Shown here: piece after piece, positions 1 through 64,000 of the stretch
Position numbering within the stretch: the first letter of the stretch is position 1
How the letters are laid out: each line of letters opens with the position of its first letter
DNA from: an uncultured Pseudomonadota bacterium
GTDB taxonomy: Bacteria; Pseudomonadota; Alphaproteobacteria; Rs-D84
Direction of reading: 5' to 3'
Length of the DNA: 64,000 bases
Assembly: GCA_902762295.1 (NCBI GenBank)
Contig: CACWNX010000001.1
Location: 465,671 to 529,670 of the forward strand
Notes under the pieces: model-generated
What the model was told of the DNA's origin: nothing
What the model saw: the letters and a program-made list of their open reading frames with translations, nothing else
The model's database searches: none
Program-made: the position numbers and the translations under genes

Positions 1-1910
1 CTGCGACGATTTACCCGAACAAAGTTCAATCCATCAGGAACGGCAAATGGTTGGTTTTTTTCATTCGCCAATGCGACCGTCATAAAGTCTGCAAATGCGC
101 GCGCGGCCATATGACTGCCGGCACCTTTGCCCAATGGTTTCGGTGTGTCATAGCCCAAATACACACCTGCAATCAAATTTTTTGAAAATCCAACAAACCA
201 CACATCTTTGACATCGTTTGTTGTTCCGGTTTTTCCAGCGATTGTATGCCCTGGCACGGCGGCCTGGCGACCGGTTCCGCGATCAACAACACCCTGTAAT
301 ATTGAAACCAACTGGTATAAACTCTGTGGGTCAGACAATGGTTCGGTTTCGTCGTGTTCAACAACCGGTTCTAAATCCGGCGACCATTCAATAATCTCGG
401 TCTTTTCGCCACCGATTACATTGCCATAGCGGTCTTCAATATAGTCAACAAACTTTGGTGTTATTTTTCGGCCACCATTTGCAAATGCCGAATATCCCAA
501 CACTAAATTTGCCAGCGTTGTTTCGCCCGAACCTAATGCCATAGAAAGGTTCAAATTTTGCATCTCTGGTGGATAGACACCAAATCGTTTTGCAACCTCT
601 ACGGCACTTTCAACACCAATTTGTTCAACCATACGCACACTGGGGACATTACGCGATGTTTCCAAAGCAAACCGCAACGGCACATCGCCTAAGAATTTTT
701 TATCATAATTTTCTGGCTTCCATTCCATATTGTTTTCGCGCCATCCAACAATCGGGGTGTCTGAAATAATACCTTCGGGCGAAAATCCTTGTTCCAACGC
801 CGCCAGATACACAAATGGTTTAATCGTACTGCCAATCTGGCGCATTGCCTGGGTTGCGCGATTAAACGAACTTTCGGCGAATGAACGTCCACCCGCCATT
901 GCCAGAACGCGTCCAGTATGCGGATTCATAACAATAATCGCACCCTGTAATTTATCGCTGCGCCCGGCATTATACGCATCCAATGCCTTGTTCAGTGCCG
1001 CCGATGCAGCGCGTTGATATTCGGGGATAATTGTTGTTTTTATGTATAACCCCTGGTTATAAAGTGTTTCGCGTCCAAGTTTATCTAATAATTGCCGACG
1101 CACATCTTCGGCAAAGTATTGAAAATCATCTTCCATCTGGGCGGTAAAACCACTGTTGATATTTAATGGTTCTGCGGCGGCGGCATCGGCGGCTTCGCGT
1201 GTGATATAACCTTCGGCAACCATGCGGCGCAGGACATAATTCCGTCGTTCTTCGGCGCGGGCGCGGTCATTTGGTGCCTTTGGCAACGATGCCAAAAACG
1301 CGCATTCCGAAAGGTTTAATTGTGACACCGGTTTATTAAAGTACATCAACGCCGCCGACCCAACACCATATGCACGCGCGCCCAAGAATATTTGGTTCAA
1401 ATATAGTGTCATAATATGTTTTTTTGAAAATGCGCGTTCCAGGCGTAATGCTAAAATCGCCTCTTTTATTTTACGTGATAATGTCCGGTCGGACGACAGA
1501 AAGAAATTTTTTGCAACCTGTTGCGTAATGGTTGATGCGCCGGTAAATGTAGTATTAAAACCCATCGCCCGCATTGCATTGTTAATGCTTGCGCGCAAAA
1601 TACCCTGGACATCGATACCCGGGTGTGTCCAGAAATTTTGGTCTTCGGCGGCAACGAACGCATTTATCAACTGTTCCGGCATATCATCAAAGTCAATAAA
1701 CACCCGACGTTCTTCGGCATATTCAATCAGCAATGACCCATCGGCGGCATAAAGTCGCGTTGCGACCGGTGGCGCATATGTTGCCAATTTACGATAATCC
1801 GGCAGATTTCCACCATAAACCAGGAACAGCACCGCCACACCGGCGATTACCGCCACCACACACCAGAATATAAAATGCAAGAAAACACGAAAAACTTTTT
1901 TAATTTTCAT
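1..1910 (-). CDS. mrcA: Penicillin-binding protein 1A (bifunctional transglycosylase/transpeptidase); 3' end runs off the window
   Basis: Minus-strand frame stays open to position 1. Start at 1910 gives MKIKKVFRVFLHFIFW (membrane anchor), a transglycosylase-type N-domain (..AAEDQNFW..) and a transpeptidase KTGTTND..WFVGF motif near position 200. Confidence 0.8.
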   Translation of the reverse strand, partial: MKIKKVFRVFLHFIFWCVVAVIAGVAVLFLVYGGNLPDYRKLATYAPPVATRLYAADGSLLIEYAEERRVFIDFDDMPEQLINAFVAAEDQNFWTHPGIDVQGILRASINNAMRAMGFNTTFTGASTITQQVAKNFFLSSDRTLSRKIKEAILALRLERAFSKKHIMTLYLNQIFLGARAYGVGSAALMYFNKPVSQLNLSECAFLASLPKAPNDRARAEERRNYVLRRMVAEGYITREAADAAAAEPLNINSGFTAQMEDDFQYFAEDVRRQLLDKLGRETLYNQGLYIKTTIIPEYQRAASAALNKALDAYNAGRSDKLQGAIIVMNPHTGRVLAMAGGRSFAESSFNRATQAMRQIGSTIKPFVYLAALEQGFSPEGIISDTPIVGWRENNMEWKPENYDKKFLGDVPLRFALETSRNVPSVRMVEQIGVESAVEVAKRFGVYPPEMQNLNLSMALGSGETTLANLVLGYSAFANGGRKITPKFVDYIEDRYGNVIGGEKTEIIEWSPDLEPVVEHDETEPLSDPQSLYQLVSILQGVVDRGTGRQAAVPGHTIAGKTGTTNDVKDVWFVGFSKNLIAGVYLGYDTPKPLGKGAGSHMAARAFADFMTVALANEKNQPFAVPDGLNFVRVNRR

Positions 1911-2004
1911 AGAAATTATTCTAATGTAAAAATTTTTCATTTGCAAGCGCGATATGATATTGCTAGACTATTTCATGAAAGGATTTTTTATGGAGAGGTT
2001 TCAA

Positions 2005-3060
2005 ATGAAAAAATTTATCATTGCAATATGTGGGATTCTTGTTGTGAGTGTCGCATCCGCCAGTGAAGAAAGTACATATGGTGACAGTTGGAAAGTAACA
2101 GGGACAAAGAACACTTATGAGCTGATCTATAACAAAGGTGTTGAAAATCAGCTTGCTCCTCAATTGCTTGATTCAAGAACTATTATTGCTGCCCGTAAAA
2201 TTTATGAAAATGGCGCAGAATTTTGTTTGATAAAAACTGTTGGCAGGTCGGAACAATATTCAAATTATTCTCCCGCATACAACAATTCGTTGAATATGTC
2301 GTATTATATTCAGAAAAATCCCATATGTAAAACTATATGCAAGGTCGGATTTTGGGGTTCCGAATGCCAGAATAAAGTCACACCAAATACAACTTGTGCA
2401 CGCGACGGCGACTACGAAACGTTTTTTCAATCGGATATGGCAGAATTGGCAAAAACAAATATTAGTAAGTTGCAAAAAGTTAATGATATACAAGTTTTTG
2501 ATGAGGGTACCATTACGCTGAAAGGCTACAGTTGGGACCCTGATTATAACTATTCTTATTCCATTATGTTAGGAGTCGTTGATTTTATTGATAATGGCGT
2601 TGTTGTTGCACCATACATGATTACAGGGAATAAATCTGTAAAAACAAATGATACAGCAACGACGACTTTATGCGTGCAAGGTTATGTTTTGGGTGATAAT
2701 AATACATGCAAAAAACCAGACGGATGTAAAACTATTAACATTAAAATAGGAACAGGTTCCGGTTCTAATCCAAGCAATTCGGGGAATACTAATTCAACAA
2801 ATGACGATGATACCGCATCATGTGGTACTGGTAAAGATTATGAAAGATATGGTGCTAATACTGCAGGCATATGTTTAGATTGTTGGGAAAAAGGTAAAAA
2901 TAAAATTTATTCAAAAATCAAAAAACAGTGCGTAAATGCACATGCGTATAGCAAGAAAAAAATGCAATATGGTCAAGGCGATGAAAGTGCGGAAGTTCAA
3001 TTTCAATGTTGGACTCTGACGGATAGTGGAACATATGATGTCTGTGTCCGTGGAATTTAA
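2005..3060 (+). CDS. Secreted Cys-rich hypothetical protein (352 aa)
   Basis: GGAGAGG RBS 7 nt before the ATG at 2005. Signal peptide MKKFIIAICGILVVSVASASEE, many Cys, N/S/T-rich, no TM segments. No family recognised. Confidence 0.55.
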   Translation: MKKFIIAICGILVVSVASASEESTYGDSWKVTGTKNTYELIYNKGVENQLAPQLLDSRTIIAARKIYENGAEFCLIKTVGRSEQYSNYSPAYNNSLNMSYYIQKNPICKTICKVGFWGSECQNKVTPNTTCARDGDYETFFQSDMAELAKTNISKLQKVNDIQVFDEGTITLKGYSWDPDYNYSYSIMLGVVDFIDNGVVVAPYMITGNKSVKTNDTATTTLCVQGYVLGDNNTCKKPDGCKTINIKIGTGSGSNPSNSGNTNSTNDDDTASCGTGKDYERYGANTAGICLDCWEKGKNKIYSKIKKQCVNAHAYSKKKMQYGQGDESAEVQFQCWTLTDSGTYDVCVRGI

Positions 3061-3068
3061 AGGGAATA

Positions 3069-3100
3069 AAAACACGGTTGCGAATTGCGACCGTGTTTTT
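3069..3100. terminator. Bidirectional rho-independent terminator between convergent genes
   Basis: aaaaACACGGT-(10 nt loop)-ACCGTGTttttt; 7-bp stem flanked by an A-run on the left and a T-run on the right. Confidence 0.6.
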
Positions 3101-3121
3101 ACCAATCACTAACCGCCGCCG

Positions 3122-3829
3122 CTAATCACTAATTTTTCCATTTGTTGCGATGATGTCGGCACCGATATCAATCTTGCCGCCGGCCTCGCGCACAATTAAA
3201 TCGCCCGCCGCAATTTCCGCAAAATCCAGAGTTCCAGACATAAATGCGTCAAATTTACCCGCCGCAACCCATGCCAAGTCCATTGCCGGGCATCCGGTTT
3301 CACGGTACGCGCCCGCCCCAAATGGATTGCCGCTGATTCCGTTATATGCAACCGTCAAATCCGCCGCATCTTTCAAATTTGAAACACGAATCCGCGCAGA
3401 ATGAAACGCCGAATATGCAAATGCACCGGCACCACTTTCCGCGTAATACAGATATTCGTCAATTGGAGAATAAATCAGCGCAATTTTTGTTTCGTCCATG
3501 CTGCGCAGTGCCAACGATATTGCAAATCGCGGATTTGCACGCACAAAATTCGCCGCACCCGACAGTGCCAATACAAATTCGTCACGACCATCACCATCGC
3601 GTGTCACGTTTGGGGTTAACAACCCCGCCGATGGACGGACCAATAATAAATCAGATAAAATTTCTTCTTCAATACGGGCGGCGGCACGATGCACAAAATC
3701 ACGCGCCCCACGCAAGGATTGTTGCAGGTTTTCCACTTCACCAAAATCGTGACGCAGACCCGTTGCGGTCCGTTGCAGCGCCATGAACATTTTGTTTAAT
3801 TCCGGTGAACCTTTTATCAACAAATCCAT
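3122..3829 (-). CDS. Inositol monophosphatase (SuhB/CysQ) family protein with a degenerate metal-binding motif
   Basis: IMPase-like blocks IALIYSPIDEY..YAESGAGAF and LAWVAAGKFDAFM..AAGDLIVREAGG. The position of the canonical DPxDGT motif reads ALSGAANF, so the metal-binding Asp residues are absent. Confidence 0.55.
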   Translation of the reverse strand: MDLLIKGSPELNKMFMALQRTATGLRHDFGEVENLQQSLRGARDFVHRAAARIEEEILSDLLLVRPSAGLLTPNVTRDGDGRDEFVLALSGAANFVRANPRFAISLALRSMDETKIALIYSPIDEYLYYAESGAGAFAYSAFHSARIRVSNLKDAADLTVAYNGISGNPFGAGAYRETGCPAMDLAWVAAGKFDAFMSGTLDFAEIAAGDLIVREAGGKIDIGADIIATNGKISD

Positions 3830-3855
3830 TGTGCGCCCCCCGTTTTATAACCGAT

Positions 3856-4071
3856 TTAGAAACCGAAACCGGCAAATTTCTTTTTGAAATCCGCCGTTCT
3901 GCGACCCTTTTCACCGGTGTTTGAACGTTGACCCGTCCATGCCGAATGATTCAAATTATCGGTAGACAGAACCAAGTCTTTCTTAACCGATGAAAACATT
4001 TTAACCGTTTTCCCGTCGGTGCGTGTCACGTTGATTTCATAATAATCCGGATGAATACCTTTTTTCATCAC
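3856..4071 (-). CDS. rpmE: 50S ribosomal protein L31
   Basis: MMKKGIHPDYYEI.. matches the L31 N-terminus (MKxGIHPxY). C-terminus reads ..RTADFKKKFAGFGF. Non-zinc form. Confidence 0.85.
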   Translation of the reverse strand: MMKKGIHPDYYEINVTRTDGKTVKMFSSVKKDLVLSTDNLNHSAWTGQRSNTGEKGRRTADFKKKFAGFGF

Positions 4072-4143
4072 AAAACCCCTTAGTTTTTATTTTGCCCGCC
4101 AATTATACAGTCTTTTTTCGGGAAATCAAGGCAATAATTCAAT

Positions 4144-4662
4144 TTAATACCGACCAATGCACCCCAGGTACGAATTACCGGTGGATTCCAGCACATTTAC
4201 AAAACGATTCTTGTCCCGTCCCATAAACAGCGCAAGTATCGTCCCGGCATCGGTTGCCAACATATCTGCAACCGTTGCGATTTCTGAACTCATCTGTTTG
4301 AAAAAGCCGCTGGCTGGATATATTTCGGCGGCAAACAGTTGGTGTGTATTATGTTTCGCGTTTTCGTGTGTTTTGGTTGAACTTTCAATAACCATCATCT
4401 GACATTCTGGGGAAATAATCAGTTTATCTGTCACCATAGCATCCGCCCCCAGTAATTCGCCCCACCAACCCGTTGAACCATAAAAAACCGGGTAATATAT
4501 AACGGTATCCGGATTTTTTGCGAAAACATCAGAAATATTCAAATCGCCCATTATAACCCCAGGCATAACCCCAATCTTGGCGTTTATAATCTTACGCGCG
4601 GTCTGGTATTCAGAATCAGACTTGGTGTTGCGTGGCCAATAAAGAATCGGAATATTACTCAT
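4144..4662 (-). CDS. Hypothetical protein (172 aa)
   Basis: Intact ORF, no recognisable motif. Sits between rpmE and the membrane-protein array. Confidence 0.4.
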   Translation of the reverse strand: MSNIPILYWPRNTKSDSEYQTARKIINAKIGVMPGVIMGDLNISDVFAKNPDTVIYYPVFYGSTGWWGELLGADAMVTDKLIISPECQMMVIESSTKTHENAKHNTHQLFAAEIYPASGFFKQMSSEIATVADMLATDAGTILALFMGRDKNRFVNVLESTGNSYLGCIGRY

Positions 4663-4730
4663 TGCTAAGAATTATATCAGATTCGGTCCAAATAAAAAAG
4701 GGGTGGGAAAAAAATAAATGTCTTGATTTT

Positions 4731-6023
4731 TTATTTTTTTAGTGTTTTCCACCATTTCCCAAGTGTTGCGCGCGTTGTGTTAAAATCTTTTTTTGCCGCC
4801 GCATAGTATTTATCTGATATCTGAACATTGAACAAAGTCTTTACCAATGCCGGCACCGATGTCATAAACATCGCAAAAAATGCACCCATCAAGATAATAG
4901 AAATCAGCCCGTCATCCCGTAATAACAAGCCGTCCATCAAAATTTCCGAATCATTTGCAGAAATCGCTGTGGCGATTCGCGACACCCCATCAATATTACC
5001 AAAAATCGCATCAAGAAACATTATGCCAAATATCAAAAACACAACTGTCATTGCAATTCCAACGGTTCCAGTAATAACATCATCTATCATAGATTTGATG
5101 CTGCGCCCACCATTTGGAAAAATCTTCCAATCTTTAAAAAGCCACGACAGCAGCATCAGTGGCAACATTATAAAATCCAACGCCAAACCAACAAATATTT
5201 CCAGAAAATACAGCGGTATCGGCAACAACGCCATAAAATACAGTGCTAACACCAACAATCCCGCAAAAAATATCGGCACATTCGGGAATATTGGAATATC
5301 CCACATTATGTGATGCATGTACTTTTCGTTGAATGCCATATTCAGCATCGTCCAACCAACCGTCATCCCTAGTCCCGTCAGTTGATGAACATTTGCCAAT
5401 TCACATGCCAATCCACTGCGCAATTTTACAGGAAATGCACCAGATTGGATATTGTTATTCGCAATACTTGCCGATTCAGATGCGCCATCCATCAGCGTTG
5501 TTGCCACCATACATTCGGTAAACTTATCCGAATCACCGATAATATGATTTACCGAAAGCCCAATACCAAAAATTGGCTCGATAATCGCGCCACTGATAAG
5601 ACGTGGCAACGGAAACACCAGAACGGCGCCTACAATCGCCAATCGTATCATATGTGTGCCGAACTTTGATGCGACCGACCAACCGCTTTCAATTTTCTTG
5701 TTCAAAAATCCCGATGTCAATGTCCACAGAAAATATATCGCGGTTAATAATGCGGCAAATGGAATTACAACATTGCCAATTTCTGAATATACGCGTGGTA
5801 ATATTTTTGACATTGTTGCCATAACCGCCGAAAACATACTGCACGACCAACACGAAGAAAAAAATTGCAACGCATCATTCATATCAACGGGTGCAACACT
5901 GCGCCAAATTGAAACACCGGCAATTGCCGCAACCCCGCCGATAAGCAACCATGGAACAACCGCGCCCGCCGATATCGGCAGAAACGAAAAAAATACAATT
6001 AAAAATTTTTTTAACTTGCTCAT
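4731..6023 (-). CDS. Polytopic membrane protein, TrbL/VirB6-like, paralog 1 (divergent from paralogs 2-5)
   Basis: 430 aa. N-terminal TM, then a CWSC..F..V..LL.AIYFLWTL segment resembling the VirB6 TM1 region (..CFAIYMALWGYKW). A periplasmic loop of about 120 aa carries a Cys pair, followed by at least 5 TM helices and a Lys-rich C-tail. Confidence 0.55.
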   Translation of the reverse strand: MSKLKKFLIVFFSFLPISAGAVVPWLLIGGVAAIAGVSIWRSVAPVDMNDALQFFSSCWSCSMFSAVMATMSKILPRVYSEIGNVVIPFAALLTAIYFLWTLTSGFLNKKIESGWSVASKFGTHMIRLAIVGAVLVFPLPRLISGAIIEPIFGIGLSVNHIIGDSDKFTECMVATTLMDGASESASIANNNIQSGAFPVKLRSGLACELANVHQLTGLGMTVGWTMLNMAFNEKYMHHIMWDIPIFPNVPIFFAGLLVLALYFMALLPIPLYFLEIFVGLALDFIMLPLMLLSWLFKDWKIFPNGGRSIKSMIDDVITGTVGIAMTVVFLIFGIMFLDAIFGNIDGVSRIATAISANDSEILMDGLLLRDDGLISIILMGAFFAMFMTSVPALVKTLFNVQISDKYYAAAKKDFNTTRATLGKWWKTLKK

Positions 6024-6080
6024 TTCTTGTAATTATATCACAATTTTGTTATTAGAATAATTAAATAAAAATGTAGGATA

Positions 6081-7373
6081 ATGTTTTTTGCAAAATTTAA
6101 TTTTACAAAAATGATTCGGCGTATAATTTTGTCGCTGGTTCTGTGCGGTGTATTTATTGTCCCAGATGTCGCATACGCAAAGTGGGAAATTGTTGATAAA
6201 TTAGATTTATCGCCGTTCGTTCCACGAATATTAGATGCAATGATTATGGTCGCACGCGGAACATATGAATACTTTGTTGGAAATGGTGATGGGATTATAT
6301 ATATTTTGATTTTCGGATTTTTGGCAATATCAATTTTTATGTATGCGGCACTGATGTGGTTTCCAAAAAGATGGACCGAATTTTTTGGTTTTTCCGGTGG
6401 TGGCGAAATGTGGGACGGAAAACTGTCGGGTTTCGGTATGGCGGAAACAGTGCTTAAAAGTGCAATGCGCGCAATTATTGCAGCAACATTTTTATTACAA
6501 GTAAAACCAACATTTATAACCGAGTGGTTGGTAAATCCGTTTTTGGAATTTGGTGCAATATATACCCATGCAATTACAAATATTGTAAACGAATCCGGTG
6601 TTGAAACCAAGAATATTACATGTCCGCCGGGTGTTTTGTCGGGTGATTGGCTAAGTGTGCGAAGTTGCGAATTCTTAACCAGTTCGGTATCTGATTTATC
6701 GGCGGCAAACAATCGTGTTATAAAACGCGGTTTTGAATTTCTGACACGTGGTCTGAATGGTCTAATAACAATCGTCCCGCACGGCGGACAAAACATAATG
6801 AATATTATTACAGGTATAATTTTGATATTTACATTTGTCGGATGTAATTTGTTTATGGCACTGTTGGTTATCCAGGGAATTTTTGATTTTGGTGTTGCCT
6901 TGATACTTTATCCATTCCAGGTTTTATCATGGGTTGCAAAGCGCAGTGACAAATGGTTTGATATATGGCCACCATTCAGTGGTATTATTTCTGCGTTGCA
7001 AAAACTGGTTGTGACGATGATTGCGTGTTCATTTATTTTAATTGTAAATGTCGCGGTTGTGCGTGCGTTATTTAATTTTGGTGGTTCGTCATTTAGTGTT
7101 GCCGCCGGTGGCAGTGCGACCAGTAATTTGAGTTCAGAATATTTAACAACAAATGCCGTCAGTTTTGGCGGACATTCGTTGCTTTGGCTGTCGGCATTAC
7201 TTACATTCTTTTTGATGAATGCAATATTTAATAAGACCCGTGAACAACTAGAAAAATATGCACCGGGTATGACAGGATTATATAATCAAACAAAATCCGA
7301 TTTTGACGCGACACGCAAAAAAGCCCGCGGAACATATGATTCAATTAAAAAGATACTGGGGATAATAAAGTAA
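6081..7373 (+). CDS. Polytopic membrane protein, TrbL/VirB6-like, paralog 2
   Basis: 430 aa, same architecture; the loop Cys pair is CPPGVLSGDWLSVRSC. The true start may be the second Met at 6111 (MIRRIILSLVLCGVFIVPDVAYA signal). The stop abuts the next ATG. Confidence 0.55.
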   Translation: MFFAKFNFTKMIRRIILSLVLCGVFIVPDVAYAKWEIVDKLDLSPFVPRILDAMIMVARGTYEYFVGNGDGIIYILIFGFLAISIFMYAALMWFPKRWTEFFGFSGGGEMWDGKLSGFGMAETVLKSAMRAIIAATFLLQVKPTFITEWLVNPFLEFGAIYTHAITNIVNESGVETKNITCPPGVLSGDWLSVRSCEFLTSSVSDLSAANNRVIKRGFEFLTRGLNGLITIVPHGGQNIMNIITGIILIFTFVGCNLFMALLVIQGIFDFGVALILYPFQVLSWVAKRSDKWFDIWPPFSGIISALQKLVVTMIACSFILIVNVAVVRALFNFGGSSFSVAAGGSATSNLSSEYLTTNAVSFGGHSLLWLSALLTFFLMNAIFNKTREQLEKYAPGMTGLYNQTKSDFDATRKKARGTYDSIKKILGIIK

Positions 7374-8582
7374 ATGAACGAAATGTTAAATGGTTTTGTT
7401 GAAAATGTCACCCAGTGTTGGGGATGTGCGATATTTGACAATTTGTTCAATGTTGTATCGTCTGCTGGTGCGGTTGTGTATACCAAGATTGCAGATATCT
7501 GCTTTGTAATATTTGCTGCATTATTTGTATTCTATGTAGTATGGGCGGTCTTTAAACATTTGAATCCTAAAAAACCAGACACATCCGATAAATTTTATAC
7601 AAAAAGTGTTATTCGCGTTGTTATAAATTCACTTGTTGTTTTAACTTTGTTGGGAATTGGTGTTGGCTTTCCGCGTTTTATAACACGTGTGACATTTGAA
7701 CCGGTTGCGGATATCACACTGGTGTATACCCAGTCTGTTTTACACACAACATCCGAATTTGTAAACCAGCATGTGCGTAATGCAACACCGGTAAAAACAA
7801 AAGAAGACGGTTTTTATCGTCCTGAATTGCGTGATACAATTATTATGTTGATGAAGACAACAATTACTCAGTTTCAATCATATATGAAACTGGGGATTGC
7901 AATCATAGATAAATCATTCACATGGAATGAAATGCCGACACTGGGCGCAATATTCCGGCATATCATAATGTTTGCGATTGGTCTTTATATACTCTATTAC
8001 TTTTTTAAATTATTCATACGATTCTGTTTTTATTTTGTTGATGTTATTGTTCATATGGCGCTGTTTGCGTTTCTGTTTCCGATTGCGCTGATGATGATGG
8101 CATTTCGTGGTGGAGATATGCCAGAATGGATGTCGTCGCTTGGGCGGGGGTTGGGTACCGACCAGATAAAAAAATTATTGGCATCTATTGTGTCATTAGG
8201 TGCCGCAGTAATTACATATCTGGTAATAATTGTTATTGTTGCACGATTCTTTTCGGACAGTGGTGTATCGGATTCAGAACTGATGAATGCGATTACATCA
8301 GGGGCGGTTTTTGAATCGGATTTATCGGGAAATAATATGGAAACACTGACACTGGTTGGTATGATAGTTTTACTTTATGTATTAAACTATATTACCGGAC
8401 AGATTCCACAGGTCAAAAAAATGATACTTGGTGCATTTGGGGCGTCGGAAGAAAATAAATTAAGCGAACAAATGGCGAATGATGCCGAAAAACTGGTTAA
8501 GTTGGTTACAGACAGTGTAAAATCAGTCGGTGAAAAAATAATAAATCCAGATAAAAAATCTGACACGGAAAATAAAAAATAA
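7374..8582 (+). CDS. Polytopic membrane protein, TrbL/VirB6-like, paralog 3
   Basis: 402 aa. N-terminal CWGC..F..LF motif, at least 6 TM helices, charged C-tail. The start abuts the paralog-2 stop (TAAATG). Confidence 0.55.
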   Translation: MNEMLNGFVENVTQCWGCAIFDNLFNVVSSAGAVVYTKIADICFVIFAALFVFYVVWAVFKHLNPKKPDTSDKFYTKSVIRVVINSLVVLTLLGIGVGFPRFITRVTFEPVADITLVYTQSVLHTTSEFVNQHVRNATPVKTKEDGFYRPELRDTIIMLMKTTITQFQSYMKLGIAIIDKSFTWNEMPTLGAIFRHIIMFAIGLYILYYFFKLFIRFCFYFVDVIVHMALFAFLFPIALMMMAFRGGDMPEWMSSLGRGLGTDQIKKLLASIVSLGAAVITYLVIIVIVARFFSDSGVSDSELMNAITSGAVFESDLSGNNMETLTLVGMIVLLYVLNYITGQIPQVKKMILGAFGASEENKLSEQMANDAEKLVKLVTDSVKSVGEKIINPDKKSDTENKK

Positions 8583-10021
8583 TGAAGAAATTGTTATTGG
8601 GTTATCTTATTCGTTTTGTGTTTGGGGCGATTGCGCTGGGGGTTGGTATTTGGTACTTAAGTTCATCAATCGGTGGTGCGTCATTATCATATACAAACAT
8701 AGACAATTTTATGTCGACGATTGGTGCAGGCGATGGAAATGTTGCATCGGTAAATGGATGCTTTATGTGCGGATATGTAAATGATTTGTTCGCCGTGTTG
8801 GGGTCGGCGGCAGAATTGTTCTGGAATGCAATATTGGACAATCTTTGGATTTTGATGGTCGTTGGTTTTGGAATATTCTTGATGATTCACAGTATCAAAT
8901 ATATTTACAAGGCGATGATAGAAACAACCACACTGGATACCAAAGAAAAAAAGTTAACATTCGGACCGTGGTTTGATACCGTTTGGCGTGTTGGCGTGCG
9001 CGTGATGATTGTTGGTGCGTTGATTGGGGCTTTTGGTATGGGCGGCGTGTCATCGTTAAAGACTTTATCAAACATAACAATAACACCTGTTATGTATGTG
9101 GGAAGTGAACTTGCCATGGCGGCGACAGGCGTATCAAATTCTGCGCAATGCGTACCGTCAGAATTTGACCAAAATAATCCAATGGCATCGGTGTCAAATT
9201 CGTTTATGTGCGTGATTGGTAATATAAATACGGTCATGCTGGCCGGGGGCGCAGGTGGGTTCGCTTTGATGAACTATGCATGGATGGGACTTGGTGGTGG
9301 TATTATGACATGGATTGCCGGACTTTTGATTGTAATAATGTTCGTTGTTATGGGGTTTGATTTATTCTTTCAGATTCTGTCCGTCATATTCAAATTGGTG
9401 TTTCTGGTTATATTCTTGCCGTTGATTGTTGCGGCAACTGCATTTGAAAAAACCTGGAAAATGGCATCTGGGGTATTAAAAAAATCAATTGATATGTTGG
9501 TCGAATCGGCGGTAAAGGTTATCGCAATTTCATTAAAGGTCGTAATTATATATGCAATAATATCGTTCGCCGGCAACGAAATTTTCCCAGGCAGTGGTAT
9601 GTTTCCACCATTATTAGATTCAAATTTGGTGACCACAAATGTGCAAACAAATGCGGTACATGATGCGTTTGCAATATGTGAAAATCATGCGATGGTTAAT
9701 GGCGCGTTGGATAAAGATTTATTCCGTAATTGTTTTACGGTTGAACGTGCGCGCATTGAATCTGTGTATCCGCATGCATTTGATTTTTTGCATGATGGCT
9801 TTGGATTTTTACTATTAATGATTGGCATATTCTGTCTATACTTCTATATATTGGGACCGCGCATAGACAAATTATTGGCATCGGTACCATCGTTTGAACC
9901 ATTTGCTAAATCAAATGATGCGGGCGGTGTTGATAATTTTGGTGGTGACCTGAAAAAATTAGTAAAAATGACATGGAAAAAACCGCAAGAATTTGCCGAT
10001 AAGATTATAAAAGAAAAATGA
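8582..10021 (+). CDS. Polytopic membrane protein, TrbL/VirB6-like, paralog 4
   Basis: 479 aa. GCFMCGY..LF motif; loop Cys pair CVPSEF..SFMC; multiple TM helices. The start overlaps the paralog-3 stop (TAATG). Confidence 0.55.
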   Translation: MKKLLLGYLIRFVFGAIALGVGIWYLSSSIGGASLSYTNIDNFMSTIGAGDGNVASVNGCFMCGYVNDLFAVLGSAAELFWNAILDNLWILMVVGFGIFLMIHSIKYIYKAMIETTTLDTKEKKLTFGPWFDTVWRVGVRVMIVGALIGAFGMGGVSSLKTLSNITITPVMYVGSELAMAATGVSNSAQCVPSEFDQNNPMASVSNSFMCVIGNINTVMLAGGAGGFALMNYAWMGLGGGIMTWIAGLLIVIMFVVMGFDLFFQILSVIFKLVFLVIFLPLIVAATAFEKTWKMASGVLKKSIDMLVESAVKVIAISLKVVIIYAIISFAGNEIFPGSGMFPPLLDSNLVTTNVQTNAVHDAFAICENHAMVNGALDKDLFRNCFTVERARIESVYPHAFDFLHDGFGFLLLMIGIFCLYFYILGPRIDKLLASVPSFEPFAKSNDAGGVDNFGGDLKKLVKMTWKKPQEFADKIIKEK

Positions 10022-11310
10022 AAAAAATTATAAAGAAATTTTTATCGTTTGTTTCAATGGCGATTTGTGCCGTGTCGTTCTGTATGCCGGTTTTCGCTGT
10101 ACAGACGAATTTGGTGACCGGTGATATTGGTGATTTTGGCAAATGGACAACCGAACACAACCAAGAAAAATTAGTCACCGATATTCAAAATGATATGACT
10201 AATTTTGAATCGGGATTTGAACGCGAATATGTTGAAACCGGTGTGCCACTGACCGCAAAGTTGGGAATCGTGTTTGTGCGTGCATTATCGTATGTTGCGG
10301 GTGTCTTGGATAATTCATTGGTGCGATTTGTAAATATATTTCTGATTGTGGCATTCATTTTTTGGATAATGTTTGAATCATATAAACTGATTACCGACGA
10401 CAAAACCAAGGCGATGCCAACGGTTGAAAATATGTTCCGTCGTGGTTTAATACTGGTGATATGGTTGATTTTGTTGGGTGGTGGATTACAAGAATTTTTT
10501 GGTATGATTATGGGACCGATTGTTCGATTCGGTTCATACATATCAAACATTATTTTAGATTCTGTGACCGAAACGCTGGGGTTTACATTATCGGATAACT
10601 GTGCCGCAATTCATGCGTACGCGAAATCCAATATGACCGGAACAACCGCAATGGATGCATCAACGGCGGCAAGCATAATGTGTATACCGGCGCGTTTGGC
10701 GGGTTTTTACTACGGGGCAATAAAGTTTGGATGGGATTTGTTCACACATGGATTTGGGACCAGTACATTTAGTGTTGTATTTGGATTGGTTTTGACATGT
10801 CTGTTTATATTTACCGCATATAAGTTTGCGTTTATCATGTTTGGTGTGATTGCAGATTTGTTCTTGGTTATCATAATGTTACCATTTACGGCGATTGCAG
10901 AAACCGTAAATAAAACATCGTATACCGGAATTGCCGGGAATATATACAACGGATTTTTGGAATTGTTTAAATCATCTAATTTATCATCTCAGATAAAGAA
11001 ATTTGTTGATGCCACGATTTATTTTATTTCATTTTCAATTATAATCGCAATTGGTGGCGCATTGCTTGGAACTGCGATTTCGTTAAACGGTGCCGCACAT
11101 ACCGTCACAATTATAAATGGGGATGTTGTAACACTTTTACTTACCGGCGCGTTGGTCGCATACATTGCATCACATGCCGAAGAATTTGCAAAATCAATTG
11201 GTGGTGGCATAGACTATGCATTGGGCAGTGATTTACAAAAAGATTTAAAAACTCTTTATAATGATACTAAAAAGAAAGCCACAGAATTTATCAAGGCATT
11301 AAAGAAATAA
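10018..11310 (+). CDS. Polytopic membrane protein, TrbL/VirB6-like, paralog 5
   Basis: 430 aa. Signal/TM N-terminus, loop with Cys pair (DNCAAIH..IMCIPARL), at least 5 TM helices, Lys-rich tail. ATGA overlap with paralog 4. Confidence 0.55.
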   Translation: MKKIIKKFLSFVSMAICAVSFCMPVFAVQTNLVTGDIGDFGKWTTEHNQEKLVTDIQNDMTNFESGFEREYVETGVPLTAKLGIVFVRALSYVAGVLDNSLVRFVNIFLIVAFIFWIMFESYKLITDDKTKAMPTVENMFRRGLILVIWLILLGGGLQEFFGMIMGPIVRFGSYISNIILDSVTETLGFTLSDNCAAIHAYAKSNMTGTTAMDASTAASIMCIPARLAGFYYGAIKFGWDLFTHGFGTSTFSVVFGLVLTCLFIFTAYKFAFIMFGVIADLFLVIIMLPFTAIAETVNKTSYTGIAGNIYNGFLELFKSSNLSSQIKKFVDATIYFISFSIIIAIGGALLGTAISLNGAAHTVTIINGDVVTLLLTGALVAYIASHAEEFAKSIGGGIDYALGSDLQKDLKTLYNDTKKKATEFIKALKK

Positions 11311-11315
11311 AATTT

Positions 11316-13397
11316 TTACCCAATAAATTTTATAAAATTACGCGCAACTTTCTTGATACCGATTTTATTAAATGCAACTGTCAGTATGTCATCATGCGAT
11401 TCGATAACCACGCCACGCCCAAGTTCCGCATGTTCAACCAATTTACCAACAATACTTTCTATTTTTTGCTTCGGTTTTGACGCGGTATATTGTGGTGTTT
11501 CATACCTTGGCGCACGTCCGCCAAAATCTAAAAATCGTCCATCCATTTCGGCAATAAATCGTGCCGGTGAATAATATTGTCGCGAACCAAAGAGCATGCG
11601 CGACATTGTATTCGTGATAATCACACGCCGGCGCGCGCGCGTCAACGCAACATATGCCAAACGCCGTTCTTCTTCTAGCTCGCCGTCTTTTATGGCTTTG
11701 TCATTTGGAAAAATTCCATCTTCCCAGGCGGGTAAAAATACAGTATCAAATTCAAGTCCTTTGGCGGCATGAATTGTCATGATGTTTACCGCCGATGCAT
11801 CAGAATTTATTTCGTTGTCATTATCATCGGTGGTCATCAGGGCGGCGTGTTCTAAAAATTCCGCCAGGGAATCATATGTTGCAACCACATTTGTTATTAA
11901 ATCGCGAATATTTGATATGCGATCCGGTGCATCGGGGTCTTTGGATTCATTCCAATATTGCATATATCGTGTGCGTTCTAATAATTTTTTTACCGCATCA
12001 ACCGGCGACATAGACCGCCAATCAAAATCAAACGCATCCAAAAATTCTTTTGCTGTGGTGCCCTGTTTGCCACCAAAATTTACCGCACGTAATCCATGCA
12101 TCAAACCGCCGCCCATGGCGCGCATTTTTGCAATCGCCGATGGACCGAATCCACGCCGTGGCCGCGTAATCACCCGCGCGAACGCGATATCATCGGTTGG
12201 ATGAACCAACAAACGCACATATGCAATAACATCACGAATTTCTAATCGGTCATAGAACTTTGTTGTACCAACCAATCGGTATGGAATATGATTTTCTGCA
12301 AATGTTTCTTCAAAACCACGCGATAAAGAACCAGTACGAATCAAGACCGCATAATCCGAATATTTCCCGTTCGCATAGCGCAAAATTGTATCTGCTATCA
12401 AACGCGCTTCGTCATAATTCGATGGCACAGTTAAAACATAAACCGGTTCACCAACGGATTTTTCATCCACCGGATGCAAATCTTTGCCCAATCGTCCATT
12501 GTTATGTCGTATCAGCGAATTCGCCGCCCCAAGTATATTTCCGGTACTGCGATAATTTGTTTCCAGTCGTATGATTTTTGCGCCCGGAAATGTTTTTTCA
12601 AAATCAAGTATATTTTTGATTTCGGCCCCACGCCACGAATAGATAGATTGGTCATCATCACCAACACAGCAGATATTCGGACATTCCGTTCCCCGTGTCA
12701 GTAATTTCAGTAATTGCATTTGGGCGTTATTTGTATCCTGGAATTCATCAACCATTATATACTTAAATTGCCGTTGATATTTTTCTAAAACATCTGGATG
12801 TTTTTCAAACAGTTCCAAAACATAGAGTATAATATCACCAAAATCCACCGCGCCAATGCGTTTCAGTTCCGCGTTATAGTTATCTATTATTTGCCGTGTG
12901 CGCGCACCAATATTCGCATTTTCAATACTTCCGGTATCTTTTATGTTTGAAATTTTTTCCACCCATTCGGCGGCATCCATTTCTTTTGGGTCGGCACCCA
13001 TTGCGGCAAAAACATTTTTAAGAACCATTTTTTGTTCATCTTCGCCATATATAACAAAATCCGATAGCAACCCGATTCGCGTTGCATTCGTGCGCAGAAT
13101 CCGCAGACATATTGAATGAAATGTTCCACACCATAAATCACGCGCAATAAATTCATCATTTGTTTTGGATAACATATTGCCGATACGGTTTTTCATTTCA
13201 TTTGCGGCCTTGTTTGTAAAGGTCAATGCCAGAATCTGCCACGGCTGGGCAAGATTATTTGCCAATATATACGCAACACGCGTCACCAAGACACATGTTT
13301 TGCCTGTTCCTGCACCCGACAGTACCAAAACCGGACCTTCGGTGGTTTCAACTGCTTTTTTTTGTTCTGGGTTAAGATTTGCTAGCATTAAATTCAT
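11316..13397 (-). CDS. uvrD: ATP-dependent DNA helicase, UvrD/Rep/PcrA family
   Basis: Starts MNLMLANLNPEQKKAV; Walker A LSGAGTGKTCVL; helicase motifs ..VDEFQDTN.., ..TIHAAKGLEFD... The ORF-track start (13547) would overlap dnaQ, so the in-frame Met at 13397 is used. Confidence 0.85.
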   Translation of the reverse strand: MNLMLANLNPEQKKAVETTEGPVLVLSGAGTGKTCVLVTRVAYILANNLAQPWQILALTFTNKAANEMKNRIGNMLSKTNDEFIARDLWCGTFHSICLRILRTNATRIGLLSDFVIYGEDEQKMVLKNVFAAMGADPKEMDAAEWVEKISNIKDTGSIENANIGARTRQIIDNYNAELKRIGAVDFGDIILYVLELFEKHPDVLEKYQRQFKYIMVDEFQDTNNAQMQLLKLLTRGTECPNICCVGDDDQSIYSWRGAEIKNILDFEKTFPGAKIIRLETNYRSTGNILGAANSLIRHNNGRLGKDLHPVDEKSVGEPVYVLTVPSNYDEARLIADTILRYANGKYSDYAVLIRTGSLSRGFEETFAENHIPYRLVGTTKFYDRLEIRDVIAYVRLLVHPTDDIAFARVITRPRRGFGPSAIAKMRAMGGGLMHGLRAVNFGGKQGTTAKEFLDAFDFDWRSMSPVDAVKKLLERTRYMQYWNESKDPDAPDRISNIRDLITNVVATYDSLAEFLEHAALMTTDDNDNEINSDASAVNIMTIHAAKGLEFDTVFLPAWEDGIFPNDKAIKDGELEEERRLAYVALTRARRRVIITNTMSRMLFGSRQYYSPARFIAEMDGRFLDFGGRAPRYETPQYTASKPKQKIESIVGKLVEHAELGRGVVIESHDDILTVAFNKIGIKKVARNFIKFIG

Positions 13398-13446
13398 TGC
13401 TTTATTATAATAGCATAAATTTTTAATTGGGAAAGGGTATTTTAAC

Positions 13447-14124
13447 ATGGCACGTGTAATTTGCTTTGATATTGAAACAACCGGCTTTGAATACTTGCGG
13501 GGTGACCGGTGTATTGAAATCGGTGCGGTTGAAATTATTGACGGCAAATTGACCGACAGAACATTTCACGAATACATAAATCCCGAAGGTAAAATAATTC
13601 CGCCCGAAACATATATGGTTCATAAAATATCAAACGCGTTTCTGGATGATAAGCCTAAGATGTCGGTGGTCGCGCCAAAGTTCCTGGAATTTATTGGTGA
13701 TTCGCCGATTGTTGCGCATAACGGATTGGACTTTGACTTTCCGTTTGTTAATCACGAATTGGAAATGTTGGGATTGCCCCCGATTCCCCGCAGTCAGCAG
13801 CAAGACACCCTGGTTATTGCGCGTAATCGTGTATTTGGTCCCAAAAGTTATACATTGGACGCGTTGGCAAAGTGGTATGGAATATCACTGACGGCGCGTG
13901 CCGATGCGCATGGCGCGTTAATCGATTCGGAAATCTTGGCAAAGGTTTATTTAGAATTAGAAAATACTGCGCCCGCACCGGAAATTGCCGATATTGTCGC
14001 AAAACAACATGATGCGTTTTTGGCGCATCCAAAAATTGGTGCCGACTTTCCGTATCGTGAATTTCCGATTCCCGATGACGAACAAAAAAACCATGATGAA
14101 TTCATGGCAAAGATAAATAAATAA
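13447..14124 (+). CDS. dnaQ: DNA polymerase III epsilon subunit (3'-5' exonuclease)
   Basis: Exo I motif FDIETTG; ..VAHNGLDFDFPF..; Exo III region. 225 aa. Confidence 0.85.
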   Translation: MARVICFDIETTGFEYLRGDRCIEIGAVEIIDGKLTDRTFHEYINPEGKIIPPETYMVHKISNAFLDDKPKMSVVAPKFLEFIGDSPIVAHNGLDFDFPFVNHELEMLGLPPIPRSQQQDTLVIARNRVFGPKSYTLDALAKWYGISLTARADAHGALIDSEILAKVYLELENTAPAPEIADIVAKQHDAFLAHPKIGADFPYREFPIPDDEQKNHDEFMAKINK

Positions 14125-14158
14125 AAACACCGCCAAGAAACGGCGGTGTTTTTATTTT
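14123..14158. terminator. Bidirectional terminator between dnaQ and rpmH
   Basis: aaaaACACCGCC-aagaaac-GGCGGTGTttttt; 8-bp GC-rich stem with A/T runs on both sides. Confidence 0.65.
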
Positions 14159-14309
14159 AATTTGCTGCGGTAACCGCGATTCGTTTACGACCCGTCGCGC
14201 GACGACGATTTAATACATCGCGTCCACCCTTGGTCGCCATGCGTGCGCGAAAACCATGCGTACGAATGCGACGTGTTTTTGACGGTTGATAAGTTCTTTT
14301 TGTTGCCAT
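14157..14309 (-). CDS. rpmH: 50S ribosomal protein L34
   Basis: 50-aa minus-strand ORF below the ORF-track size cutoff: [50 protein letters not shown], matching the L34 signature HGFRxRM..GR..L..RR.KGR. Confidence 0.8.
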
Positions 14310-14567
14310 TTCAAATCCTTTTGTGCGTATATTTAATCATATGTTTTATTAAAAAGCAAATATTTTATTTACTTTTTACCAACCCCATCTTTTGCAGCGC
14401 AAGCAAAATTAAATGGTATACAAATATAAACCAAAATAAACTGCGCAATGGACCAATTAAAGCCGCGGTTGATGTAGCTGTCTTTTCCATATTTATTCCC
14501 CTATGTTTTTACACAAGAATATTACAAACGGTTTGTTTTGTCAATATGATTTTTTGTTGGTTTATTC

Positions 14568-14597
14568 TTGACCCGGGGGGCAAAAATTTGCTATGTT
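14568..14597 (+). promoter_or_regulatory. Candidate sigma70 promoter for gyrA
   Basis: TTGACC, 18-nt spacer, TATGTT, about 35 nt upstream of the gyrA ATG. Confidence 0.35.
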
Positions 14598-14631
14598 CTA
14601 TTTGCTAAAAACATTAAGGAAAGAGCAAGTT

Positions 14632-17355
14632 ATGTCAGATACAGATACAATAAATGAAATTAACGAAGTTCGGGTTCCGCAATCTTCGCTGGAACACGAA
14701 ATGCGGACAAGTTTTTTAGATTACGCGATGTCGGTTATTGTAGACCGTGCGTTACCCGATGTACGCGATGGATGTAAACCGGTGCATCGCCGTATTTTAT
14801 ATGTTATGAATGATGTTGCGCCGGCGACACGTGCAACGGTAAAATCGGCGCGTATTGTTGGTGATGTTATGGGTAAATATCATCCCCATGGCGATAGTTC
14901 TATTTACGAGGCCATGGTTCGCATGGGCCAGGATTTTTCCATGGGCGAAATGCTGGTCCAGGGGCAGGGTAACTTTGGTTCGCGCGATGGTGACAAGGCC
15001 GCGGCTATGCGTTATACCGAGGCGCGCTTGTCCAAACTAGGCGCGACATTGATGGAAGATATGGATAAAGACACCGTTGATTGGCAACCAAACTTTGATG
15101 GCACATTGCAAGAACCGGTTGTTTTGCCGACTAAGTTTCCAAATTTCTTGGTGAATGGTGGTTCGGGTATTGCCGTTGGTATGGCGACAAATGTTCCAAC
15201 ATATAATTTGGGCGAGGTTTGCAACGGTATATTGGCGGTATTGGACAATCGTAATATTTCTGATGATGATTTGTTCCAGATTATACCGGGCCCAGACTTT
15301 CCAACCGGTGCGGTTATTATGGGGCGCAGTGGTGCATACAAGGCACACACAACGGGTCGTGGTTCAATCATCGTTCGCGCAAAAACACATATGGAAAAAT
15401 TTCATGACCATGATGCAATTATCGTCGATGAAATTCCGTACCAGGTTAATAAAGCCCAGATGATTATCAAAATTGCAGAACTGGCAAAAGATAAAAAAAT
15501 AGAAGGCATTGCCGAAATTCGTGATGAATCATCCAAGGAAGGTCTGCGCATCGTCATTGAATTAAAGCGCGATGCAATTCCGGATGTTGTTTTGAATCAT
15601 TTGTTCCAATATACAGAAATGCAGACGAATTTCCCGGTAAACATGATGGCATTGAATCGCGGTCGCCCAATGTTGTTCAATGTTCGTGGTGTTTTGGATG
15701 CATTCATTGAATTCCGTGAAGAAGTTATTCGTCGGCGCACAATATTTGATTTAAACAAAGCACGCGCACGCGCACACACATTATTGGGATTGTCGGTGGC
15801 GGTTGGTAATTTAGATGAAGTTATCGAACTGATTAAATCGTCGGCAAGTCCGGACGACGCGCGCACTGCATTGGTTTCGCGTGGATGGCGTGCATCGGAT
15901 ATTGAAAACTATATTCAATTGATTGACGATCCGAACACCGAATACAAAGACGGCATGTTCTATATGTCCGAAGACCAGGCAAAGGCGATTCTGGAATTGC
16001 AATTGCATCGCTTGACCGGGTTGGAACGCGATAAATTGCATGCAGATTTGGTTGAATTGGGTGCCCAGATTCGTGATTTATTGGATATATTGGCATCGCA
16101 CGAACGCATTATTCAAATCATTCGTGATGAAACAACCGCGGTTCGTGATAACTGGGCATCGCCGCGTCGTACGGAAATTTCCGATGCCGAAATTGATATA
16201 GATATCGAAGACCTGATTGCGCGCGAAGACATGGTTGTCACGGTTTCGAACACTGGATATATCAAGCGCGTATCACTGGATACATATCGTGCGCAGAAAC
16301 GCGGTGGCAAGGGTCGTAATGCGATGTCAACCAAAGACGATGACTATGTGGTCCAGGTTTTTGTTGCGAACACACATACGCCATTGTTGTTTTTCTCGTC
16401 ACGTGGGCTGTGTTATAAATTAAAGACATATAAATTACCCGAAGCCGCCGCCGCGGCCAAGGGTCGTCCATTGGTCAATTTGTTGCCATTGGAAAATGGC
16501 GAAACAATTACGGCGATTTTACCGGTTCCCGATGAAGATGTTGCTGCGATAAAAGATTCTGGGACTGAACACTTCTTGATGTTTGTGACGGCATCGGGCA
16601 CAGTGCGCCGCAATCGTATGAGTGATTTTGATTCAATACGCGCAAATGGAAAAATCGCGATGAAGTTGGACGACGGCGACAGTTTGGTTTCGGTTTTGCC
16701 ATGTAATGAAAACCAAGATGTATTCTTGGCGACATATCGTGGTCGCTGTATCCGATTCCCGGTTCCAGAAATTCGCGTGTTTGCCGGACGTAATTCAACG
16801 GGTGTTCGTGGTATAACATTGAACAAAGATGATAGAATTATCGGTATGTCAATGCTGAATCGTGGCGAATCGGATTCGGCGGTTCGTGCGGCATACGTGA
16901 AACAAAGCCGCGCTGCGCGGCGTGCCGCAACCGGCATAGAGGAAGAATCTGACACCGAAGAAGAAACAACAACATTGGTTCTGGATGATGCCAAAATGGC
17001 GGAAATGGCGGCACGCGAAGAATTCATATTGACCATTTCTGAAAACGGATTTGGCAAGCGGACAAGTTCGTATGAATATCGTTTAACCCATCGTGGTGGT
17101 GGCGGATTTACCAATATCAAATTGGGTGGAAAAAATACCGCGGTTGCGGGGTCTTTCCCGGTAAATGCAGACAACGATGTTATCATGGTGACGGACGGTG
17201 GAAAAATTATCCGCACGCCGGCATCGGATATTCGCATTGCGGGGCGCAGCACCGCGGGTGTGACATTGTTCCGCACGGCGGAAAATGAAAAGGTTATGTC
17301 GGCAATATCTATTGAATCGGATGGCGCAGACGAACAAGAAGATAATTTAGAATAA
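14632..17355 (+). CDS. gyrA: DNA gyrase subunit A
   Basis: AAGGAAAGAG RBS, then MSDTD.. GyrA N-terminus and active-site region [10 protein letters not shown]. Acidic insertion ([11 protein letters not shown]) in the C-terminal domain. The ORF-track start at 14593 is 13 codons upstream. Confidence 0.9.
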
Positions 17356-17367
17356 AAGGAGCTAGCC

Positions 17368-17697
17368 GTGGAACAAGAGAAAGCTTCCAAGCTTAGTTTG
17401 GCAACCGTGAATATGATATTAGCAACCAGACCTACAGAGTTACGTAAAGAACCCATATGGAGACGTGTTGGCTCGGGATACGAGTCAGGCGTTATTGTAA
17501 CAAGGAACAATAAAACAGAATTTGTTATGGTTACTCAGTATGATTCTCAGGATAAAGCAGGTTTCAGTTATGTTGAAATAGGCGACAAAAAATATACGTG
17601 TGATTTTGATACACGTTATGCGATTTTCGGCAAATTACAGTCTATTAAAGAAAAAGGAACTAGCTCTATCAAGCAACATGAAAATATTATAAGATAG
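17368..17697 (+). CDS. Small hypothetical protein (109 aa, GTG start)
   Basis: AAAGGAG RBS 6 nt before the GTG at 17368. No motif recognised. AGA/AGG arginine codons are used, unlike the CGT/CGC preference of neighbouring genes. Confidence 0.4.
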   Translation: MEQEKASKLSLATVNMILATRPTELRKEPIWRRVGSGYESGVIVTRNNKTEFVMVTQYDSQDKAGFSYVEIGDKKYTCDFDTRYAIFGKLQSIKEKGTSSIKQHENIIR

Positions 17698-17714
17698 TTT
17701 ACAGCACAAAACAA

Positions 17715-18158
17715 ATGCAACAGAAAATGGATAACGAATACTTTGCGTCTATTAACAATGTTTCGCGGGAACTTGGAATTCCGGCGCACACATTGCGCTA
17801 TTGGGAAAAACAGTTTTCAACCGTTGTGCGCCCGGTTTCGGGTGCGGGTGGTCGGCGATATTATCGTCCCGAAACGGTTGCGCGATTAAAAACAATAAAA
17901 GATTTGTTATATAATCGTGGCATGACAATTGCCGGTGTTAAAAAACTGATACGAAACGGCGAATTTTTAACCGATGAAATAAAGCCCTGGGCAATTCAGA
18001 AAACAACACCGGTCAATGCATCACATGCGACATCATTTGAATCTTTTGACTTTACCGATAATTCTGATGATGATTTGTCAATACCGTCAACACTGGACAC
18101 AACCAAAATAGATTTAGCAATCGGTCTGCTGAATCAGGCGCGTGATTTGTTAAAATAA
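17715..18158 (+). CDS. MerR-family transcriptional regulator
   Basis: HTH region VSRELGIPAHTLRYWEKQF..RRYY matches the MerR N-terminal DNA-binding domain. Confidence 0.7.
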   Translation: MQQKMDNEYFASINNVSRELGIPAHTLRYWEKQFSTVVRPVSGAGGRRYYRPETVARLKTIKDLLYNRGMTIAGVKKLIRNGEFLTDEIKPWAIQKTTPVNASHATSFESFDFTDNSDDDLSIPSTLDTTKIDLAIGLLNQARDLLK

Positions 18159-18169
18159 AGGAGTTAAAA

Positions 18170-18544
18170 ATGACGGAACCAAACGGCATGACATATATGA
18201 CCAAAAAAGAAATGAAAATTCTGAAATCGGTTGCAAAGAACCCGACGGTTGTCGCACAAATGGAAAATCCATCCGAAGAATTTTTATTGTCGGCGGTGTT
18301 TGATGCACCATATATTATTCGTTTTGTTCATAATCAAAGTTTTCGTCTGCGGTTGCTGGCGGTGAAATTAGACTGGCGGGTTTTGCAATATGTAAACGGT
18401 CAAACCCCGGAAATACTGCAGGCGGCGGCCGCACATAACGAACACGGTGTAATGGGTGCGAATTTAACGCATGACGAAATTGAAATTTACGCAAATGCAC
18501 AAAATATAAAAAAATTCGGTGCGTGGGTCGCACATTCACGGTAA
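18170..18544 (+). CDS. Hypothetical protein with DUF4116-like repeat
   Basis: LRLLAVKLDWRVLQYVNGQTPEILQAAAAHN resembles the DUF4116 repeat (..AVkqnG.aLqYv..). Low certainty. Confidence 0.4.
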   Translation: MTEPNGMTYMTKKEMKILKSVAKNPTVVAQMENPSEEFLLSAVFDAPYIIRFVHNQSFRLRLLAVKLDWRVLQYVNGQTPEILQAAAAHNEHGVMGANLTHDEIEIYANAQNIKKFGAWVAHSR

Positions 18545-18555
18545 AGAATTGCAGA

Positions 18556-18590
18556 ATAAAAAACCGCCCATTCGGGCGGATTTTTTAATT
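18556..18590. terminator. Bidirectional terminator
   Basis: aaaaaaCCGCCC-attc-GGGCGGattttttaattttt sits between convergent genes (18544 and 18592). Confidence 0.65.
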
Positions 18591-18591
18591 T

Positions 18592-19308
18592 TTATCTGCT
18601 TCTACACTCGAAGCCACTGCCGGGTGTGTCACAATATATATTGTTACTTGTTTTGCCTGAACAGCATGCTGATGCACTTGATACCAGTGTACCGTCGGCT
18701 TTGCATACGTTGCATTTACAAACGTCTTTTACACATGCCGCAACGGTTCCGGTTCCACATGCCGGACAATCTGTGGCAACGGTCGCAGTCGTGCAACTGT
18801 ATAATTTATGTGCGATGCCCGCATTAGTCGTCACTTGATACAGTGTGCATTCCTGGTTAGCACAGGTTAACGACGGAACACCAATGGATTCCAATGTCTG
18901 ACCGTTCAACTGGTTATTTATATTTATTATTTGATTGTTCACACTGGTTACTTCATTATATATATTGTTTATATCCGATACCACATCACCGGCGGTCATC
19001 AAATCGCCTTCGTGACCGTTCGCAAGTTGGTACTCGCCATTTTCATCCCATTCACCACTGGTATCATAATCAAAAATACCGCGTTCATCGAATTGTGTCT
19101 GACCATTACTTGTTCCGTTATAGGTGACAACATTACCGGATGTCTTGGCGGTAATCTTATCCTGCTTCAATGCATCTTGGGCATCTACATAGGATTTAGA
19201 TGTGACTGTGTTTTCACCGGTTGCAAATGCATTGTTCCCCAGAATTGCGGCAAAAATACCCGCAAATATTAGCGATTTGTTTGTCGTTTTCCTCTCTTTT
19301 ATTTTCAT
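18592..19308 (-). CDS. Secreted Cys-rich hypothetical protein (238 aa)
   Basis: Signal peptide ..IFAGIFAAILGNNAFA; the C-terminal 90 aa carry about 16 Cys (..CPACGTGTVAACVKDVCKCNVC..). Confidence 0.55.
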   Translation of the reverse strand: MKIKERKTTNKSLIFAGIFAAILGNNAFATGENTVTSKSYVDAQDALKQDKITAKTSGNVVTYNGTSNGQTQFDERGIFDYDTSGEWDENGEYQLANGHEGDLMTAGDVVSDINNIYNEVTSVNNQIININNQLNGQTLESIGVPSLTCANQECTLYQVTTNAGIAHKLYSCTTATVATDCPACGTGTVAACVKDVCKCNVCKADGTLVSSASACCSGKTSNNIYCDTPGSGFECRSR

Positions 19309-19326
19309 TTTCCTCTCTTTTATTTT
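19286..19326. repeat. Tandem duplication (about 21 nt) spanning the RBS and start of the 18592..19308 gene
   Basis: ttttcctctcttttatttt-ca-ttttcctctcttttattttttt. On the coding strand, AAAAGAGAGGAAA appears both as the RBS and as codons 2-6 (KIKERK). Confidence 0.5.
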
Positions 19327-19398
19327 TTTGTAAAGACTAAAAATTCCTCAGCCCTATTGTCACATAAAAGGTACCTTTTTGTGTCAATTTTTTGGCGG

Positions 19399-19478
19399 AT
19401 TTCCGGGCGTTTCAAAATTTGCTGTCAAATTTAGTTTGTAAAAACCCCAGCATTTCTGGGCGGTTTGCTGTCAAATTT
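19399..19478 (+). repeat. Two imperfect copies of a roughly 30-nt unit (ATTTCYGGGCGKTT..TTTGCTGTCAAATTT)
   Basis: Copy 1 is 19399-19432 and copy 2 is 19452-19478, in the 480-nt spacer upstream of the tRNA-Trp promoter. Confidence 0.6.
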
Positions 19479-19659
19479 TGATTTTTAAAAACTATTTTTT
19501 TCGGTTTTCTGCATATCCCACCGATTCGTTTCCACCACCGAAGTGCGGTATTCGTTCTTGTGCGGTGTAATAAAGAAATCCCGGCATGCGCCGGGATGAC
19601 GGTTCTCGGGCGGTATAAAGAATTCCTGTGTCGGGGCATGGGATGATGATAAAAAACAC

Positions 19660-19688
19660 TTGCACACCCGGTTCAAAATATTTATAAT
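19660..19688 (+). promoter_or_regulatory. Near-consensus sigma70 promoter for the tRNA-Trp-secE-nusG-rplKA transcription unit
   Basis: TTGCAC, 17-nt spacer, TATAAT, 100 nt upstream of the tRNA-Trp 5' end. Confidence 0.6.
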
Positions 19689-19789
19689 ATTTGCGCTTGA
19701 TTTTCTGCGAATATGTGCTAGGCTTCGCAGAGATATCGGGAATGCGTTCGGACCAAGTGCGCGAATTTCTGGGCTTTTTGTCCAAAAAC

Positions 19790-19863
19790 AGGGGCATGGT
19801 TCAATGGTAGAACATCGGTCTCCAAAACCGCGGATGAGGGTTCGATTCCTTCTGCCCCTGCCA
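19790..19863 (+). tRNA. trnW: tRNA-Trp (anticodon CCA)
   Basis: AGGGGCA..TGCCCCT acceptor stem; anticodon loop CTCCAAA; T-loop GGTTCGATTCC; encoded CCA. 74 nt, homologous to E. coli tRNA-Trp. Confidence 0.9.
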
Positions 19864-19924
19864 GTTTTTTTGGGTTCGGGCGGCGCATTTTCGGTTAAAA
19901 TAACAAAGGTAATTGGTGCACCAT

Positions 19925-20104
19925 ATGAAGAAAATAATGGAATTTATTCGCGGCGTTCGTGCGGAGTGGTTTAAAATCGTTTGGCCAACCCGGGCCGAGG
20001 TTGTTCGCGCAACAATAATGATTCTGGTATTTTCGGCGGCGGCGGCACTGTTTTTCTTTGTGGTTGACAGTATTTTAAATGCTTTGGTTGGTTGGATTTT
20101 CTAA
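19925..20104 (+). CDS. secE: Preprotein translocase subunit SecE
   Basis: MKKIMEFIRGVRAEWFKIVWPTR..; single C-terminal TM; conserved position before nusG. The ORF-track TTG start at 19913 is an alternative. Confidence 0.8.
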   Translation: MKKIMEFIRGVRAEWFKIVWPTRAEVVRATIMILVFSAAAALFFFVVDSILNALVGWIF

Positions 20105-20128
20105 CGCGTGGATCTAAGGGGACTTTAC

Positions 20129-20662
20129 ATGGAAGATAAAATGCAATGGTTTGTTGTAAATGTTCATACCGGGTGCGAAGACAAGGTCGCACGCAACCTG
20201 CGTGAACAAATTGATAAACGCCGCCTGAATGCGTATTTTGGCGAAATATTGGTCCCAACACGGGAAGTCACCGAAATCAAGGCCGGTAAACGTGTCAAAA
20301 CCGAAAAGAAATTCTTTCCGGGTTATATCGTTGTACAAATGGTCATGAACAATGAAACATTTTCGTTGGTAAAACTGATGCCCCAGGTTGTAATGTTCCT
20401 GGGCGCGCGTCAAAAACCAATCGCGGTCAGCGAAGAAGAGGCCCGCCGATTGTTGAAGCAGGTAGAAGAGGGCAGTACCGTTCCCGATGATATTATGTAT
20501 GAAATTGGTCAAGAGGTTCATGTCATCGAAGGTCCGTTTGCGAACTTTAATGGTGTTGTGTCTGATGTTGATAATATAAAGCAAAAAATGACAGTGACAA
20601 TTTTGGTGTTCGGTCGTGAAACGAATGTTGAATTAGACTTTGAACAGGTCGAACGGGTTTAA
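20129..20662 (+). CDS. nusG: Transcription termination/antitermination factor NusG
   Basis: AAGGGGA RBS, then MEDKMQWFVVNVHTG.. (NGN domain) and a C-terminal KOW (..VHVIEGPFANFNGVV..). Confidence 0.85.
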   Translation: MEDKMQWFVVNVHTGCEDKVARNLREQIDKRRLNAYFGEILVPTREVTEIKAGKRVKTEKKFFPGYIVVQMVMNNETFSLVKLMPQVVMFLGARQKPIAVSEEEARRLLKQVEEGSTVPDDIMYEIGQEVHVIEGPFANFNGVVSDVDNIKQKMTVTILVFGRETNVELDFEQVERV

Positions 20663-20766
20663 CCGATTTTGAAAAATCGGCGGGCGTGTGCAAGGCATGC
20701 AAAAAAACAAACAGTCGTGGTAGATGCGCCATATCGCACCACGAATCCAAACAAAAAGGATGAACA

Positions 20767-21198
20767 ATGGCAAAGAAAGAACTGAAGGGGATTGTAAAAC
20801 TGGTTGTCCCCGCAAAGCAGGCAAATCCTGCGCCACCAATCGGGCCGGCGCTGGGTGCGGCGGGTGTTAATATCGCCGAATTTTGTAAGCAATTTAACGA
20901 CAAAACGTCTGATAAAGAACCGGGTATGCCGATTCCATGCATTATCACCGTTTACACAGACCGCAGTTTTGAATTTATCATGAAACTGCCACCGGTGTCG
21001 TACTATATTAAAAAGGCATTGAAACTGAAAATCGGCTCGCATAAGCCGGGTCGTGACTTTGTTGGAACAATTACCAAGGCACAAATCAAAGAAATTGCCG
21101 AAAATAAAATGCCGGACTTGAATTGCTCTACCATTGAATCTGCGATGAATATCGTTGCAGGTCAATGCCGTTCAATGGGCGTAAAGGTGGAGGAATAA
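20767..21198 (+). CDS. rplK: 50S ribosomal protein L11
   Basis: [30 protein letters not shown].. canonical L11. Confidence 0.9.
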
Positions 21199-21201
21199 GC
21201 C

Positions 21202-21876
21202 ATGAAAGTTACAAAAAGACAAAAAACATGGGCGGAATTAGATACGACAAAAATGTATTCTTTGGCGGATGCCATTGATGCGTTGCGTCCATATACATCT
21301 AAAAAATTTGATGAAAGTCTGGAAATTGCGGTGCGTCTGTCAATTGATGTGACCAAGGCCGACCAAAATATTCGTGGTATGTTGTCGCTGCCAAATGGAA
21401 CCGGTAAAAAGGTTCGTGTCGCGGTGTTTACCAATGACAAACAGGACGAAGCCAAAAAGGCAGGTGCCGATATTGTCGGTGGCGAAGATTTGATTGAACG
21501 GGTTGCCGGTGGTCAAATTGACTTTGACCGTGTTATCGCAACACCGGATATGATGCCAAAGATGTCAAAGGTTGCACGTGTTCTGGGACCAAAGGGTTTG
21601 ATGCCGAATCCAAAACTGGGGACGGTGACAAACGATGTCGCGGCGGCAGTTAAAACGGCCAAGGCGGGTCAGATTGAATATCGTGCCGAAAAGAACGGTA
21701 TCATTCATGCAGGTATTGGTAAAATGTCGTTCACAACCGACAAATTGGTTGAAAATGCAAATGCGTTAATTGACCAGTTGAAAAAGGTTAAACCGGCATC
21801 AACCAAGGGACAATATATTTTGGGTATTGCGGTCGCAACAACCCAAGGTCCGGGTCTGCATATCGATGCAAAATAA
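21202..21876 (+). CDS. rplA: 50S ribosomal protein L1
   Basis: 224 aa, ..VRVAVFTNDKQDEAKKAGADIVG.. L1 family; follows rplK. Confidence 0.9.
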   Translation: MKVTKRQKTWAELDTTKMYSLADAIDALRPYTSKKFDESLEIAVRLSIDVTKADQNIRGMLSLPNGTGKKVRVAVFTNDKQDEAKKAGADIVGGEDLIERVAGGQIDFDRVIATPDMMPKMSKVARVLGPKGLMPNPKLGTVTNDVAAAVKTAKAGQIEYRAEKNGIIHAGIGKMSFTTDKLVENANALIDQLKKVKPASTKGQYILGIAVATTQGPGLHIDAK

Positions 21877-22079
21877 TAAATGTGATTTGGTGCGGCTGCA
21901 TCAAATCGCAAACAAGATTTCTGTCCAAGACTGATGGTGCGGCAACGCTTAATTTCCATCATAGACAAAGAAAATTCTTTGGGACAGGAAATGGTCCCAT
22001 CCCGATGAAAATCGGATGGAAAGTTTAACAAAAAATGGTTTACTCGGTTTCCGGGTGAATCAGAAGTAAGGGTAAAAAG
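21877..22079 (+). promoter_or_regulatory. Untranslated leader of rplJ-rplL (expected L10-L12 autoregulatory region)
   Basis: 203-nt non-coding gap between rplA and rplJ with a GTAAGGG RBS. The assignment rests on the known role of this region in other bacteria, not on a fold seen here. Confidence 0.3.
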
Positions 22080-22559
22080 ATGAAACGCGAAGAAAAGTCA
22101 AACTTGATTTCTGCGTTGCAGTCGTCCTTAAAGGAAGCAAACGGCGTTTTTGTCGTTGAAAATCACGGTCTGACCGTAAAAGAAATGGAAGGGTTGCGTA
22201 ATGAACTGCGCCCGCTGGTTTCGGTTTTCAAAGTTGTCAAAAATCGTTTGATGAAATTGGCATTGCAAGATACTGATTTTGTCGCCGTTTCCGATTTGAT
22301 GAAGCGTCCAACCGCGGTTGCCGTTGCAACCGATGGACTGGCGGTGACCAAGGTTTTGGTCAAATTCGCCGAAGAACATCCAAACCTGACCATTGTTGGT
22401 GGTAAAATGGATGCGGGTGTGCTGGGCGTTGACGACATTGTGCAATTATCCAAGCTTCCGTCGCTGTTGGAAATCCGCGCAAAAATCGCACGTATCTTGG
22501 TGGAACCGGGTTCGCGCATTGCACGTGTTTCGGCAGAGTATGGAAAAAAGAATCAATAA
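22080..22559 (+). CDS. rplJ: 50S ribosomal protein L10
   Basis: 159 aa, L10 family; conserved position between rplA and rplL. Confidence 0.85.
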   Translation: MKREEKSNLISALQSSLKEANGVFVVENHGLTVKEMEGLRNELRPLVSVFKVVKNRLMKLALQDTDFVAVSDLMKRPTAVAVATDGLAVTKVLVKFAEEHPNLTIVGGKMDAGVLGVDDIVQLSKLPSLLEIRAKIARILVEPGSRIARVSAEYGKKNQ

Positions 22560-22603
22560 TTATTGGAATATAACTTTCCAGTAAAATAAATAGGAGCAAA
22601 AAA

Positions 22604-22972
22604 ATGGCAGACATTCAAAAATTAGTTGAAGAATTGTCTAAATTGACCGTGTTAGAGGCAGTTGAACTGTCCAAAGCACTGGAAGAAACATGGGGCGTTA
22701 GTGCCGCCGCCGCTGTGGCAGTTGCCGCAGGTCCGGCCGCCGGTGCCGCCGCCGAAGAAAAATCCGAATTTGATGTTGTGCTGACCGATATTGGCGCAAA
22801 CAAATTGGCGGTTATCAAGGCTGTGAAAGAAATCACAGGTTTGGGCCTGACAGAAGCCAAAGCATTGGTTGAATCTGCACCAAAGACCGTAAAAGAAGCC
22901 GTTGCAAAAGACGAAGCCGAAAAGATGAAGGCTTCTATTGAAGCAGCCGGTGCAAAAGTGGAATTGAAATAA
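22604..22972 (+). CDS. rplL: 50S ribosomal protein L7/L12
   Basis: [37 protein letters not shown]..Ala/Glu hinge..KVELK. Confidence 0.9.
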
Positions 22973-23136
22973 TTTATTCCACCGAACCAATAACGGTTCA
23001 AAAAATAAATGTCACGTTTTCGTGACGAACCCATTGCCCGCCAAGGAATTTTTTCCACGGCGGGCGACGGGCGTAAAGAACAGAGTATGTGTAATAGTTT
23101 CGTTTGCAAAGTGCATAAAAAAAAGGATTGAAACCC

Positions 23137-26100
23137 ATGGCAGTTATCCAGAAACTTAGAAAATCTTTTGGTAAAAGTTTTTTGCAAACTCCACTTCCCG
23201 ATTTGATTGAGATTCAGTATAATTCTTATCGCGATTTCTTGCAGGCAGATGTTGCACCCCAAAACCGCAAAAATATGGGGCTGCAAAATGTGTTTACATC
23301 AATGTTCCCGATTAAGGATTATGCCGGTGCCGCCGAATTGGAGTTTGTTGAATACAACTTGGAAAAGCCCGCATATAATGTAAAAGAATGTCTTGCGCGC
23401 AAAATGACATATTCCAGCAAATTAAAATTAAAACTGAAGTTGATTTTGTGGGATGTTGCCGAAGATGGCAAAAAGACATTGCGTGATATCAAGGAACAAG
23501 AAATATTTATGGGCGAAGTGCCGTTAATGACCGAACGCGGCAGTTTTATTGCATCGGGTGTCGAACGCGTTATTGTATCCCAAATGCATCGTACCCAAGG
23601 TGTTGTCTTTGCAACCACCAAAGAGGCGAAAATCGCCGGTAATCCGATTACATATACTGCGCGTATAATCCCGGACCATGGGTCGTGGATTGACTTTGAA
23701 GAATCCAAAGGCGTTATTTATGTTCGTATTGACCGTCGTCGTAAAGTGCCGGCAACGGTTCTGTTGCGTTGTTTGCCATGCGCCGAAGACGAAAAGAAAT
23801 GGATTGCCGAACCACGCAAAACAACAATTCGTGGTATGTCAGATACCGAAATATTATCGGTGTTCTATAAACGTATACCGTTAAAAACAAATGGCAAGAT
23901 GTGGATTGGTGAAACATCTGTATTTGATGGATTGGATAAATATCGTCTGAATTATGATTTGATAAATCCAAAAGATAAAAAGCCAATCGCCGAAAAAGGT
24001 GATCGTTTGAATGCAAAACGTTTAAGTAAGATTCAATCTGCATCCAAGGAATTTGGTATTTTACCAGATGCGCTGGTTGGAGAATATTTGTTTGATGCGG
24101 TTATGTCTGGTGACCAGGTAATATATCCATCTGGAACCGAAATCACCGAAGAAGTTTTGGCAGATATTGAAAAATTAGGTATCAAAGAAATATCATTGAT
24201 ATCTATTGACAACACAACTATTACTTCGCATATGCGCAACACATTGGTTGCCGATAAAACAACCAATCGTGAAGAAGCATTGATTGAAATCTATAACATC
24301 ATTCGTCCGGGCGAACGTCCAACACTAGAAGCGGCGATAAATCTGTTCCTGCGTCAAGGATTTGAAGCGGCATATTATGATTTGTCACCGGTTGGTCGTT
24401 TCAAAATGAACAAGCGTTTAAAAATAGATTCTGGGAAAAAACCCGAAGACGAACGTTTGCTGACGAAAAACGATTTCTTGGCGGTGTTAAAGACATTGAC
24501 TAATATCATTGACCACAAAGATACGATTGATGATATTGATAATCTGTCAAATCGTCGTGTTCGCACCGTTGGCGAATTGCTTGAACAGAATTTCCGTACC
24601 GGTATGGTTCGTATTGAACGCTTGGTTCGTGAAAGTTTGTCATCACCAAATATTGCGACAATGCAACCCCAGGATGTTGTTAATGTTAATCCGTTGATGT
24701 CGTTAGTCGCGGAATTCTTGGGAACCAGTCAATTATCACAATTTATGGATGCGTATAATCCGTTGTCTGAATTGGAACACAAACGTCGTATATCTGCATT
24801 GGGACCGGGCGGGTTAAATCGTGAACGTGCCGGAATTGATGTCCGCGACGTGCATCCAACACACTATGGTCGTCTGTGTCCAATTAACACACCCGAAGGT
24901 GCAAACATTGGTTTGATTAACCACTTGGCATCGTATGCGCGTGTTAATCCGTATGGATTCATTGAAACACCGTACTATGTTGTAGAAAACAGCAAGATTA
25001 CCGACAAAATGGTATATCTGACCGCGGACGAAGAACTGGGGCACAAAATTGCCCAGGGTAATACCCCAACCACCGACAAAGGTGTTTTGTCCGAAGATAT
25101 GGTGACGGCGCGTGTTGATGGTGAATTTACCCGTGTTCCGCGTGAAGAAATTGACCTGATTGATGTTGAACCGCGCCAGGTTGTGTCAATTTCAACTGGA
25201 CTTATTCCATTCGTTGAAAACGACGACGCGAACCGTGCGTTGATGGGTTCAAACATGCAACGCCAGGCGGTTCCATTAATGCGTGTTCAAACACCATTGG
25301 TTGGTACCGGTATTGAACGCGAAGTGGCACGTGATTCGCGTACAGGCAAAGTCGCAAAGCATAGCGGTATTGTTGAATCTGCAGATGCGAAACGTATTGT
25401 GGTTAAATGTATGAACAGCCGCAATGTCGTGACCGGCGTTGATATTTATAATTTGGAAAAATACGAACGTTCAAATAATGACACAATTCTGCACCAGAAA
25501 CCGTTGGTCAAGGCGGGCGACCGCGTTTCGGCGGGTGATATTATCGCAGATGGTTCATCAATGAACTATGGTGAATTAGCTTTGGGACGCAATGTATTGG
25601 TTGCGTTTGTGCCATGGCGTGGGTATAACTATGAAGACTCTATTGTGATTTCTGAAAAGATTTCACGTGATGATGTTTACACATCGGTGAAAATCGTTGA
25701 AAAAGAAATCAAGGTTCGTGATACTCAATTAGGCCCAGAAAGTTTGACACGTGATATTCCAAATGTTAGTGAAGAAGCGCTAAAGAATTTGGACGAATCC
25801 GGTATTATCTATATTGGTGCGCGCGTTAAACAGGGTGATATCTTGGTTGGACATGTTTCACCAAAATCTGAAACATTGCTGACACCCGAAGAAGCGTTAT
25901 TGCGTAATATCTTTGGTGAAAAGGCATTAAATGTCAAAGATACATCACTGCGTGTTGGTCCAAACGAAGAAGGAACGGTTATCGGTGTGAACATCTTGAC
26001 ACGTCATGGTGTTAAAAAAGATGAACGCACTCAGATGATTGAATTGGAAAAAATTAACCGTATCAACAAAGACCGTGACGAAGAAATCGCGATTATTGAA

Positions 26101-27273
26101 AAAGGTTTCGCAGACCAGATTTTCCAGATTGCCGAAGGTCATAAAATTGAATCTGGCACCGGCAGTTTAAAGCCATTCGTTGGTAAAAATCTGACCCAGG
26201 AAGTCTTTGAAGGTATCAAACCGGTTGATGTTAAAAAATTGGTTGTGAATAACAAAGAAGCCCAGACAAAGATAGACGAACTGCGTGAACAGCATCTTAT
26301 CAAACTGAAACAGTTGAATGAAAACGCGGACCGTGAAATTGAAAAGGCAACAGAAAGCAATTCATTGAATGCCGGTGTTTTAAAAGAAGTTAAGGTTTAC
26401 ATCGCGCACAAAATGAAACTGCAACCGGGTGATAAAATGGCGGGCCGTCATGGAAACAAGGGTATTGTATCCCGTGTCGTTCCAATTGAAGACATGCCGC
26501 ACATGGAGGATGGAACCCCGGTTGATATCGTTCTGAATCCGCTTGGTGTGCCAAGTCGTATGAACTTTGGTCAGATTTTGGAAACACACCTTGGTATGGC
26601 GGCACGCGCGTTGGGTGAACAGATTGGCGCCGTTCTTGACGAAGTGAAACAGAAACGCGCCGTCACCGATGACCTGCGTTCAATCATGGGCAAGATTTAC
26701 GGCAAAGATACCGCCGAAAAATTGGCGAAAATGACCGATACCGATGTTCGTGCAAATGCAGAATTGCTGCGTGATGGTGTGCCAATGGCAACCCCGACAT
26801 TTGACGGTGCAACCCCCGAAGATGTTCGCAAGATGCTGAAGTTGGCGAATTTGCCTGAAACCGGCCAGTTCACATTGTACGATGGTGTCACAGGTGAAAA
26901 GTTTGCGCGTCCGGTCACCGTTGGTGTGATGTATATGTTGAAACTGCATCATTTCGTTGATGAAAAGATTCACGCGCGTTCCACCGCAAGTTATTCGTTG
27001 GTGACGCAACAGCCGTTATCCGGTAAAGCCCACATGGGTGGCCAAAGACTTGGTGAAATGGAGGTCTGGGCATTGGAGGCACATGGTGCGGCACACTTGC
27101 TGCGTGAAATGTTAACGGTAAAGTCCGATGATATCACCGGCCGAAACAAGATGTATGAATCCATCATTTCCGGCAGTGATGATATTCAAACCGGCACGCC
27201 CGAGGCATTTAACGTGTTTGTGCGTGAATTGCGCGGACTTGGATTGGCAATGACACCAAAGAAAATAGATTAG
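23137..27273 (+). CDS. rpoB: DNA-directed RNA polymerase subunit beta
   Basis: AAGGA RBS, then MAVIQKLRKSFGK..LIEIQYNSYRDFLQ... 1378 aa. The ORF-track TTG at 23128 is 3 codons upstream. Confidence 0.9.
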   Translation: MAVIQKLRKSFGKSFLQTPLPDLIEIQYNSYRDFLQADVAPQNRKNMGLQNVFTSMFPIKDYAGAAELEFVEYNLEKPAYNVKECLARKMTYSSKLKLKLKLILWDVAEDGKKTLRDIKEQEIFMGEVPLMTERGSFIASGVERVIVSQMHRTQGVVFATTKEAKIAGNPITYTARIIPDHGSWIDFEESKGVIYVRIDRRRKVPATVLLRCLPCAEDEKKWIAEPRKTTIRGMSDTEILSVFYKRIPLKTNGKMWIGETSVFDGLDKYRLNYDLINPKDKKPIAEKGDRLNAKRLSKIQSASKEFGILPDALVGEYLFDAVMSGDQVIYPSGTEITEEVLADIEKLGIKEISLISIDNTTITSHMRNTLVADKTTNREEALIEIYNIIRPGERPTLEAAINLFLRQGFEAAYYDLSPVGRFKMNKRLKIDSGKKPEDERLLTKNDFLAVLKTLTNIIDHKDTIDDIDNLSNRRVRTVGELLEQNFRTGMVRIERLVRESLSSPNIATMQPQDVVNVNPLMSLVAEFLGTSQLSQFMDAYNPLSELEHKRRISALGPGGLNRERAGIDVRDVHPTHYGRLCPINTPEGANIGLINHLASYARVNPYGFIETPYYVVENSKITDKMVYLTADEELGHKIAQGNTPTTDKGVLSEDMVTARVDGEFTRVPREEIDLIDVEPRQVVSISTGLIPFVENDDANRALMGSNMQRQAVPLMRVQTPLVGTGIEREVARDSRTGKVAKHSGIVESADAKRIVVKCMNSRNVVTGVDIYNLEKYERSNNDTILHQKPLVKAGDRVSAGDIIADGSSMNYGELALGRNVLVAFVPWRGYNYEDSIVISEKISRDDVYTSVKIVEKEIKVRDTQLGPESLTRDIPNVSEEALKNLDESGIIYIGARVKQGDILVGHVSPKSETLLTPEEALLRNIFGEKALNVKDTSLRVGPNEEGTVIGVNILTRHGVKKDERTQMIELEKINRINKDRDEEIAIIEKGFADQIFQIAEGHKIESGTGSLKPFVGKNLTQEVFEGIKPVDVKKLVVNNKEAQTKIDELREQHLIKLKQLNENADREIEKATESNSLNAGVLKEVKVYIAHKMKLQPGDKMAGRHGNKGIVSRVVPIEDMPHMEDGTPVDIVLNPLGVPSRMNFGQILETHLGMAARALGEQIGAVLDEVKQKRAVTDDLRSIMGKIYGKDTAEKLAKMTDTDVRANAELLRDGVPMATPTFDGATPEDVRKMLKLANLPETGQFTLYDGVTGEKFARPVTVGVMYMLKLHHFVDEKIHARSTASYSLVTQQPLSGKAHMGGQRLGEMEVWALEAHGAAHLLREMLTVKSDDITGRNKMYESIISGSDDIQTGTPEAFNVFVRELRGLGLAMTPKKID

Positions 27274-27357
27274 TGGATAGTGTAAGTGGTTAGTGGTTAG
27301 TAAAACTTTTACTAATCACTGCCATCACTAATCACTGCTACTAACCACTAATAACTA
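27271..27357 (+). repeat. rpoB-rpoC spacer built of inverted short repeats ((T)TAGTGG left arm, CACTAA(T) right arm, with a 16-nt direct repeat CACTAATCACTGCYA x2) forming an imperfect long hairpin
   Basis: Left arm 27271-27306: TAGTGGATAGTGTAAGTGGTTAGTGGTTAGTAAAAC. Loop TTTT. Right arm 27311-27352: ACTAATCACTGCCATCACTAATCACTGCTACTAACCACTAAT. It starts at the rpoB stop codon and ends at the rpoC AAGGAG RBS. Confidence 0.6.
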
Positions 27358-27365
27358 AGGAGACT

Positions 27366-31481
<4,116 letters not shown>

Positions 31482-31492
31482 TTGTCACGTTC

Positions 31493-31891
31493 ATGAATGA
31501 AAAACCGGCAATCTTTTGTGATATAGATGGCGTAGTCAGCAAGAAATGGGCAATTGCTGACTATGACCGTTTCGGTGAACCAAATACGAATATGATACGC
31601 GTATTGGAAACATTGGGACGCGATTTTACGATTGTCTTTATCACGGGTCGCTGGGCAATGGGTCAGGCAAAGGTTGATGCGTTTATAGATAATCTTTTGC
31701 CAAATATCAAAAAATTGGTATTTTGCAAGCCGCATGATTATCCTGGCACAACCGCTGAATATAAACTGGCCAAGATAAAGGAATTAGAATCAGATGGATA
31801 TAAATTCTATCTGGGGCTGGATGACCACAGTGCGGTGATTGGTCTGATGCACAATCACGGTATGTTCGTGGCCAAGGTAATATCAGATTAA
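31493..31891 (+). CDS. Small HAD-superfamily phosphatase (132 aa)
   Basis: Motif I FCDIDGVV (DxDG), motif II FITGR, Lys in FCKP, motif IV GLDDHS. Minimal capless HAD fold. Confidence 0.55.
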   Translation: MNEKPAIFCDIDGVVSKKWAIADYDRFGEPNTNMIRVLETLGRDFTIVFITGRWAMGQAKVDAFIDNLLPNIKKLVFCKPHDYPGTTAEYKLAKIKELESDGYKFYLGLDDHSAVIGLMHNHGMFVAKVISD

Positions 31892-31957
31892 ACTTTTTCT
31901 TGCAAAAATCTGATATTATACTAGAATAAACGGGATGAAATAAAAAAGGATAGAAAA

Positions 31958-32107
31958 ATGGCAACGCCAAGAAGTAAAACCAGTAAAGCACGCAGCGCGC
32001 AACGTCGCAGTCATGACGCATTGTCGGTAATGCCATGCGGTGTATGCAAGACATGTGGCGAAAAAAAACGTCCACATCATGTCTGCCCGGCATGTGGTGC
32101 AAAATAA
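31958..32107 (+). CDS. rpmF: 50S ribosomal protein L32
   Basis: 49-aa ORF below the ORF-track size cutoff: MATPRSKTSKARSAQRRSHDALSVMPCGVCKTCGEKKRPHHVCPACGAK, the L32 signature with a zinc ribbon. AAAGGATAG RBS. Confidence 0.85.
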   Translation: MATPRSKTSKARSAQRRSHDALSVMPCGVCKTCGEKKRPHHVCPACGAK

Positions 32108-32173
32108 GAACAATCAAATAAATTGCAGATTTGGCGCACATTCTGTGCCATTCTGCATTTTTTAATGTGAAAA

Positions 32174-33232
32174 ATGTCAGACGAAAAAAAGATTATTGCG
32201 ATTGATGCGATGGGGGGCGACAAGGGGCCGATTGTTGCATTGGGTGGTATGAATCAATTTTTGTACCAACATGGTGAATCGCATATATTTTTTCATATCT
32301 TTGGTGACGAAAAAAAATTACGCAAAATGTTGGCGCGCTATCCACGCGTTGCGCGCAATTCAACGATTATAAATGCGCCCGATGTGATTCGCGGAACCGA
32401 TAAAGTTCGTGATGTTATTCGTCATGCGCAAAACACATCTATGTATATGGCAATCAAAGATGTTCGTGAAGGAAATGCCGCCGCGGTTGTCAGTGCGGGT
32501 AATACGGGTGTGTTAATGTCACTGTCAAAGTTGGCATTAAAAACGGTTGATGGAATTTCGCGTCCGGCGATAACAACAATGTTGCCGTCGGGTGCGGGTG
32601 ATTCACGCGTGGTTGTGCTTGATTTAGGTGCAAATGTTCAATGCGATGCCGAAAACTTGTTTGATTTTGCAATTTTGGGTGGTGTCTATGCCGAAGTGAT
32701 TGGTAAAATGTCGCGCCCGAAACTTGGGGTTTTAAATATTGGTGAAGAAGAAACCAAGGGTAATGAAACACTGCAACGCATTAACCATGTTTTGATGGCA
32801 CATCGCGACGAATTGCCATATGAATATTTGGGGTTCGTTGAACCAACGGATATCAGTGCCGGTCGTGTCCAGGTTGTTGTCACCGATGGTTTTACCGGTA
32901 ATATCGTTTTGAAAACCGTAGAAGGAACCGCGAAACTTATTAAACGTGTTATATCTGAAAATATGAAAAAATCATGGTTGGCAATAATTGGCGCATTTTT
33001 TCTGGTGCACGTATTTAAACGATTAAAGCATAAAATTGACCCGCGTTCATATGCCGGTGCAACATTTTTGGGATTAAAGGGGTTTGCGGTAAAAACACAT
33101 GGAAATTCGGACGCGCTGGCATTTGCAAATGCAATTCGGTATGCATCAGATTTAGCCAAAAATGATTTAAACGATATAATTCGCACACGTGCAATGGATT
33201 TGTCTAACATCCGTTCGGAATTACAGGACTAG
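32174..33232 (+). CDS. plsX: Phosphate acyltransferase PlsX
   Basis: MSDEKKIIAIDAMGGDKGP..; 352 aa; follows rpmF as in the conserved rpmF-plsX-fabH operon. Confidence 0.85.
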   Translation: MSDEKKIIAIDAMGGDKGPIVALGGMNQFLYQHGESHIFFHIFGDEKKLRKMLARYPRVARNSTIINAPDVIRGTDKVRDVIRHAQNTSMYMAIKDVREGNAAAVVSAGNTGVLMSLSKLALKTVDGISRPAITTMLPSGAGDSRVVVLDLGANVQCDAENLFDFAILGGVYAEVIGKMSRPKLGVLNIGEEETKGNETLQRINHVLMAHRDELPYEYLGFVEPTDISAGRVQVVVTDGFTGNIVLKTVEGTAKLIKRVISENMKKSWLAIIGAFFLVHVFKRLKHKIDPRSYAGATFLGLKGFAVKTHGNSDALAFANAIRYASDLAKNDLNDIIRTRAMDLSNIRSELQD

Positions 33233-33259
33233 TTTTTATTTATGTTCTGTTAAATACAC

Positions 33260-33281
33260 AATCGGCGGTTACCCGCCGATG
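33260..33281. terminator. Hairpin after plsX and after the convergent 111-aa gene
   Basis: ATCGGCGG-ttac-CCGCCGAT, 8-bp perfect stem. The flanking T-runs are weak. Confidence 0.35.
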
Positions 33282-33333
33282 TGCTCTCCCTTCTTTCCGG
33301 AAACCGGAAACTGTTTGTTTGTGTGTGTTAAAC

Positions 33334-33669
33334 CTATGCCGCCATCGCGATGTTGGTTTCGGATTTGTCGCTTTCGGCATCCATGATGCGTTTTGCTTCG
33401 GCAAAGACCATTTCTTTCACACGCAATGCTAATTCTTTTGTTTCAAGTGACTCCGCCGCGACATCAAAATTATCGGTTCGAATCTGTAATGAAACATATG
33501 CCCCAACCAACGAAGTGCGTGGTAAATCTTCGATTGAACGTGGCGCATTGTTGTGGCCAATTTGCAATTCGTCACTAAGTGATATTATTTGGCGGTCGGC
33601 ATTGACCCACACAGTTGTACTTAAAACTTTGTGCAGGGCAATCATAATTTCTTTGATGTTTTTCGGCAT
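33334..33669 (-). CDS. Hypothetical protein (111 aa)
   Basis: AAAGGAGG RBS before the ATG. The C-terminal half (..AYVSLQIRTDNFDVAAESLE..) loosely resembles the YfiA/HPF strand-helix region, but the N-terminus is too short for that fold, so the resemblance is unconfirmed. Confidence 0.4.
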   Translation of the reverse strand: MPKNIKEIMIALHKVLSTTVWVNADRQIISLSDELQIGHNNAPRSIEDLPRTSLVGAYVSLQIRTDNFDVAAESLETKELALRVKEMVFAEAKRIMDAESDKSETNIAMAA

Positions 33670-33777
33670 GTGCGTTCCCTCCTTTCTGGGTGTGGTTGCA
33701 AAAACTTAAGCCAGTTTGTATTTACATTGTGTATTTACAAAAGACTGAATTAAATTTTTATTTGTTTTTTATTTTTC

Positions 33778-33818
33778 CCCAGAAAACCGCGTTCCCTTTA
33801 GATTTCTGGGCGTTTTTT
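33778..33818 (+). terminator. Terminator-like hairpin with no upstream protein gene on this strand
   Basis: CCCAGAAA-(17-nt loop)-TTTCTGGGcgtttttt. Contains one copy of the ATTTCTGGGCG motif. Confidence 0.35.
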
Positions 33819-33928
33819 ATTCGGTCCCTTTGTCTATACACGGATGATAGAACAAAAACGAATCGTGGGTCAAGAGAAAAAATGTAAAAAAATAAAAAAA
33901 TTTTTAAATTTTTATCAACGTATTGTAA

Positions 33929-35515
33929 TCAGACGAATTTTTCGGGGATAATTTTTGAGATTGTTTTCAGTATGCGTCTGAATATTGTGGTATCGGGGTC
34001 ATAATTGTATATACATGGTTCACAATCATTCTTTTTTTGCCCTGTCCATGTGGTTTCGCCATTATTTATCGTGACATGCCATGATGTTTTTGTGTCGTGC
34101 ATAATCATATCACGCAGTTTCTTTGCAAATTCTGGGCACTCAAAAATAACAACATTTTCGGTGTTGTAATATGCGCTGCGCGGGTCCAGGTTGAAACTGC
34201 CTATCCATGAAATTTTGTCGTCAAAGACAATTGTTTTGCTGTGCATAATGGAAAATCGCGATTTGTCGCGGTCGTACAATTTATCACGCGTGTTTTCAGC
34301 CGCCGACATAAATTCGTATACATTTACACCGGCGTTTATCAGTTCGCTGCGATATTTTTCCCATTTACCATATACAGTCGTTGCATTTGTAGATGCCAAT
34401 GAATTTGTGATAATTGTTATATCAACACCATTTTTTTTGCTGTGATGCACCGCGTTCATACCGCCATCGCCCGGAACCAGGTATGCCGCCGATATGTATA
34501 TGTTATGTTTGGTGTCGTGCCAAAGTTTATTAAGTGTGGTAATAATTTCGCCCGTGTATTTTTCTTTTTTTTCTTTGGGCATTTCAACTTTTTCGGGTGG
34601 GTCGGCGATAAATTGTCCATGCCCCCAACAGAAATCAAAATTTTTCATTTTAAATTCACGTATTGCCCATGAAATAATCGTATTATATTTTCGCGCGTTT
34701 TTTGCACTGGTTTCCTGAATTTTGTTAAATTTATTTTCTAATTTTTGCATAGCGCGTTTTGATACAGCCTTGGGAATAACGGATGCCGGTACCGCCAAGT
34801 GATGCGCCCAGTACTGATTAAAACTTTCGGTCGCATCGCGCGGAACCGCCCCAAGAAATAATACATCGGTATCGGAAAAGTTTGATGATGTTTCTGGGAT
34901 AAAATAATCGCTGGCGACATTGCGACCGCCGGTAATCATCGCGACATTATCGATGATGAACAGTTTGTTATGCATGCGCGAATTCAGACGATTAAAATCA
35001 AATAATATTTCTGGGTAATATAAAATGCGTGAACGATGTCGCACTGCGTTAAAAATTTTTACTTCTATGTTTGGATGTTGATTAAGAAGTATCACATCGG
35101 CGATATCTGAACGTGTTCCATAGTCGTCAATCAAAATTCGGATTTTTACACCACGGTCGGCTGCTTTTTTTAATTCGCCAATCAAAACATGCGATGAAAA
35201 ATCATTACTGTAAATATACGTTTGTAAATCAATCGTCTTGGTCGCCATGCGTGCAAATGCCGCACGAATAACAAATGCGGACAGGCCATCTTCAATTAAC
35301 GATGCGCCGGTCACAGATTTGTCGCGTGACAATTCCGATTTATATTGTGATGCAATTGGTGTCTGCATCGGGTCGTATTCAAAATCTGATGCAATAATTT
35401 TCGGATTATATGTCGCAAGTCGCCGGTCGCGCAAACTTGTTGGTATTGTCGTGCAACCAACCAATGGCAATGCCATTAAAAAAATTTTTTGCAATGTATT
35501 GCGTGCGTTTTTCAT
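33929..35515 (-). CDS. Phospholipase D / cardiolipin-synthase family lipoprotein (two HKD motifs)
   Basis: Lipobox ..FLMALPLVGC after MKNARNTLQK. HKD motifs HNKLFIIDN..GGRN and HSKTIVFDD..GSFNLD. About 528 aa from the Met at 35515; the ORF-track start is 35554. Confidence 0.7.
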   Translation of the reverse strand: MKNARNTLQKIFLMALPLVGCTTIPTSLRDRRLATYNPKIIASDFEYDPMQTPIASQYKSELSRDKSVTGASLIEDGLSAFVIRAAFARMATKTIDLQTYIYSNDFSSHVLIGELKKAADRGVKIRILIDDYGTRSDIADVILLNQHPNIEVKIFNAVRHRSRILYYPEILFDFNRLNSRMHNKLFIIDNVAMITGGRNVASDYFIPETSSNFSDTDVLFLGAVPRDATESFNQYWAHHLAVPASVIPKAVSKRAMQKLENKFNKIQETSAKNARKYNTIISWAIREFKMKNFDFCWGHGQFIADPPEKVEMPKEKKEKYTGEIITTLNKLWHDTKHNIYISAAYLVPGDGGMNAVHHSKKNGVDITIITNSLASTNATTVYGKWEKYRSELINAGVNVYEFMSAAENTRDKLYDRDKSRFSIMHSKTIVFDDKISWIGSFNLDPRSAYYNTENVVIFECPEFAKKLRDMIMHDTKTSWHVTINNGETTWTGQKKNDCEPCIYNYDPDTTIFRRILKTISKIIPEKFV

Positions 35516-35619
35516 ATGTATGTTTATTATAGATTGTTGTTGTTTGTTTCGCAAGGTTATCGGTGTTCAGATTTTATTCCGCGTTTAATAAAAAAATTTA
35601 AAAAAGTTGTTTGTTTGGC

Positions 35620-35648
35620 TTGCGTAAAATTCATAAAAATGATAAAAT
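35620..35648 (+). promoter_or_regulatory. Candidate extended -10 sigma70 promoter for the 35676 gene
   Basis: TTGCGT, 17-nt spacer containing TG, TAAAAT; followed by an AAGGAAGGAAAGG RBS. Confidence 0.45.
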
Positions 35649-35675
35649 CTTGACTAAGGAAGGAAAGGTTTTTCA

Positions 35676-37931
35676 ATGAAAAGACGTTTTTTTATGCTGA
35701 TTGGGCTGTTGGTGACACCTGCAATGGCGGAGGTTGCGCCTGTTTTTTATGATGACGAATTGCCTATTGAATATTCAGATATGGACGAAGTCACAGATGA
35801 ACAATTCGATACAGAACCGATTGTGACCCCAACAGTCGTGGCGCCTATAAAAGTTTCACGTCAGCCGTACACAACATCTTCGCGTAGTGTTTCATCCCAG
35901 GCGGTTTCGTCCCGCGTGGCACCAGTATCTCGTGGAACTGCGGCTTCGGGTCGTACATCATCGGCTGCTGATGGTCGTGTTGTCGCAGCGCGCACCGGGA
36001 CAAGTACATCGCCACGTACCGTATCAGAGCCAAGTCGTTCGGGTGTGACATCACGCAGTGCCACATCAAACCGCACATCACCTGGAACTGCGACTCGTGC
36101 AGCAACAACAAGTCAAACCTCGGAAATAAGAACAATTGGATATGTAGATACAACAACAACTCCATTGTACAACGCGAACGGTGCAGCATCATCAACACCA
36201 CTGTACAACGCGAACAGCACACGTATCAGTGTCCGCGGTACTGGTGTAAGCGCACGTGTTCCAACAATTCGTGTGGCCAGTGCAGCAAACAGTTTATCTG
36301 GTTCAGATATGTCTACATCAACGGCAACCAGCCTGCAAGATATGGATAGCCTTGCCGAAATGACAGATTACTGCAAGGCGCAATATGCTGCATGTATGGA
36401 TAATTATTGCAATGTTTTGGATGATAACCAGGGACGTTGCAGTTGTAGCGCAAACCTGAAAAACTATGCCAAGGCGGAAAGTGCATTAAAGTCTGCAACA
36501 AATGAATTACAAGAAGTTGCCCAGAAAATCCAATATATCGGATTGAATACTCGCGAAATTGAAACATTATTCAGTGAAACCGAGGCGGAAATCGCTATGT
36601 CGGGCAAAACTGATACCAGTCAGATAAAAACTAGTCTTGATAAAATCAAAGATATGTTGATAGAAGTGCGCACAGGTAACGCCACCAGTGATAACAGCCT
36701 TAGCAATTTTGGGTTTGACCTGAACGGGCTTTTGGACTTTACAATTGACAGCACCGGTTTCGATATTAGCGCATTCCTTGGGACATTCGGCACAGGCACC
36801 AACAGTGTCACAAATCAACGTGGTGAAGAATTGTATAAAACCGCACAAAATCGTTGTAAATCGGCGGTGTTGCGCAGTTGCACAGCCCAGGGGGTTGATG
36901 CAAACCTTATAACGAACAGTTATGATTTACAAATAGATAAAGAATGCATACTGTACGAACGCAGTTTAACGGATGCAAATGACCAAATGGTTGCAACTGT
37001 GCGTAACGCAAAGAGCGTGTTGCAAAAGGCGCGTTTATTGGTGTCGCAACAAAAAAATGTTTATGATATGCGCGGATGCATAAATGCGTTGGATGCATGT
37101 ATGCAGGATGAATTTGTATGCGGAACCGATTATGAAAATTGCCTTGATCCAACAGGGCGGTACATAGTAAATGGTGCGATAGTTATCGGCAGTCAACCCG
37201 GTCATGTTATTGATCCAAATGGCACCCCAAGTGCAGTAATGACCAGTGATGTTTGCAAGATAAATTTATATCGTACATGGGATATCGGCACATGCCAGTC
37301 TAATAAAGGCAATGCGTGGGGTTCGGACACGAATGATACATTGGCAAACTATATATCAACTTATGTGACACAAACCGCAGCCCAGTCATCAAGTACAAAT
37401 ATGGCGGAATTCTTGCAGAACAAGATTGGCTATGTCAGTGACACACGCAATTTCGGCATGTGCGTATCGGTCCTTAATAAATGCCAGGACTATACATACA
37501 AAACAACTGGTAGCAAGACAGTGTATGATCCAACAAACGATGTTATTAAACAGTATTTGGAACGCGTACTGATTCAGATAAAAGCGAAACAGGATTCTAT
37601 CTTGGCGGATTATGCAGACAGTTGTATTAGTGATGTGTCAACGTGTTTATCACAGAATGGATATCCAGCAGATGAACCAAGCACATGGACGAATGGTGGC
37701 AGTCAACAGATTCAAGCGAATATCGCAATAAATGCATGTCGCCCAACAATCGTCACATGTATGTCGGTTAATGGCTATTCAACAAGTACACCAACACCTG
37801 GTGAAATGAATTGTTGGGTTATGGGATTGTTGTTTAATACACAAACATCACAGTGTATGAATAATTATTCGGGCAGTGGTACAAACTCTTCACAGAGTCA
37901 GCTTGTCGGTCATGATGATAATAGCATTTAA
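35676..37931 (+). CDS. Large secreted protein: signal peptide, Ser/Thr/Arg-rich low-complexity linker, 500-aa Cys-rich C-terminal domain
   Basis: MKRRFFMLIGLLVTPAMA signal. Residues about 60-160 are S/T/R/A-rich (..SRSVSSQAVSSRVAPVSRGTAASGRTSSAADGR..). A tandem 12-aa repeat TPLYNAN.. x2 follows. The C-terminal domain has about 30 Cys. No family recognised. Confidence 0.6.
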   Translation: MKRRFFMLIGLLVTPAMAEVAPVFYDDELPIEYSDMDEVTDEQFDTEPIVTPTVVAPIKVSRQPYTTSSRSVSSQAVSSRVAPVSRGTAASGRTSSAADGRVVAARTGTSTSPRTVSEPSRSGVTSRSATSNRTSPGTATRAATTSQTSEIRTIGYVDTTTTPLYNANGAASSTPLYNANSTRISVRGTGVSARVPTIRVASAANSLSGSDMSTSTATSLQDMDSLAEMTDYCKAQYAACMDNYCNVLDDNQGRCSCSANLKNYAKAESALKSATNELQEVAQKIQYIGLNTREIETLFSETEAEIAMSGKTDTSQIKTSLDKIKDMLIEVRTGNATSDNSLSNFGFDLNGLLDFTIDSTGFDISAFLGTFGTGTNSVTNQRGEELYKTAQNRCKSAVLRSCTAQGVDANLITNSYDLQIDKECILYERSLTDANDQMVATVRNAKSVLQKARLLVSQQKNVYDMRGCINALDACMQDEFVCGTDYENCLDPTGRYIVNGAIVIGSQPGHVIDPNGTPSAVMTSDVCKINLYRTWDIGTCQSNKGNAWGSDTNDTLANYISTYVTQTAAQSSSTNMAEFLQNKIGYVSDTRNFGMCVSVLNKCQDYTYKTTGSKTVYDPTNDVIKQYLERVLIQIKAKQDSILADYADSCISDVSTCLSQNGYPADEPSTWTNGGSQQIQANIAINACRPTIVTCMSVNGYSTSTPTPGEMNCWVMGLLFNTQTSQCMNNYSGSGTNSSQSQLVGHDDNSI
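36159..36230 (+). repeat. In-frame 36-nt tandem repeat (2 copies) inside the 35676 CDS
   Basis: ACTCCATTGTACAACGCGAACGG.. and ACACCACTGTACAACGCGAACAG.., encoding TPLYNANGAASS / TPLYNANSTRIS. Confidence 0.6.
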
Positions 37932-38257
37932 TGATGCAATATTAAATGCATAACTAGGCCGGCGATGGTCGCAATGGTTATTATAATCAAAATTATTCGC
38001 TGGGTGCGATGGTGGTGCGTTGCGTCACAGTGTTCACATTTGCAATCATGACTACTGAAATACATCAACCATGATAATATCAACATTAAACCCGAAAATA
38101 TAAACAGCCAAATTTCGGCACTTTCCGGAATTATCTCGTGATCGGCGATATCGGGTGCAATCATACCAACCAATCCCAACACAACCGGCAACACACAACA
38201 AAACATGTGTGGTAACAATCCTGCAATAATTCCAATTTTAACCGCACGATTTTTCAT
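37928..38257 (-). CDS. MerT-like small metal-ion transport membrane protein
   Basis: 109 aa, 3 predicted TM helices. TM1 carries a vicinal Cys pair in HMFCCVLPVVLGL, like the MerT CCxxP motif. The TM2-TM3 cytoplasmic loop reads HDCKCEHCDATHHH (Cys/His-rich). No merR, merP or merA adjacent. Confidence 0.45.
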   Translation of the reverse strand: MKNRAVKIGIIAGLLPHMFCCVLPVVLGLVGMIAPDIADHEIIPESAEIWLFIFSGLMLILSWLMYFSSHDCKCEHCDATHHHRTQRIILIIITIATIAGLVMHLILHH

Positions 38258-38283
38258 AATTTGTATCCATTTTTTTTATTTCT

Positions 38284-38359
38284 TGGTATCCCCAGCCGGA
38301 ATCGAACCAGCATCTAATTCTTAGGAGGAACTTGTTCTATCCAATTGAACTATGGGGAC
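38284..38359 (-). tRNA. trnR: tRNA-Arg (anticodon CCT)
   Basis: Reverse complement GTCCCCATAGTTCAATTGGATAGAACAAGTTCCTCCTAAGAATTAGATGCTGGTTCGATTCCGGCTGGGGATACCA: 7-bp acceptor stem, anticodon loop CTCCTAA, T-loop TTCGATT, encoded CCA. Confidence 0.85.
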
Positions 38360-38446
38360 ACGATAGTAATTTTAATCCCAGATTTTCATATTGCAAGTTA
38401 TATTAAAATATGTATAATACATGAACGCTGTATTGGAAGTTTTGAT

Positions 38447-39385
38447 ATGGGAAATAAACTGATTGGATATGGTTCGTATTTGCCCGCCCGCGTTATGACC
38501 AACGCGGATTTTGAACGTATAATGGATACGACCGATGAATGGATTGTTTCGCGCACCGGGATTCATGAACGGCATATGGCCGCAGAAAATGAAACAGTTG
38601 TGGATATGGCAACAAATGCCGCGCGTGCCGCATTAAAAAATGCGAATATTGGTATAGATGATATTGATATGATTATTGTTGCGACAACTACACCAGAATT
38701 AGACTTTCCATCGGTTGCGGTTCAGGTTATGGGTCGTCTTGGGGCAACGAAAAATATACCTGCGTTTGATGTGCGCGGTGCGTGTACGGGTTTTATTTAT
38801 GCGTTGCACTGTGCACGTGGATTTTTTTCGGCGGGTATGCATGAACGTATTATGGTAATTGGTGCCGAAAAAATGTCGCGGTTTATTGATATGACCGATC
38901 GTTCAACGGCGGTTCTGTTCGGTGATGGTGCAGGCGCACTAATTTTTGAACATTCGTCATCAAGTTATTCGGGGATTATTGACACAGTTGTTATGTCAAA
39001 TGGTAAAATGTTTGATATGTTGCACGGTTCACCTGACCACCGAATAATTATGAATGGTCCCGAAACATATAAAATGGCGGTATCGCTGATGCCGGATGCA
39101 GCGCGTTATATTATGGAACATGCCGGCATAACCCAGAATGATATTGATTGGATTGTGCCACACCAGGCGAACATTCGTATTATTCAGTCGTGTGCGGCGC
39201 GTTTGGGATTTCCGATGGAAAAAATTTTAATAACCGTAGATAAACATGCGAATACCAGTGGCGCATCTGGTGCGTTGGCGCTGGCATACGCATTTGACAA
39301 TAATATAATCAAACATGGGCAACTTGTTCTGTATCCTGCATTTGGCAGTGGACTGACATGGGGCGCAACATTAATAAGGGTGTAA
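38447..39385 (+). CDS. fabH: 3-oxoacyl-ACP synthase III
   Basis: MGNKLIGYGSYLPARVMTNADFERIMDTTDEWIVSRTGIHERH.., active-site Cys region GACTGF, C-terminal GSGLTWGA. The ORF-track start (38345) overlaps tRNA-Arg, so the Met at 38447 is used. Confidence 0.85.
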   Translation: MGNKLIGYGSYLPARVMTNADFERIMDTTDEWIVSRTGIHERHMAAENETVVDMATNAARAALKNANIGIDDIDMIIVATTTPELDFPSVAVQVMGRLGATKNIPAFDVRGACTGFIYALHCARGFFSAGMHERIMVIGAEKMSRFIDMTDRSTAVLFGDGAGALIFEHSSSSYSGIIDTVVMSNGKMFDMLHGSPDHRIIMNGPETYKMAVSLMPDAARYIMEHAGITQNDIDWIVPHQANIRIIQSCAARLGFPMEKILITVDKHANTSGASGALALAYAFDNNIIKHGQLVLYPAFGSGLTWGATLIRV

Positions 39386-39388
39386 AAA

Positions 39389-39676
39389 ATGGCAACAATA
39401 ACAAGAAATGATTTGGCAAATAAATTACGTGATAAATTCGGTTTCACAGGAGCACAAGCCGGAAAATTGGTTGATTTAATTTTTGATGAAATTTGTGAAG
39501 CATTGATTAACGGCGAAGAAGTTAAATTTGCCGGTTTTGGAACATTCAAAATTCTGGACAAATCTGCACGTATTGCCCGCAATCCAAAAACTGGTGAAAC
39601 GGCAATCGTCACGGCGCGACGCGTCACAACATTTCGCCCAAGTACAGAATTCCGCAAACGCGTTGCAAAGAAATAG
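39389..39676 (+). CDS. ihfA: Integration host factor subunit alpha
   Basis: ..GFGTFKILDKSARIARNPKTGETAIVTARRVTTFRPS.. HU/IHF fold with the IHF-alpha pattern; conserved position after fabH. Confidence 0.8.
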   Translation: MATITRNDLANKLRDKFGFTGAQAGKLVDLIFDEICEALINGEEVKFAGFGTFKILDKSARIARNPKTGETAIVTARRVTTFRPSTEFRKRVAKK

Positions 39677-39749
39677 CAGGCATTTATTCATTAAACATTT
39701 ACACCAATTACCAAAATATGCTATAATAACCTGAACACAGGAGAGATAT

Positions 39750-40679
39750 ATGAAGATAGCAATTATTGGTGTTGGTTCGGTTGGTTCGGCGGTTGCAACC
39801 GCCGTGAAGAACACAGGGCTTGTTCACGAAATTGTCTTGTTCGACCGCGACAGTATCCGCGCACGCGCCGCCGCCGAAGACCTTGGGCATGCGGCAACAT
39901 TTGGATTTGATGTGAAAATAAATGCAGTTGCAAATTATCGCGGAATTCGTGGTTCTGATATTGTGATAATCGCCGCCGGCGCAAATCAAAAACCGGGCGA
40001 AACGCGTACTGATTTGCTGCAGAATAATGCCGAAGTGGTTCGTGATATTGTGCCACGCGTTATGGCAAATGTTGACCCAAAACGCGTTATTTTAATTCTG
40101 GTCACAAACCCGTTGGATGTTATGGTTATGTTGGCCCAGAAATTGTCTAATTTGCCACCGGCACGTGTTATTGGTACGGGCACAATGTTGGATACGGCGC
40201 GCCTGCGCACGATATTGGCGCGTGGACTGGGGGTGTCCCCGCAATCGATTCATTCCTATGTAATTGGTGAACATGGCGACAGCAGTGTTATCGATTGGTC
40301 GTCCATCACCGTTGGTGGACTGGGACTGGATGATTTTTGTCATCAGGTAAAGGTCCCATTGACCACCACAGTGCGCGAGACAATTGAATATCGTGTTCGT
40401 AATGCGGCATATGAAATTATTCGTGGTCGTGGTGCAACATGGGACGGAATCGGTGCCGCGGTTGCAGATTTGATGAAGTGTGTAATAAATGATGAACATC
40501 GGATATTGACGGTGTCAACGGTTTCGGGTACGGGGCATAACATTGTTGCCATGTCGTTGCCACGTGTTGTTGGTGCCGATGGAGTTATAACGACACTGAA
40601 CCCCAAAATGTCGGCAACTGAATCTTCGGCATTGCGACGCAGCGCACGTATTATCCAAAAGAATTTTGCAAAAATTTAG
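39750..40679 (+). CDS. mdh: Malate dehydrogenase, LDH-like type
   Basis: MKIAIIGVGSVGSAVA NAD fold; ..GTGTMLDTARLRT..IGEHGDS.. LDH/MDH family. Confidence 0.75.
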   Translation: MKIAIIGVGSVGSAVATAVKNTGLVHEIVLFDRDSIRARAAAEDLGHAATFGFDVKINAVANYRGIRGSDIVIIAAGANQKPGETRTDLLQNNAEVVRDIVPRVMANVDPKRVILILVTNPLDVMVMLAQKLSNLPPARVIGTGTMLDTARLRTILARGLGVSPQSIHSYVIGEHGDSSVIDWSSITVGGLGLDDFCHQVKVPLTTTVRETIEYRVRNAAYEIIRGRGATWDGIGAAVADLMKCVINDEHRILTVSTVSGTGHNIVAMSLPRVVGADGVITTLNPKMSATESSALRRSARIIQKNFAKI

Positions 40680-40770
40680 TGCATGGGGGAAAACATACCC
40701 GCCCATTGGCAAACATTCATATTTAAGATGATATCTGATTGTGCTATTGTTATATATAGGGAAAACAATA

Positions 40771-41073
40771 ATGCCGACAGATATAGAATATGAACGTTTA
40801 CAAAATGGTAATGGTTTTTGTGCGAAATACCATGGTCATAAAATCGGCGAAATAGATATTGTCACCATTGGCGCAAATCGTATTATTATTGAATCAACAA
40901 CTATCGATGATAATTTTCGTGACACCGAACTTTGTCGAAACTTGGTTCAGTGTGTCGCAGATTTTGCACGACGTACACATAAAAAGATTTTATCACTCTG
41001 TCCACGTGCACAATCAATATTTAATCGGTATCCAGAATTTGATGATGTGCGCTTAATCAGTGCCGCAGAATAA
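40771..41073 (+). CDS. Small GNAT-fold protein (YjdJ-like acetyltransferase domain)
   Basis: About 100 aa; ..HTHKKILSLCPRAQSIFNRYPEFDDV.. matches the short GNAT-like family pattern. Confidence 0.5.
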   Translation: MPTDIEYERLQNGNGFCAKYHGHKIGEIDIVTIGANRIIIESTTIDDNFRDTELCRNLVQCVADFARRTHKKILSLCPRAQSIFNRYPEFDDVRLISAAE

Positions 41074-41098
41074 AAGAATTCGGATAAAACCGCGTTCT

Positions 41099-41686
41099 TT
41101 ATACATCCAGGTTGCTGACAACAAAATTCCAATCTATTAAACTGTCCAGGAATGCATCAACAAAATCACTGCGCCGATTTTGATAGTCAAGATAGTATGC
41201 ATGTTCCCATAAATCCAACGCAAGAACCGGCCTTTTACCATGTGCAATTGGCGTATCTGCATTTTTGGTGGCGATAATTTCAAATTTATCATTATCGTAT
41301 GTCAACCAAACCCATCCCGAACCAAATACATCGCCGGCAACAGATTTGAATTTTTCTTTGAATTCGGCCGCGCCACCAAATGCATCAGATATTAAATCCG
41401 GAACCATAGTGTTGCCACCGCGTCCCAAACAATTAAAAAAGAATTCGTGATTAAAAATTTGGGCCGCGTTATTAAATATTTTTTGTGCGTTTTCATCGCG
41501 CGCCGAATTTATAATAATTTCACGCAAATCCATATCGGCATATTTTGTATCTGCAATCAGTTTATTTAAATTTGCAATGTATGTTGCAAGGTGTTTCCCA
41601 TAATGAAATTGTACCGTTTCAACAGACATATATGGAACCAAATCTGTTTCACGAAACGGTAACGGAAAATCGTTCAGCTGGAACAT
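41099..41686 (-). CDS. sodB: Fe/Mn superoxide dismutase
   Basis: ..FNNAAQIFNHEFFF.. and metal-ligand motif DLWEHAYYLDYQNRR. Confidence 0.9.
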   Translation of the reverse strand: MFQLNDFPLPFRETDLVPYMSVETVQFHYGKHLATYIANLNKLIADTKYADMDLREIIINSARDENAQKIFNNAAQIFNHEFFFNCLGRGGNTMVPDLISDAFGGAAEFKEKFKSVAGDVFGSGWVWLTYDNDKFEIIATKNADTPIAHGKRPVLALDLWEHAYYLDYQNRRSDFVDAFLDSLIDWNFVVSNLDV

Positions 41687-41826
41687 TGTCTTTCTCCTTT
41701 GGCTTTTTCTATTTTATATAATAATATTTTTGTCGCCATAGGAAAAATAGTTTATTTTTTGTTAAAAATCACTTGCACGATATGCGTTGTTATTTCTATA
41801 ATCAGATTAAAATAAAAGGAGAAAAA

Positions 41827-42417
41827 ATGAAAAAATCATCTGTTTTAGGCGCGCTTGCGGGTGTGATGTTTATTGGAAATGCGGTTGCGGCCGATATAAC
41901 AATTTACTATTCACCGACATGTCCGCATTGTCATCATGCGTTGGAATTTATTTCTAACAATTTGATATATGAATATGAAAACTTGAATGTGACCAAGGTT
42001 AATGTGATGGAATCGGCAAATCGTGATGATTTTATGGCCGCATTAAAAAAGTGTGAATATGAATCTGGTGGTGTTCCGGTTTTGGTTATTGGCGACAAAT
42101 GCTTCCAGGGTTATGGCGATGCCATGCAGGGCGATGTCCGTGCCGCGATAGAGGTTGACTTGGATGATGCGGCAAAATCGGCGGCGGCGGAGAATAAATT
42201 GGCAATGGAAAAAAATGCAGATGAATTTCGCAATAACCATTCTGAACGCGCATCGGCAATTGTTGATCGCGAAACCGCAAAAGTTGCAGATGAAGATGCG
42301 CAAAAAAAAACTAAAAAAAATGCTAGCAAAACATCAGGTGGTAATTGGGTATTATATTTAATACTGATTATGTTGCTTGGTGGACTGGGGTTTGTGTTAA
42401 CGCGTAAAACAAAATAA
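41827..42417 (+). CDS. Exported glutaredoxin/thioredoxin-fold protein (CPHC active site) with C-terminal membrane anchor
   Basis: AAAGGAGAAAAA RBS. Signal peptide MKKSSVLGALAGVMFIGNAVAA. ITIYYSPTCPHCHH..GVPVLVIGDKCFQGYG (Grx-like). Charged linker, then TM NWVLYLILIMLLGGLGFVL. Confidence 0.6.
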   Translation: MKKSSVLGALAGVMFIGNAVAADITIYYSPTCPHCHHALEFISNNLIYEYENLNVTKVNVMESANRDDFMAALKKCEYESGGVPVLVIGDKCFQGYGDAMQGDVRAAIEVDLDDAAKSAAAENKLAMEKNADEFRNNHSERASAIVDRETAKVADEDAQKKTKKNASKTSGGNWVLYLILIMLLGGLGFVLTRKTK

Positions 42418-42420
42418 TGG

Positions 42421-43191
42421 ATGGAAATCATGTTTGACTTGACATGGATGGATTATATCTATATCGGCATATTACTGCTGTCCACAATATGGGCAACGGT
42501 TCGTGGCGGAATTTATGAAACGGTCGCGACATTATCATGGGTTGTTGCGGCGATTTCTGCACGATTTGCATCACCGTGGTTGGATAAATTATTACAGTCC
42601 TGGTTCGGCCTTGCCGAATCAACGGTTGGAACATTGGTGGCATCATATTTCATCGTGTTCTTTGTGATATTGCTGGTTGTGGGTATATTTAACCAGAAAC
42701 TGCGTGATCGAATTCAGGACAGTGTGATGAATGTCACCGACCGCACATTGGGGGTTATATTTGGTATCGTTCGTGGTGTGGTTGTTATGGGTATCGCATA
42801 TTGGATTGCGTTGTGGTATTTTTCCGACTATCCGCGTATGCCACATTGGATTGCCGATGCGCGCACGCGTCCGATTATGCAGTTGACCGCCGTTAAATTA
42901 GATCAATGGTTTATCCCGGGACCGGAAAACAGATTATTGAAACGTGATGTTGATGGTACGCACGAGGCAAAAAAGATATTTGATAACCTGATAAATCCGC
43001 GGGTGGTTGACGGCGAAAAAACGAAATCCGAAAATTCTGATGCGAAAAAACCGGAATCGAAACCAAACGAAGAAACCGGATATAAAAATTCAGAACGGTC
43101 TGCGTTGGAAAATCAACTGTTGCAGATTGAAACAGTTGCCAACGCGGTTGAACGACACGAACAAAACCGTGCAAAGCAAAATAAAGAATAA
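42421..43191 (+). CDS. cvpA: CvpA-family membrane protein
   Basis: ..DYIYIGILLLSTIWATVRGGIYE.. and ..DRTLGVIFGIVRGVVVMG.. match the colicin V production protein family. Charged C-terminal extension. Confidence 0.7.
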   Translation: MEIMFDLTWMDYIYIGILLLSTIWATVRGGIYETVATLSWVVAAISARFASPWLDKLLQSWFGLAESTVGTLVASYFIVFFVILLVVGIFNQKLRDRIQDSVMNVTDRTLGVIFGIVRGVVVMGIAYWIALWYFSDYPRMPHWIADARTRPIMQLTAVKLDQWFIPGPENRLLKRDVDGTHEAKKIFDNLINPRVVDGEKTKSENSDAKKPESKPNEETGYKNSERSALENQLLQIETVANAVERHEQNRAKQNKE

Positions 43192-43221
43192 AAAACGGAA
43201 TCAAATGATTTCGTTTTTTTA
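43192..43221 (+). terminator. Rho-independent terminator after cvpA
   Basis: AACGGAATC-aaat-GATTTCGTTttttttt. Confidence 0.6.
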
Positions 43222-43344
43222 ATGGTGTTTTTATTATTGTTTTGATTTTTATCCAATTTTAGTGTAACATACTATTGACAGGGCGATTGCTTTGTTGGGT
43301 GTCAGAACCCATTTAATGTATCGTGTCCGCGGGGACAAAAAATA

Positions 43345-43455
43345 CCTCCAACCAAACGTGGTTGGAGGGCGGTGAATATGTAGAATAAGCCCACTATTTT
43401 TCCGGGCATAATAGTTCTGAACCTCCAACCACTTGCTTTGTCTGGTGGTTTTTTG
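43345..43455 (+). promoter_or_regulatory. Structured leader upstream of the 43501 gene: perfect 10-bp CCUCCAACCA/UGGUUGGAGG hairpin, a second CCUCCAACCAC copy, then a terminator-like hairpin
   Basis: Hairpin 43345-43368 (CCTCCAACCA-aacg-TGGTTGGAGG). Second copy CCTCCAACCAC at 43422-43432, overlapping the stem AACCAC-(11 nt)-GGTGGTTtttttg at 43427-43455. Mutually exclusive pairings are possible. Confidence 0.4.
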
Positions 43456-43500
43456 TTCGTGTCTAATCAAACATTCGTGCACATAAAGAAAGGATAAGGT

Positions 43501-44469
43501 ATGAAAAAATTTATAGTTGTGTGTATATTCGGCTTAATAACCGTCCGGTCGTTCGGCCAAGTAGATGCTGATAGCGACAATATTGTTAACAACGCAACAG
43601 AATTGTTTAATGCCACAAAAATAGTTTGTTCGGGATTATCAGATGAAATTTCAAAAGTTTCAAATGTATCAAAAATAAACACCGCGGTAACCGGAGTTGG
43701 AACTGTTGCAGCCGGTGGTGCTTTGGCGGTTGGAATGGCAAAATCAAGTGAGGAAAGGGAAATAGAAGCATTGATAGACAAAATTTGTGCCAATGGTGGA
43801 TGCAGCGCAGAAAGTGTTAATGCGATGAGCCTGGAACAATTTTATACAAATGTCATTTCCCCAATGGCAGAAATTGCGGAATTACAGAACAAATTAGACC
43901 ACTCTAAAAAATTGGGTAATTGGCGCACTGGTTTAATGGCCGGAACAATCGGCACAAATTTGGCATCTGCAATAATATCGGGCGTAAACGCAAATCAATC
44001 TGATTTGATTCAGCATATAGAGGCGTGCAATAAAATGATAAAATCTTTGTCAGATATGCCGGCCAAATTGACATCTGCGGGTGTAAGTCCGTTGGATAAT
44101 CCAATAGCGAAAAAAATCAATAATGTAAAGACCTGGTGTAACCAGATAAACGTCAGTGATGCACAAAAAATAGAAAAGCGTATGAAAGGTGTAATGGGCA
44201 CATCAATCGCAGGCGTTGTGGTTGGTGGTATTGGCACAGCGGCCAGTGCGTCATCAAATTCCAATAAATATATGAATGCGGAACAAAGAATCGCCTTAAC
44301 AGAATCTGAAAAACAAAGTGTAAATAATTTGAATACGACGGCCAACATAATGTCGGGGGTTAATGTTGGTACAGGTTTGGTAGAGACGGGGTTAAATATT
44401 TCACTAATAACTTTAACAAAAAAAATGATACGCCAAGCCGAAATGTGTGAAGAGGCTTTGCAACAGTAG
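43501..44469 (+). CDS. Secreted hypothetical protein (322 aa)
   Basis: AAAGGATAAGG RBS. Signal peptide MKKFIVVCIFGLITVRSFGQ; Gly/Ala/Ser/Thr-rich; no TM. Confidence 0.5.
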   Translation: MKKFIVVCIFGLITVRSFGQVDADSDNIVNNATELFNATKIVCSGLSDEISKVSNVSKINTAVTGVGTVAAGGALAVGMAKSSEEREIEALIDKICANGGCSAESVNAMSLEQFYTNVISPMAEIAELQNKLDHSKKLGNWRTGLMAGTIGTNLASAIISGVNANQSDLIQHIEACNKMIKSLSDMPAKLTSAGVSPLDNPIAKKINNVKTWCNQINVSDAQKIEKRMKGVMGTSIAGVVVGGIGTAASASSNSNKYMNAEQRIALTESEKQSVNNLNTTANIMSGVNVGTGLVETGLNISLITLTKKMIRQAEMCEEALQQ

Positions 44470-44479
44470 GAGAAAAAAT

Positions 44480-45187
44480 ATGAAGAATTTTTTAATAATT
44501 TTGTCCTGTTTGTTTTATGTTCAAAATGCGTATTGTGATAATCCACCATTTGATATGGAATCTATGAATGCAGATTACATTGCCGGCAAGATTGATTTGG
44601 CAACGGCAATAGCGCTGTGTAAGCAAATTGTCAACTATGCGAAAGTGACCGAAATTGAAGTGTTATTACCGTATACCTCAGCCGATGGGAAAGAAATGTG
44701 GCATTCTATAAATAAGGATGATTGCGAACCTTCACCTGATTGGGATTACGATAGAAATTTGAGCTGGGTTTGGAATATCGCCATGTATGCGGCCAGGATT
44801 GTGGTAGAAACTGGTGTAAAAGAACATTCACAATGTCATCAATCTTTTATGGAATCACAGGCACGAACAAGGTGCGGTAGATTTGAGATGTCAAACTGGA
44901 CAAAAATTGGTTATACCATTTCTGGGTTAAATAACATGAATATAGATTGTTCTAAGACAGATAATAGATGTGTTGTAACCAGGCCAGCAAGCGATAAAAA
45001 CGGCAAAAATGTATTTTATACCGCCTGTTGTTTGATACCTATTATCAATTGTGAGTCTATAACAAATGATTCCGAACAGATTTTTTCTGGTACAACAGGA
45101 GATATTAGTCTTAGATGGAACGGTTTTACGGATAAGGCATTGGTTTTGGATGATTTTGGTTATGATTGTAAGCCAAAAACCGAATAA
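44480..45187 (+). CDS. Secreted Cys-rich hypothetical protein (235 aa)
   Basis: TAGGAGAAAAA RBS. Signal peptide MKNFLIILSCLFYVQNAYC; about 14 Cys. Confidence 0.5.
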   Translation: MKNFLIILSCLFYVQNAYCDNPPFDMESMNADYIAGKIDLATAIALCKQIVNYAKVTEIEVLLPYTSADGKEMWHSINKDDCEPSPDWDYDRNLSWVWNIAMYAARIVVETGVKEHSQCHQSFMESQARTRCGRFEMSNWTKIGYTISGLNNMNIDCSKTDNRCVVTRPASDKNGKNVFYTACCLIPIINCESITNDSEQIFSGTTGDISLRWNGFTDKALVLDDFGYDCKPKTE

Positions 45188-45189
45188 TT

Positions 45190-46104
45190 ATGAAACGCAT
45201 AATGGTATCATTTTTGTTGCTTATGTCGTCACTTTCTTGGGCGAATGATGCGTGTACCAATCCCGAAGCATATACGATTGATAAGCGTTGCTATGTAACC
45301 GAAGAACAAAAGAAACAAAAACCATACAATGCGGTTGCCACACTGGTATTGAACGATGGGCGAACACACTGTTCTGGAACAGTTGTAAAACGACAAGGAT
45401 TAACAATAGATGATGTGGGATATTTTTTATATACCGCCAAACATTGTGTAGATTTAAACCATGATAATATCACCGATGATTTGTTAAGAATACGATTGCC
45501 CAGCAATCAGGAATTTAACGCAAAACTGGTAAAACAGGGCAATTTAGATTATCAAGACCCCGCAAGTCAAACAGGCGATTGGGCAAAGTATAGGTTGGTC
45601 ACAATTGAACAAAATTCTGCTGACGGTGTAAAAGATTCTTTGGGTGGTGCATATGTGAAAATAAATGATTCTTTTGCACGCGGTGCAAAAAATGTTCGTA
45701 TTATTGGTTATGGTAAACTAAAAATAATGAGTGACCAAGAAATACAAGATTTTAAAAATGAATATACAGATTTTATTGACAAAACAGGTACCAATGCTAA
45801 TGACACGCATACAGATGATGGTGGAATTTATGGAAACGGTGTAACGATGTTTGTTTTGAAGAACAATAACCGTTTTAACGATAATCTGTTAAAAGTTTCA
45901 AAATGTTATCAAGATGCAAACACCAAGTTCACAGGATGTCAAGGATGGGGTGGAAATTCCGGTGGTGGTGCGTTTGATGACAATGGAAATTTAATGTGGA
46001 TACCCACATTAGGGCATTATCAAATCGGCGGCAAAGATCATGCCAGTATAACAGGCGGTGAAAATTTTCTTCCGTTTGGCAGATTACCCAACGTAAAAAA
46101 ATGA
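45190..46104 (+). CDS. Secreted trypsin-like (S1 family) serine protease
   Basis: Signal peptide MKRIMVSFLLLMSSLSWA. Catalytic triad contexts TAKHCV (His), DWAKYRL (Asp) and GCQGWGGNSGGGAF (Ser, GDSGG-like). Confidence 0.65.
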   Translation: MKRIMVSFLLLMSSLSWANDACTNPEAYTIDKRCYVTEEQKKQKPYNAVATLVLNDGRTHCSGTVVKRQGLTIDDVGYFLYTAKHCVDLNHDNITDDLLRIRLPSNQEFNAKLVKQGNLDYQDPASQTGDWAKYRLVTIEQNSADGVKDSLGGAYVKINDSFARGAKNVRIIGYGKLKIMSDQEIQDFKNEYTDFIDKTGTNANDTHTDDGGIYGNGVTMFVLKNNNRFNDNLLKVSKCYQDANTKFTGCQGWGGNSGGGAFDDNGNLMWIPTLGHYQIGGKDHASITGGENFLPFGRLPNVKK

Positions 46105-46150
46105 TATACAACCAAGGATTGCCTATCTTATAATTTGCTAAATTTTTTAA

Positions 46151-46172
46151 GCCCACGCGTTGTTGCGTGGGC
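46151..46172. terminator. Perfect 8-bp hairpin between the protease gene and tRNA-Thr
   Basis: GCCCACGC-gttgtt-GCGTGGGC, 14 nt past the tRNA-Thr 3' end. No strong T-run on either strand. Confidence 0.3.
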
Positions 46173-46185
46173 TAACAAAATTTCC

Positions 46186-46261
46186 TGGTGCCAGTTGTCG
46201 GACTTGAACCAACGACCCTCTGATTACAAATCAGATGCTCTACCAGCTGAGCTAAACTGGC
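46186..46261 (-). tRNA. trnT: tRNA-Thr (anticodon TGT)
   Basis: Reverse complement GCCAGTTTAGCTCAGCTGGTAGAGCATCTGATTTGTAATCAGAGGGTCGTTGGTTCAAGTCCGACAACTGGCACCA: acceptor GCCAGTT/AACTGGC, anticodon loop TTTGTAA. Confidence 0.85.
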
Positions 46262-46364
46262 GACACCGTGTAATTATACATAGACGCGCGTGTAAAGCAA
46301 GTAAAAATTACAAGTTTTTAAAATAAATCTTGCAAATGGGCTTTTGGGGGCTAGTATTAAAATC

Positions 46365-47609
46365 ATGATAAAATTACCAGAACTTTTGGCGCCGGCGGGG
46401 ACACTGGATGCTTTCAAAACCGCGATTCTTTATGGCGCGGATGCTGTTTATGCTGGATTGCCGGGTTTTTCAATGCGCGCGCGGGCAAAAATTACCACCG
46501 AAGAAGTTAAAACCGGTATAGATTTGGCACACGCCGCCGGTAAAAAGGTCTATTTGGCATTCAATTTATTTGCACATGATAGTGAATATGCAAATATGCC
46601 ACGCGTGTCGGAAATAATAAACTATTTGAATCCAGATGCGTTGATTGTGGCCGATGCCGGGGTTTTAATGTGGGTGCGTGCGCATCATCCAAATATGCCG
46701 ATTCATATTTCAACCCAGGCGAATATTTGTTCGTCTGCATCGGTTAAATTTTGGCAAAATGCCGGTGCATCGCTGTGTGTACTTGCGCGCGAGGTTTCGC
46801 ATAAAGAATTTGTTAGTATCCGCAAACAATGTCCCGATATTAAATTAGAAATTTTTGTTCATGGTGCAATGTGCATGGCATATTCGGGGCGTTGCTTACT
46901 GTCAAACTTTATAACCGGACGGCCGGCGAATCGTGGTGCGTGTGCGCAACTTTGCCGATGGAAATATGATGTTATCTTGCGCGAATGCGAATCGGGAATA
47001 GAAATGCCGATAACCGAAGACGAACATGGTGCATATATTATGAACAGCAAAGATTTGTGTTTGATGCCCCGAATTGCCGATGTTATCGCGTCTGGGTCCG
47101 ATTCGTTAAAGATAGAAGGTCGCAACCGCAGTGAATATTACGTTGGCAGCGTTGTTCACGCATATCGCTGTGCAATGGATGAATATGCGCGTGACCCCGA
47201 AAATTTTGATTCGGCAAAATATATGACAATGTTGAATGTACTGGAATCACGCGGATACACAACGGCATTCTTTGATGGTCCGGTACCAAGCAATGCGCAT
47301 AATTATGATTCGGCGCGTTCGGTTTCAGATTTTCATGCCGCCGGTGTTATTACCGATGTGTCGGATGAATATATAACAATGGAACTTCGTAACGAAGTTA
47401 AAACCGGTGATGAAATAATATTTATTCTGCCACATTCTGAAAAAAATGCGACGGTAAAAGTTGAACGCGTTATAAATGCAAAAACGTGTATTACCGAACC
47501 AAAGATGTCGGCAGGCCAGGGAAATTCAATAAAAATTCCGTGCAAATGGATCGCGCCGGAATATTTAAAATCACTTTCACCATTTGTTTTGGCGTACAAA
47601 CATAAATGA
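46365..47609 (+). CDS. Peptidase U32-family protein (YegQ/TrhP-like)
   Basis: MIKLPELLAPAGTLDAFKTAILYGADAVYAG.. U32 N-terminal TIM-barrel signature with conserved Cys cluster (..CMAYSGRCLLS..C..LC..). The ORF-track TTG start is 46344. Confidence 0.7.
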   Translation: MIKLPELLAPAGTLDAFKTAILYGADAVYAGLPGFSMRARAKITTEEVKTGIDLAHAAGKKVYLAFNLFAHDSEYANMPRVSEIINYLNPDALIVADAGVLMWVRAHHPNMPIHISTQANICSSASVKFWQNAGASLCVLAREVSHKEFVSIRKQCPDIKLEIFVHGAMCMAYSGRCLLSNFITGRPANRGACAQLCRWKYDVILRECESGIEMPITEDEHGAYIMNSKDLCLMPRIADVIASGSDSLKIEGRNRSEYYVGSVVHAYRCAMDEYARDPENFDSAKYMTMLNVLESRGYTTAFFDGPVPSNAHNYDSARSVSDFHAAGVITDVSDEYITMELRNEVKTGDEIIFILPHSEKNATVKVERVINAKTCITEPKMSAGQGNSIKIPCKWIAPEYLKSLSPFVLAYKHK

Positions 47610-47611
47610 TA

Positions 47612-48145
47612 TTATTTCTCTTTTATGTGGCGTGACAATGCAAACCGTCTATATTGACGTGCAAATTCGGTCGGGTCGTTTTCTAATAATTCTATTTGGG
47701 TGTCGGGTAATACATTTGCCCAATCATAAAAAGTACCGACATATGGAGAACTTTGCGATGGTGCCTTGATGGTCACTAATATATCCGGGTGTGCAATGGT
47801 TAATATTATCCGTTCAAATTCATCAAGTGCCGATTTTACATCTGCGGCCACAGACTTTTTGTCTTTGGTGCAAATATGTTCATTTTTTTGTGATAAAATT
47901 GTCATATTGCCAGATTCAATTTCTTTGTGTGCAATATGAAATTCCATCAAGTAATCCATAGCCAGTTTTGTATCGGCACCTTTATGCTTTGCCAGTATAT
48001 CTTTCATTTTGGATGTTGCCTGATACCAAGATTCCTGGGGCGACATATTTTTTGATGTATAGGACAGAACCAGTGTATCATACAAATGGATATATGCTTT
48101 TTCTAATTTTTGTTTATCAAATATGCTTAATTTCACGGGCTGCAT
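47612..48145 (-). CDS. Hypothetical protein (177 aa)
   Basis: Intact ORF, no signal peptide, no recognised motif. Confidence 0.35.
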   Translation of the reverse strand: MQPVKLSIFDKQKLEKAYIHLYDTLVLSYTSKNMSPQESWYQATSKMKDILAKHKGADTKLAMDYLMEFHIAHKEIESGNMTILSQKNEHICTKDKKSVAADVKSALDEFERIILTIAHPDILVTIKAPSQSSPYVGTFYDWANVLPDTQIELLENDPTEFARQYRRFALSRHIKEK

Positions 48146-48291
48146 ACAGAAACACCTTTTTATAACTTTATTACGGTGAATATACTAGAACTTTATGTTC
48201 GGTATTACAACAAAATTTTAGATTTAAAATTGTTTTGACACAGATTGAATATTGCGTAATCATATTAGGGTTGTATTCTCAAACGACACTG

Positions 48292-48343
48292 TTGCCAATA
48301 ATGGGTGGTGTGGGGGTACGATACCAATCTTGCCAATAATGGG
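48292..48343 (+). repeat. Direct repeat TTGCCAATAATGGG(K)G x2 upstream of the outer-membrane-protein gene
   Basis: Copies at 48292-48310 and 48330-48350, with 38 nt between copy starts, at -87 and -49 relative to the 48379 start codon. Confidence 0.5.
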
Positions 48344-48378
48344 GGTTGGTGGTTAAATACTAACATAAGGATATTTCA

Positions 48379-49386
48379 ATGAAAAAATTTTTAGGTATGG
48401 CAATTACATCTGCGATGGTTGCAACATCGTCTATGGCGGCGAATATGGAAAACCCATTGTTTATACCGCGCGCGGGACAGTTTGCATCTAAAACAGGTTT
48501 TGGGTTGATGTATAAAAAGGCGGATCACACCGATGCAATGAAGTTAAAGGGGCGCGAAGGCGCAACAGAATTCCCAGTATGGCGTTTTACCGAAGATTTT
48601 GGTTATGGTTTCACAGATCGGTTAAGTGCGTATGCGTCACTTGGATGGACACAAAACAACGATATTGAACGCAAGGGTATGCATCGTGGTCGTGTCGGAT
48701 TAAACTATCGTGTTGTTGAAACATGGGATAAATTTGTTTGGGATTTGTATGGCGAAGGATATTTGTCCGGTATCACACCTATGAAGGGTTCCTACGACAC
48801 AGATGGTTTTACATACAATAATTTTTCTAATGGTCGTTGGGGGGCAGTCCTTGGAACGCGTGTTGGTAAAACATGGAACAAGTTTACCGCATCGTTATTT
48901 GCAGAATATCTGCAAACATTCGGCAATCATAACAATAAAATCAAATTAAAGCGTTTTGATTTAACCGAAATGGGATATGGTATCCAAGATGCCAGTGCAT
49001 TGGGATTTCCGGATCAAATTTCTGTTAACCTGAAATCAACCAATGAAATTACTGTTGGAACAAATGCATTTTATCAGTTAGATGATTCTTGGTCGTTTGG
49101 TGCCGGTTTCAGATTTGTTGAACATTCAGATAATGGTGTAAAATCTATCTATACTGATGTTTCAGGTGCAAACCCTGCGGTTGTTAATGGTTTGTTAGCA
49201 CAAACAAAAGATATGGACGATGGTTGGGACGAATATATAGTTTCGGCGGTTGTTGCCAACCAAATTACCGACCGTTTCCAAATTGCGTTGTTCGGTGAAT
49301 ACACATTTGACCATTCGCACAAGAATAGCCAAAACGGAACCGATATAAAGGCCGAGGCGGGTGTTCGTTTGAATGTTGTTTTCTAA
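48379..49386 (+). CDS. Outer-membrane beta-barrel protein (porin-like)
   Basis: Signal peptide MKKFLGMAITSAMVATSSMAA; alternating amphipathic strands; C-terminal ..AGVRLNVVF with terminal Phe. Confidence 0.6.
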   Translation: MKKFLGMAITSAMVATSSMAANMENPLFIPRAGQFASKTGFGLMYKKADHTDAMKLKGREGATEFPVWRFTEDFGYGFTDRLSAYASLGWTQNNDIERKGMHRGRVGLNYRVVETWDKFVWDLYGEGYLSGITPMKGSYDTDGFTYNNFSNGRWGAVLGTRVGKTWNKFTASLFAEYLQTFGNHNNKIKLKRFDLTEMGYGIQDASALGFPDQISVNLKSTNEITVGTNAFYQLDDSWSFGAGFRFVEHSDNGVKSIYTDVSGANPAVVNGLLAQTKDMDDGWDEYIVSAVVANQITDRFQIALFGEYTFDHSHKNSQNGTDIKAEAGVRLNVVF

Positions 49387-49410
49387 AACAATAAATAAAT
49401 TACGAAACAT

Positions 49411-49440
49411 AAAAACGGATCAAATCTGGTCCGTTTTTTA
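49411..49440 (+). terminator. Rho-independent terminator after the 48379 outer-membrane-protein gene
   Basis: ACGGATC-aaatct-GGTCCGTtttttt. Confidence 0.6.
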
Positions 49441-49455
49441 TTTATCACAAAACGC

Positions 49456-49484
49456 TTTTTTTAGTATTCAATTTATGGTATAAT
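49456..49484 (+). promoter_or_regulatory. Extended -10 promoter for the 49511 outer-membrane-protein gene
   Basis: TGGTATAAT (TGn-TATAAT) at 49476-49484, with a T-rich -35 region. The GGAAAGAGA RBS follows. Confidence 0.45.
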
Positions 49485-49510
49485 ACCTGCAAGAGAATAA
49501 TGGAAAGAGA

Positions 49511-50632
49511 ATGAAAAAAGTTAGTATTTCTGCGGTTTTTGTATGTTTTTCTGCGCTTTTAACAAACGGTGCGGGTGCCGCCTATCCGGTCTATCAACAA
49601 CAATATCAACAGCAATATGCACGTGATTCTCGATATGGGGGCGGGGTTGTTCAATTACCGGCAACCAATAATACGGTTTTAACGGTAAATTCGGCGGTTG
49701 CGGCGCAACCAACCCGTGTGACCGGTGCATTGCCACGCGTTGGTTCGGCGGCAACGGCGGCCGGTCGTCAGTATTACCAACCGGCGGACTATGATCGTTT
49801 GGCGGACAGTGGGTTGTATATCGGTTTTTCTGCTGCATATATGGCGAACATAGACGGTTCAATGCGTGCCGATTATATTGGTGAAAAGAAATCATATACT
49901 GCACCGGGTGCATTTGCCAATGCAGATTACCAGGTTGATACGGTCATCCCGCTGCAGGTTTCAGTTGGTGCCACAATAAACAACGATTTTCGTGTTGATT
50001 TTTCATACACCCGTTATTCCGGTTTCAGTTATCCAAATCAAGTCTTAACCGCGGCAGACGATAGTAATGTCGGAAATACACCTGCATCGGTTGAAGGTGG
50101 CGCGATAACCGCAAACACAACGATGTTGAACATTTATTACAATTTAGATTCATATACCGGATATATTGCGGGTGGTTCGTTGCGTCCGTATATTGGCGCC
50201 GGTGTTGGTATATCATTGAACACCATTGCCGATTATGTGGTATATGATGACACATACTATAAATATATTGATGATTTAAGTACAACCACTGGGAAACCCG
50301 GGCTGTTGACCGGAATTTCTGATATATATGGCTATCATAATGGTGGAACAAACGAACAATTGGCATTCATGGTTGAAGGTGGTATTACAACCGATCTTGG
50401 AGGGGGAATTCGGATGGATTTCTTTGCGCGTTATGCAAACCTGGGTCGGGTAAAAACATCGGGCAGTATTGTTGTGTCTCAGATTGAATGGTTGTCAACT
50501 GGAACCGGCTTAAATGATGGTACTGGCGAAGCACCGGCGGATTATGATAGTGTTTTCCATTATACAAACTGGTATGAAAGTGGACGACTGTCGATGATTG
50601 ATGTCGGCGCGCGGTTAAGATTACAGTTTTAA
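49511..50632 (+). CDS. Outer-membrane protein, OmpA-like beta-barrel (Omp25/Omp31-type)
   Basis: Signal peptide ..ALLTNGAGAA; ..YIGFSAAY.., ..YIGAGVGISLN.., C-terminal ..GARLRLQF. Confidence 0.6.
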   Translation: MKKVSISAVFVCFSALLTNGAGAAYPVYQQQYQQQYARDSRYGGGVVQLPATNNTVLTVNSAVAAQPTRVTGALPRVGSAATAAGRQYYQPADYDRLADSGLYIGFSAAYMANIDGSMRADYIGEKKSYTAPGAFANADYQVDTVIPLQVSVGATINNDFRVDFSYTRYSGFSYPNQVLTAADDSNVGNTPASVEGGAITANTTMLNIYYNLDSYTGYIAGGSLRPYIGAGVGISLNTIADYVVYDDTYYKYIDDLSTTTGKPGLLTGISDIYGYHNGGTNEQLAFMVEGGITTDLGGGIRMDFFARYANLGRVKTSGSIVVSQIEWLSTGTGLNDGTGEAPADYDSVFHYTNWYESGRLSMIDVGARLRLQF

Positions 50633-50646
50633 TTTTTGGGGCGGTT

Positions 50647-52359
50647 ATGAAACGGAATAATTGCTGGATATATTTATTACTGGGGGCGATTGTAAATACA
50701 GGTGCAAGCGCCGGTATTCGTGTTGGAAATTTATCACGCAACTATGCCGGAACATCAAAAAATACAATGGCGATTCAGCAACAGTATTATAATACTATCG
50801 CCGAACCCGATGTTCCGGTTGAAACGAAATTACCAATCCAAGTTGCAAATAAAGATATCGCCGACAAAATTCGCAACGGTGACGATAGTGCCCCGACGGA
50901 TATTGAAACACTGAATAAATGCGCAATGATTTATCCTGATGGTGAATTCATATGGGATAAACCAACCTTGGGACGTGGTGCTGGTGGTCCGGCAACATGT
51001 GTGGCGGTTGTCGAGATGCGCGCGATTGGTGCAAACGGATCAAGTGAATATACAACGGTCGCGCGTGGCAAATTGGCGGCGGGTGATGTGTTTAACTGTA
51101 ATATATCGGACTTTCCATCATCATCGTATTTACCCGATATTACGCGTGTGGTTTTCCCTGCAGACAAACGTCCTACCCGTGAAGATGTTATACGCGTCAT
51201 GAACGAAGAACAAAAGAACAAGGCTGGATTAAAAATTGCGGCGGCGGCGCTGGTCGGTGGTGTTGGTGGAAATTTAGTTGGAAAGTCTGCCCCCGGAAGC
51301 GACAGTTTGTTCGGTACTAATCAAGAAAAATTAACAACTACCGCCGAAGGTGCATTACTTGGCGCGGCACTGATGACGGCAAGTACATATTCGGGTAAAG
51401 TCGCCGGTGATGTTATTCTGCACAGTGGTGTAAATGCGGCGGCGGGTGCGGTTGTCGGAAATATGGCGGCGGCGGGTGAATCGGTTTTACGTGTTGAAAA
51501 ATGTGATGATAATGGTGTTGAAAAATCATGTCTGTGGGGAAATGTCATCAAGACCAGTAAAGACACAATTTCAAATGCATTTTACGATGTGAACAGTGGC
51601 GATATTTATGTTTGTGAAGAAACCAAGACAAAGTGCAAACGGGATAATTCACTTGTGTTGAAATCTATTATTGGCAAAGATGGAAAATCTATCGGTTTGT
51701 CTGAATTGACGGGTAATGCGATAAAAAATACTGCAATGGTTTTAGAAGGTCGTGCAACATCATATGTTTGTCGCGATTCCAATAATAATCCCTGCGGCAG
51801 TTCCAGTTATAATGAAATAAACATGCATGAATCAAGTGGCGGTTCAATATATCCGGCGAATGTCGCAAAACGTGCGGGTGCCCCATCGCCGGCGGTAATT
51901 GTTGGATTTCGTGATTCAACATTTGGAACAAAAATTGCCGATTGGTACACCTGGAAGTCGGCAAATGGTAAATCTGCAAGATTATGTCTGCGTGATTCCA
52001 AGGGGAATCCATATAATTGCGATAGCGCAAAAAAGTCGGATGAACAAAATGCGGAAAAAACAGATATAACCGAATATACGATTGACGATTTTTCGCCGAT
52101 AATGCTGGATGCGGATGACGGTGGGGTTGTTGATTTTTCAAACAAGGCACGCCTTGGGTCTACATTAAAGGGCGCGGGTGTCGGTGGTGCATTGGGCGGG
52201 TTCGCCGGATATCAAGGCGCACAAAGCGATATTGAAGAACGTTTTGTTTTGGCGACGCGTGAATATAACGATTCGCTGGAAAAATTCTATTGCGGTTCGG
52301 GTAGAAAATTCTTGTCGTTCTATAACGATGAAATCGTTATACCAGAAGTCAAGAAATAA
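50647..52359 (+). CDS. Secreted hypothetical protein (570 aa)
   Basis: Signal peptide MKRNNCWIYLLLGAIVNTGASA; Gly/Ala-rich segments; several Cys; no family recognised. Confidence 0.5.
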   Translation: MKRNNCWIYLLLGAIVNTGASAGIRVGNLSRNYAGTSKNTMAIQQQYYNTIAEPDVPVETKLPIQVANKDIADKIRNGDDSAPTDIETLNKCAMIYPDGEFIWDKPTLGRGAGGPATCVAVVEMRAIGANGSSEYTTVARGKLAAGDVFNCNISDFPSSSYLPDITRVVFPADKRPTREDVIRVMNEEQKNKAGLKIAAAALVGGVGGNLVGKSAPGSDSLFGTNQEKLTTTAEGALLGAALMTASTYSGKVAGDVILHSGVNAAAGAVVGNMAAAGESVLRVEKCDDNGVEKSCLWGNVIKTSKDTISNAFYDVNSGDIYVCEETKTKCKRDNSLVLKSIIGKDGKSIGLSELTGNAIKNTAMVLEGRATSYVCRDSNNNPCGSSSYNEINMHESSGGSIYPANVAKRAGAPSPAVIVGFRDSTFGTKIADWYTWKSANGKSARLCLRDSKGNPYNCDSAKKSDEQNAEKTDITEYTIDDFSPIMLDADDGGVVDFSNKARLGSTLKGAGVGGALGGFAGYQGAQSDIEERFVLATREYNDSLEKFYCGSGRKFLSFYNDEIVIPEVKK

Positions 52360-52373
52360 TGAAACCCCGATTT

Positions 52374-54362
52374 TTACCACAGTCGTGTACGTTTTTCAGG
52401 CGCGATGTAGAGTTTGTCCGTTTCTTTTACATTAAATGCGTCATACCATGCATCTATGTGTGGCAGTATTCCATTTACACGCCACCGATTTAATGAATGT
52501 TCATCTGTTTTTGTTTGAACCAATACCTGTTCGGGACGAATATTACCCGCCCATGCGCCGGCATATGCGATAAAGAAACGCATGTCCGGTGTTAAATTTA
52601 CAACAGTATCGCATTTATCGCCAAATTTTTTGTATGCAGTGTATGCAATTGTCACACCACCATAGTCGGCCAAATTTTCACCCAGGGTAAATTCTCCGTT
52701 TGCATGAACATTTGGTGCAACCAATATGTTATCAAAATATTTTCGCATAACACCGGCACGCGATTCAAACGCATGCGCATCTGATTCTGTCCACCAATCA
52801 CGCATATTGCCATTTTCATCAAAGTGCCGTCCCATATCGTCAAAACCATGCGTCATTTCATGACCGATAATTGCACCAATCGCACCATAGTTAAACGCAT
52901 CATCTGCATTCATATCAAAGAATGGATATTGCAATATGCCCGCCGGGAAACAAATCTCGTTCGTTGATGGGTCATAGTATGCATTTATTTCGTGTGCGTT
53001 CATGTACCAAATTTCTGGGTCTTTTTCTTTGCCTATTTTTTGCATCCAAAAATCATCTTCAAATTTTGCAACGCGCATCATATTTTCAAACAACGATTCT
53101 TGTTCATCTATGTTCAGTTTGGAATAATCGCGCCATTTATTCGGATAACCAATTTTTGCGCGAAATGCGTTCAATTTTTTTATTGCACTTTTCTTGGTTT
53201 CTTCGGACATCCAATCAAGATTTTCAATTCGTAATTTATATGCACGGCGCAAATTTTCTACCAATTTTTCCATACGTTTTTTTGCCGCCGCCGGAAAGTA
53301 TTTTTCAATATATAACCGACCAATTTCTTCACCAATTGTTCCGTCCAATATTCCAACCGCGCGTTTCCAACGTGGTTTCTTTTCTTTTTGTCCGGACATT
53401 TCACGATTAAAGAAATCAAATGATATATCGTATGTTGCATCATCAACAAAGGTGTCTGCGGCAAGAATTACGCGGTATTTCAAATATGTTTTTATCAAAT
53501 CTAAATCGGTATCGTTTATTATCGCAATCGATTCGCGAATTGCGTCTGGTTGACCGATATTGATAAATTCTGCGGCATTTGCACCACGCGCATCAAAATA
53601 TTTTTTCCAATCAAATCCGGAATAGTCGTGCATAAAATTATCGCGTGATATTTTATGATAGTTTGCGTGTGGGTCGCGCAAGACCTCTTTGGTATGAAAA
53701 GATTTTGCCATGCGATGTTCTAAATCAAAAATTTTCTTTGCATCATTTTTTAATCCAAAATTTTTCATTTGTGATGCAATAAACTCAACATACTTTTTGC
53801 GTATGTGCCGGGTTCGTTCGTCATCATCAAAATAGTAATCACGTGACAAACCAATTCCACCCTGACCAATGTTATAGAGATAGTGTTCGCTGTCGCGTTC
53901 ATCCAATGCAACGCCATCCGACCAAAATGATGAAATATATCCATGTATTTTTCCCATGTATTCAGGTAATTCAGATTTGCTTTTTATTGCATCTATTTCA
54001 TCAAAATATTTTTTTACAGGCGATGTTTTTTCGCTATTTAATTTACCTGTGTCCATTGCGATTTTATATATTTTGCCAATTTTACCACTGTCATTTTCGG
54101 CAATTTCACGAACACGCATCAGGTTTGTATCGTGCAATATATCAAACACACCATACCGTGTATAGTCATCGGGTATTGGGTTTGCACGCCGCCACCGCAG
54201 TGTCACATAGTCAAAAAAGTCATCCGCCGGATTTACAGAACTGTCAATGTTTTCAACTTGCAAACCAATATTCATCGTATTACCCCCTTTGTAAAAAATT
54301 GCAACCAGTGTGATAAAAAACACACCAATTATTCCCAAAATATTTAACCAAGTATGTCGCAT
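52374..54362 (-). CDS. pepO: M13-family zinc metallo-endopeptidase (PepO/neprilysin-like)
   Basis: N-terminal TM/signal; zinc motif IGHEMTHGFD; second motif ENLADYGG; 662 aa. Confidence 0.85.
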   Translation of the reverse strand: MRHTWLNILGIIGVFFITLVAIFYKGGNTMNIGLQVENIDSSVNPADDFFDYVTLRWRRANPIPDDYTRYGVFDILHDTNLMRVREIAENDSGKIGKIYKIAMDTGKLNSEKTSPVKKYFDEIDAIKSKSELPEYMGKIHGYISSFWSDGVALDERDSEHYLYNIGQGGIGLSRDYYFDDDERTRHIRKKYVEFIASQMKNFGLKNDAKKIFDLEHRMAKSFHTKEVLRDPHANYHKISRDNFMHDYSGFDWKKYFDARGANAAEFINIGQPDAIRESIAIINDTDLDLIKTYLKYRVILAADTFVDDATYDISFDFFNREMSGQKEKKPRWKRAVGILDGTIGEEIGRLYIEKYFPAAAKKRMEKLVENLRRAYKLRIENLDWMSEETKKSAIKKLNAFRAKIGYPNKWRDYSKLNIDEQESLFENMMRVAKFEDDFWMQKIGKEKDPEIWYMNAHEINAYYDPSTNEICFPAGILQYPFFDMNADDAFNYGAIGAIIGHEMTHGFDDMGRHFDENGNMRDWWTESDAHAFESRAGVMRKYFDNILVAPNVHANGEFTLGENLADYGGVTIAYTAYKKFGDKCDTVVNLTPDMRFFIAYAGAWAGNIRPEQVLVQTKTDEHSLNRWRVNGILPHIDAWYDAFNVKETDKLYIAPEKRTRLW

Positions 54363-54363
54363 T

Positions 54364-55419
54364 TTACTTCACCAATTTTTCAATTAAATCGTCCAGAACT
54401 AATATTCCCGAATCGGTCGTTGAAATTCGGTCGCCATGAAACACTAGCATATCCGGATGTGATTTTGCAAATTCCAAATTTAATATTTTTTCAATATCAG
54501 AATCTATACGGGTGCCACGCGTTGTTCGCATGCCGGTTATAATGCGTTCGACGGCACGGTCATGGTTCGATATTTCTTGAAATAATGCACCGCCCCCCAT
54601 TTGTTCATACCATGTGCCATTCATAAATATTCGCCCCGCCGCACCGGTGCCAATCCCAATATATGGTTCGCCATCCCAAACATTTTGGTTGTGACGGCAT
54701 TCATAACCATTGGTGGCATAATTAGACACTTCGTATCGTGGTAAATTCAGTGTTCCACCAATCGCCGTATACATTGTTGCCATTGTCGCGTTGTCTGGCA
54801 TATTCAGTTTCATTGTGCTAAACGGAGTGTCTGGTTCGATTGTTAATTCATACATTGAACAGTGTGTAATACCAATCTGGTTTATCTGTTCGCATGTGTG
54901 AATTACGTCATCAACGGTTTCATCGGGCAGTCCATAGATAAAGTCGCAGGAAACACGAATTTTATGTTTTGATGCATTTTCAATTAAAATCATTGCATCA
55001 TTTGCATTATGAATTCGCCCAAGGAATTTTAATTTTTCATCATTAAATGATTGTACACCAATTGACAGGCGGTTCATACCAATTTCGCAAAATTCGGTCA
55101 GTTTATTATTATCCAGTGTTTTGGGATTTGATTCAATTGTAATTTCCGCATTATCTGACACATTAAAATTTTTTCGTATTTCTGATATTATTCGTGCAAA
55201 TGTTTTGACCGGCATCAGCGACGGTGTCCCACCACCAAAAAATATTGTTGGCACAGTCGTTTTTTCAAGTTTTTTACCCCAATATCCGATTTCGTTTATA
55301 ATTTTATTTTCGTAATCATCCCAGTTAGTATTTGTGCAGGCATGTGAAAAAAATGCGCAATAGTTGCACTTTTTAATACAAAATGGCACATGAATATAAA
55401 TGTTGTGTGTTTTTTTCAT
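54364..55419 (-). CDS. hemW: Radical-SAM heme chaperone HemW (HemN-like)
   Basis: ..IYIHVPFCIKKCNYCAF.. CxxxCxxC radical-SAM cluster; ..FFGGGTPSL..; 351 aa. Confidence 0.8.
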   Translation of the reverse strand: MKKTHNIYIHVPFCIKKCNYCAFFSHACTNTNWDDYENKIINEIGYWGKKLEKTTVPTIFFGGGTPSLMPVKTFARIISEIRKNFNVSDNAEITIESNPKTLDNNKLTEFCEIGMNRLSIGVQSFNDEKLKFLGRIHNANDAMILIENASKHKIRVSCDFIYGLPDETVDDVIHTCEQINQIGITHCSMYELTIEPDTPFSTMKLNMPDNATMATMYTAIGGTLNLPRYEVSNYATNGYECRHNQNVWDGEPYIGIGTGAAGRIFMNGTWYEQMGGGALFQEISNHDRAVERIITGMRTTRGTRIDSDIEKILNLEFAKSHPDMLVFHGDRISTTDSGILVLDDLIEKLVK

Positions 55420-55514
55420 ACTGGGACAATATTACAACCCTTTTATTTAGTGGCAAGTGATAAATTGCTTTTTCTGAGATAAATTTTGTGATATAATGTG
55501 TCAAGATTTAAGGA

Positions 55515-57086
55515 ATGAGAAAGGGTTTAATTTCAATTTTGCCGATAATGTTGATTCATTGTGGGGTATTTGCCGCCAATGAAGGGGTGCCGGTTTATTA
55601 TCAAAAATCTGTTGATGCGACAACGAATCAGAAAAATTATGGCAACTATGCAAACCAAGGCTATACCAAGTATGTCGGACAATCTGGTTCAAAACAGGTT
55701 GTCGGCACACGTTCTTACACTTACCAGCGCGAATTACCGCGTGTTCAAGAAACGGTTTCAATTACCGATGGTATAACATATGCCAACGCATCAACAATGA
55801 CCACAAATGGTGTCGCGATGCCGGTGGAATCAGAACCGCGAACACATATTTATGGTGGGTATTCTCGCAGATTTGCAGATTTTGAATTCCAGACCGGTGT
55901 AAATTCCGTATTGGAATGGGATGACATGATATTTAACGAATTTACGGTTGGCGCGCGTCATAATTTTGGTCTGCGAAAATTTGATTTGTTCGCATTTGGT
56001 GAATACAGGTATGGCGACATGGATCATGGCGGACTGTCAATGGATTATGATTTGGAACCGTATGATTGGAATAATCCGACCGATGGTATATTTACGGTGT
56101 CTGTGGGAAATCAAACAGGTAAAACCCAGAATTTGCGTTTGGGACTGGGGGCACATCATATATGGGATATTGCCGGGTGGAAGATTTCACCAGTTGTTGG
56201 CTATGAAATTTTTAAACATGATTTGAAAATGTCGGATCATCTGTACCCAAATCCGGGTATATATTTGCCGTTGATGACAAATTTAGGTGATTATGTATAT
56301 GGTGATGCAGATGGAAATTTCTTTTCTATGCCAACCGATATTGCCCCCCCAGATAATTGGTACCAGGTTTGTATGGGTCCCGAAGATATTAAATTGGTTG
56401 ACCAGGTTGGAACGACTTATGGATATATAACAGACCTTGGGACGACATTAACCATGAATGACTATGACCCAAATATGGGCATTATTCCATGGGGTGTTGA
56501 TTATGGTGAATGTGTAATTATCGGTGGTGATGGCCCAATCAAAGTTGGTGGGTTGACGCATATTTATAACACGACATGGAGTGGTTTTTATTTCGGGCTT
56601 GAAATAGAAAAACGTGTCACATTTTCTGATAAATTGCGCTTTTATTTCCAGGTCAGTTTGCCGAAATATTCGTCCGAAGGTATTTGGCCGAATCGAACCG
56701 ATTGGCAACAAAACCCAAGTTTCTTGGACGAAGGCAGCAATGGTGCATATTCGTATACCGCAGAAATGGAATACAGTCTGCGTTTGTCGTCCCGTCTGGG
56801 GTTGTCGTTAAAGGTTGATATGAACACATTCCATGTTGGTAATATCCCGGGTCAACTTTATATTGCCGGTCATACCGATTATGTTTACGATGAAAATGGC
56901 CAATTGATATTCCATGAAGTTATTGACCCGGCAACCGGTTTGCCAATTGTTGATTCATCGGGCCAGCCGTTGTTGTACCCAGAAACCGAAGATGTTCCGG
57001 CGCACACCGAATATATCAGTGATTCATTGAAACATGCAACCTGGCAATCATTTGGTGTCCATTTGAATTTGAAATTTGCATTTTAA
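55515..57086 (+). CDS. Outer-membrane beta-barrel protein (523 aa)
   Basis: Signal peptide MRKGLISILPIMLIHCGVFAA; aromatic-rich alternating strands; C-terminal ..VHLNLKFAF. The start is uncertain because the RBS spacing is poor. Confidence 0.55.
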   Translation: MRKGLISILPIMLIHCGVFAANEGVPVYYQKSVDATTNQKNYGNYANQGYTKYVGQSGSKQVVGTRSYTYQRELPRVQETVSITDGITYANASTMTTNGVAMPVESEPRTHIYGGYSRRFADFEFQTGVNSVLEWDDMIFNEFTVGARHNFGLRKFDLFAFGEYRYGDMDHGGLSMDYDLEPYDWNNPTDGIFTVSVGNQTGKTQNLRLGLGAHHIWDIAGWKISPVVGYEIFKHDLKMSDHLYPNPGIYLPLMTNLGDYVYGDADGNFFSMPTDIAPPDNWYQVCMGPEDIKLVDQVGTTYGYITDLGTTLTMNDYDPNMGIIPWGVDYGECVIIGGDGPIKVGGLTHIYNTTWSGFYFGLEIEKRVTFSDKLRFYFQVSLPKYSSEGIWPNRTDWQQNPSFLDEGSNGAYSYTAEMEYSLRLSSRLGLSLKVDMNTFHVGNIPGQLYIAGHTDYVYDENGQLIFHEVIDPATGLPIVDSSGQPLLYPETEDVPAHTEYISDSLKHATWQSFGVHLNLKFAF

Positions 57087-57098
57087 CGGGGGTAAAAT

Positions 57099-58133
57099 AT
57101 GCGTTGTTCCGTTATTGCATCTGTGATTTTTCTTGGAATTGGTTCAATTACTGCATTTGCAGATTCCGGCGATTTTGATATGTCGCGTTGGGAAGCGGTG
57201 ATGTCAGATATTCGCAGTCGTGCCGCCACCCAAAACATATCAGACGATACTATAAATGCGACACTAAAAAATCCGGCGTTTATACCGTCTATTGTCAAAA
57301 GTGACAAAAACCAGTCTGAATTTAAATTAACACTGGATGAATACCTTGGACGAACGGTCAATTCTACGCGTGTTTCACGTGGACGTCAAATGCGCGGGAA
57401 ATACCCAACACTGCTTAATCGTATAGATAATGATTATGGTGTCCCACCACATATTATTTTGGCATTCTGGGGGATGGAGTCGAACTATGGCGAAGTGAAA
57501 TCTCGTCATCGTTTGGTAGACGCGTTTTTTACACTGATATATGACGGCCGTCGTGAAAAGTTCTTTTCAGACCAGTTATTGGCGCTGATGAAAATTTCCG
57601 ATAAAAATGGGCTTGATATAAATAAAATCCGTGGCAGTTGGGCGGGCGCAATGGGGCATTTCCAATTTATTCCAACAACATTGGCATCATATGGGGTTGA
57701 TGGAAATTCGGATGGACGCGTTGATATTATTGACAGTATCGGCGATGCAATGGCCAGTGCGGGAAATTACCTTAATAAACTGGGGTGGGATAAACGCCAA
57801 AAGATTGCCCGTCGTGTTGCGATACCGGCGAATTTTGATAAATCATTGCTTGATGGCAAAACCAAGAAATCATTGAATGATTGGGCGACTATGGGTGTTG
57901 TAAATTCCGATGGTACACCGATTCCCCGGGGTGAAATGGTCGCGGGTCTGGTTGCGGATGTTGCGAATTTGAATGCGTCCGAATCCGATGAGTATAATCC
58001 AGATGTTGATGTTGCGCCAATGCCGATGGTGACGGCATATTTGACCTATCCAAATTTCTATCGCATTAAAAAGTGGAATAATTCTAACTGGTATGCGATT
58101 GCAATTTCTGAATTAGCCGAAAAATTGAAGTAA
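57099..58133 (+). CDS. Lytic murein transglycosylase (MltB/SltB family)
   Basis: Signal peptide; ..AFWGMESNYGEV.. and ..AGAMGHFQFIPTT..GVDGNSDGRVDI.. match lytic transglycosylase family signatures. Confidence 0.75.
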   Translation: MRCSVIASVIFLGIGSITAFADSGDFDMSRWEAVMSDIRSRAATQNISDDTINATLKNPAFIPSIVKSDKNQSEFKLTLDEYLGRTVNSTRVSRGRQMRGKYPTLLNRIDNDYGVPPHIILAFWGMESNYGEVKSRHRLVDAFFTLIYDGRREKFFSDQLLALMKISDKNGLDINKIRGSWAGAMGHFQFIPTTLASYGVDGNSDGRVDIIDSIGDAMASAGNYLNKLGWDKRQKIARRVAIPANFDKSLLDGKTKKSLNDWATMGVVNSDGTPIPRGEMVAGLVADVANLNASESDEYNPDVDVAPMPMVTAYLTYPNFYRIKKWNNSNWYAIAISELAEKLK

Positions 58134-58176
58134 ATAATCAGTGCCACCGGTAAAAAAATAAAAAGATTGCGAAAAT

Positions 58177-58204
58177 TTGCATTGTTTGATATTCTTTGTA
58201 TAGT
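58177..58204 (+). promoter_or_regulatory. Candidate sigma70 promoter for olsB-olsA
   Basis: TTGCAT, 16-nt spacer, TATAGT; AAAAGG RBS before the ATG at 58228. Confidence 0.4.
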
Positions 58205-58227
58205 ACTGAAAACCAAAAGGTTATTTT

Positions 58228-59184
58228 ATGGCTATCAAGGTTCGTGATTTTGAAGTGCGTCTTACACGGAACAAAGAAGAACGTCGCATGGTGCGCCAAT
58301 TGCGATATGATGTTTTTGTTGCAGAAGAGGGCGCAACCCCAACCCCCGAACAACAGGAATTACACGAAGAATTTGACGAATTTGATAAATATGCCGAATA
58401 TATGGCGGTGTTTCATGATGGAAAAATTGTTGGGACATATCGTATTATTGATAAAAAGGCGGCGGATAAGATGGGTGGTTTCTATACCGAAACCGAATTT
58501 AATATATCAAAAATTAAAAAGGCATCTGATAATATTGCGGAAATGTCGCGCGCATGTGTTGCGGCCCAGTATCGTGAAAATGCGCTGGTGATGCGTATGC
58601 TCTGGGCGGGGCTAAGCGAATATGTCCTGCGTCGTCGGATTGCGGTTTTATTTGGTGTTGCATCATGGGTTGGCCAGAAACCGGTTGAATCGGCCCAGGC
58701 AATATCATATCTGTACTATAATCACTTATCGCCAATGCGCCTGCGTGCACGCGTGATACCGGAAAACTTTGCCGATGGTGCCGACCCACGAATGTCAAAG
58801 ATGAATATATTGCCACGTGCATTCGTTGACGAAGATGTCGCGAAAAAGCAAATGACACCCCTTATCAAGGGATACTTGCGTATGGGTGCCACATTTGGCC
58901 AGGGGGTTTTTATTGACAAACCATTTAATACATATGATGTGTTCGTTATGATGCAGACGAAAAATATGGATGCGGCATATCAAAAACACTTCTATGGACG
59001 TGAAAATGCACTGGAACACTTGGATGTGAAAAAGCGGCCAATGCAAACACTTGGCAAAATTATGTTATTGCCGATAACTGGGCCACTAAATATGCTGGGG
59101 GCGTTTTTTGAATTTTTATTGCGCGAAGATGCGGCAGATGCCGAATTCATAGATGACAGTAATGAAACGGACGAGGATAGATAG
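58228..59184 (+). CDS. olsB: Ornithine N-acyltransferase (ornithine-lipid synthesis, OlsB-like)
   Basis: ..MVRQLRYDVFVAEEGA.. is typical of OlsB/hemolysin-like GNAT. It is immediately followed by a PlsC-family acyltransferase, matching the olsBA arrangement. Confidence 0.7.
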   Translation: MAIKVRDFEVRLTRNKEERRMVRQLRYDVFVAEEGATPTPEQQELHEEFDEFDKYAEYMAVFHDGKIVGTYRIIDKKAADKMGGFYTETEFNISKIKKASDNIAEMSRACVAAQYRENALVMRMLWAGLSEYVLRRRIAVLFGVASWVGQKPVESAQAISYLYYNHLSPMRLRARVIPENFADGADPRMSKMNILPRAFVDEDVAKKQMTPLIKGYLRMGATFGQGVFIDKPFNTYDVFVMMQTKNMDAAYQKHFYGRENALEHLDVKKRPMQTLGKIMLLPITGPLNMLGAFFEFLLREDAADAEFIDDSNETDEDR

Positions 59185-59186
59185 AT

Positions 59187-60044
59187 ATGGCGCAGGTTCG
59201 TAAACAAAATATCTTTAACACAATCACGGGTACACTGCGTTTTACGGCGTTTTGGGTTATGGTCGTGGTTCAGTTGCCGATATTGTTTTTGTTGCCTGCA
59301 CGCAGTAAAATCGCGGTAAAATATATGGCGGTGTTTATGAAAATATTATTGGTGTTGGCCAATATAAAGATTGTTCGCCATGGTCAGATATCAAAAAAAC
59401 GTCCATTGTTGGTTGCCGGAAATCATATATCGGTGTTTGAAATCGCAACATATCCCGTAATGTTCGGGGGCAGTTTTATTTCAAAAAATGATGTTCGGAA
59501 ATGGCCGATTGTTGGTTGGGTTGCGAATAAATTCGGGGTTGTGTTTGTTGATCGTCGTCCGTCACATGCCGCGGATGCGCTGGCCCAGGTGCAACATGCG
59601 ATATCAACTATATCATATCCATTATATATTTTCCCTGAAGGCACAACGACAAATGGTGCATATGTAAAAGAATTTAAAAGCAGTCTGTTCAATGTCGCCG
59701 AAGGAACCGATGTCACGGTTCAACCAGTTGTTGTCCAGTATTGTTTTCATGATGGTACCCCAATTGGTGAAAATGACTTGGCAGAGCACTTTGCATATTT
59801 TGATAATGCAAAACAGACCCAGGGTCCAAAATGTTCACGTGAACGCAGTGCATTTGGTCAAATCTTTCACGTAATGGTTTTGGGCGGATTTACCGTAAAT
59901 GTTTATATGTTGCCGCCGCCGCCGCTGGCGGGTATGGACAGAAAACAAATAGCACAAGAAATGCACAAAATTATTTCAGATAAATATACAGAAATTCAAA
60001 ACAAAGGCAGTAAAAATGAAGACAGCAATAACACCAACGCGTAA
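59187..60044 (+). CDS. olsA: Lyso-ornithine lipid O-acyltransferase (PlsC family, OlsA-like)
   Basis: N-terminal TM; acyltransferase motifs AGNHISVFE (HX4D/E) and FPEGTTTNG. Confidence 0.7.
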   Translation: MAQVRKQNIFNTITGTLRFTAFWVMVVVQLPILFLLPARSKIAVKYMAVFMKILLVLANIKIVRHGQISKKRPLLVAGNHISVFEIATYPVMFGGSFISKNDVRKWPIVGWVANKFGVVFVDRRPSHAADALAQVQHAISTISYPLYIFPEGTTTNGAYVKEFKSSLFNVAEGTDVTVQPVVVQYCFHDGTPIGENDLAEHFAYFDNAKQTQGPKCSRERSAFGQIFHVMVLGGFTVNVYMLPPPPLAGMDRKQIAQEMHKIISDKYTEIQNKGSKNEDSNNTNA

Positions 60045-61455
60045 TGAAAATTTCAGTGAATGGTATCAAAATGTAATTGTTGCCGCCGATTTGGCGGAAA
60101 ATGCACCTGTGCGTGGTTGTATGACGATAAAGCCCTATGGTTGGGCAATTTGGGAACTGATGCGCGATGAAATGGATAAACGGATTAAGGCAGCGGGTGT
60201 CTTGAATGCGAATTTTCCGTTGTTGATTCCGATTGAGTTTTTTAATAAAGAGGCCGAACATGTCGCCGGATTCGCAAAAGAGGCGGCGGTTGTCACACAT
60301 TATCGTTTGAAAATGATAGATGGTAAGTTGCAACCAGATCCAGAATCTAAATTGACCGAACCGTATATAATTCGCCCTACGTCGGAAACGATTATTGGCG
60401 AAGCAATGGCACGTTGGGTCCATTCTTATCGTGATTTGCCATTGAAATTAAATCAGTGGGTAAATGTTATGCGTTGGGAAATGCGGCCGCGTATGTTCTT
60501 GCGTACATCGGAATTCAACTGGCAAGAAGGTCATAATGTGTTTGCAACACATGAAGATGCAAACGAAGATGCACGCAAAATGCATCGGGTGTATGGCGAC
60601 TATATGCGCGATGTTTTGGCGATTCCATGTATTATGGGGGAAAAAACACCCGAAGAACGATTTGCCGGTGCCGACCACACATATACAATTGAAGAAATTA
60701 TGCAGGACGGCAAAGCGCTTCAGGCGGGAACTTCGCATGACTTGGGACAACATTTTGCAAAATCGTTCGGTATAGAGTATCTTGGGACCGATGGCAAATT
60801 GAATTATGCATGGACGACATCGTGGGGCACATCAACGCGTATGATGGGTGGACTGATTATGACACACAGTGATGATGATGGTTTGATTTTGCCACCCGCC
60901 GTTGCCCCGTACCAGGTTGTGATTATTCCAATCACGCGTAGTGACGAAGATATGGCGGCAATGAATGAATTTGTTAAAAATTTGGAATCACAGTTGCATG
61001 ACAAAAATATACGCGTGTTGGTTGATAATTCCGATATGCGCGCACCCGATAAAATGTGGAAGTGGATTAAACGCGGTGTACCACTGCGTGCCGAAATTGG
61101 TTCGCGAGAGGTTGAAACCGGAACGGTCACATTAACACGTCGTGACATTGGTAAATCATCGCGCGAAACGATATCGGTTGCCGATTTTGGCGATGTTGTG
61201 TTGGAAAAGTTGGGTGCTATGCAACGCGATATGTTTGTTGCGGCATCTGAACGGAACAAGAAAATGATTCACGATGTAAAAAATCTGACAGAGTTAGAAT
61301 CTGCATTGTCAGACGGCAAGATTGGTTTTTTCCGCGTTAAATACAGCGAAACACAAAATGAAAAATTTGACGCGTTGGTGGAAAAATACAAGATATCGCG
61401 GCGATGCCTTGATGATTCCGACCCGAACTTTGTGTTCGTTGCGAAATCGTACTAA
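60016..61455 (+). CDS. proS: Prolyl-tRNA synthetase, archaeal/eukaryote-like type (no INS editing domain, C-terminal Zn-binding domain)
   Basis: MKTAITPTRNENFSEWYQNVIVAADLAE..RGCMTIKPYGWAIWE.. and C-terminal ..VFVAKSY are colinear with the Thermus-type ProRS. Overlaps the olsA 3' end by 29 nt. Confidence 0.85.
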   Translation: MKTAITPTRNENFSEWYQNVIVAADLAENAPVRGCMTIKPYGWAIWELMRDEMDKRIKAAGVLNANFPLLIPIEFFNKEAEHVAGFAKEAAVVTHYRLKMIDGKLQPDPESKLTEPYIIRPTSETIIGEAMARWVHSYRDLPLKLNQWVNVMRWEMRPRMFLRTSEFNWQEGHNVFATHEDANEDARKMHRVYGDYMRDVLAIPCIMGEKTPEERFAGADHTYTIEEIMQDGKALQAGTSHDLGQHFAKSFGIEYLGTDGKLNYAWTTSWGTSTRMMGGLIMTHSDDDGLILPPAVAPYQVVIIPITRSDEDMAAMNEFVKNLESQLHDKNIRVLVDNSDMRAPDKMWKWIKRGVPLRAEIGSREVETGTVTLTRRDIGKSSRETISVADFGDVVLEKLGAMQRDMFVAASERNKKMIHDVKNLTELESALSDGKIGFFRVKYSETQNEKFDALVEKYKISRRCLDDSDPNFVFVAKSY

Positions 61456-61490
61456 TAAAAACCCCGGGCATTTGCCCGGTGTTTTTATTA
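61455..61490. terminator. Bidirectional terminator between convergent proS and GlyRS genes
   Basis: aaaaACCCCGGGCAtttGCCCGGTGttttt. Confidence 0.65.
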
Positions 61491-61499
61491 GTTCGTTAT

Positions 61500-62858
61500 T
61501 TATTTCAATAATTCCAAGACTGCATTTGGAACATCGCCGATTTTGACGCGAACCTGTTCCATGGTATCGCGATATCGCAGGGTGACCATATTATCATCCA
61601 ATGTTTGATGGTCAACCGTTATGCACACCGGCGTTCCAATTTCATCGTGACGGCGATAGTTCTTACCAATGTTGCCGGAATTTTCTAATTCAATACGCCC
61701 AATTCCCAATGCGCGCAAATCGTTTTCAATGTTTTCGGCAATGCCAACCAATTCTGGCACATTGCGCGCCAACGGAATTACCGCCGCTTTGACCGGTGCC
61801 AATTTGGGTTTTAATTTCAAAACTGTGCGCGTTTTGCCATCCGCCAAAGTTTCTTCGGTGTATGCCTCTATCATCAGTGCCATCATCGCGCGATTCACAC
61901 CCATTGCGGTTTCAATTACATACGGAATAAAACTTTCGCCGGTTTGTGGGTCTGAATATGCCAATTTAACGGTGCTGTCTTTATTTTCCATAACACGTGC
62001 CGCAATTTTAAATTCGCTTTGCGATTTTGTATGCGACCCCAGGTCAAAGTCTTGCCGATTGTGAACACCTTCAACTTCGTCAAATCCATCGGGAAATTCG
62101 TATTCAATATCGCCGGCAGCCTTGGCATAGTGTGCAAGTTTTTCATGCGGTGTAAAGCGCAATTTTTCCGCCGGTATTCCAAGGACATTTGTCCACCATG
62201 CAATACGCGCATCGCGCCAAGATTCAAAATATTTTGCATCTTCACCCGGACGCACAAAGTATTGCATTTCTGCCTGTTCAAATTCACGCATACGAAAAAC
62301 AAATCCACGTGGGGAAATCTCGTTACGAAACGCTTTACCAATTTGGGCGATACCAAACGGTAATTTATGCGGTGTCGCATCCAATACATTTTTAAAATTT
62401 ATATACGTCGTCGTTGCCGTTTCAGGCCGCAAGTATGCGTTTATTGCACCATCCGCCACCGCACCAATAGACAGTCCCATCATCAGTTGGTATTCGCGTG
62501 GCGGCATTAAATCGGTTGAACCACAGTTATCACATTTTGTCTGGTCACGCATTTTATCTTGGCGCATACGGGCGCCACACTTTTTGCATTCCACCAATGG
62601 GTCAGAAAAACCGCCTTCGTGTCCCGAATATTTCCACATTAACCGATTGCCAATCAGTGATGCATCTAAACCCTCTATATCATTACGGGAATATACCATC
62701 GCATTCCACCATGCATTGCGTATATTCTTCATCAGTTCAACGCCATACGGACCATAGTCATATGTTCCGCCCAATCCACCATAAATTTCAGACCCAGTGA
62801 ATATAAAACCGCGCCGTTTACACAGTGCAACAATATCATTAACATTTTTTGCCGGCAT
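61500..62858 (-). CDS. glyQS: Glycyl-tRNA synthetase, dimeric (alpha2) type
   Basis: MPAKNVNDIVALCKRRGFIFTGSEIYGGLGGTYDYGPYG.. N-terminus of class II alpha2 GlyRS; Zn/insertion region ..CKKCGARMRQD..CDNCGS..; 452 aa. Confidence 0.85.
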   Translation of the reverse strand: MPAKNVNDIVALCKRRGFIFTGSEIYGGLGGTYDYGPYGVELMKNIRNAWWNAMVYSRNDIEGLDASLIGNRLMWKYSGHEGGFSDPLVECKKCGARMRQDKMRDQTKCDNCGSTDLMPPREYQLMMGLSIGAVADGAINAYLRPETATTTYINFKNVLDATPHKLPFGIAQIGKAFRNEISPRGFVFRMREFEQAEMQYFVRPGEDAKYFESWRDARIAWWTNVLGIPAEKLRFTPHEKLAHYAKAAGDIEYEFPDGFDEVEGVHNRQDFDLGSHTKSQSEFKIAARVMENKDSTVKLAYSDPQTGESFIPYVIETAMGVNRAMMALMIEAYTEETLADGKTRTVLKLKPKLAPVKAAVIPLARNVPELVGIAENIENDLRALGIGRIELENSGNIGKNYRRHDEIGTPVCITVDHQTLDDNMVTLRYRDTMEQVRVKIGDVPNAVLELLK

Positions 62859-62968
62859 AATCTAACCCTTTTGTTTTTCCGTATAAGTATTATATTTTAT
62901 TCCGCATTTTGCAACCGTTTTTCGCATAAAAATTGGGGGCAACGCCCCCAAAATATTTGGATAATTCA

Positions 62969-63148
62969 CTATTGTGCCGGGGCGATTGCCGAAACCGGGC
63001 AAACCGATGCACATGTCCCGCACGACACACACTTTGCCGGGTCAATAACGCATTTGCCATCTGAATCCACCGAAATTGCCATCATTGGGCAAACCGCCAT
63101 GCATGAATGACAACCGATACATTTATTTTTATCTATTTTGTATGCCAT
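62969..63148 (-). CDS. fdx: 2[4Fe-4S] ferredoxin (59 aa)
   Basis: 59-aa minus-strand ORF below the ORF-track size cutoff: MAYKIDKNKCIGCHSCMAVCPMMAISVDSDGKCVIDPAKCVSCGTCASVCPVSAIAPAQ, two CxxCxxCxxxCP motifs. Confidence 0.7.
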   Translation of the reverse strand: MAYKIDKNKCIGCHSCMAVCPMMAISVDSDGKCVIDPAKCVSCGTCASVCPVSAIAPAQ

Positions 63149-63168
63149 TTTTACACTCCATTTTCATT

Positions 63169-63876
63169 TTAATTTCTGTTTAATAATCCCAAAACATATT
63201 GAAACATCGCGATGAACGATATATACAGGTGCAGCGCGCCCAGTACCGCCAACTGGTCTTTCTGGGTATCATCCCCCAGGACTTCGTATGAACGTTTCAG
63301 TGTCTGCATATCATATGCGGTAAACAACGCGAACACCAATACACCGATTGCACAGACGATTGTTGAAAATACGCCACCCAATGTCCAAATCATAGACACA
63401 ATGCCAACCAGAATTAACCCAATCATACCCATCATCAGGAATATTCCAAGAAACGAAAGGTCTTTTGCGGTTTTATATCCGAATCCCGCCATAAATCCGA
63501 ACATTAATGCCGCAATTATAAATGCCCACAAAATAGATGCCGGATTAACCGCCAATCCACCCCATATAATCGGTGTTAGGCCTAATCCAATCAGAACCGC
63601 ATATATAAACAATAATATCGCCGCCACGGTTGGACGCATTGAAAACGCACGCGCCTGGGCCCAGATGGACAGTGCCAACCCACCAAATATCACAATATAG
63701 AAAAATGGTGTCATTCCGCCATCAGATACCAACCAACGGATTCCCCCAAGATATATTGTAATAAACGCCGTCAGTGCCGTCACGCCGACCGCACCGAACA
63801 TAAGTGTAAATATTTTTTTCAGGTACATTTCAATTCCGCCACCAACTTTTTTTGTAGCAACAGATTTTTTTGGCAT
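63169..63876 (-). CDS. Bax-inhibitor-1/YccA-family membrane protein
   Basis: Seven predicted TM helices; C-terminal ..LGALHLYISFIAMFQYVLGLL.. typical of BI-1/YccA. The start may be the downstream Met (MYLKKIF..). Confidence 0.7.
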   Translation of the reverse strand: MPKKSVATKKVGGGIEMYLKKIFTLMFGAVGVTALTAFITIYLGGIRWLVSDGGMTPFFYIVIFGGLALSIWAQARAFSMRPTVAAILLFIYAVLIGLGLTPIIWGGLAVNPASILWAFIIAALMFGFMAGFGYKTAKDLSFLGIFLMMGMIGLILVGIVSMIWTLGGVFSTIVCAIGVLVFALFTAYDMQTLKRSYEVLGDDTQKDQLAVLGALHLYISFIAMFQYVLGLLNRN

Positions 63877-63961
63877 AATTTTTTCTCCTTGTTAGTTCGT
63901 GAAATATATAATACAATATAGGTACATTTTCAAGGAATAAAAATCAAAAGGAGATAATAAT

Positions 63962-64000
63962 ATGCCACGCAAAGATACAACAAAAGACCCAATTAATAAG
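63962..64000 (+). CDS. 5' end of an unidentified CDS running off the window
   Basis: AAAGGAGATAATAAT, then ATG at 63962 (MPRKDTTKDPINK..); open to the window end. Confidence 0.3.
   Translation, partial: MPRKDTTKDPINK

Follow-up and report, generated by a model that had tools for sequence, protein, structure and literature searches.

The stretch of DNA analysed here (64 kb, referred to below as the window) contains the rpmF-plsX and fabH-ihfA gene pairs, the genes that lie between them and the neighbouring blocks on the right. The features of the locus are as follows.

31958 to 32107, plus strand: rpmF, ribosomal protein L32 (49 aa), an open reading frame and the left partner of plsX.
32174 to 33232, plus strand: plsX, phosphate acyltransferase (352 aa; Pfam FA_synthesis, 6.6e-94).
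33233 to 33333: junction J1, intergenic between plsX and hyp111, with two hairpins (33261-33280 and 33294-33310).
33334 to 33669, minus strand: hyp111 (111 aa), lineage-restricted and very conserved, with an invariant AMAA C-terminal end.
33929 to 35515, minus strand: lipoprotein of the PLD superfamily (528 aa; PLDc_2, 4.7e-36, in two stretches); the longest reading frame reaches 35554.
35516 to 35675: divergent intergenic region shared by the PLD gene and sec751.
35676 to 37931, plus strand: sec751 (751 aa), in which a signal peptide and a linker rich in Ser, Thr and Arg precede a helical domain of some 550 aa.
37928 to 38257, minus strand: small MerT/MerC-like membrane protein (109 aa; weak match to Pfam MerT, NCBIfam MerTP 3e-5).
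38284 to 38359, minus strand: tRNA-Arg(CCU) (ARAGORN; Rfam, 60.2 bits), its 3' end facing the block.
38360 to 38446: divergent promoter region between tRNA-Arg and fabH, with promoter-like sites called by consensus matches alone.
38447 to 39385, plus strand: fabH, KAS III (312 aa), with ACP_syn_III and ACP_syn_III_C domains.
39389 to 39676, plus strand: ihfA/HU-family DNA-binding protein (95 aa; Bac_DNA_binding, 1.1e-25).
39677 to 52373: block E, comprising mdh, GNAT, sodB, DsbA-like, cvpA, tRNA-Thr, U32 peptidase and other genes (Pfam), bounded by junctions J2 (39677-39749) and J3 (52360-52373).
52374 to 58133: M13 peptidase (minus), radical-SAM HemW-like protein (minus), Pom outer-membrane protein (plus) and SLT_2 transglycosylase (plus), all by Pfam.

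In E. coli the canonical cluster reads yceD-rpmF-plsX-fabH-fabD-fabG-acpP-fabF, and in many alphaproteobacteria ihfA follows fabH; a direct statement of alphaproteobacterial plsX-fabH-ihfA synteny was not found in the literature. Compared with this cluster, the rpmF-plsX and fabH-ihfA pairs of the window are each intact and in canonical orientation, but the two halves lie 5 kb apart (plsX does not directly adjoin fabH, the gap being 5214 nt), fabH has a promoter-like site of its own and rpmF-plsX stands behind rpoBC. The promoter region upstream of fabH contains one promoter-like site on each strand, TTGCAA-16-TATAAT on the plus strand (38391-38418) and TTGCAA-16-TAAAAT on the minus strand (38396-38369), both consensus matches alone, and the hairpins of J1 are terminator-like. 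The longest fabH reading frame, opened by a TTG at 38345, runs into the tRNA; a start at the ATG at 38447 yields the 312-aa product chosen by gene callers on identical contigs, with which orthologues align end to end. The adjacency of rpmF and plsX was kept in all loci compared, the rpmF orthologue of a close relative (L083) carries PF01783, and PlsX identity within the genus ranges from 78 to 100%. Besides three tRNAs, an Rfam scan of the whole window returned nothing. An earlier note on this DNA had placed the end of plsX at 33232 and the start of fabH at 38447, with four genes and a minus-strand tRNA-Arg(CCU) between them; every one of these coordinates is correct, and the interruption of the operon and the downstream shift of the fabH start described there hold as well.

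The gene that directly follows J1, hyp111, gave zero matches in Pfam, NCBIfam, PHROG and PADLOC. Its 539 homologues do not include any with a name, and the best 120 of the 539 share 77-95% identity with it. The conservation of hyp111 exceeds that of PlsX, and its AMAA tail is ssrA-like. The AF2 model (pLDDT 52) is unusable. An antisense reading frame of 119 aa (33350-33709, plus strand) was rejected as a real gene, as the callers use the minus-strand frame, which has the conserved C-terminal motif; codon periodicity cannot decide between the two because the third-codon phase is common to both. In most species hyp111 is divergent from mraZ, a gene absent from the window.

Of the 60 loci that have both the PLD gene and sec751, 59 show them as divergent neighbours, with a gap below 300 nt in 47. 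The start of the PLD gene is more likely the ATG at 35515, which yields 528 aa with the lipobox LVGC, and a promoter-like site (35554-35526) is found just upstream of it. The protein contains two HxKxxxxD motifs, HNKLFIID at residue 195 and HSKTIVFD at residue 438, and two PLDc domains, as is expected of the PLD superfamily. With cardiolipin synthases of the ClsB/ClsC type and with bacterial phospholipases D it shares the two PLDc_2 domains, each with HxKxxxxD, and it aligns partially with the ClsB and bacterial cardiolipin synthase models, though far below the NCBIfam cut-offs (104.9 bits against 290 for TIGR04265, 81.6 against 281 for ClsB NF008427). In contrast to the ClsB/ClsC-type enzymes, it has a lipoprotein signal, lacks N-terminal membrane helices and has a secreted Cys-rich protein as its constant partner. 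This partner, sec751, belongs to an uncharacterised family of more than 1300 members; its linker spans residues 56-215 with 37.5% Ser+Thr, and each of its 22 Cys lies past residue 215. The reading of the two proteins in the earlier note, as a PLD-family lipoprotein with two HKD motifs and a 751-aa secreted protein with a Ser/Thr-rich linker and a Cys-rich domain, is thus borne out. The two most likely represent a co-regulated envelope or lipid-remodelling pair, although here the functional link is one that we infer.

The MerT-like gene starts 26 nt past the 3' end of tRNA-Arg(CCU) on the same strand, and a tRNA-to-gene gap of 17-32 nt is found in 19 of 25 species. The tRNA 3' end, which the earlier note had correctly described as facing the block, does so because this gene follows it at such a short distance on the same strand. 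The tRNA and the MerT-like gene look like a conserved tRNA-mRNA unit and are probably co-transcribed. In common with MerT and MerC, the encoded protein has about 110 aa, apparently three membrane helices (by reading of the sequence), a Cys-Cys pair in its first helix and clustered Cys in the loop that precedes the last helix; the segment P16-H17-x-F19-C20-C21, which includes the vicinal Cys pair, is invariant in 19 orthologues. It differs from them by a CxCxxC loop, a His-rich loop and His residues near the C-terminus, by scores under the Pfam and NCBIfam thresholds, by its constant position downstream of tRNA-Arg(CCU) and by the absence of merR, merP and merA nearby. Among the 19 orthologues MerC was matched by 6 and MerT by 2, all below threshold at E around 1e-3, and a profile of the family searched against PDB gave noise alone. 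Of the MerT-like transporter proposed earlier, the likeness stands but is weak, with 18.5 bits against the Pfam MerT cut-off of 32.9 and no mer genes in the interval, where the neighbours are tRNA-Arg, sec751 and fabH.

The window comes from Candidatus Enterousia, an alphaproteobacterium of rumen and gut. This genus belongs to the order Rs-D84 and has genomes smaller than 1 Mb (PMC12306168). Our comparison covered 80 genome loci titled Ca. Enterousia or rumen/gut alphaproteobacterial MAGs, and presence was counted over the 53 loci where 9.5 kb or more follow plsX. Downstream of plsX, hyp111 occurs in 47 of these 53, the PLD gene in 41, sec751 in 41, the merT-like gene in 28 and one or more of the four in 50. 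The earlier note had itself held that close relatives with the same genes in native-like composition would argue against an insertion, and the pattern across the genus is of this kind: 50 of the 53 related species have one or more of the four genes after plsX. The pairwise distances of the four proteins follow those of RpoC (r 0.67-0.87), and the flanking genes do likewise (PlsX 0.79, FabH 0.90, IhfA 0.81). The deepest split lineages (L086 and L091) lack the PLD gene, and their interval also misses the merT-like gene; in the outgroups, too, no PLD gene was detected within 10 kb of plsX. The PLD gene, and perhaps the merT-like gene, may therefore have arrived later.

The deeper relatives indicate how the two halves came to be separated. 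In eight outgroups (L101, L107, L109, L111, L112, L149, L162 and L100) plsX and fabH are 8-145 nt apart and ihfA follows, so that these contigs of the same lineage keep the full contiguous arrangement; the split is therefore derived, and the contiguity assumed in the earlier note is indeed ancestral. The outgroups are metagenome contigs, placed by lineage-specific genes (hyp111, the sec751 family, Pom) and by RpoC/PlsX identity. One of them, L162, has the order rpoC..hyp111(-) mraZ(+)..tRNA-Arg(CCU)..SLT(-) Pom(-) rpmF plsX fabH and is the only one in which hyp111, mraZ and tRNA-Arg(CCU) precede an intact plsX-fabH by a few kb. When rpoC stands at the left of rpmF-plsX, fabH is non-adjacent (101 of 101 loci); with Pom(-) at the left it is adjacent in six of seven. 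Since the left and right neighbours of rpmF-plsX changed together, and given the order in L162, the split can be traced to an old intrachromosomal rearrangement.

Junction J1 is a recurrent rearrangement breakpoint. In the closest relative (L083/L084, PlsX 96%) the region corresponding to 33233-52355 of the window is inverted over 19 kb, starting right after plsX: collinearity ends at 33228 and resumes inverted at 52355, and the stretch from 52355 to 41187 follows plsX in inverted orientation. In L085 homology begins at position 33238 and jumps from 39677 straight to 52369, and the block from hyp111 to ihfA stands behind a DUF805 gene, without plsX. Block E separates ihfA from the M13 peptidase gene in the window but does not do so in L085 or many other relatives; in most relatives, and in the outgroups, fabH-ihfA adjoins the genes found here at 52374-58133, and the ihfA-M13-hemW adjacency was found in L085, L156, L101 and L107. 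Shuffling of the interval is still under way: the two halves are 1-9 kb apart or inverted in the relatives, at least 10 module orders can be placed on the RpoC tree, and the split is kept without PLD in the interval in the orders h- Z+ S- R- F+ I+ (L086/L091) and Z- h+ M13- (L117/L118).

Taken together, the interval very probably consists of native, vertically inherited Enterousia genes, placed there by old intrachromosomal rearrangements with no part played by a mobile element. From an outgroup state Pom(-)-rpmF-plsX-fabH-ihfA-peptidase-hemW, the Enterousia state would have arisen with rpmF-plsX behind rpoBC(-HAD) and fabH-ihfA behind tRNA-Arg(CCU), both flanks of rpmF-plsX being changed. Three modules would move and flip as units, namely hyp111, divergent from mraZ in most species; the PLD lipoprotein with the secreted Cys-rich protein, divergent from one short intergenic region; and tRNA-Arg(CCU) followed by the MerT-like thiol-rich membrane protein, back to back with fabH-ihfA. 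The order of the rearrangement events is one that we infer, and several two- or three-step inversion scenarios would fit.

The earlier note had interpreted the interval as a tRNA-targeted genomic island, possibly old and decayed, and an ancient island of this type, inserted at tRNA-Arg(CCU) before the Enterousia radiation, stripped of its integrase and attachment sites and fully ameliorated, now appears improbable. E. coli argW is a tRNA-Arg(CCU) gene and hosts the CPS-53/KpLE1 prophage, so the tRNA of the window shares its anticodon with a gene known as an integration target, and like the islands of P4-type tyrosine integrases the locus presents an accessory-looking block abutting a tRNA 3' end, with PLD, merT-like and secreted-protein genes of accessory type without housekeeping annotation. 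Unlike such islands, it is devoid of an integrase and of a tRNA 3' duplicate, its composition is native, its presence is genus-wide with tree-like divergence, and the gene adjoining the tRNA is conserved as its co-oriented partner. Neither integrase, transposase, phage nor defence signal was detected in the four proteins (Pfam, NCBIfam, PHROGs, PADLOC); the PHROGs and PADLOC matches were generic PLD-superfamily similarities alone (DrmC and similar), and therefore denote no phage or defence context. No reading frame of at least 60 aa other than antisense shadows was left unaccounted for in 33233-38283, paralogues of the block genes were absent from the rest of the window, and neither integrase nor transposase appeared among the best 25 families listed for each of 76 other non-core proteins downstream of plsX in relatives. 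Searches for a copy of the tRNA 3' end in 31000-38283 (blastn-short and exact k-mers) returned chance 9-10-mers alone, the best being 10-mers from the tRNA 5' half, and long direct and inverted repeats between 31 and 52 kb were at chance level, in agreement with the earlier observation that an integrase and a clear att repeat are missing. The block genes (GC 0.396-0.441, GC3 0.378-0.441) match their surroundings (0.420+-0.038 and 0.383+-0.055), their codon-bias distances fall within the spread of the window's other 51 reading frames, and the GC-skew dip tracks minus-strand genes, as it likewise does at sodB. Nor is the distribution patchy in the manner of islands with exchangeable cargo: relatives differ by inversions and neighbouring housekeeping genes.

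Some signs in favour of an island come from the relatives. Besides the missing PLD and merT-like genes of L086 and L091, a variable 300-aa gene (cluster c24) lies between the merT-like gene and the tRNA in L059, L061 and L071 and adjoins the merT-like gene in L080. In L044 and L079, 19 nt of the tRNA-Arg 3' end are repeated about 93 nt downstream, which shows that an integration-like event of some sort has targeted this tRNA in the lineage. However, this copy sits between the tRNA and the merT-like gene and so leaves the latter outside the duplicate, and the start of that gene 17-32 nt past the tRNA end elsewhere leaves no room for an attachment site (attL). Against the island also stand the divergence of all four genes in step with RpoC, the native neighbourhood of hyp111 and the tRNA in L162, and the joint change of both rpmF-plsX flanks, which a simple insertion does not predict. 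A selected arrangement, in which the PLD lipoprotein and partner genes were drawn in between plsX and fabH and made up a lipid-envelope neighbourhood under common regulation with phospholipid and fatty-acid synthesis, likewise carries little probability. PlsX, cardiolipin-synthase-like PLD enzymes and FabH all have roles on lipids, and the modules stay within about 10 kb of plsX in most species despite repeated inversions; yet the orientation and order of the modules change freely, promoter-like and terminator-like sites accompany each unit individually, PLD is missing from the interval in several lineages where the split persists (L086/L091, L117/L118), and unrelated genes follow plsX in the closest relative. 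A chimeric contig joined at the tRNA by faulty assembly or binning can hardly be credited. The DNA does come from a metagenome assembly, and mis-joins often occur at tRNAs and repeats, but of five contigs encoding identical PlsX two from different ENA samples (L001, L002), one of them 549 kb long, share the gene order, the metagenome contig L132 agrees over its full extent, and assemblies of many related species, made by different groups, show the same module order.

A more far-reaching reading, which we regard as rather doubtful, would see the region downstream of plsX as a lineage-specific plasticity zone of reduced-genome gut symbionts, in which three fixed modules are inverted time and again and interspersed with rapidly evolving genes for surface proteins, those of the relatives being of autotransporter-like, Cys-rich and OMP type. 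At its core would stand a novel envelope system of two genes, the PLD lipoprotein and a secreted 550-aa Cys-rich helical domain without known fold, perhaps remodelling or attacking the membranes of host or partner cells, and a metal-handling membrane protein may be expressed from a tRNA-mRNA co-transcript.

With regard to the vertically inherited, rearranged interval favoured here, the split operon with the look of an island is ordinary synteny decay in a small, fast-rearranging genome. It calls for caution, as a tRNA 3' end beside unannotated genes in a broken operon mimics a genomic island. Three by-products may be of use to those who study Rs-D84 and Enterousia, two of them being the lineage-restricted hyp111 and the gene order around plsX and fabH, a rearrangement hot spot that can serve in strain typing and assembly checking. 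The third, the PLD lipoprotein and sec751 pair, provides candidates for envelope or host-interaction functions in this lineage.

ORF calls, Pfam searches and a tRNA search of the window confirmed the gene map that the earlier note had drawn around plsX and fabH:

31481: end of rpoC, followed by a HAD-like ORF, rpmF and plsX
31958-32107, plus strand: rpmF, ORF of 49 aa
32174-33232: plsX, following rpmF
33334-33669, minus strand: hyp111, ORF of 111 aa
33929-35554, minus strand: PLD-family lipoprotein gene (PLD), longest ORF
35676-37931, plus strand: sec751, secreted protein of 751 aa
37928-38257, minus strand: merT-like gene, 109 aa
38284-38359, minus strand: tRNA-Arg(CCU), 3' end toward the block of four genes
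38447: ATG start of fabH, followed by ihfA
52374-58133: M13 peptidase (minus), radical-SAM protein (minus), outer-membrane protein Pom (plus) and transglycosylase SLT_2 (plus)

The downstream ATG at 38447 was taken as the fabH start because a longer TTG ORF runs into the tRNA. An identical PlsX is encoded on five contigs; gene order agrees in the two that are shown, which come from different ENA samples, ruling out an assembly artefact. On the identical public contigs rpmF was missed and a 144-aa antisense ORF without Pfam match (31707-32141, minus strand) was annotated instead; rpmF is called correctly in L083, a locus of the closest relative. Hairpins follow plsX at 33261-33310, where its transcript would end, and fabH has its own promoter-like site (38391-38418), with a mirror site opposite that could drive the tRNA and the merT-like gene. 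The two operon halves are thus probably independent transcription units.

Close homologues of PlsX number in the hundreds and occur in alphaproteobacterial MAGs. The window proteins were compared by tblastn with 80 loci of the genus from species-representative genomes (78-90% PlsX identity; Candidatus Enterousia or rumen/gut MAGs), and counts refer to the 53 loci in which 9.5 kb or more of sequence follows plsX; fabH often falls just past the edge of the relatives' 10-kb flank. Candidatus Enterousia stands in NCBI taxonomy as Alphaproteobacteria incertae sedis. The genus has been assigned to the uncultured order Rs-D84, and its genomes are mostly below 1 Mb, without TCA cycle or respiratory chain (2025 paper, PMC12306168).

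The proposal of the earlier note that the block is a roughly 5-kb, possibly old and decayed island targeted to tRNA-Arg(CCU) was not borne out. The four block proteins gave no match to recombinase, transposase, phage or defence families beyond generic PLD-superfamily similarity, and no long direct or inverted repeat was found bounding the block. A search of the window for a duplicated tRNA-Arg 3' fragment returned only chance 10-mers from the 5' half of the tRNA. Composition was not foreign either, as GC (0.396-0.441 versus 0.420±0.038 in the other 51 window ORFs), GC3 (0.378-0.441 versus 0.383±0.055) and codon-bias distance of the four genes all lie within the window's spread; the local dip in GC skew tracks minus-strand genes and recurs at sodB. 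The same genes, native in composition, occur in relatives, an outcome that the earlier note itself had set as refuting an insertion. At least one block gene lies downstream of plsX in 50 of the 53 loci (hyp111 in 47, PLD and sec751 in 41 each, the merT-like gene in 28), and no integrase was present among the best 25 Pfam and best 25 PHROG families listed for the relatives' interval or neighbour genes. Pairwise protein distances correlate with RpoC distances for hyp111 (r = 0.87), sec751 (0.76), the merT-like gene (0.74) and PLD (0.67) about as well as for the flanking housekeeping proteins PlsX (0.79), IhfA (0.81) and FabH (0.90).

The interruption of the operon is nevertheless real and derived. 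Contigs of deeper relatives were recovered by a metagenome scan with the PlsX of L086 (PlsX 73%, RpoC 84.5%), and in eight of these outgroups (L101, L107, L109, L111, L112, L149, L162 and L100) plsX and fabH are separated by 8-145 nt, with ihfA following. The common outgroup order is Pom(-)-rpmF-plsX-fabH-ihfA-peptidase(-)-hemW(-), hemW being a radical-SAM HemW-like gene, and the window segment 52374-58133 corresponds to this neighbourhood, rearranged. The most informative outgroup, L162 (RpoC 74%), reads rpoC, a 295-aa gene, hyp111(-), mraZ(+), a PagL-like outer-membrane protein, a 273-aa gene and tRNA-Arg(CCU)(+), then SLT_2(-), Pom(-), rpmF, plsX, fabH, two genes and ihfA; in this outgroup hyp111 and the tRNA are therefore native neighbours that precede an intact plsX-fabH. 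Wherever rpoC lies to the left of rpmF-plsX, fabH is never adjacent (101/101 loci); with Pom(-) on the left, it is adjacent in six of seven. The two flanks of rpmF-plsX thus change together across all loci, which fits a series of relocations and inversions, whereas inserting DNA between plsX and fabH would by itself have left the left flank unchanged. Starting from an L162-like order, a single inversion that broke the DNA before the tRNA and again between plsX and fabH would yield the tRNA-Arg(-)|fabH(+) junction, and further events would be needed for the rest.

An ancient tRNA-Arg-targeted island is very improbable, although some observations fit it. In the deepest split lineages, L086 and L091, the interval lacks PLD and the merT-like gene, and neither was seen near plsX in outgroups; both may thus be later arrivals than hyp111 and sec751. 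Furthermore, L044 (19702-19720) and L079 (19235-19253) carry between the tRNA and the merT-like gene, about 93 nt downstream, 19 nt duplicated from the tRNA-Arg(CCU) 3' end (ATTCCTGTTGGGGATACCA), preceded by a spacer that includes the T-arm-like GGTTCGAACC. This duplicate, which may be att-like or a pseudo-tRNA, records an integration-like event of some kind but leaves the merT-like gene and the remaining block outside; it is not present in the window. The split, old and genus-wide, arose by rearrangement of native genes within the chromosome and not through a tRNA-targeted island.

Rearrangement of the locus is ongoing. The closest relative (L083/L084; PlsX 96%, about 92% nucleotide identity) follows the order of the window as far as 33228 and then runs backwards from 52355, the segment ~33233-52359 (about 19 kb) being inverted with breakpoints a few bases from the plsX stop codon and directly after a 570-aa gene; L083 also lacks about 3 kb (window 43219-46365). 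In L085 a DUF805 gene takes the place of plsX before hyp111-PLD-sec751 (two paralogues)-two extra genes-merT-like-tRNA-fabH-ihfA, and the block continues straight into the M13 peptidase gene (window 52369 onward). Hence, the junctions at 33233, 39677 and 52360 are recurrent breakpoints. About 100 loci ordered by an RpoC tree display at least ten orders or orientations, with three modules intact throughout: hyp111 with mraZ, PLD with sec751, and the tRNA-Arg followed by the merT-like gene, back to back with fabH-ihfA. The relatives' interval holds extra genes (a ~900-aa autotransporter-like protein, other Cys-rich secreted proteins, small outer-membrane proteins, GalE, GuaC and others), and the quite different plsX neighbours in relatives are housekeeping genes, such as those for NrdD, a topoisomerase, FabI, S1, PFOR, GroEL, Lgt, LpxI or Adk. 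The window is the most compact version in its clade; mraZ and the protein clusters c17 and c18 were not found within its 64 kb. In one whole subclade (L032, L036, L039, L042, L053, L056, L064, L098, L099, L108, L113, L115, L120, L125, L128, L141, L145, L168) the locus lacks fabH, and about 95 nt separate ihfA from tRNA-Arg(CCU); FabH may have been lost or relocated there, with plsX kept.

The tRNA-Arg 3' end is separated from the merT-like start codon by 26 A-rich nucleotides without terminator on the same strand (38257-38284). In 19 of 25 loci the two lie 17-32 nt apart, and a tRNA-mRNA co-transcript is therefore suggested; that the tRNA 3' end faces the block most likely reflects its conserved downstream gene and not the integration of an element. 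Helix 1 of the merT-like protein bears an invariant PHxFCC, and the protein also keeps a CxCxxC loop and has histidines close to its C-terminus, yet it matches MerT/MerC models below threshold only; it may bind or transport a thiophilic metal. In L100 a merT-like gene (12245-12559, 41% identity) lies between fabH and ihfA on a contig with contiguous plsX-fabH, and the merT-like/fabH link may therefore predate the split. The ~300-aa cluster c24, which is the sole variable cargo immediately beside the tRNA 3' end, adjoins the merT-like gene in four species (L059, L061, L071, L080) and lies between it and the tRNA in the first three, where the tRNA was detected; no repeat was found flanking it.

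Only 539 homologues of hyp111 were found in 5.8 billion clusters, the best 120 of them at 77-95% identity. The protein is restricted to the lineage, more conserved across it than PlsX, and encoded divergently from a stand-alone mraZ in most species. In every orthologue a variable acidic linker is followed by an invariant C-terminal AMAA, a tail which we take, as a lead only, to resemble ssrA-type ClpXP degrons; the AF2 model was unusable.

PLD more likely starts at ATG 35515, giving 528 aa with a lipoprotein signal (lipobox LVGC) and HKD motifs at residues 195 and 438. It belongs to the PLD superfamily and aligns in part to cardiolipin synthase models, yet far below their cut-offs; its closest PDB sequence matches are weak, to phospholipases. 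The sec751 product has a signal peptide, a linker of 37.5% Ser+Thr and 22 cysteines, all within the C-terminal 536 residues. In 59 of 60 loci the two genes lie side by side in divergent orientation (gap below 300 nt in 47), and in the window they probably share a 160-nt divergent control region. At their stops the convergent sec751 and merT-like genes overlap by 4 nt (37928-37931), where close relatives have 2.5-3 kb coding for another Cys-rich secreted protein (c17, 444-1226 aa); this looks like a clean deletion in the window lineage, or a gain of c17 in relatives. Tandem duplicates of the sec751 family occur in some species (L085 7191-12319; L071 12876-17389), and N-terminal regions within the family vary greatly (685-960 aa, faint Flg_new repeats in some); other members reach 2300 aa without any Pfam domain. 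At 41773-42417 (plus strand) the window encodes a secreted or membrane-anchored, DsbA-like thioredoxin-fold protein with a CPHC motif, for which Pfam gave only a weak Glutaredoxin match on the public contig; it is a possible periplasmic oxidant of the many sec751 cysteines.

An operon split by rearrangement is an ordinary finding; its by-products are the conserved divergent pair PLD/sec751, the unit of tRNA and merT-like gene, a rearrangement hot spot and the orphan hyp111.

Follow-up and report, generated by a model that had tools for sequence, protein, structure and literature searches.

A leader RNA and three genes for exported proteins as a candidate operon of the reduced-genome order Rs-D84

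In the window, that is, the whole stretch of 64,000 nucleotides analyzed here, three tightly packed genes (A, B, and C) lie on the plus strand between the intrinsic terminator of cvpA and a minus-strand tRNA-Thr(TGT) (Table 1). The coordinates of both the open reading frames and the tRNA agree with this arrangement, which had already been read from the sequence in an earlier note. The host is Candidatus Enterousia, a member of the order Rs-D84 with genomes under 1 Mb. The product of cvpA, which ends at 43191, matches Pfam Colicin_V (1e-24), and the stem of its terminator is perfect in three related loci (L088, L004, and L005). A, B, and C are the only open reading frames between cvpA and the tRNA, with none between C and the tRNA. 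They are separated by gaps of 10 nt (A-B) and 2 nt (B-C), and AGGA-type ribosome-binding sites precede A and B; an alternative GTG start of B at 44447 was no better supported. The hairpin that follows C, which has no classical T-run on either side and is broken by an insertion in L094, is the likely termination point of the operon, of the tRNA transcript, or of both.

Table 1. Positions of the genes, RNA features, and recombination tracts described in the text.
Feature	Position	Strand	Remarks
cvpA intrinsic terminator	43195..43221	+	hairpin CGGAATC/GATTTCG followed by a T-run; bounds the block on the left
Structured leader RNA of the A-B-C operon	43262..43457	+	~195 nt; multi-helix junction, then a terminator-like hairpin
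Gene A	43501-44469	+	322 aa
Gene B	44480-45187	+	235 aa
Gene C	45190-46104	+	304 aa
Hairpin AGCCCACGC/GCGTGGGCT	46150..46173	.	between C and tRNA-Thr
tRNA-Thr(TGT)	46186-46261	-	right boundary; 3′ end toward the A-B-C block
Recombination tract 1	43250..44600	.	leader and A, with ~120 nt at the 5′ end of B
Recombination tract 2	44564..46162	.	bulk of B, complete C, and the spacer

As had been proposed, each of the three products carries a predicted Sec signal peptide. By a rule-based check, every N terminus has K/R residues and a hydrophobic core, whose mean hydropathy on the Kyte-Doolittle scale is 2.5-3.3 across the three proteins, together with a -3/-1 site, with predicted cleavage between SFG and Q in A, AYC and D in B, and SWA and N in C.

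Gene A encodes a Sec-type exported protein rich in glycine, alanine, serine, and threonine (34.5% in total), as first described, which AlphaFold2 predicts to be all-helical. Its conserved core consists of four glycine-zipper-like, semi-hydrophobic segments (residues ~59-80, 136-167, 229-255, and 277-307) connected by variable loops; by segment, these are the most conserved regions of the protein. Cys43, Cys176, Cys213, and Cys316 are invariant throughout the family. Clustered at 90% identity, the homologues of A number more than 1,000. Every one of them comes from a gut or rumen metagenome, and where a name is given, it is that of an “Alphaproteobacteria bacterium” MAG. We found no match for A in Pfam, NCBIfam, PDB, PHROG, or PADLOC, and profiles of the orthologues (A1) or of the whole family (A3) retrieved nothing credible from PDB and Pfam, with no PDB match below E 0.003. 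Likewise, none of the Pfam glycine-zipper or known pore-forming-toxin families was matched by hmmscan of 63 family members. The AlphaFold2 model of A, built with 55 homologues in the input, was poor (pLDDT 49.6), and the structure-based search suggested earlier for the two non-protease proteins, when run with Foldseek, found no significant match for A or B; this low-confidence model of A returned generic long-helix matches (best E 0.24), and neither the model nor these matches were weighed as evidence. The analysis defines an abundant protein family that has so far been without annotation.

We also considered a four-pass inner-membrane topology of A. The invariant cysteines fit it; the segments are marginally hydrophobic (mean Kyte-Doolittle hydropathy of 1.0-1.6), and the density of Lys/Arg, in our own charge count from the sequence, is about equal on both sides. 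The topology was therefore left open, and the membrane association of A is to be taken as putative. A comparison of residues 35-80 with residues 205-251 by hhalign (E 3e-4, probability 39%) is suggestive of an internal duplication. Codon usage was uninformative as to a high expression of A: few genes of the window have a lower CAI than A (0.59), and the bias is weak overall.

Gene C encodes a putative Sec-exported serine endopeptidase of the S1 (chymotrypsin-fold) type, S1B-like in character. The motifs pointed out before, TAKHC (residue 82), DWAKYRL (130), and GNSGGG (255), are all present, and the catalytic codons were assigned to His85 (45442-45444), Asp130 (45577-45579), and Ser257 (45958-45960). 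Across 47 homologues, H85 (within TAKHC) and D130 (within GDWA) are invariant, while S257 (within GNSGG) is conserved in at least 90%. The predicted catalytic triad is thus intact, in the order His, Asp, Ser. C scored 26.2 bits against Pfam Trypsin_2, for which the gathering cut-off is 27.6, and most of its homologues have precomputed assignments to PF13365 and/or PF00089. The single sequence of C found no match in PDB; the family profile matched solved S1 proteases, including exfoliative toxins, glutamyl endopeptidase, and trypsins, at E 9e-7. C is further marked by an N-terminal segment, CTNP...RCYVT...PYNAV, that is conserved, and by an insert (GYGxLKIMSDxEI...) of ~40-60 aa that separates the two halves of the protease.

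The product of gene B is a fast-evolving Sec-type exported protein that contains 12 cysteines, in agreement with its initial description as Cys-rich, and has the conserved motifs CSKTDNRCVV, ACC, and DFGYDC. Its N-terminal half is predicted to be helical and its C-terminal half to form a beta-sheet. Apart from the lack of a Foldseek match, other structural matches of B were weak, and neither B nor C was matched in PHROGs or PADLOC. We examined whether an N-terminal docking domain, suggested by a visual resemblance, might be common to B and the partners encoded next to the paralogues of A; hhalign aligned the signal peptides only (E 0.39 after their removal), and this candidate was rejected. 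In a by-eye comparison, the N-terminal domain of these partners was not common to C either.

The leader RNA upstream of A combines a multi-helix junction with a terminator-like hairpin, in which AACCAC (43427-43432) pairs with GTGGTT (43445-43450) ahead of a T-run, ~45 nt before the start codon of A. Duplicated boxes, two copies of CCTCCAACC and two of TTGCTTTGT, permit mutually exclusive pairings. The leader is 86-100% identical across all of the syntenic loci, even where these carry a different allele of A. Its structure, which is based on about three independent haplotypes, includes one helix with compensatory double changes in 5/10 pairs, and the leader of the window itself has three mismatches in this covarying helix; the single-sequence fold has a z of -2.35. 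When compared with 4,227 Rfam families, only tRNAs reached the gathering score, and the best match of the leader (E 0.12-0.5) was driven by a terminator hairpin. The leader resembles attenuator and riboswitch leaders in its conserved length of ~195 nt, its junction, its terminator-like hairpin, and its alternative pairings; it differs from them in belonging to no Rfam family and in being found in one genus-level clade only. It is a candidate new cis-regulatory RNA, which would regulate the operon by transcription attenuation.

Cassettes led by A occur across Rs-D84. A always comes first and is followed by a variable same-strand set of exported proteins, which comprises B-like Cys-rich proteins, S1 proteases (from zero to at least four copies), and other exported families. 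Among 43 cases counted, the gene after the orthologous A was C in 22, B in 16, and a member of the D family in 2. An iterated HMM of the D family merged with C, which may be profile drift; we draw no conclusion on homology between the two. Proteases are found in tandem, with four copies in L041 and at least three in L092, and small membrane-anchored proteins follow the proteases in L001, L025, L038, and L092. Each paralogue of A has an exported partner gene of its own. These partners have a common N-terminal domain and variable C-termini; one of them carries a Glucosaminidase domain, and one contains 32 cysteines. The A-led cassette is ancestral to the whole Rs-D84 lineage, with A as its founding, always-first gene of no known family. 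We consider it somewhat more probable than its negation (~0.55) that the leader together with A, B, and C constitutes one operon, an exported-protein cassette specific to the order Rs-D84, this value applying to the explanation as a whole.

The composition of the cassettes also bears on how its members relate to each other. Some contain A and no protease (L006, L007, L016, L018, and L090), which argues that A is not a protease-specific factor. Another reading takes B as a dedicated inhibitor or chaperone of the protease C, with A functionally unrelated. Against it, B-like genes are found without any protease in L006, L007, L016, and L090, and proteases without B in L001, L002, and L041. The weak structural matches of B and the negative Foldseek search also speak against this reading, which we regard as quite improbable.

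Most often, the gene immediately upstream of the cassette is an NlpD-like M23 gene; at least 12 loci have only 12-30 nt between it and the start of A. This frequent adjacency could alternatively reflect a housekeeping envelope role, in which A would act in the envelope or in cell division together with the NlpD-like LysM/M23 peptidase, and the exported genes would be mere neighbors at a permissive site. The presence of A in every sampled lineage and the strong conservation of its helical segments fit such a role. On the other hand, the cassette is also found next to cvpA, FtsK, gyrA-merR, or a secretin, and in these contexts, away from nlpD, the downstream exoprotein partners are retained. That every paralogue of A has its own exported partner, and that alleles of A sweep between species, which is atypical of a housekeeping gene, further make the housekeeping reading unlikely. 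In one clade (L018, L022, and L023), the cassette is preceded by a TcpQ-secretin pair, and in the genus of the window, it is placed between cvpA and tRNA-Thr.

The locus is a mosaic of two recombination tracts (Table 1). Tract 1 is 94-100% identical to the corresponding sequence of other species (L004 and L005), as compared to 65-86% for its flanks. Relative to these species, the dS of A is 0.054 and 0.134, versus 0.87-1.5 for mdh, grx, cvpA, B, C, and U32. Tract 2 is 91-100% identical to a further species (L094 and L095), with the flanks and A at 72-78%, and there the dS of B and C is 0.099 and 0.027, respectively, versus 1.3-2.0 for mdh, grx, cvpA, and A. The mosaic is present in independent assemblies, namely, L094 and L095 as well as L005, L085, and L086. 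The sequence comparisons thus indicate that two modules, the leader with A and B with C, have been swapped between species by homologous recombination. Such between-species sweeps may reflect selection on surface or secreted functions, and the locus provides a concrete case of gene-specific introgression in a reduced genome.

The earlier note had seen in the block the layout of a small secreted-effector or virulence module placed at a tRNA, as in an island. In favor of this island reading, A-B-C abuts the 3′ end of tRNA-Thr, its GC content is slightly low (36-39% versus ~42%), C is polymorphic in presence, and relatives carry other cargo at the same end: an R-M system behind an 18-nt fragment of the tRNA-Thr 3′ end in L094, and a TetR and thioesterase pair in L004 and L005. 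The tRNA-Thr 3′ end is thus an insertion hotspot for other cargo in relatives. However, A-B-C lies outside the insertion point in all three of these loci, and in L094, it is on the cvpA side of the att-like tRNA fragment. No recombinase or integrase domain was found in A, B, or C, the sole genes between cvpA and the tRNA; the 25-nt end of the tRNA has no second copy in the window, also when up to three mismatches are allowed, and hence no direct repeat on the cvpA side, and no relevant repeat family was found. The GC (0.36-0.39) and GC3 (0.29-0.35) of the block are low, yet equalled by several other genes of the window, and searches of phage, plasmid, and IMG/VR collections returned no relatives. 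Moreover, the cassette occurs order-wide in tRNA-free contexts.

The presence/absence comparison proposed in the same note showed a polymorphism of C. In the syntenic loci compared (L004, L005, L085-L089, and L094-L096), C is missing from L096, while A and B are present in all 11 syntenic loci, and no empty site was found. Conserved synteny of the three genes with cvpA in distant relatives had been named as the mark of core genes, and on this point the answer was divided; we found synteny with cvpA only inside the genus-level clade, while the module itself is conserved far beyond it. A-B-C shares with tRNA-associated genomic islands its position at a tRNA 3′ end and the variable cargo found there in relatives. 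It differs from them in that neither an integrase nor a flanking repeat nor a foreign origin was found for it, and in its exchange by homologous recombination among congeners. The island reading is largely refuted, and we hold a horizontally acquired effector or virulence islet integrated at the tRNA-Thr 3′ end to be very improbable.

Rs-D84 genomes are smaller than 1 Mb and lack amino-acid biosynthesis and recognizable, standard uptake transporters, and a dependence on partners has been proposed (PMC12306168). The lineage, Rs-D84/Enterousia, is widespread in animal and human guts, has no cultured member, and its feeding mode is an open question (PMC12306168). C, with B, may act outside the cytoplasm on environmental or partner-cell proteins, and such extracytoplasmic proteolysis would suit an organism in which amino-acid biosynthesis is missing; B and C might also stay periplasmic. 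A may serve at the cell envelope as a membrane-associated partner of the exoenzymes encoded with it, anchoring, releasing, or delivering them. Because a hydrolase cassette is kept in a tiny genome, with its protease copies expanded and exchanged despite saturated synonymous divergence, it is a strong candidate for machinery that interacts with the surroundings or with a partner. Taken further, the A family could be the conserved membrane-inserting part of an undescribed Sec-dependent system for the release or delivery of polymorphic exoenzymes (S1 proteases, peptidoglycan hydrolases, and Cys-rich proteins) in the partner-dependent, reduced-genome Rs-D84, in some lineages with a TcpQ-secretin outer-membrane channel of its own, with cassettes traded between species and a new leader-RNA class controlling it in Enterousia. 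This is a tentative proposal, and we think it rather unlikely that all of its parts hold jointly.

The same properties of A could be those of an effector, that is, of an alpha-helical, glycine-zipper toxin that inserts into membranes and forms pores, or of a bacteriocin-like protein, directed against a partner or competitor and activated or assisted by the proteases. The predicted all-helical structure, in which the helices are long and the segments rich in Gly/Ala/Thr are marginally hydrophobic, is compatible with this, as are the swapping of alleles between species and the supposed partner dependence of the host; the low model confidence in the conserved segments would be expected if folding needed an oligomer or a membrane. 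However, an immunity gene is not evident, no pore-forming toxin was matched significantly (MakA and XaxB at E >1 only, with a poor model), the Pfam glycine-zipper families were not matched, and the part of the cassette that varies is not A. We therefore consider a toxin distinctly unlikely.

A secreted CPHC thioredoxin-fold protein is encoded two genes upstream in the window, a proximity restricted to this clade. Together with the high cysteine content of the partners (12 in B and 32 in the paralogue partner mentioned above), and with the four invariant cysteines of A, all located in segments that would be periplasmic in a protein spanning the membrane with its four helices, it might suggest a role of A in the maturation of its Cys-rich partners, such as that of a DsbB-like membrane thiol-disulfide oxidoreductase. 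A has neither a CxxC motif nor similarity to DsbB or VKOR, however, and a membrane core that binds a quinone would hardly be as polar as its segments are; a respiratory chain is missing in the lineage, and the CPHC protein is close by in this clade only. We judge such a role of A to be extremely unlikely and retain the association of A with exported enzymes as the preferred reading.

Among known systems, A can be compared with glycine-zipper membrane-active proteins, which include the Pfam Gly-zipper and Rick_17kDa families, VacA, and Caulobacter CdzC/D. It shares with them repeated G/A/S/T helical segments, marginal hydrophobicity, and a conserved core, and differs in being much larger, with four segments, long loops, a Sec signal, and invariant cysteines, and in matching no Pfam model. 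No relevant paper that combines glycine-zipper proteins and secreted serine proteases in Alphaproteobacteria came up in a full-text literature search. The organization of the cassette recalls the Neisseria maf loci, which encode the MafA lipoprotein, the polymorphic toxin MafB, and MafI. Both open with a conserved gene for a Sec-exported protein of ~320 aa, both continue with variable proteins that are also Sec-exported, and the loci recombine; the partners of the A paralogues, with their conserved N-terminal domain and highly variable C-termini, extend this likeness. We detected no sequence similarity to maf, however; A, unlike MafA, is not a lipoprotein, and the N-terminal domain of the partners is absent from B and, as judged by eye, from C. 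No toxin domain or immunity gene was identified in the window, and of the hallmarks of polymorphic toxin systems (Maf-, CDI-, or Rhs-like), neither a trafficking-domain fusion in B or C nor an immunity ORF after C was found.

Last, C can be compared with the Staphylococcus peptidases of MEROPS S1B (V8/GluV8, SplA-F, and the exfoliative toxins). The His-Asp-Ser order, the GNSGG-type motif, and the Sec-type secretion signal are common to both, and the ...PYNAV... segment of C aligns with the S1B N terminus. In contrast to these peptidases, C, whose similarity is remote (profile E ~1e-6), comes from a Gram-negative alphaproteobacterial host. Its mature N terminus has an additional CTNP...RC motif of the disulfide type, and the insert of ~40-60 aa also sets it apart. 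The tandem multiplication of C genes (L041 and L092) resembles the spl operon.

The whole interval between cvpA and tRNA-Thr is occupied by three plus-strand genes, termed A, B, and C, with spacings of 10 nt (A-B) and 2 nt (B-C) and AGGA-type ribosome-binding sites at A and B. A hairpin with a T-run comes after the end of CvpA (Pfam Colicin_V, 1e-24) at 43191. The 3' end of the tRNA points toward C, and a U32/TrhP-like gene lies on the far side of the tRNA. A rule-based check found the traits of Sec signal peptides (charge, hydrophobic core, and -3/-1 pattern) at the N termini of all three products. Together, the ORFs, tRNA calls, N-terminus check, and motifs confirmed what the earlier note had described, namely three same-strand Sec-type genes with S1 protease motifs between cvpA and tRNA-Thr. 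Genes lying 5' of A include, besides cvpA, a minus-strand one for an Fe/Mn superoxide dismutase and one for an exported protein that has a thioredoxin fold and the motif CPHC. The thioredoxin-fold protein may act as a periplasmic disulfide oxidase for Cys-rich exoproteins. An antisense ORF of 179 codons (44010-44549, minus strand) within the 3' half of A is also open in distant orthologous loci; most likely, it is a by-product of the G/A/S/T-rich codons and conservation of A and not a gene.

Features of the locus in the window and in the compared loci from public assemblies (L numbers); D, third exported-protein family of A-led cassettes; S, small protein after the protease
Feature	Locus	Position	Strand	Details
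Exported thioredoxin-fold protein	window	41827-42417	+	DsbA-type active-site motif CPHC; C-terminal hydrophobic anchor; two genes upstream of A
Structured leader	window	43262-43457	+	~195 nt inside the 310-nt gap 5' of A
A	window	43501-44469	+	322-aa ORF
B	window	44480-45187	+	235-aa ORF
C	window	45190-46104	+	304-aa ORF
tRNA-Thr(tgt)	window	46186-46261	minus	ARAGORN and Rfam agree
Covarying leader helix	L088, L004, L096			5' arm AATGTATCG; 3' arm CGATACATT
Covarying leader helix	L094			5' arm TATGCTCGG; 3' arm CCGAGCATA
Covarying leader helix	L005			5' arm TATGTTCGG; 3' arm CCGAGCATA
Cassette example	L001			A-C-small protein
Cassette example	L041			A-C-C-C-C
Cassette example	L092			A-B-D-D-C-S-C-S-C
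Paralogue cassette	L043	880-3540		
Paralogue cassette	L072	3368-4198		
Paralogue cassette	L090	1221-5024		
Small post-protease protein	L001	9897-10250		
Small post-protease proteins	L092	11009-11371, 12363-12725		
Small post-protease protein	L025	2550-2924		
Small post-protease protein	L038	8014-8502		

The same note had placed this module, as an island, at the tRNA. We found no integrase within the A-B-C block and no second copy of the tRNA-Thr 3' end in the window with up to three mismatches allowed. The GC and GC3 of the three genes are low, yet equalled by other genes in the window, and searches of phage, plasmid, and IMG/VR collections gave no relatives of A. Furthermore, the gene order fabH-HU-mdh-GNAT-sodB-grx-cvpA-A-B-C-tRNA-Thr-U32 is kept in a genus-level clade whose housekeeping genes are only ~80% identical. 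On these grounds, an island at the tRNA is an unlikely explanation of A-B-C. Insertions of another kind do occur in relatives. In four loci (L004, L005, L085, and L086), C is separated from the tRNA by genes for a TetR regulator and an acyl-ACP-thioesterase-like protein (8665-10022 in L004). In L094, an 18-nt fragment (8113-8130) is identical to the tRNA 3' end (window 46186-46203); beyond it lie a C5 DNA methylase and an NgoFVII-like restriction endonuclease (8356-10098), and A-B-C sit on its cvpA side. The tRNA-Thr 3' end is an insertion hotspot in relatives, with A-B-C outside it, and the tRNA linkage of the three genes is incidental.

The locus is instead a mosaic of homologous recombination, as revealed by dS computed for the window against three other Enterousia species. 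Against L004/L005, dS was 0.054/0.134 for A, 0.94/0.87 for B, and 1.26/1.10 for C, with mdh, grx, cvpA, and U32 at 0.96-1.5. Against L094, the values were 0.099 for B, 0.027 for C, 2.0 for A (78% amino acid identity), and 1.3-1.5 for mdh, grx, and cvpA, and this arrangement was repeated in the independent L095. Against L096, A is itself mosaic (dS 0.405; mdh, grx, cvpA, and U32 1.1-1.5), B shares 43% amino acid identity, C is absent, and the tRNA directly follows B. At the DNA level, window 43250-44600, which reaches from the leader through A to ~120 nt into B, is 94-100% identical to L004 and L005, and the near-identical tract shared with L094 covers 44564-46162. Where the tracts end, the sequences share the conserved leader, the beginning of B, and the region of the tRNA. 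Alleles of A in syntenic genomes form three classes, 69-82% identical between classes. Because the long-range conservation of A is ordinary (61% identity where GyrA has 85%), its near-identity reflects recent homologous exchange and not constraint. Elsewhere in the window, a porin-like outer-membrane protein gene (48379-49386, plus strand) is only 87% identical to the contig of the same species (L088), in which all neighboring genes are 98-100% identical; it appears to be another surface-protein locus of unusual divergence or exchange.

Conservation of the leader exceeds that of every flanking gene, even in L094 with its different A allele. In the RNAalifold prediction, several helices meet at a junction; downstream of it, ~45 nt 5' of the start codon, come a terminator-like hairpin and a T-run. 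One helix carries compensatory double changes at 5 of its 10 pairs, a covariation score reached in 3 of 500 shuffles and drawn from about three independent haplotypes. The copy in the window is a chimera that combines arms of two types, leaving three mismatches in this helix. The leader boxes are duplicated, with CCTCCAACC present twice against one GGTTGGAGG, and TTGCTTTGT present twice; they permit mutually exclusive, attenuator-like pairings. The leader matches no Rfam family, and its motif is confined to the syntenic loci compared here. With about three independent haplotypes, it is a good candidate RNA element, putatively a new attenuator or riboswitch, which would act by transcription attenuation. 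An upstream ORF of 19 codons (ATG at 43317) runs across the first hairpin and is open but differently read in L004 and L005.

In 96 loci surveyed from public assemblies, the genes that come after orthologous A, all in its orientation, vary: they include C (one to at least four tandem copies), B, and D (~320-370 aa). Each protease is followed, in some lineages, by a 117-120-aa protein with a membrane anchor. Among 43 cases counted, the gene directly after A was C in 22, B in 16, and D in 2. The downstream gene set differs among relatives, and in this respect the idea of a secreted module of variable content was right. The genes around distant A cassettes are wholly unlike those of the window. 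Most commonly, A starts 12-30 nt past a LysM/M23 NlpD-like gene, a context in which a rival reading would give A a housekeeping envelope role tied to NlpD; in other loci, A follows ftsK, or gyrA-merR with a paralogous A. In L018 (2562-5281), L022 (3352-5918), and L023 (785-3440), a TcpQ-like gene and a secretin lie directly 5' of A on the same strand, in L022 also 5' of the proteases. No pilus or type II assembly genes were found near this pair in the three loci; the two genes may encode a minimal channel for export across the outer membrane, linked to the cassette.

Paralogues of A (30-35% identity) across L043-L084 and L090 each have an exported protein next to them. These partners share an N-terminal domain (..Y..LMD...G.VSI..L..VC.AGG......C..F), which is not detectable in B, followed by C-terminal regions of 277-1,267 aa, one partner carrying a peptidoglycan Glucosaminidase domain (PF01832). 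Such an organization is that of polymorphic effectors. Since A comes first in varied loci with unrelated surroundings and has paralogue partners, the cassette is old in the lineage and not recently acquired. A, linked to exported hydrolases across the lineage, is constant in the cassette, and what varies is the set of exported enzymes. In the window, an exported Cys-rich protein of 238 aa and no obvious family (18592-19308, minus strand) adjoins the gyrA-merR region; other Rs-D84 genomes have a paralogous A cassette at its position.

The A family comprises more than 1,000 homologous clusters, the 120th-best match still being 60% identical, and an exhaustive search gave 283 clusters of 50%-identity representatives. 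All named members are hypothetical proteins from Alphaproteobacteria MAGs, and neither the single sequence nor two profiles found a relative in Pfam, NCBIfam, PHROG, PADLOC, or PDB. Six cysteines are invariant among orthologues and four (C43, C176, C213, and C316) family-wide; a role of A as a disulfide-maturation factor is one alternative to consider here. Four segments rich in G/A/S/T (approximately residues 59-80, 136-167, 229-255, and 277-307) form the conserved core; their majority-residue fraction is 0.85-0.91, as compared to 0.60-0.71 in the loops, and their hydrophobicity is only marginal (mean Kyte-Doolittle 1.0-1.6). The variable part is loop 1, where distant members insert 200-350 charged residues. 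AlphaFold2 predicted an all-helical A with low confidence (pLDDT 49.6), lowest precisely in the conserved segments, so that a fold search with this model carries no meaning. A may span the membrane, insert conditionally, or form a soluble bundle; a pore-forming effector is a further alternative. B evolves fast, with only seven clusters found by sequence search, although B-like genes directly 3' of A in distant loci retain 28-31% identity and the same Cys pattern (CSKTDNRCVV, ACC, and DFGYDC). Its AlphaFold2 model is usable (pLDDT 76): the N-terminal half is helical, and the C-terminal half forms a beta-sheet. As a rival reading, B could be an inhibitor of C.

C carries TAKHC at residue 82, DWAKYRL at 130, and GNSGGG at 255, and the triad is intact: in an alignment of 47 homologues, His85 and Asp130 were invariant and Ser257 at least 90% conserved. 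Pfam Trypsin_2 scored just below its cut-off (26.2 versus 27.6 bits), and most of the 130 homologues have precomputed PF13365/PF00089 assignments. A PDB search with the single sequence gave no match; the family profile matched solved S1 proteases, best the S. aureus exfoliative toxins (9e-7), and also trypsins and a glutamyl endopeptidase. In this profile search, the conserved N-terminal ...PYNAV... aligned with the S1B N terminus. Peculiar to this family are CTNP...RCYVT at the mature N terminus and the insert GYGxLKIMSDxEI... that separates the halves of the protein. We conclude from these sequence features that C is probably a catalytically competent, remote S1B-like endopeptidase. In several lineages, individual protease copies have after them a small protein (~117-160 aa) whose N terminus carries a membrane anchor or a lipoprotein-like signal; these proteins may inhibit the protease or be immunity-like partners. 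None is present in the window.

All exact or near-exact copies of the A, B, and C proteins come from metagenome assemblies of gut and rumen, the named ones as "Alphaproteobacteria bacterium," and the closest species-representative genome is Candidatus Enterousia sp. Enterousia belongs to the uncultured order Rs-D84, and its genomes of 0.75-1.0 Mb lack the TCA cycle, respiration, standard uptake transporters, and amino acid, nucleotide, and fatty acid biosynthesis; a partner-dependent lifestyle was proposed (PMC12306168). In our proposal, A would work at the envelope or membrane as a partner of the enzymes encoded with it, anchoring, releasing, or delivering them, and the cassette would serve nutrient scavenging or partner-cell interaction, functions that we only infer. 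So far, the cassette headed by A is undescribed, as are its leader RNA and its exchange between species, and C adds a new, remote member to a known protease class.

Follow-up and report, generated by a model that had tools for sequence, protein, structure and literature searches.

In the 64-kb stretch of DNA analysed here (the window), the gene cvpA (42421-43191, Pfam Colicin_V) lies upstream of a structured intergenic element, and three ORFs without annotated function (43501-46104) lie downstream of it, with a tRNA-Thr gene beyond them on the minus strand (46186-46261). The first two of these ORFs have signal-peptide-like N-termini and the third has a weak likeness to Trypsin_2, which was the only match obtained when the three genes were searched with Pfam and NCBIfam. 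A search for CvpA, with one genome per species, yielded 80 loci, all from uncultured gut or rumen Alphaproteobacteria and many from genomes named Candidatus Enterousia. This group (order Rs-D84) consists of uncultured gut Alphaproteobacteria with genomes of <1 Mb (PMC12306168). One of the loci (L001) has neither leader nor cargo, and there the tRNA-Thr gene comes directly after the cvpA terminator.

The intergenic element had been pointed out in an earlier note, made from the letters of the window. The perfect 10-bp hairpin CCTCCAACCA-aacg-TGGTTGGAGG that it placed at 43345-43368 has exact coordinates (43345-54, loop 43355-58, 43359-68), its second CCTCCAACCAC at 43422-43432 was confirmed by rereading the sequence, and the terminator-like stem with T-run is likewise present as AACCAC(T) at 43427-33 facing (G)GTGGTT at 43444-50, with T6 ending at 43454. 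An 11-nt complementarity, GTGGTTGGAGG/CCTCCAACCAC, was recovered by a repeat search of the window. The exact 10-mer is restricted to three sites in the window and matches with one mismatch elsewhere remain at background level, so that boxes of the CCUCCAACCA type are not ascribed to chance. No other copy of the 270-nt region was found in the window, where the element is single-copy, which speaks against a dispersed repeat or an uptake sequence. The segment 43330-43460 folds better than all 200 shuffles (z = -3.7), and the corresponding value for 43277-43455 is z = -3.2. A separate 13-nt perfect complementarity, between the 3′ end of cvpA (43154-66) and the sequence behind the terminator (43451-63), was treated as chance because it is absent from two loci (L003 and L004) that share the same tail.

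A family of promoter-to-terminator units

Copies of the element were sought by blastn and iterated nhmmer in the 80 CvpA loci. They occur there at about 25 places. Synteny with the window holds for only five of these; the remaining ones are at other points of the mdh-GNAT-sodB-grx-cvpA neighbourhood, with the element facing either way with respect to cvpA. A pattern scan matched 3 IMG/VR contigs and at least 120 metagenome stretches, and the covariance model R1 detects 146 copies in these scanned sequences. In all, about 170 non-redundant copies were found in Candidatus Enterousia genomes and gut/rumen metagenomes. Since GGTTGGAG and CTCCARCC were fixed in the scan pattern, boxes B and C (see below) are invariant in the metagenome set partly through that selection. 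The Rfam comparison suggested in the earlier note was carried out for the window and 12 related loci and matched no family: with Rfam 15 (4227 models) at the gathering threshold only tRNAs pass, and a permissive scan of 43150-43550 returned chance-level matches only. The best match overlapping 43277-43455 is Spot 42, on the minus strand, with 17.9 bits against a gathering score of 80 (E = 0.49). Full-text literature searches on Enterousia or Rs-D84 RNAs found nothing relevant. The RNA thus belongs to no described Rfam family and is best read as a new structured leader family.

When the copies are aligned on the invariant GGTTGGAG, conservation begins ~70 nt upstream of the region noted earlier, at a promoter, and the added part contains two more conserved hairpins. 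The element is a ~178-nt plus-strand RNA, about 43277-43455, with seven helices and an intrinsic terminator at its end (Table 1). The feature pointed out in the earlier note is real and amounts to the 3′ two thirds of this RNA. A TTG is found at the -35 position in about 80% of 157 aligned copies, with a 17-nt spacer, and the -10 hexamer agrees with TATAAT at 5 or 6 of 6 positions in 141/166 copies (4/6 for the TAACAT of the window), its first base lying, in most copies, 7-10 nt ahead of where the RNA model starts. This alignment revises the earlier view of the promoter in two respects. The window does have a -10 box, at 43265-70, where no convincing one had been seen, and TTGACA (43275-80), once taken for a -35-like hexamer, is the 5′ arm of the first hairpin, Pa, the promoter being situated further upstream; a sigma-70 promoter scan gave no promoter that uses TTGACA. 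Within or behind the terminator, a candidate promoter of the 43501 gene (TTGTCT at 43438-43, 17 nt, TCTAAT at 43461-66) was also considered. It is unlikely, since its -10 candidate is without the critical A at position 2 and the gap between T-run and ATG is only about 25 nt in most relatives.

The strand had to be settled by comparison, because the perfect hairpin followed by TATTTTTTG also scores as an intrinsic terminator on the minus strand. On the window, model R1 gives 144.8 bits for the plus strand versus 15.7 bits for the minus strand, and G-U/U-G pairs, which are possible on the plus strand only, occur in Pa, P1 and B:C. Promoter and plus-strand orientation are both established.

Table 1. 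Positions of the promoter, helices and downstream gene start in the window
Feature	Position	Strand	Description
-35 box TTGATT	43242-43247	+	sigma-70-type; 17 nt upstream of the -10 box
-10 box TAACAT	43265-43270	+	probable transcription start about 43277
Hairpin Pa	43277-43296	+	GACAGGGC-gauu-GCUUUGUU; includes TTGACA; G-U pairs on + strand only
Hairpin Pb	43297-43310	+	GGGU-gucaga-ACCC; conserved loop pattern U.R.AA
Hairpin P0	43324-43337	+	UGUCC-gcgg-GGACA; optional; followed by A-rich linker, 43337-43344
Hairpin P1	43345-43368	+	A box CCUCCAACCA (43345-54) with B box UGGUUGGAGG (43359-68); perfect 10 bp; proposed anti-antiterminator
Three-way-junction domain	43358-43432	+	closed by B:C, GUGGUUGGAGG (43358-68) with CCUCCAACCAC (43422-32); proposed antiterminator
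Helix P2	43369-43392	+	conserved 15-nt loop GAAUAUGUAGAAUAA (43374-88)
Helix P3	43394-43414	+	CUAUU...AAUAG; variable loop; 4/4 pairs covary
Intrinsic terminator P4	43427-43454	+	AACCACU (43427-33) with GGUGGUU (43444-50), U-tract to 43454
RBS and ATG of first downstream gene	43490-43503	+	RBS AAGGAUAAGG; gene start 46 nt past the U-tract
First downstream gene	43501-44469	+	322-aa protein with signal-peptide-like N-terminus

The position of the element as a leader, proposed in the earlier note for the window, extends to the family: a same-strand RBS plus ORF (>=40 aa) lies directly behind it, within 150 nt, in 128 of the 153 copies with enough downstream sequence (84%), whereas the same test on the divergent side, used as a control, gives 35/158 (22%). 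The ORF starts at a median of 25 nt past the end of the model, a gap too short for a separate ORF promoter. About 11 of the 25 copies without such an ORF precede another copy of the element. The 128 downstream proteins fall into 56 clusters, the largest of which contains 39 small (about 60-120 aa) Xre/Cro-C1 HTH proteins; about 45 of the 128 look secreted, and the family of the window's 322-aa protein recurs six times, as well as on an IMG/VR contig. Searches of the downstream genes with Pfam and NCBIfam found no shared function, yielding only the Xre-type HTH of the largest cluster. Two loci (L020 and L021) have identical leaders and unrelated downstream genes, with identity stopping at the T-run.

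More than one copy is present at 17 loci. In tandem arrays, 2-4 complete units stand 32-83 nt apart and are individually equipped with -35/-10 boxes and a terminator; the -35 and -10 boxes of a unit follow immediately behind the T-run of the preceding one. One array has four units within 850 nt (L110), and two others have three each (L158 and L114).

No conserved leader peptide was found: an ATG ORF reaches the A/B region in 78/157 copies, with frames spread over all three phases and SD-like sequence in 11 of these 78, and loop indels are not multiples of three. A 19-codon ORF in the window (43316-43375) was rejected as a leader peptide, its ATG, frame and RBS all being unconserved.

Helices and competing pairings

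The individual helices were obtained by more than one route. Folds made copy by copy and domain by domain independently give Pa, Pb, P0, P1, P2, P3 and P4, and RNAalifold, with no structure supplied, predicts Pb and the long-range B:C helix. Pa is recovered by single-copy folds and, among 95 distinct metagenome copies, all 8 of its pairs are changed on both sides. In Pb, 4/4 pairs covary, and this hairpin is recognisable in a second subfamily too (see below). The optional P0 has 5/5 covarying pairs with 93.9% of cells paired and is missing from five loci (L040, L034, L043, L030 and L044). Conservation also extends to the A-run ahead of P1. P2 is 99.5% paired with 5/5 pairs covarying in the 95 distinct metagenome copies, and the family consensus of its loop is GAaua..u.gAAUAA; a hairpin is inserted in the centre of this loop in L075 and in copy 4 of L110. 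A pseudoknot between the P2 loop and the linker from P3 to C was considered and dropped, the linker being too variable for support. The junction module as a whole is duplicated in some relatives (L167, L114), with compensated B′/C′ boxes. The P4 stem is conserved with covariation, an example being ACCGCCC/GGGCGGU, and T-runs of 4-7 stand behind it in most copies of the family. In the window, this terminator is weak (7 bp, a 10-nt loop, -7.3 kcal/mol) and its 5′ arm coincides with the 3′ half of the C box.

The main family has three boxes, A (CCUCCAACC), B (GGUUGGAGG) and C (CCUCCAACC). The B strand is G-rich and able to pair with either of the C-rich strands A and C, and C overlaps the 5′ arm of the terminator, so that the helices exclude one another. 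This is the attenuator layout that the earlier note had outlined, and comparison bears it out, with B:C paired in all 22 copies of a plain MAFFT alignment (A2) and the boxes changing together in subfamily 2. Pairing of B:C reaches 99.3% in the metagenome set, where B and C are partly fixed by the scan. The ninth B:C pair, outside the invariant core, covaries both in A2 (GC15/UA5/AU1/UG1) and in the larger set (GC81/UA6/AU4). P1 is paired at 80.8% across the family, with many U-G pairs; the A box is less conserved than C, and A:B comprises 5-10 bp.

Subfamily 2 is represented by 11 copies among the 80 loci. Its boxes, A = CCCCGA, B = GUCGGGGAG and C = CUCCCCGAC, are all altered together; its wobble variants are possible on the plus strand only, and its terminator still starts inside box C. 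At three loci (L002, L019 and L005) it occupies the site equivalent to that of the window, after cvpA. A further box pair, GGUUGGGG/CCCCAACC, is seen in L060 and in the duplicated junction modules of L167 and L114. The joint change of A, B and C in subfamily 2 is evidence for the A:B hairpin as well as for the B:C antiterminator helix. The evidence independent of the scan pattern consists of the B:C pairing and its ninth pair in A2, of subfamily 2 and of the boxes of L060, L167 and L114. These sequence comparisons show that the A:B and B:C pairings are both under selection. Near-invariance of B and C in spite of their being paired is expected where one strand must fit two partners.

The alignments were also compared with controls. 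When the pairs of the antiterminator conformer are counted in A2, 86.4% of cells are paired versus 76.6% in shuffles, and 21 pairs are changed on both sides, a number reached by 0/500 shuffles and by none of the slid controls. In the 95 distinct metagenome copies, 87.8% pairing is found for the terminator conformer and 92.3% for the antiterminator conformer, versus 35-53% in slid controls, with both-side changes in 34 and 30 pairs, respectively, which 0/500 shuffles match. Compensatory changes are present in all helices.

The predicted energies of the window RNA (43277-43455) are -60.2 kcal/mol in the terminator form (A:B + C:D, where D is the 3′ arm of the terminator), -59.2 kcal/mol in the antiterminator form (B:C) and -60.9 kcal/mol at the unconstrained optimum. 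Taken alone, P1 contributes -16.4 kcal/mol, the junction domain -26.8 and the terminator -7.3, and P1 is part of the optimum of every co-transcriptional prefix. The comparison of alternative conformers proposed in the earlier note thus finds the two forms of the window within 1 kcal/mol of each other; this gap, together with the persistence of P1, indicates that the alternative pairing is competitive and that termination is likely the kinetic default. Among 100 relatives the difference between conformers is broad: its median, -7.7 kcal/mol, favours the terminator form, and 66% of these relatives are more stable in that form; in only 12% do the two lie within 3 kcal/mol.

The proposed switch and its rivals

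The reading that we favour, and regard as probable, is that the RNA is a terminator/antiterminator leader that switches transcription of the gene behind it. The promoter-to-ORF position, the intrinsic terminator and the selected, mutually exclusive alternative helix are generic features of an attenuator, and these three are found here. From them we infer a regulated choice between the conformers, conditional read-through included, and the ends of the transcript. Four strands would take part: A CCUCCAACCA, B UGGUUGGAGG, C CCUCCAACCAC and D, GGUGGUU with the U-tract. During transcription A:B would form first, as a local and very stable hairpin (P1), for which the role of anti-antiterminator is proposed. 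In the OFF default, C would be left free to pair with D, forming the terminator and releasing the ~178-nt RNA. In the ON state, B:C would close the three-way junction with P2 and P3 and sequester the AACC of the terminator 5′ arm, so that RNA polymerase would continue past the terminator into the 43501 gene and the two that follow it; the junction domain would then be the antiterminator and possibly a sensor domain. Pa, Pb and the conserved P2 loop are the places where a protein, an RNA or a small molecule might bind. As a cassette before varied accessory genes, in several copies per <1-Mb genome, the element looks like a regulon-wide switch, and the terminated RNA may also be trans-acting. 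A metabolite riboswitch is made less likely by the heterogeneous cargo and by the different junction interior of subfamily 2, both of which are more in keeping with a protein, an RNA or a global signal.

An unlikely but serious alternative holds that the RNA belongs to a family of trans-acting sRNAs, in which the ~178-nt terminated transcript is the product and the ORFs ride on terminator leakage. It could act as an anti-Shine-Dalgarno-type regulator exposing the CCUCC of box C/A, or as a protein decoy. The units suit this reading: they are complete from -35 to T-run and stand in tandem arrays with a promoter each, which is typical of multi-copy sRNA genes and unusual for attenuators and riboswitches; copies occupy differing places in related genomes; and sequence identity ends exactly at the T-run while the cargo differs. 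The CCUCC half of box C is single-stranded beside the terminator in the terminator conformer, and the C/U-rich boxes of both subfamilies are complementary to GGAGG or GGGGAG-type ribosome-binding sites. However, 84% of copies have a promoter-less same-strand ORF about 25 nt on, against 22% on the divergent side, and an sRNA would not need a conserved, covarying B:C pairing that rivals its own terminator; moreover, the CCUCC boxes are mostly within helices and not in loops, and the window and 12 related loci gave no match to an Rfam sRNA family.

A small-molecule riboswitch is a doubtful explanation. The three-way junction (B:C, P2 with its loop, and P3) would be the aptamer, and ligand binding would favour B:C and the ON state. 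The junction is indeed the best-conserved part of the RNA, with its nearly always paired P2 and an invariant GA...AAUAA loop in subfamily 1; the helix closing it overlaps with the terminator in the manner of ON-type riboswitches, duplicated modules occur, and several copies per genome are also known for second-messenger riboswitches. Yet no metabolic or transport theme unites the downstream genes, and subfamily 2 retains the switch with a different junction interior, which leaves the putative pocket unconserved. The additional A:B competitor and the promoters of individual units are atypical, and no Rfam riboswitch matched the window or the 12 related loci.

It is very improbable that a mobile repeat of the MITE or REP type, or else a local duplication arisen by chance, accounts for the element without any RNA function, with the imperfect inverted repeat 43334-43368/43422-43457 as terminal inverted repeats. 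The window region does fold as one long imperfect hairpin, and the element is multi-copy with variable locations, but this outer hairpin and inverted repeat are unconserved in relatives, the helices covary independently (the terminator becomes ACCGCCC/GGGCGGU without a matching change of the A box), the 64-kb window has one copy only, and each unit has a near-consensus promoter and a terminator in fixed orientation relative to the ORF. Finally, the faintest possibility of all is that the perfect hairpin acts as an intrinsic terminator on the minus strand, or ends an antisense or minus-strand sRNA, with the remainder incidental. In its favour, CCTCCAACCAcgttTGGTTGGAGG followed by TATTTTTTG ranks first among the terminator-like sites of the scan, the A-run ahead of P1 is conserved and the weak Spot 42-like alignment arises from the perfect hairpin, but the bit scores of model R1 point to the plus strand, the many U-G/G-U pairs would turn into A-C mismatches, promoter and second terminator point in the plus direction in about 170 copies, and there is nothing upstream to terminate on the minus strand, since the 43501 gene is on the plus strand.

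Returning to the terminator/antiterminator switch, a bolder version of it can be put forward as a tentative proposal, in which the RNA would represent a new class of effector-sensing switch, built as stackable promoter-to-terminator cassettes by which gut symbionts with reduced genomes (<1 Mb) would govern small regulators and secreted proteins as one genome-wide regulon, the 178-nt product doubling as a trans-acting anti-SD RNA. The junction or the 5′ hairpins would then bind a second messenger, a dedicated RNA-binding protein or another RNA; the small Xre-type proteins so often encoded downstream are possible candidates for such a protein effector. With five or more copies per <1-Mb genome, the cassette is probably a major regulatory device of the lineage. 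Given about 170 copies and helices that all show covariation, the element is a well-supported candidate for a new family of structured cis-regulatory RNAs. Unusually, its switch arranges three strands around a three-way junction, and its units, which have their own promoters, can be stacked. As an orphan switch, it could reveal through its signal how Enterousia symbionts sense their surroundings.

Comparison with known systems

Type III toxin-antitoxin loci (ToxIN-like) contain RNA repeats of 34-49 nt, which are processed, followed by a terminator and then the toxin gene. The order promoter, structured or repeated RNA, Rho-independent terminator and ORF is the same in the present family, and so would be the role of the terminator in setting the ratio of RNA to mRNA. 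In contrast to those loci, the units here are about 175 nt long with a promoter each, and they precede 56 unrelated protein clusters, mostly Xre regulators and secreted proteins, with no single toxin family.

The α-r14 ‘cuckoo’ RNAs (NfeR1) and CcsR1-4 of Rhodobacter are multi-copy alphaproteobacterial sRNAs that carry CCUCCUCCC in unpaired loops. The present RNA shares with them the alphaproteobacterial host, several and often tandem copies with their own promoter and terminator (the hallmarks of multi-copy sRNAs, which the family displays), C/U-rich motifs of the CCUCC type and varied genomic contexts. It differs in its systematic position before a promoter-less ORF, which is not a feature of those sRNAs, and in that its CCUCC boxes are strands of competing helices, one of them overlapping the terminator. 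No match to families of the α-r14/CcsR type was obtained with Rfam for the window and 12 related loci.

Attenuators and riboswitch platforms that work through intrinsic terminators (T-box, PyrR, ON-type) form the third group. These systems differ from the present RNA, which has no T-box sequence, known protein-binding motif or conserved leader peptide, and which comes in tandem self-promoted units with functionally heterogeneous cargo. As in all of these attenuators, the RNA forms a promoter-proximal leader with the orientation of the gene; the 5′ arm of the terminator is shared with an alternative helix, here B:C; a third strand, here A, competes for B; and the shared strands are the most conserved.

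A variable insertion behind cvpA

The leader and the three genes downstream of it, about 2.95 kb in length, form a variable insertion (window 43192-46185 versus L001:6760-6900). In L001, one of the loci compared with the window, the tRNA directly follows the cvpA terminator. Different genes lie behind the same leader in two other such loci, L021 and L008. The hairpin immediately 3′ of the cvpA stop codon, which is kept in L001-L007 and in related loci, is preceded by an A-run and followed by a T-run, and thus resembles an intrinsic terminator that works in both directions. In L110, L158 and L019, tRNA genes are also found on the opposite strand just past the cargo.

Coordinates of features in and around the leader (window numbering)
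Feature	Position	Sequence or location
Symmetric hairpin	43190-43219	AAAAAACGGAATCA-aa-TGATTTCGTTTTTT, immediately 3′ of the cvpA stop codon
Insertion bound, first side		cvpA terminator
Insertion bound, other side	46186-46261 (minus strand)	3′ end of tRNA-Thr
13-nt perfect complementarity, first strand	43154-43166	GACACGAACAAAA, within the cvpA 3′ end
13-nt perfect complementarity, second strand	43451-43463	TTTTGTTCGTGTC, at and after the leader T-run
Direct repeat, first copy	43287-43301	TTGCTTTGTTGGGTG
Direct repeat, second copy	43433-43447	TTGCTTTGTCTGGTG
Weak promoter-like arrangement	43438-43466	TTGTCT in the terminator loop, 17 nt, TCTAAT just past the T-run

Repeats and a promoter-like site at the leader terminator

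Through the direct repeat, the 3′ arm of Pa (the first hairpin of the leader RNA) recurs in the loop and 3′ arm of the terminator, so that the 5′ end of the RNA is able to pair with the terminator loop, and the unconstrained minimum-energy fold of the window RNA contains this pairing. As judged by eye, the repeat seems restricted to close relatives of the window rather than being family-wide. The 13-nt complementarity between the cvpA end and the region at the T-run is probably due to chance, since it is not kept in L003 and L004, two compared loci that have the same tail. Lastly, the -10-like box of the promoter-like arrangement is without the key A at position 2, which makes a promoter function unlikely; basal expression of the 43501 gene could nevertheless originate there.

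Duplicated, virus-classed and palindrome-associated copies

Some units contain a tandem duplication that is confined to the junction module, made up of B, P2, P3 and C (L167:990-1322 and L114:436-604). The extra module has compensated boxes GGTTGGGG/CCCCAACC, which suggests that the three-way junction forms a separate functional domain. The element is also present on three contigs classed as viral, which may be either prophage or mis-binned bacterial DNA. On the IMG/VR contig L081 (9956-13164), a homologue of the window 322-aa protein lies behind the element. Adjoining this homologue are two further products recognized by eye: a protein whose HKD motif is of the phospholipase-D type, and an ORF resembling a DNA methyltransferase. 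In several metagenome copies (L155, L096, L194, L198 and L199), G+C-rich nested palindromes (for example GTAGGGGCGCATCGCGACGCGCCC...GCCGCCCCTAC) take the place of an ORF directly behind the element; they resemble REP-type repeats that have been inserted to separate the leader from its cargo.
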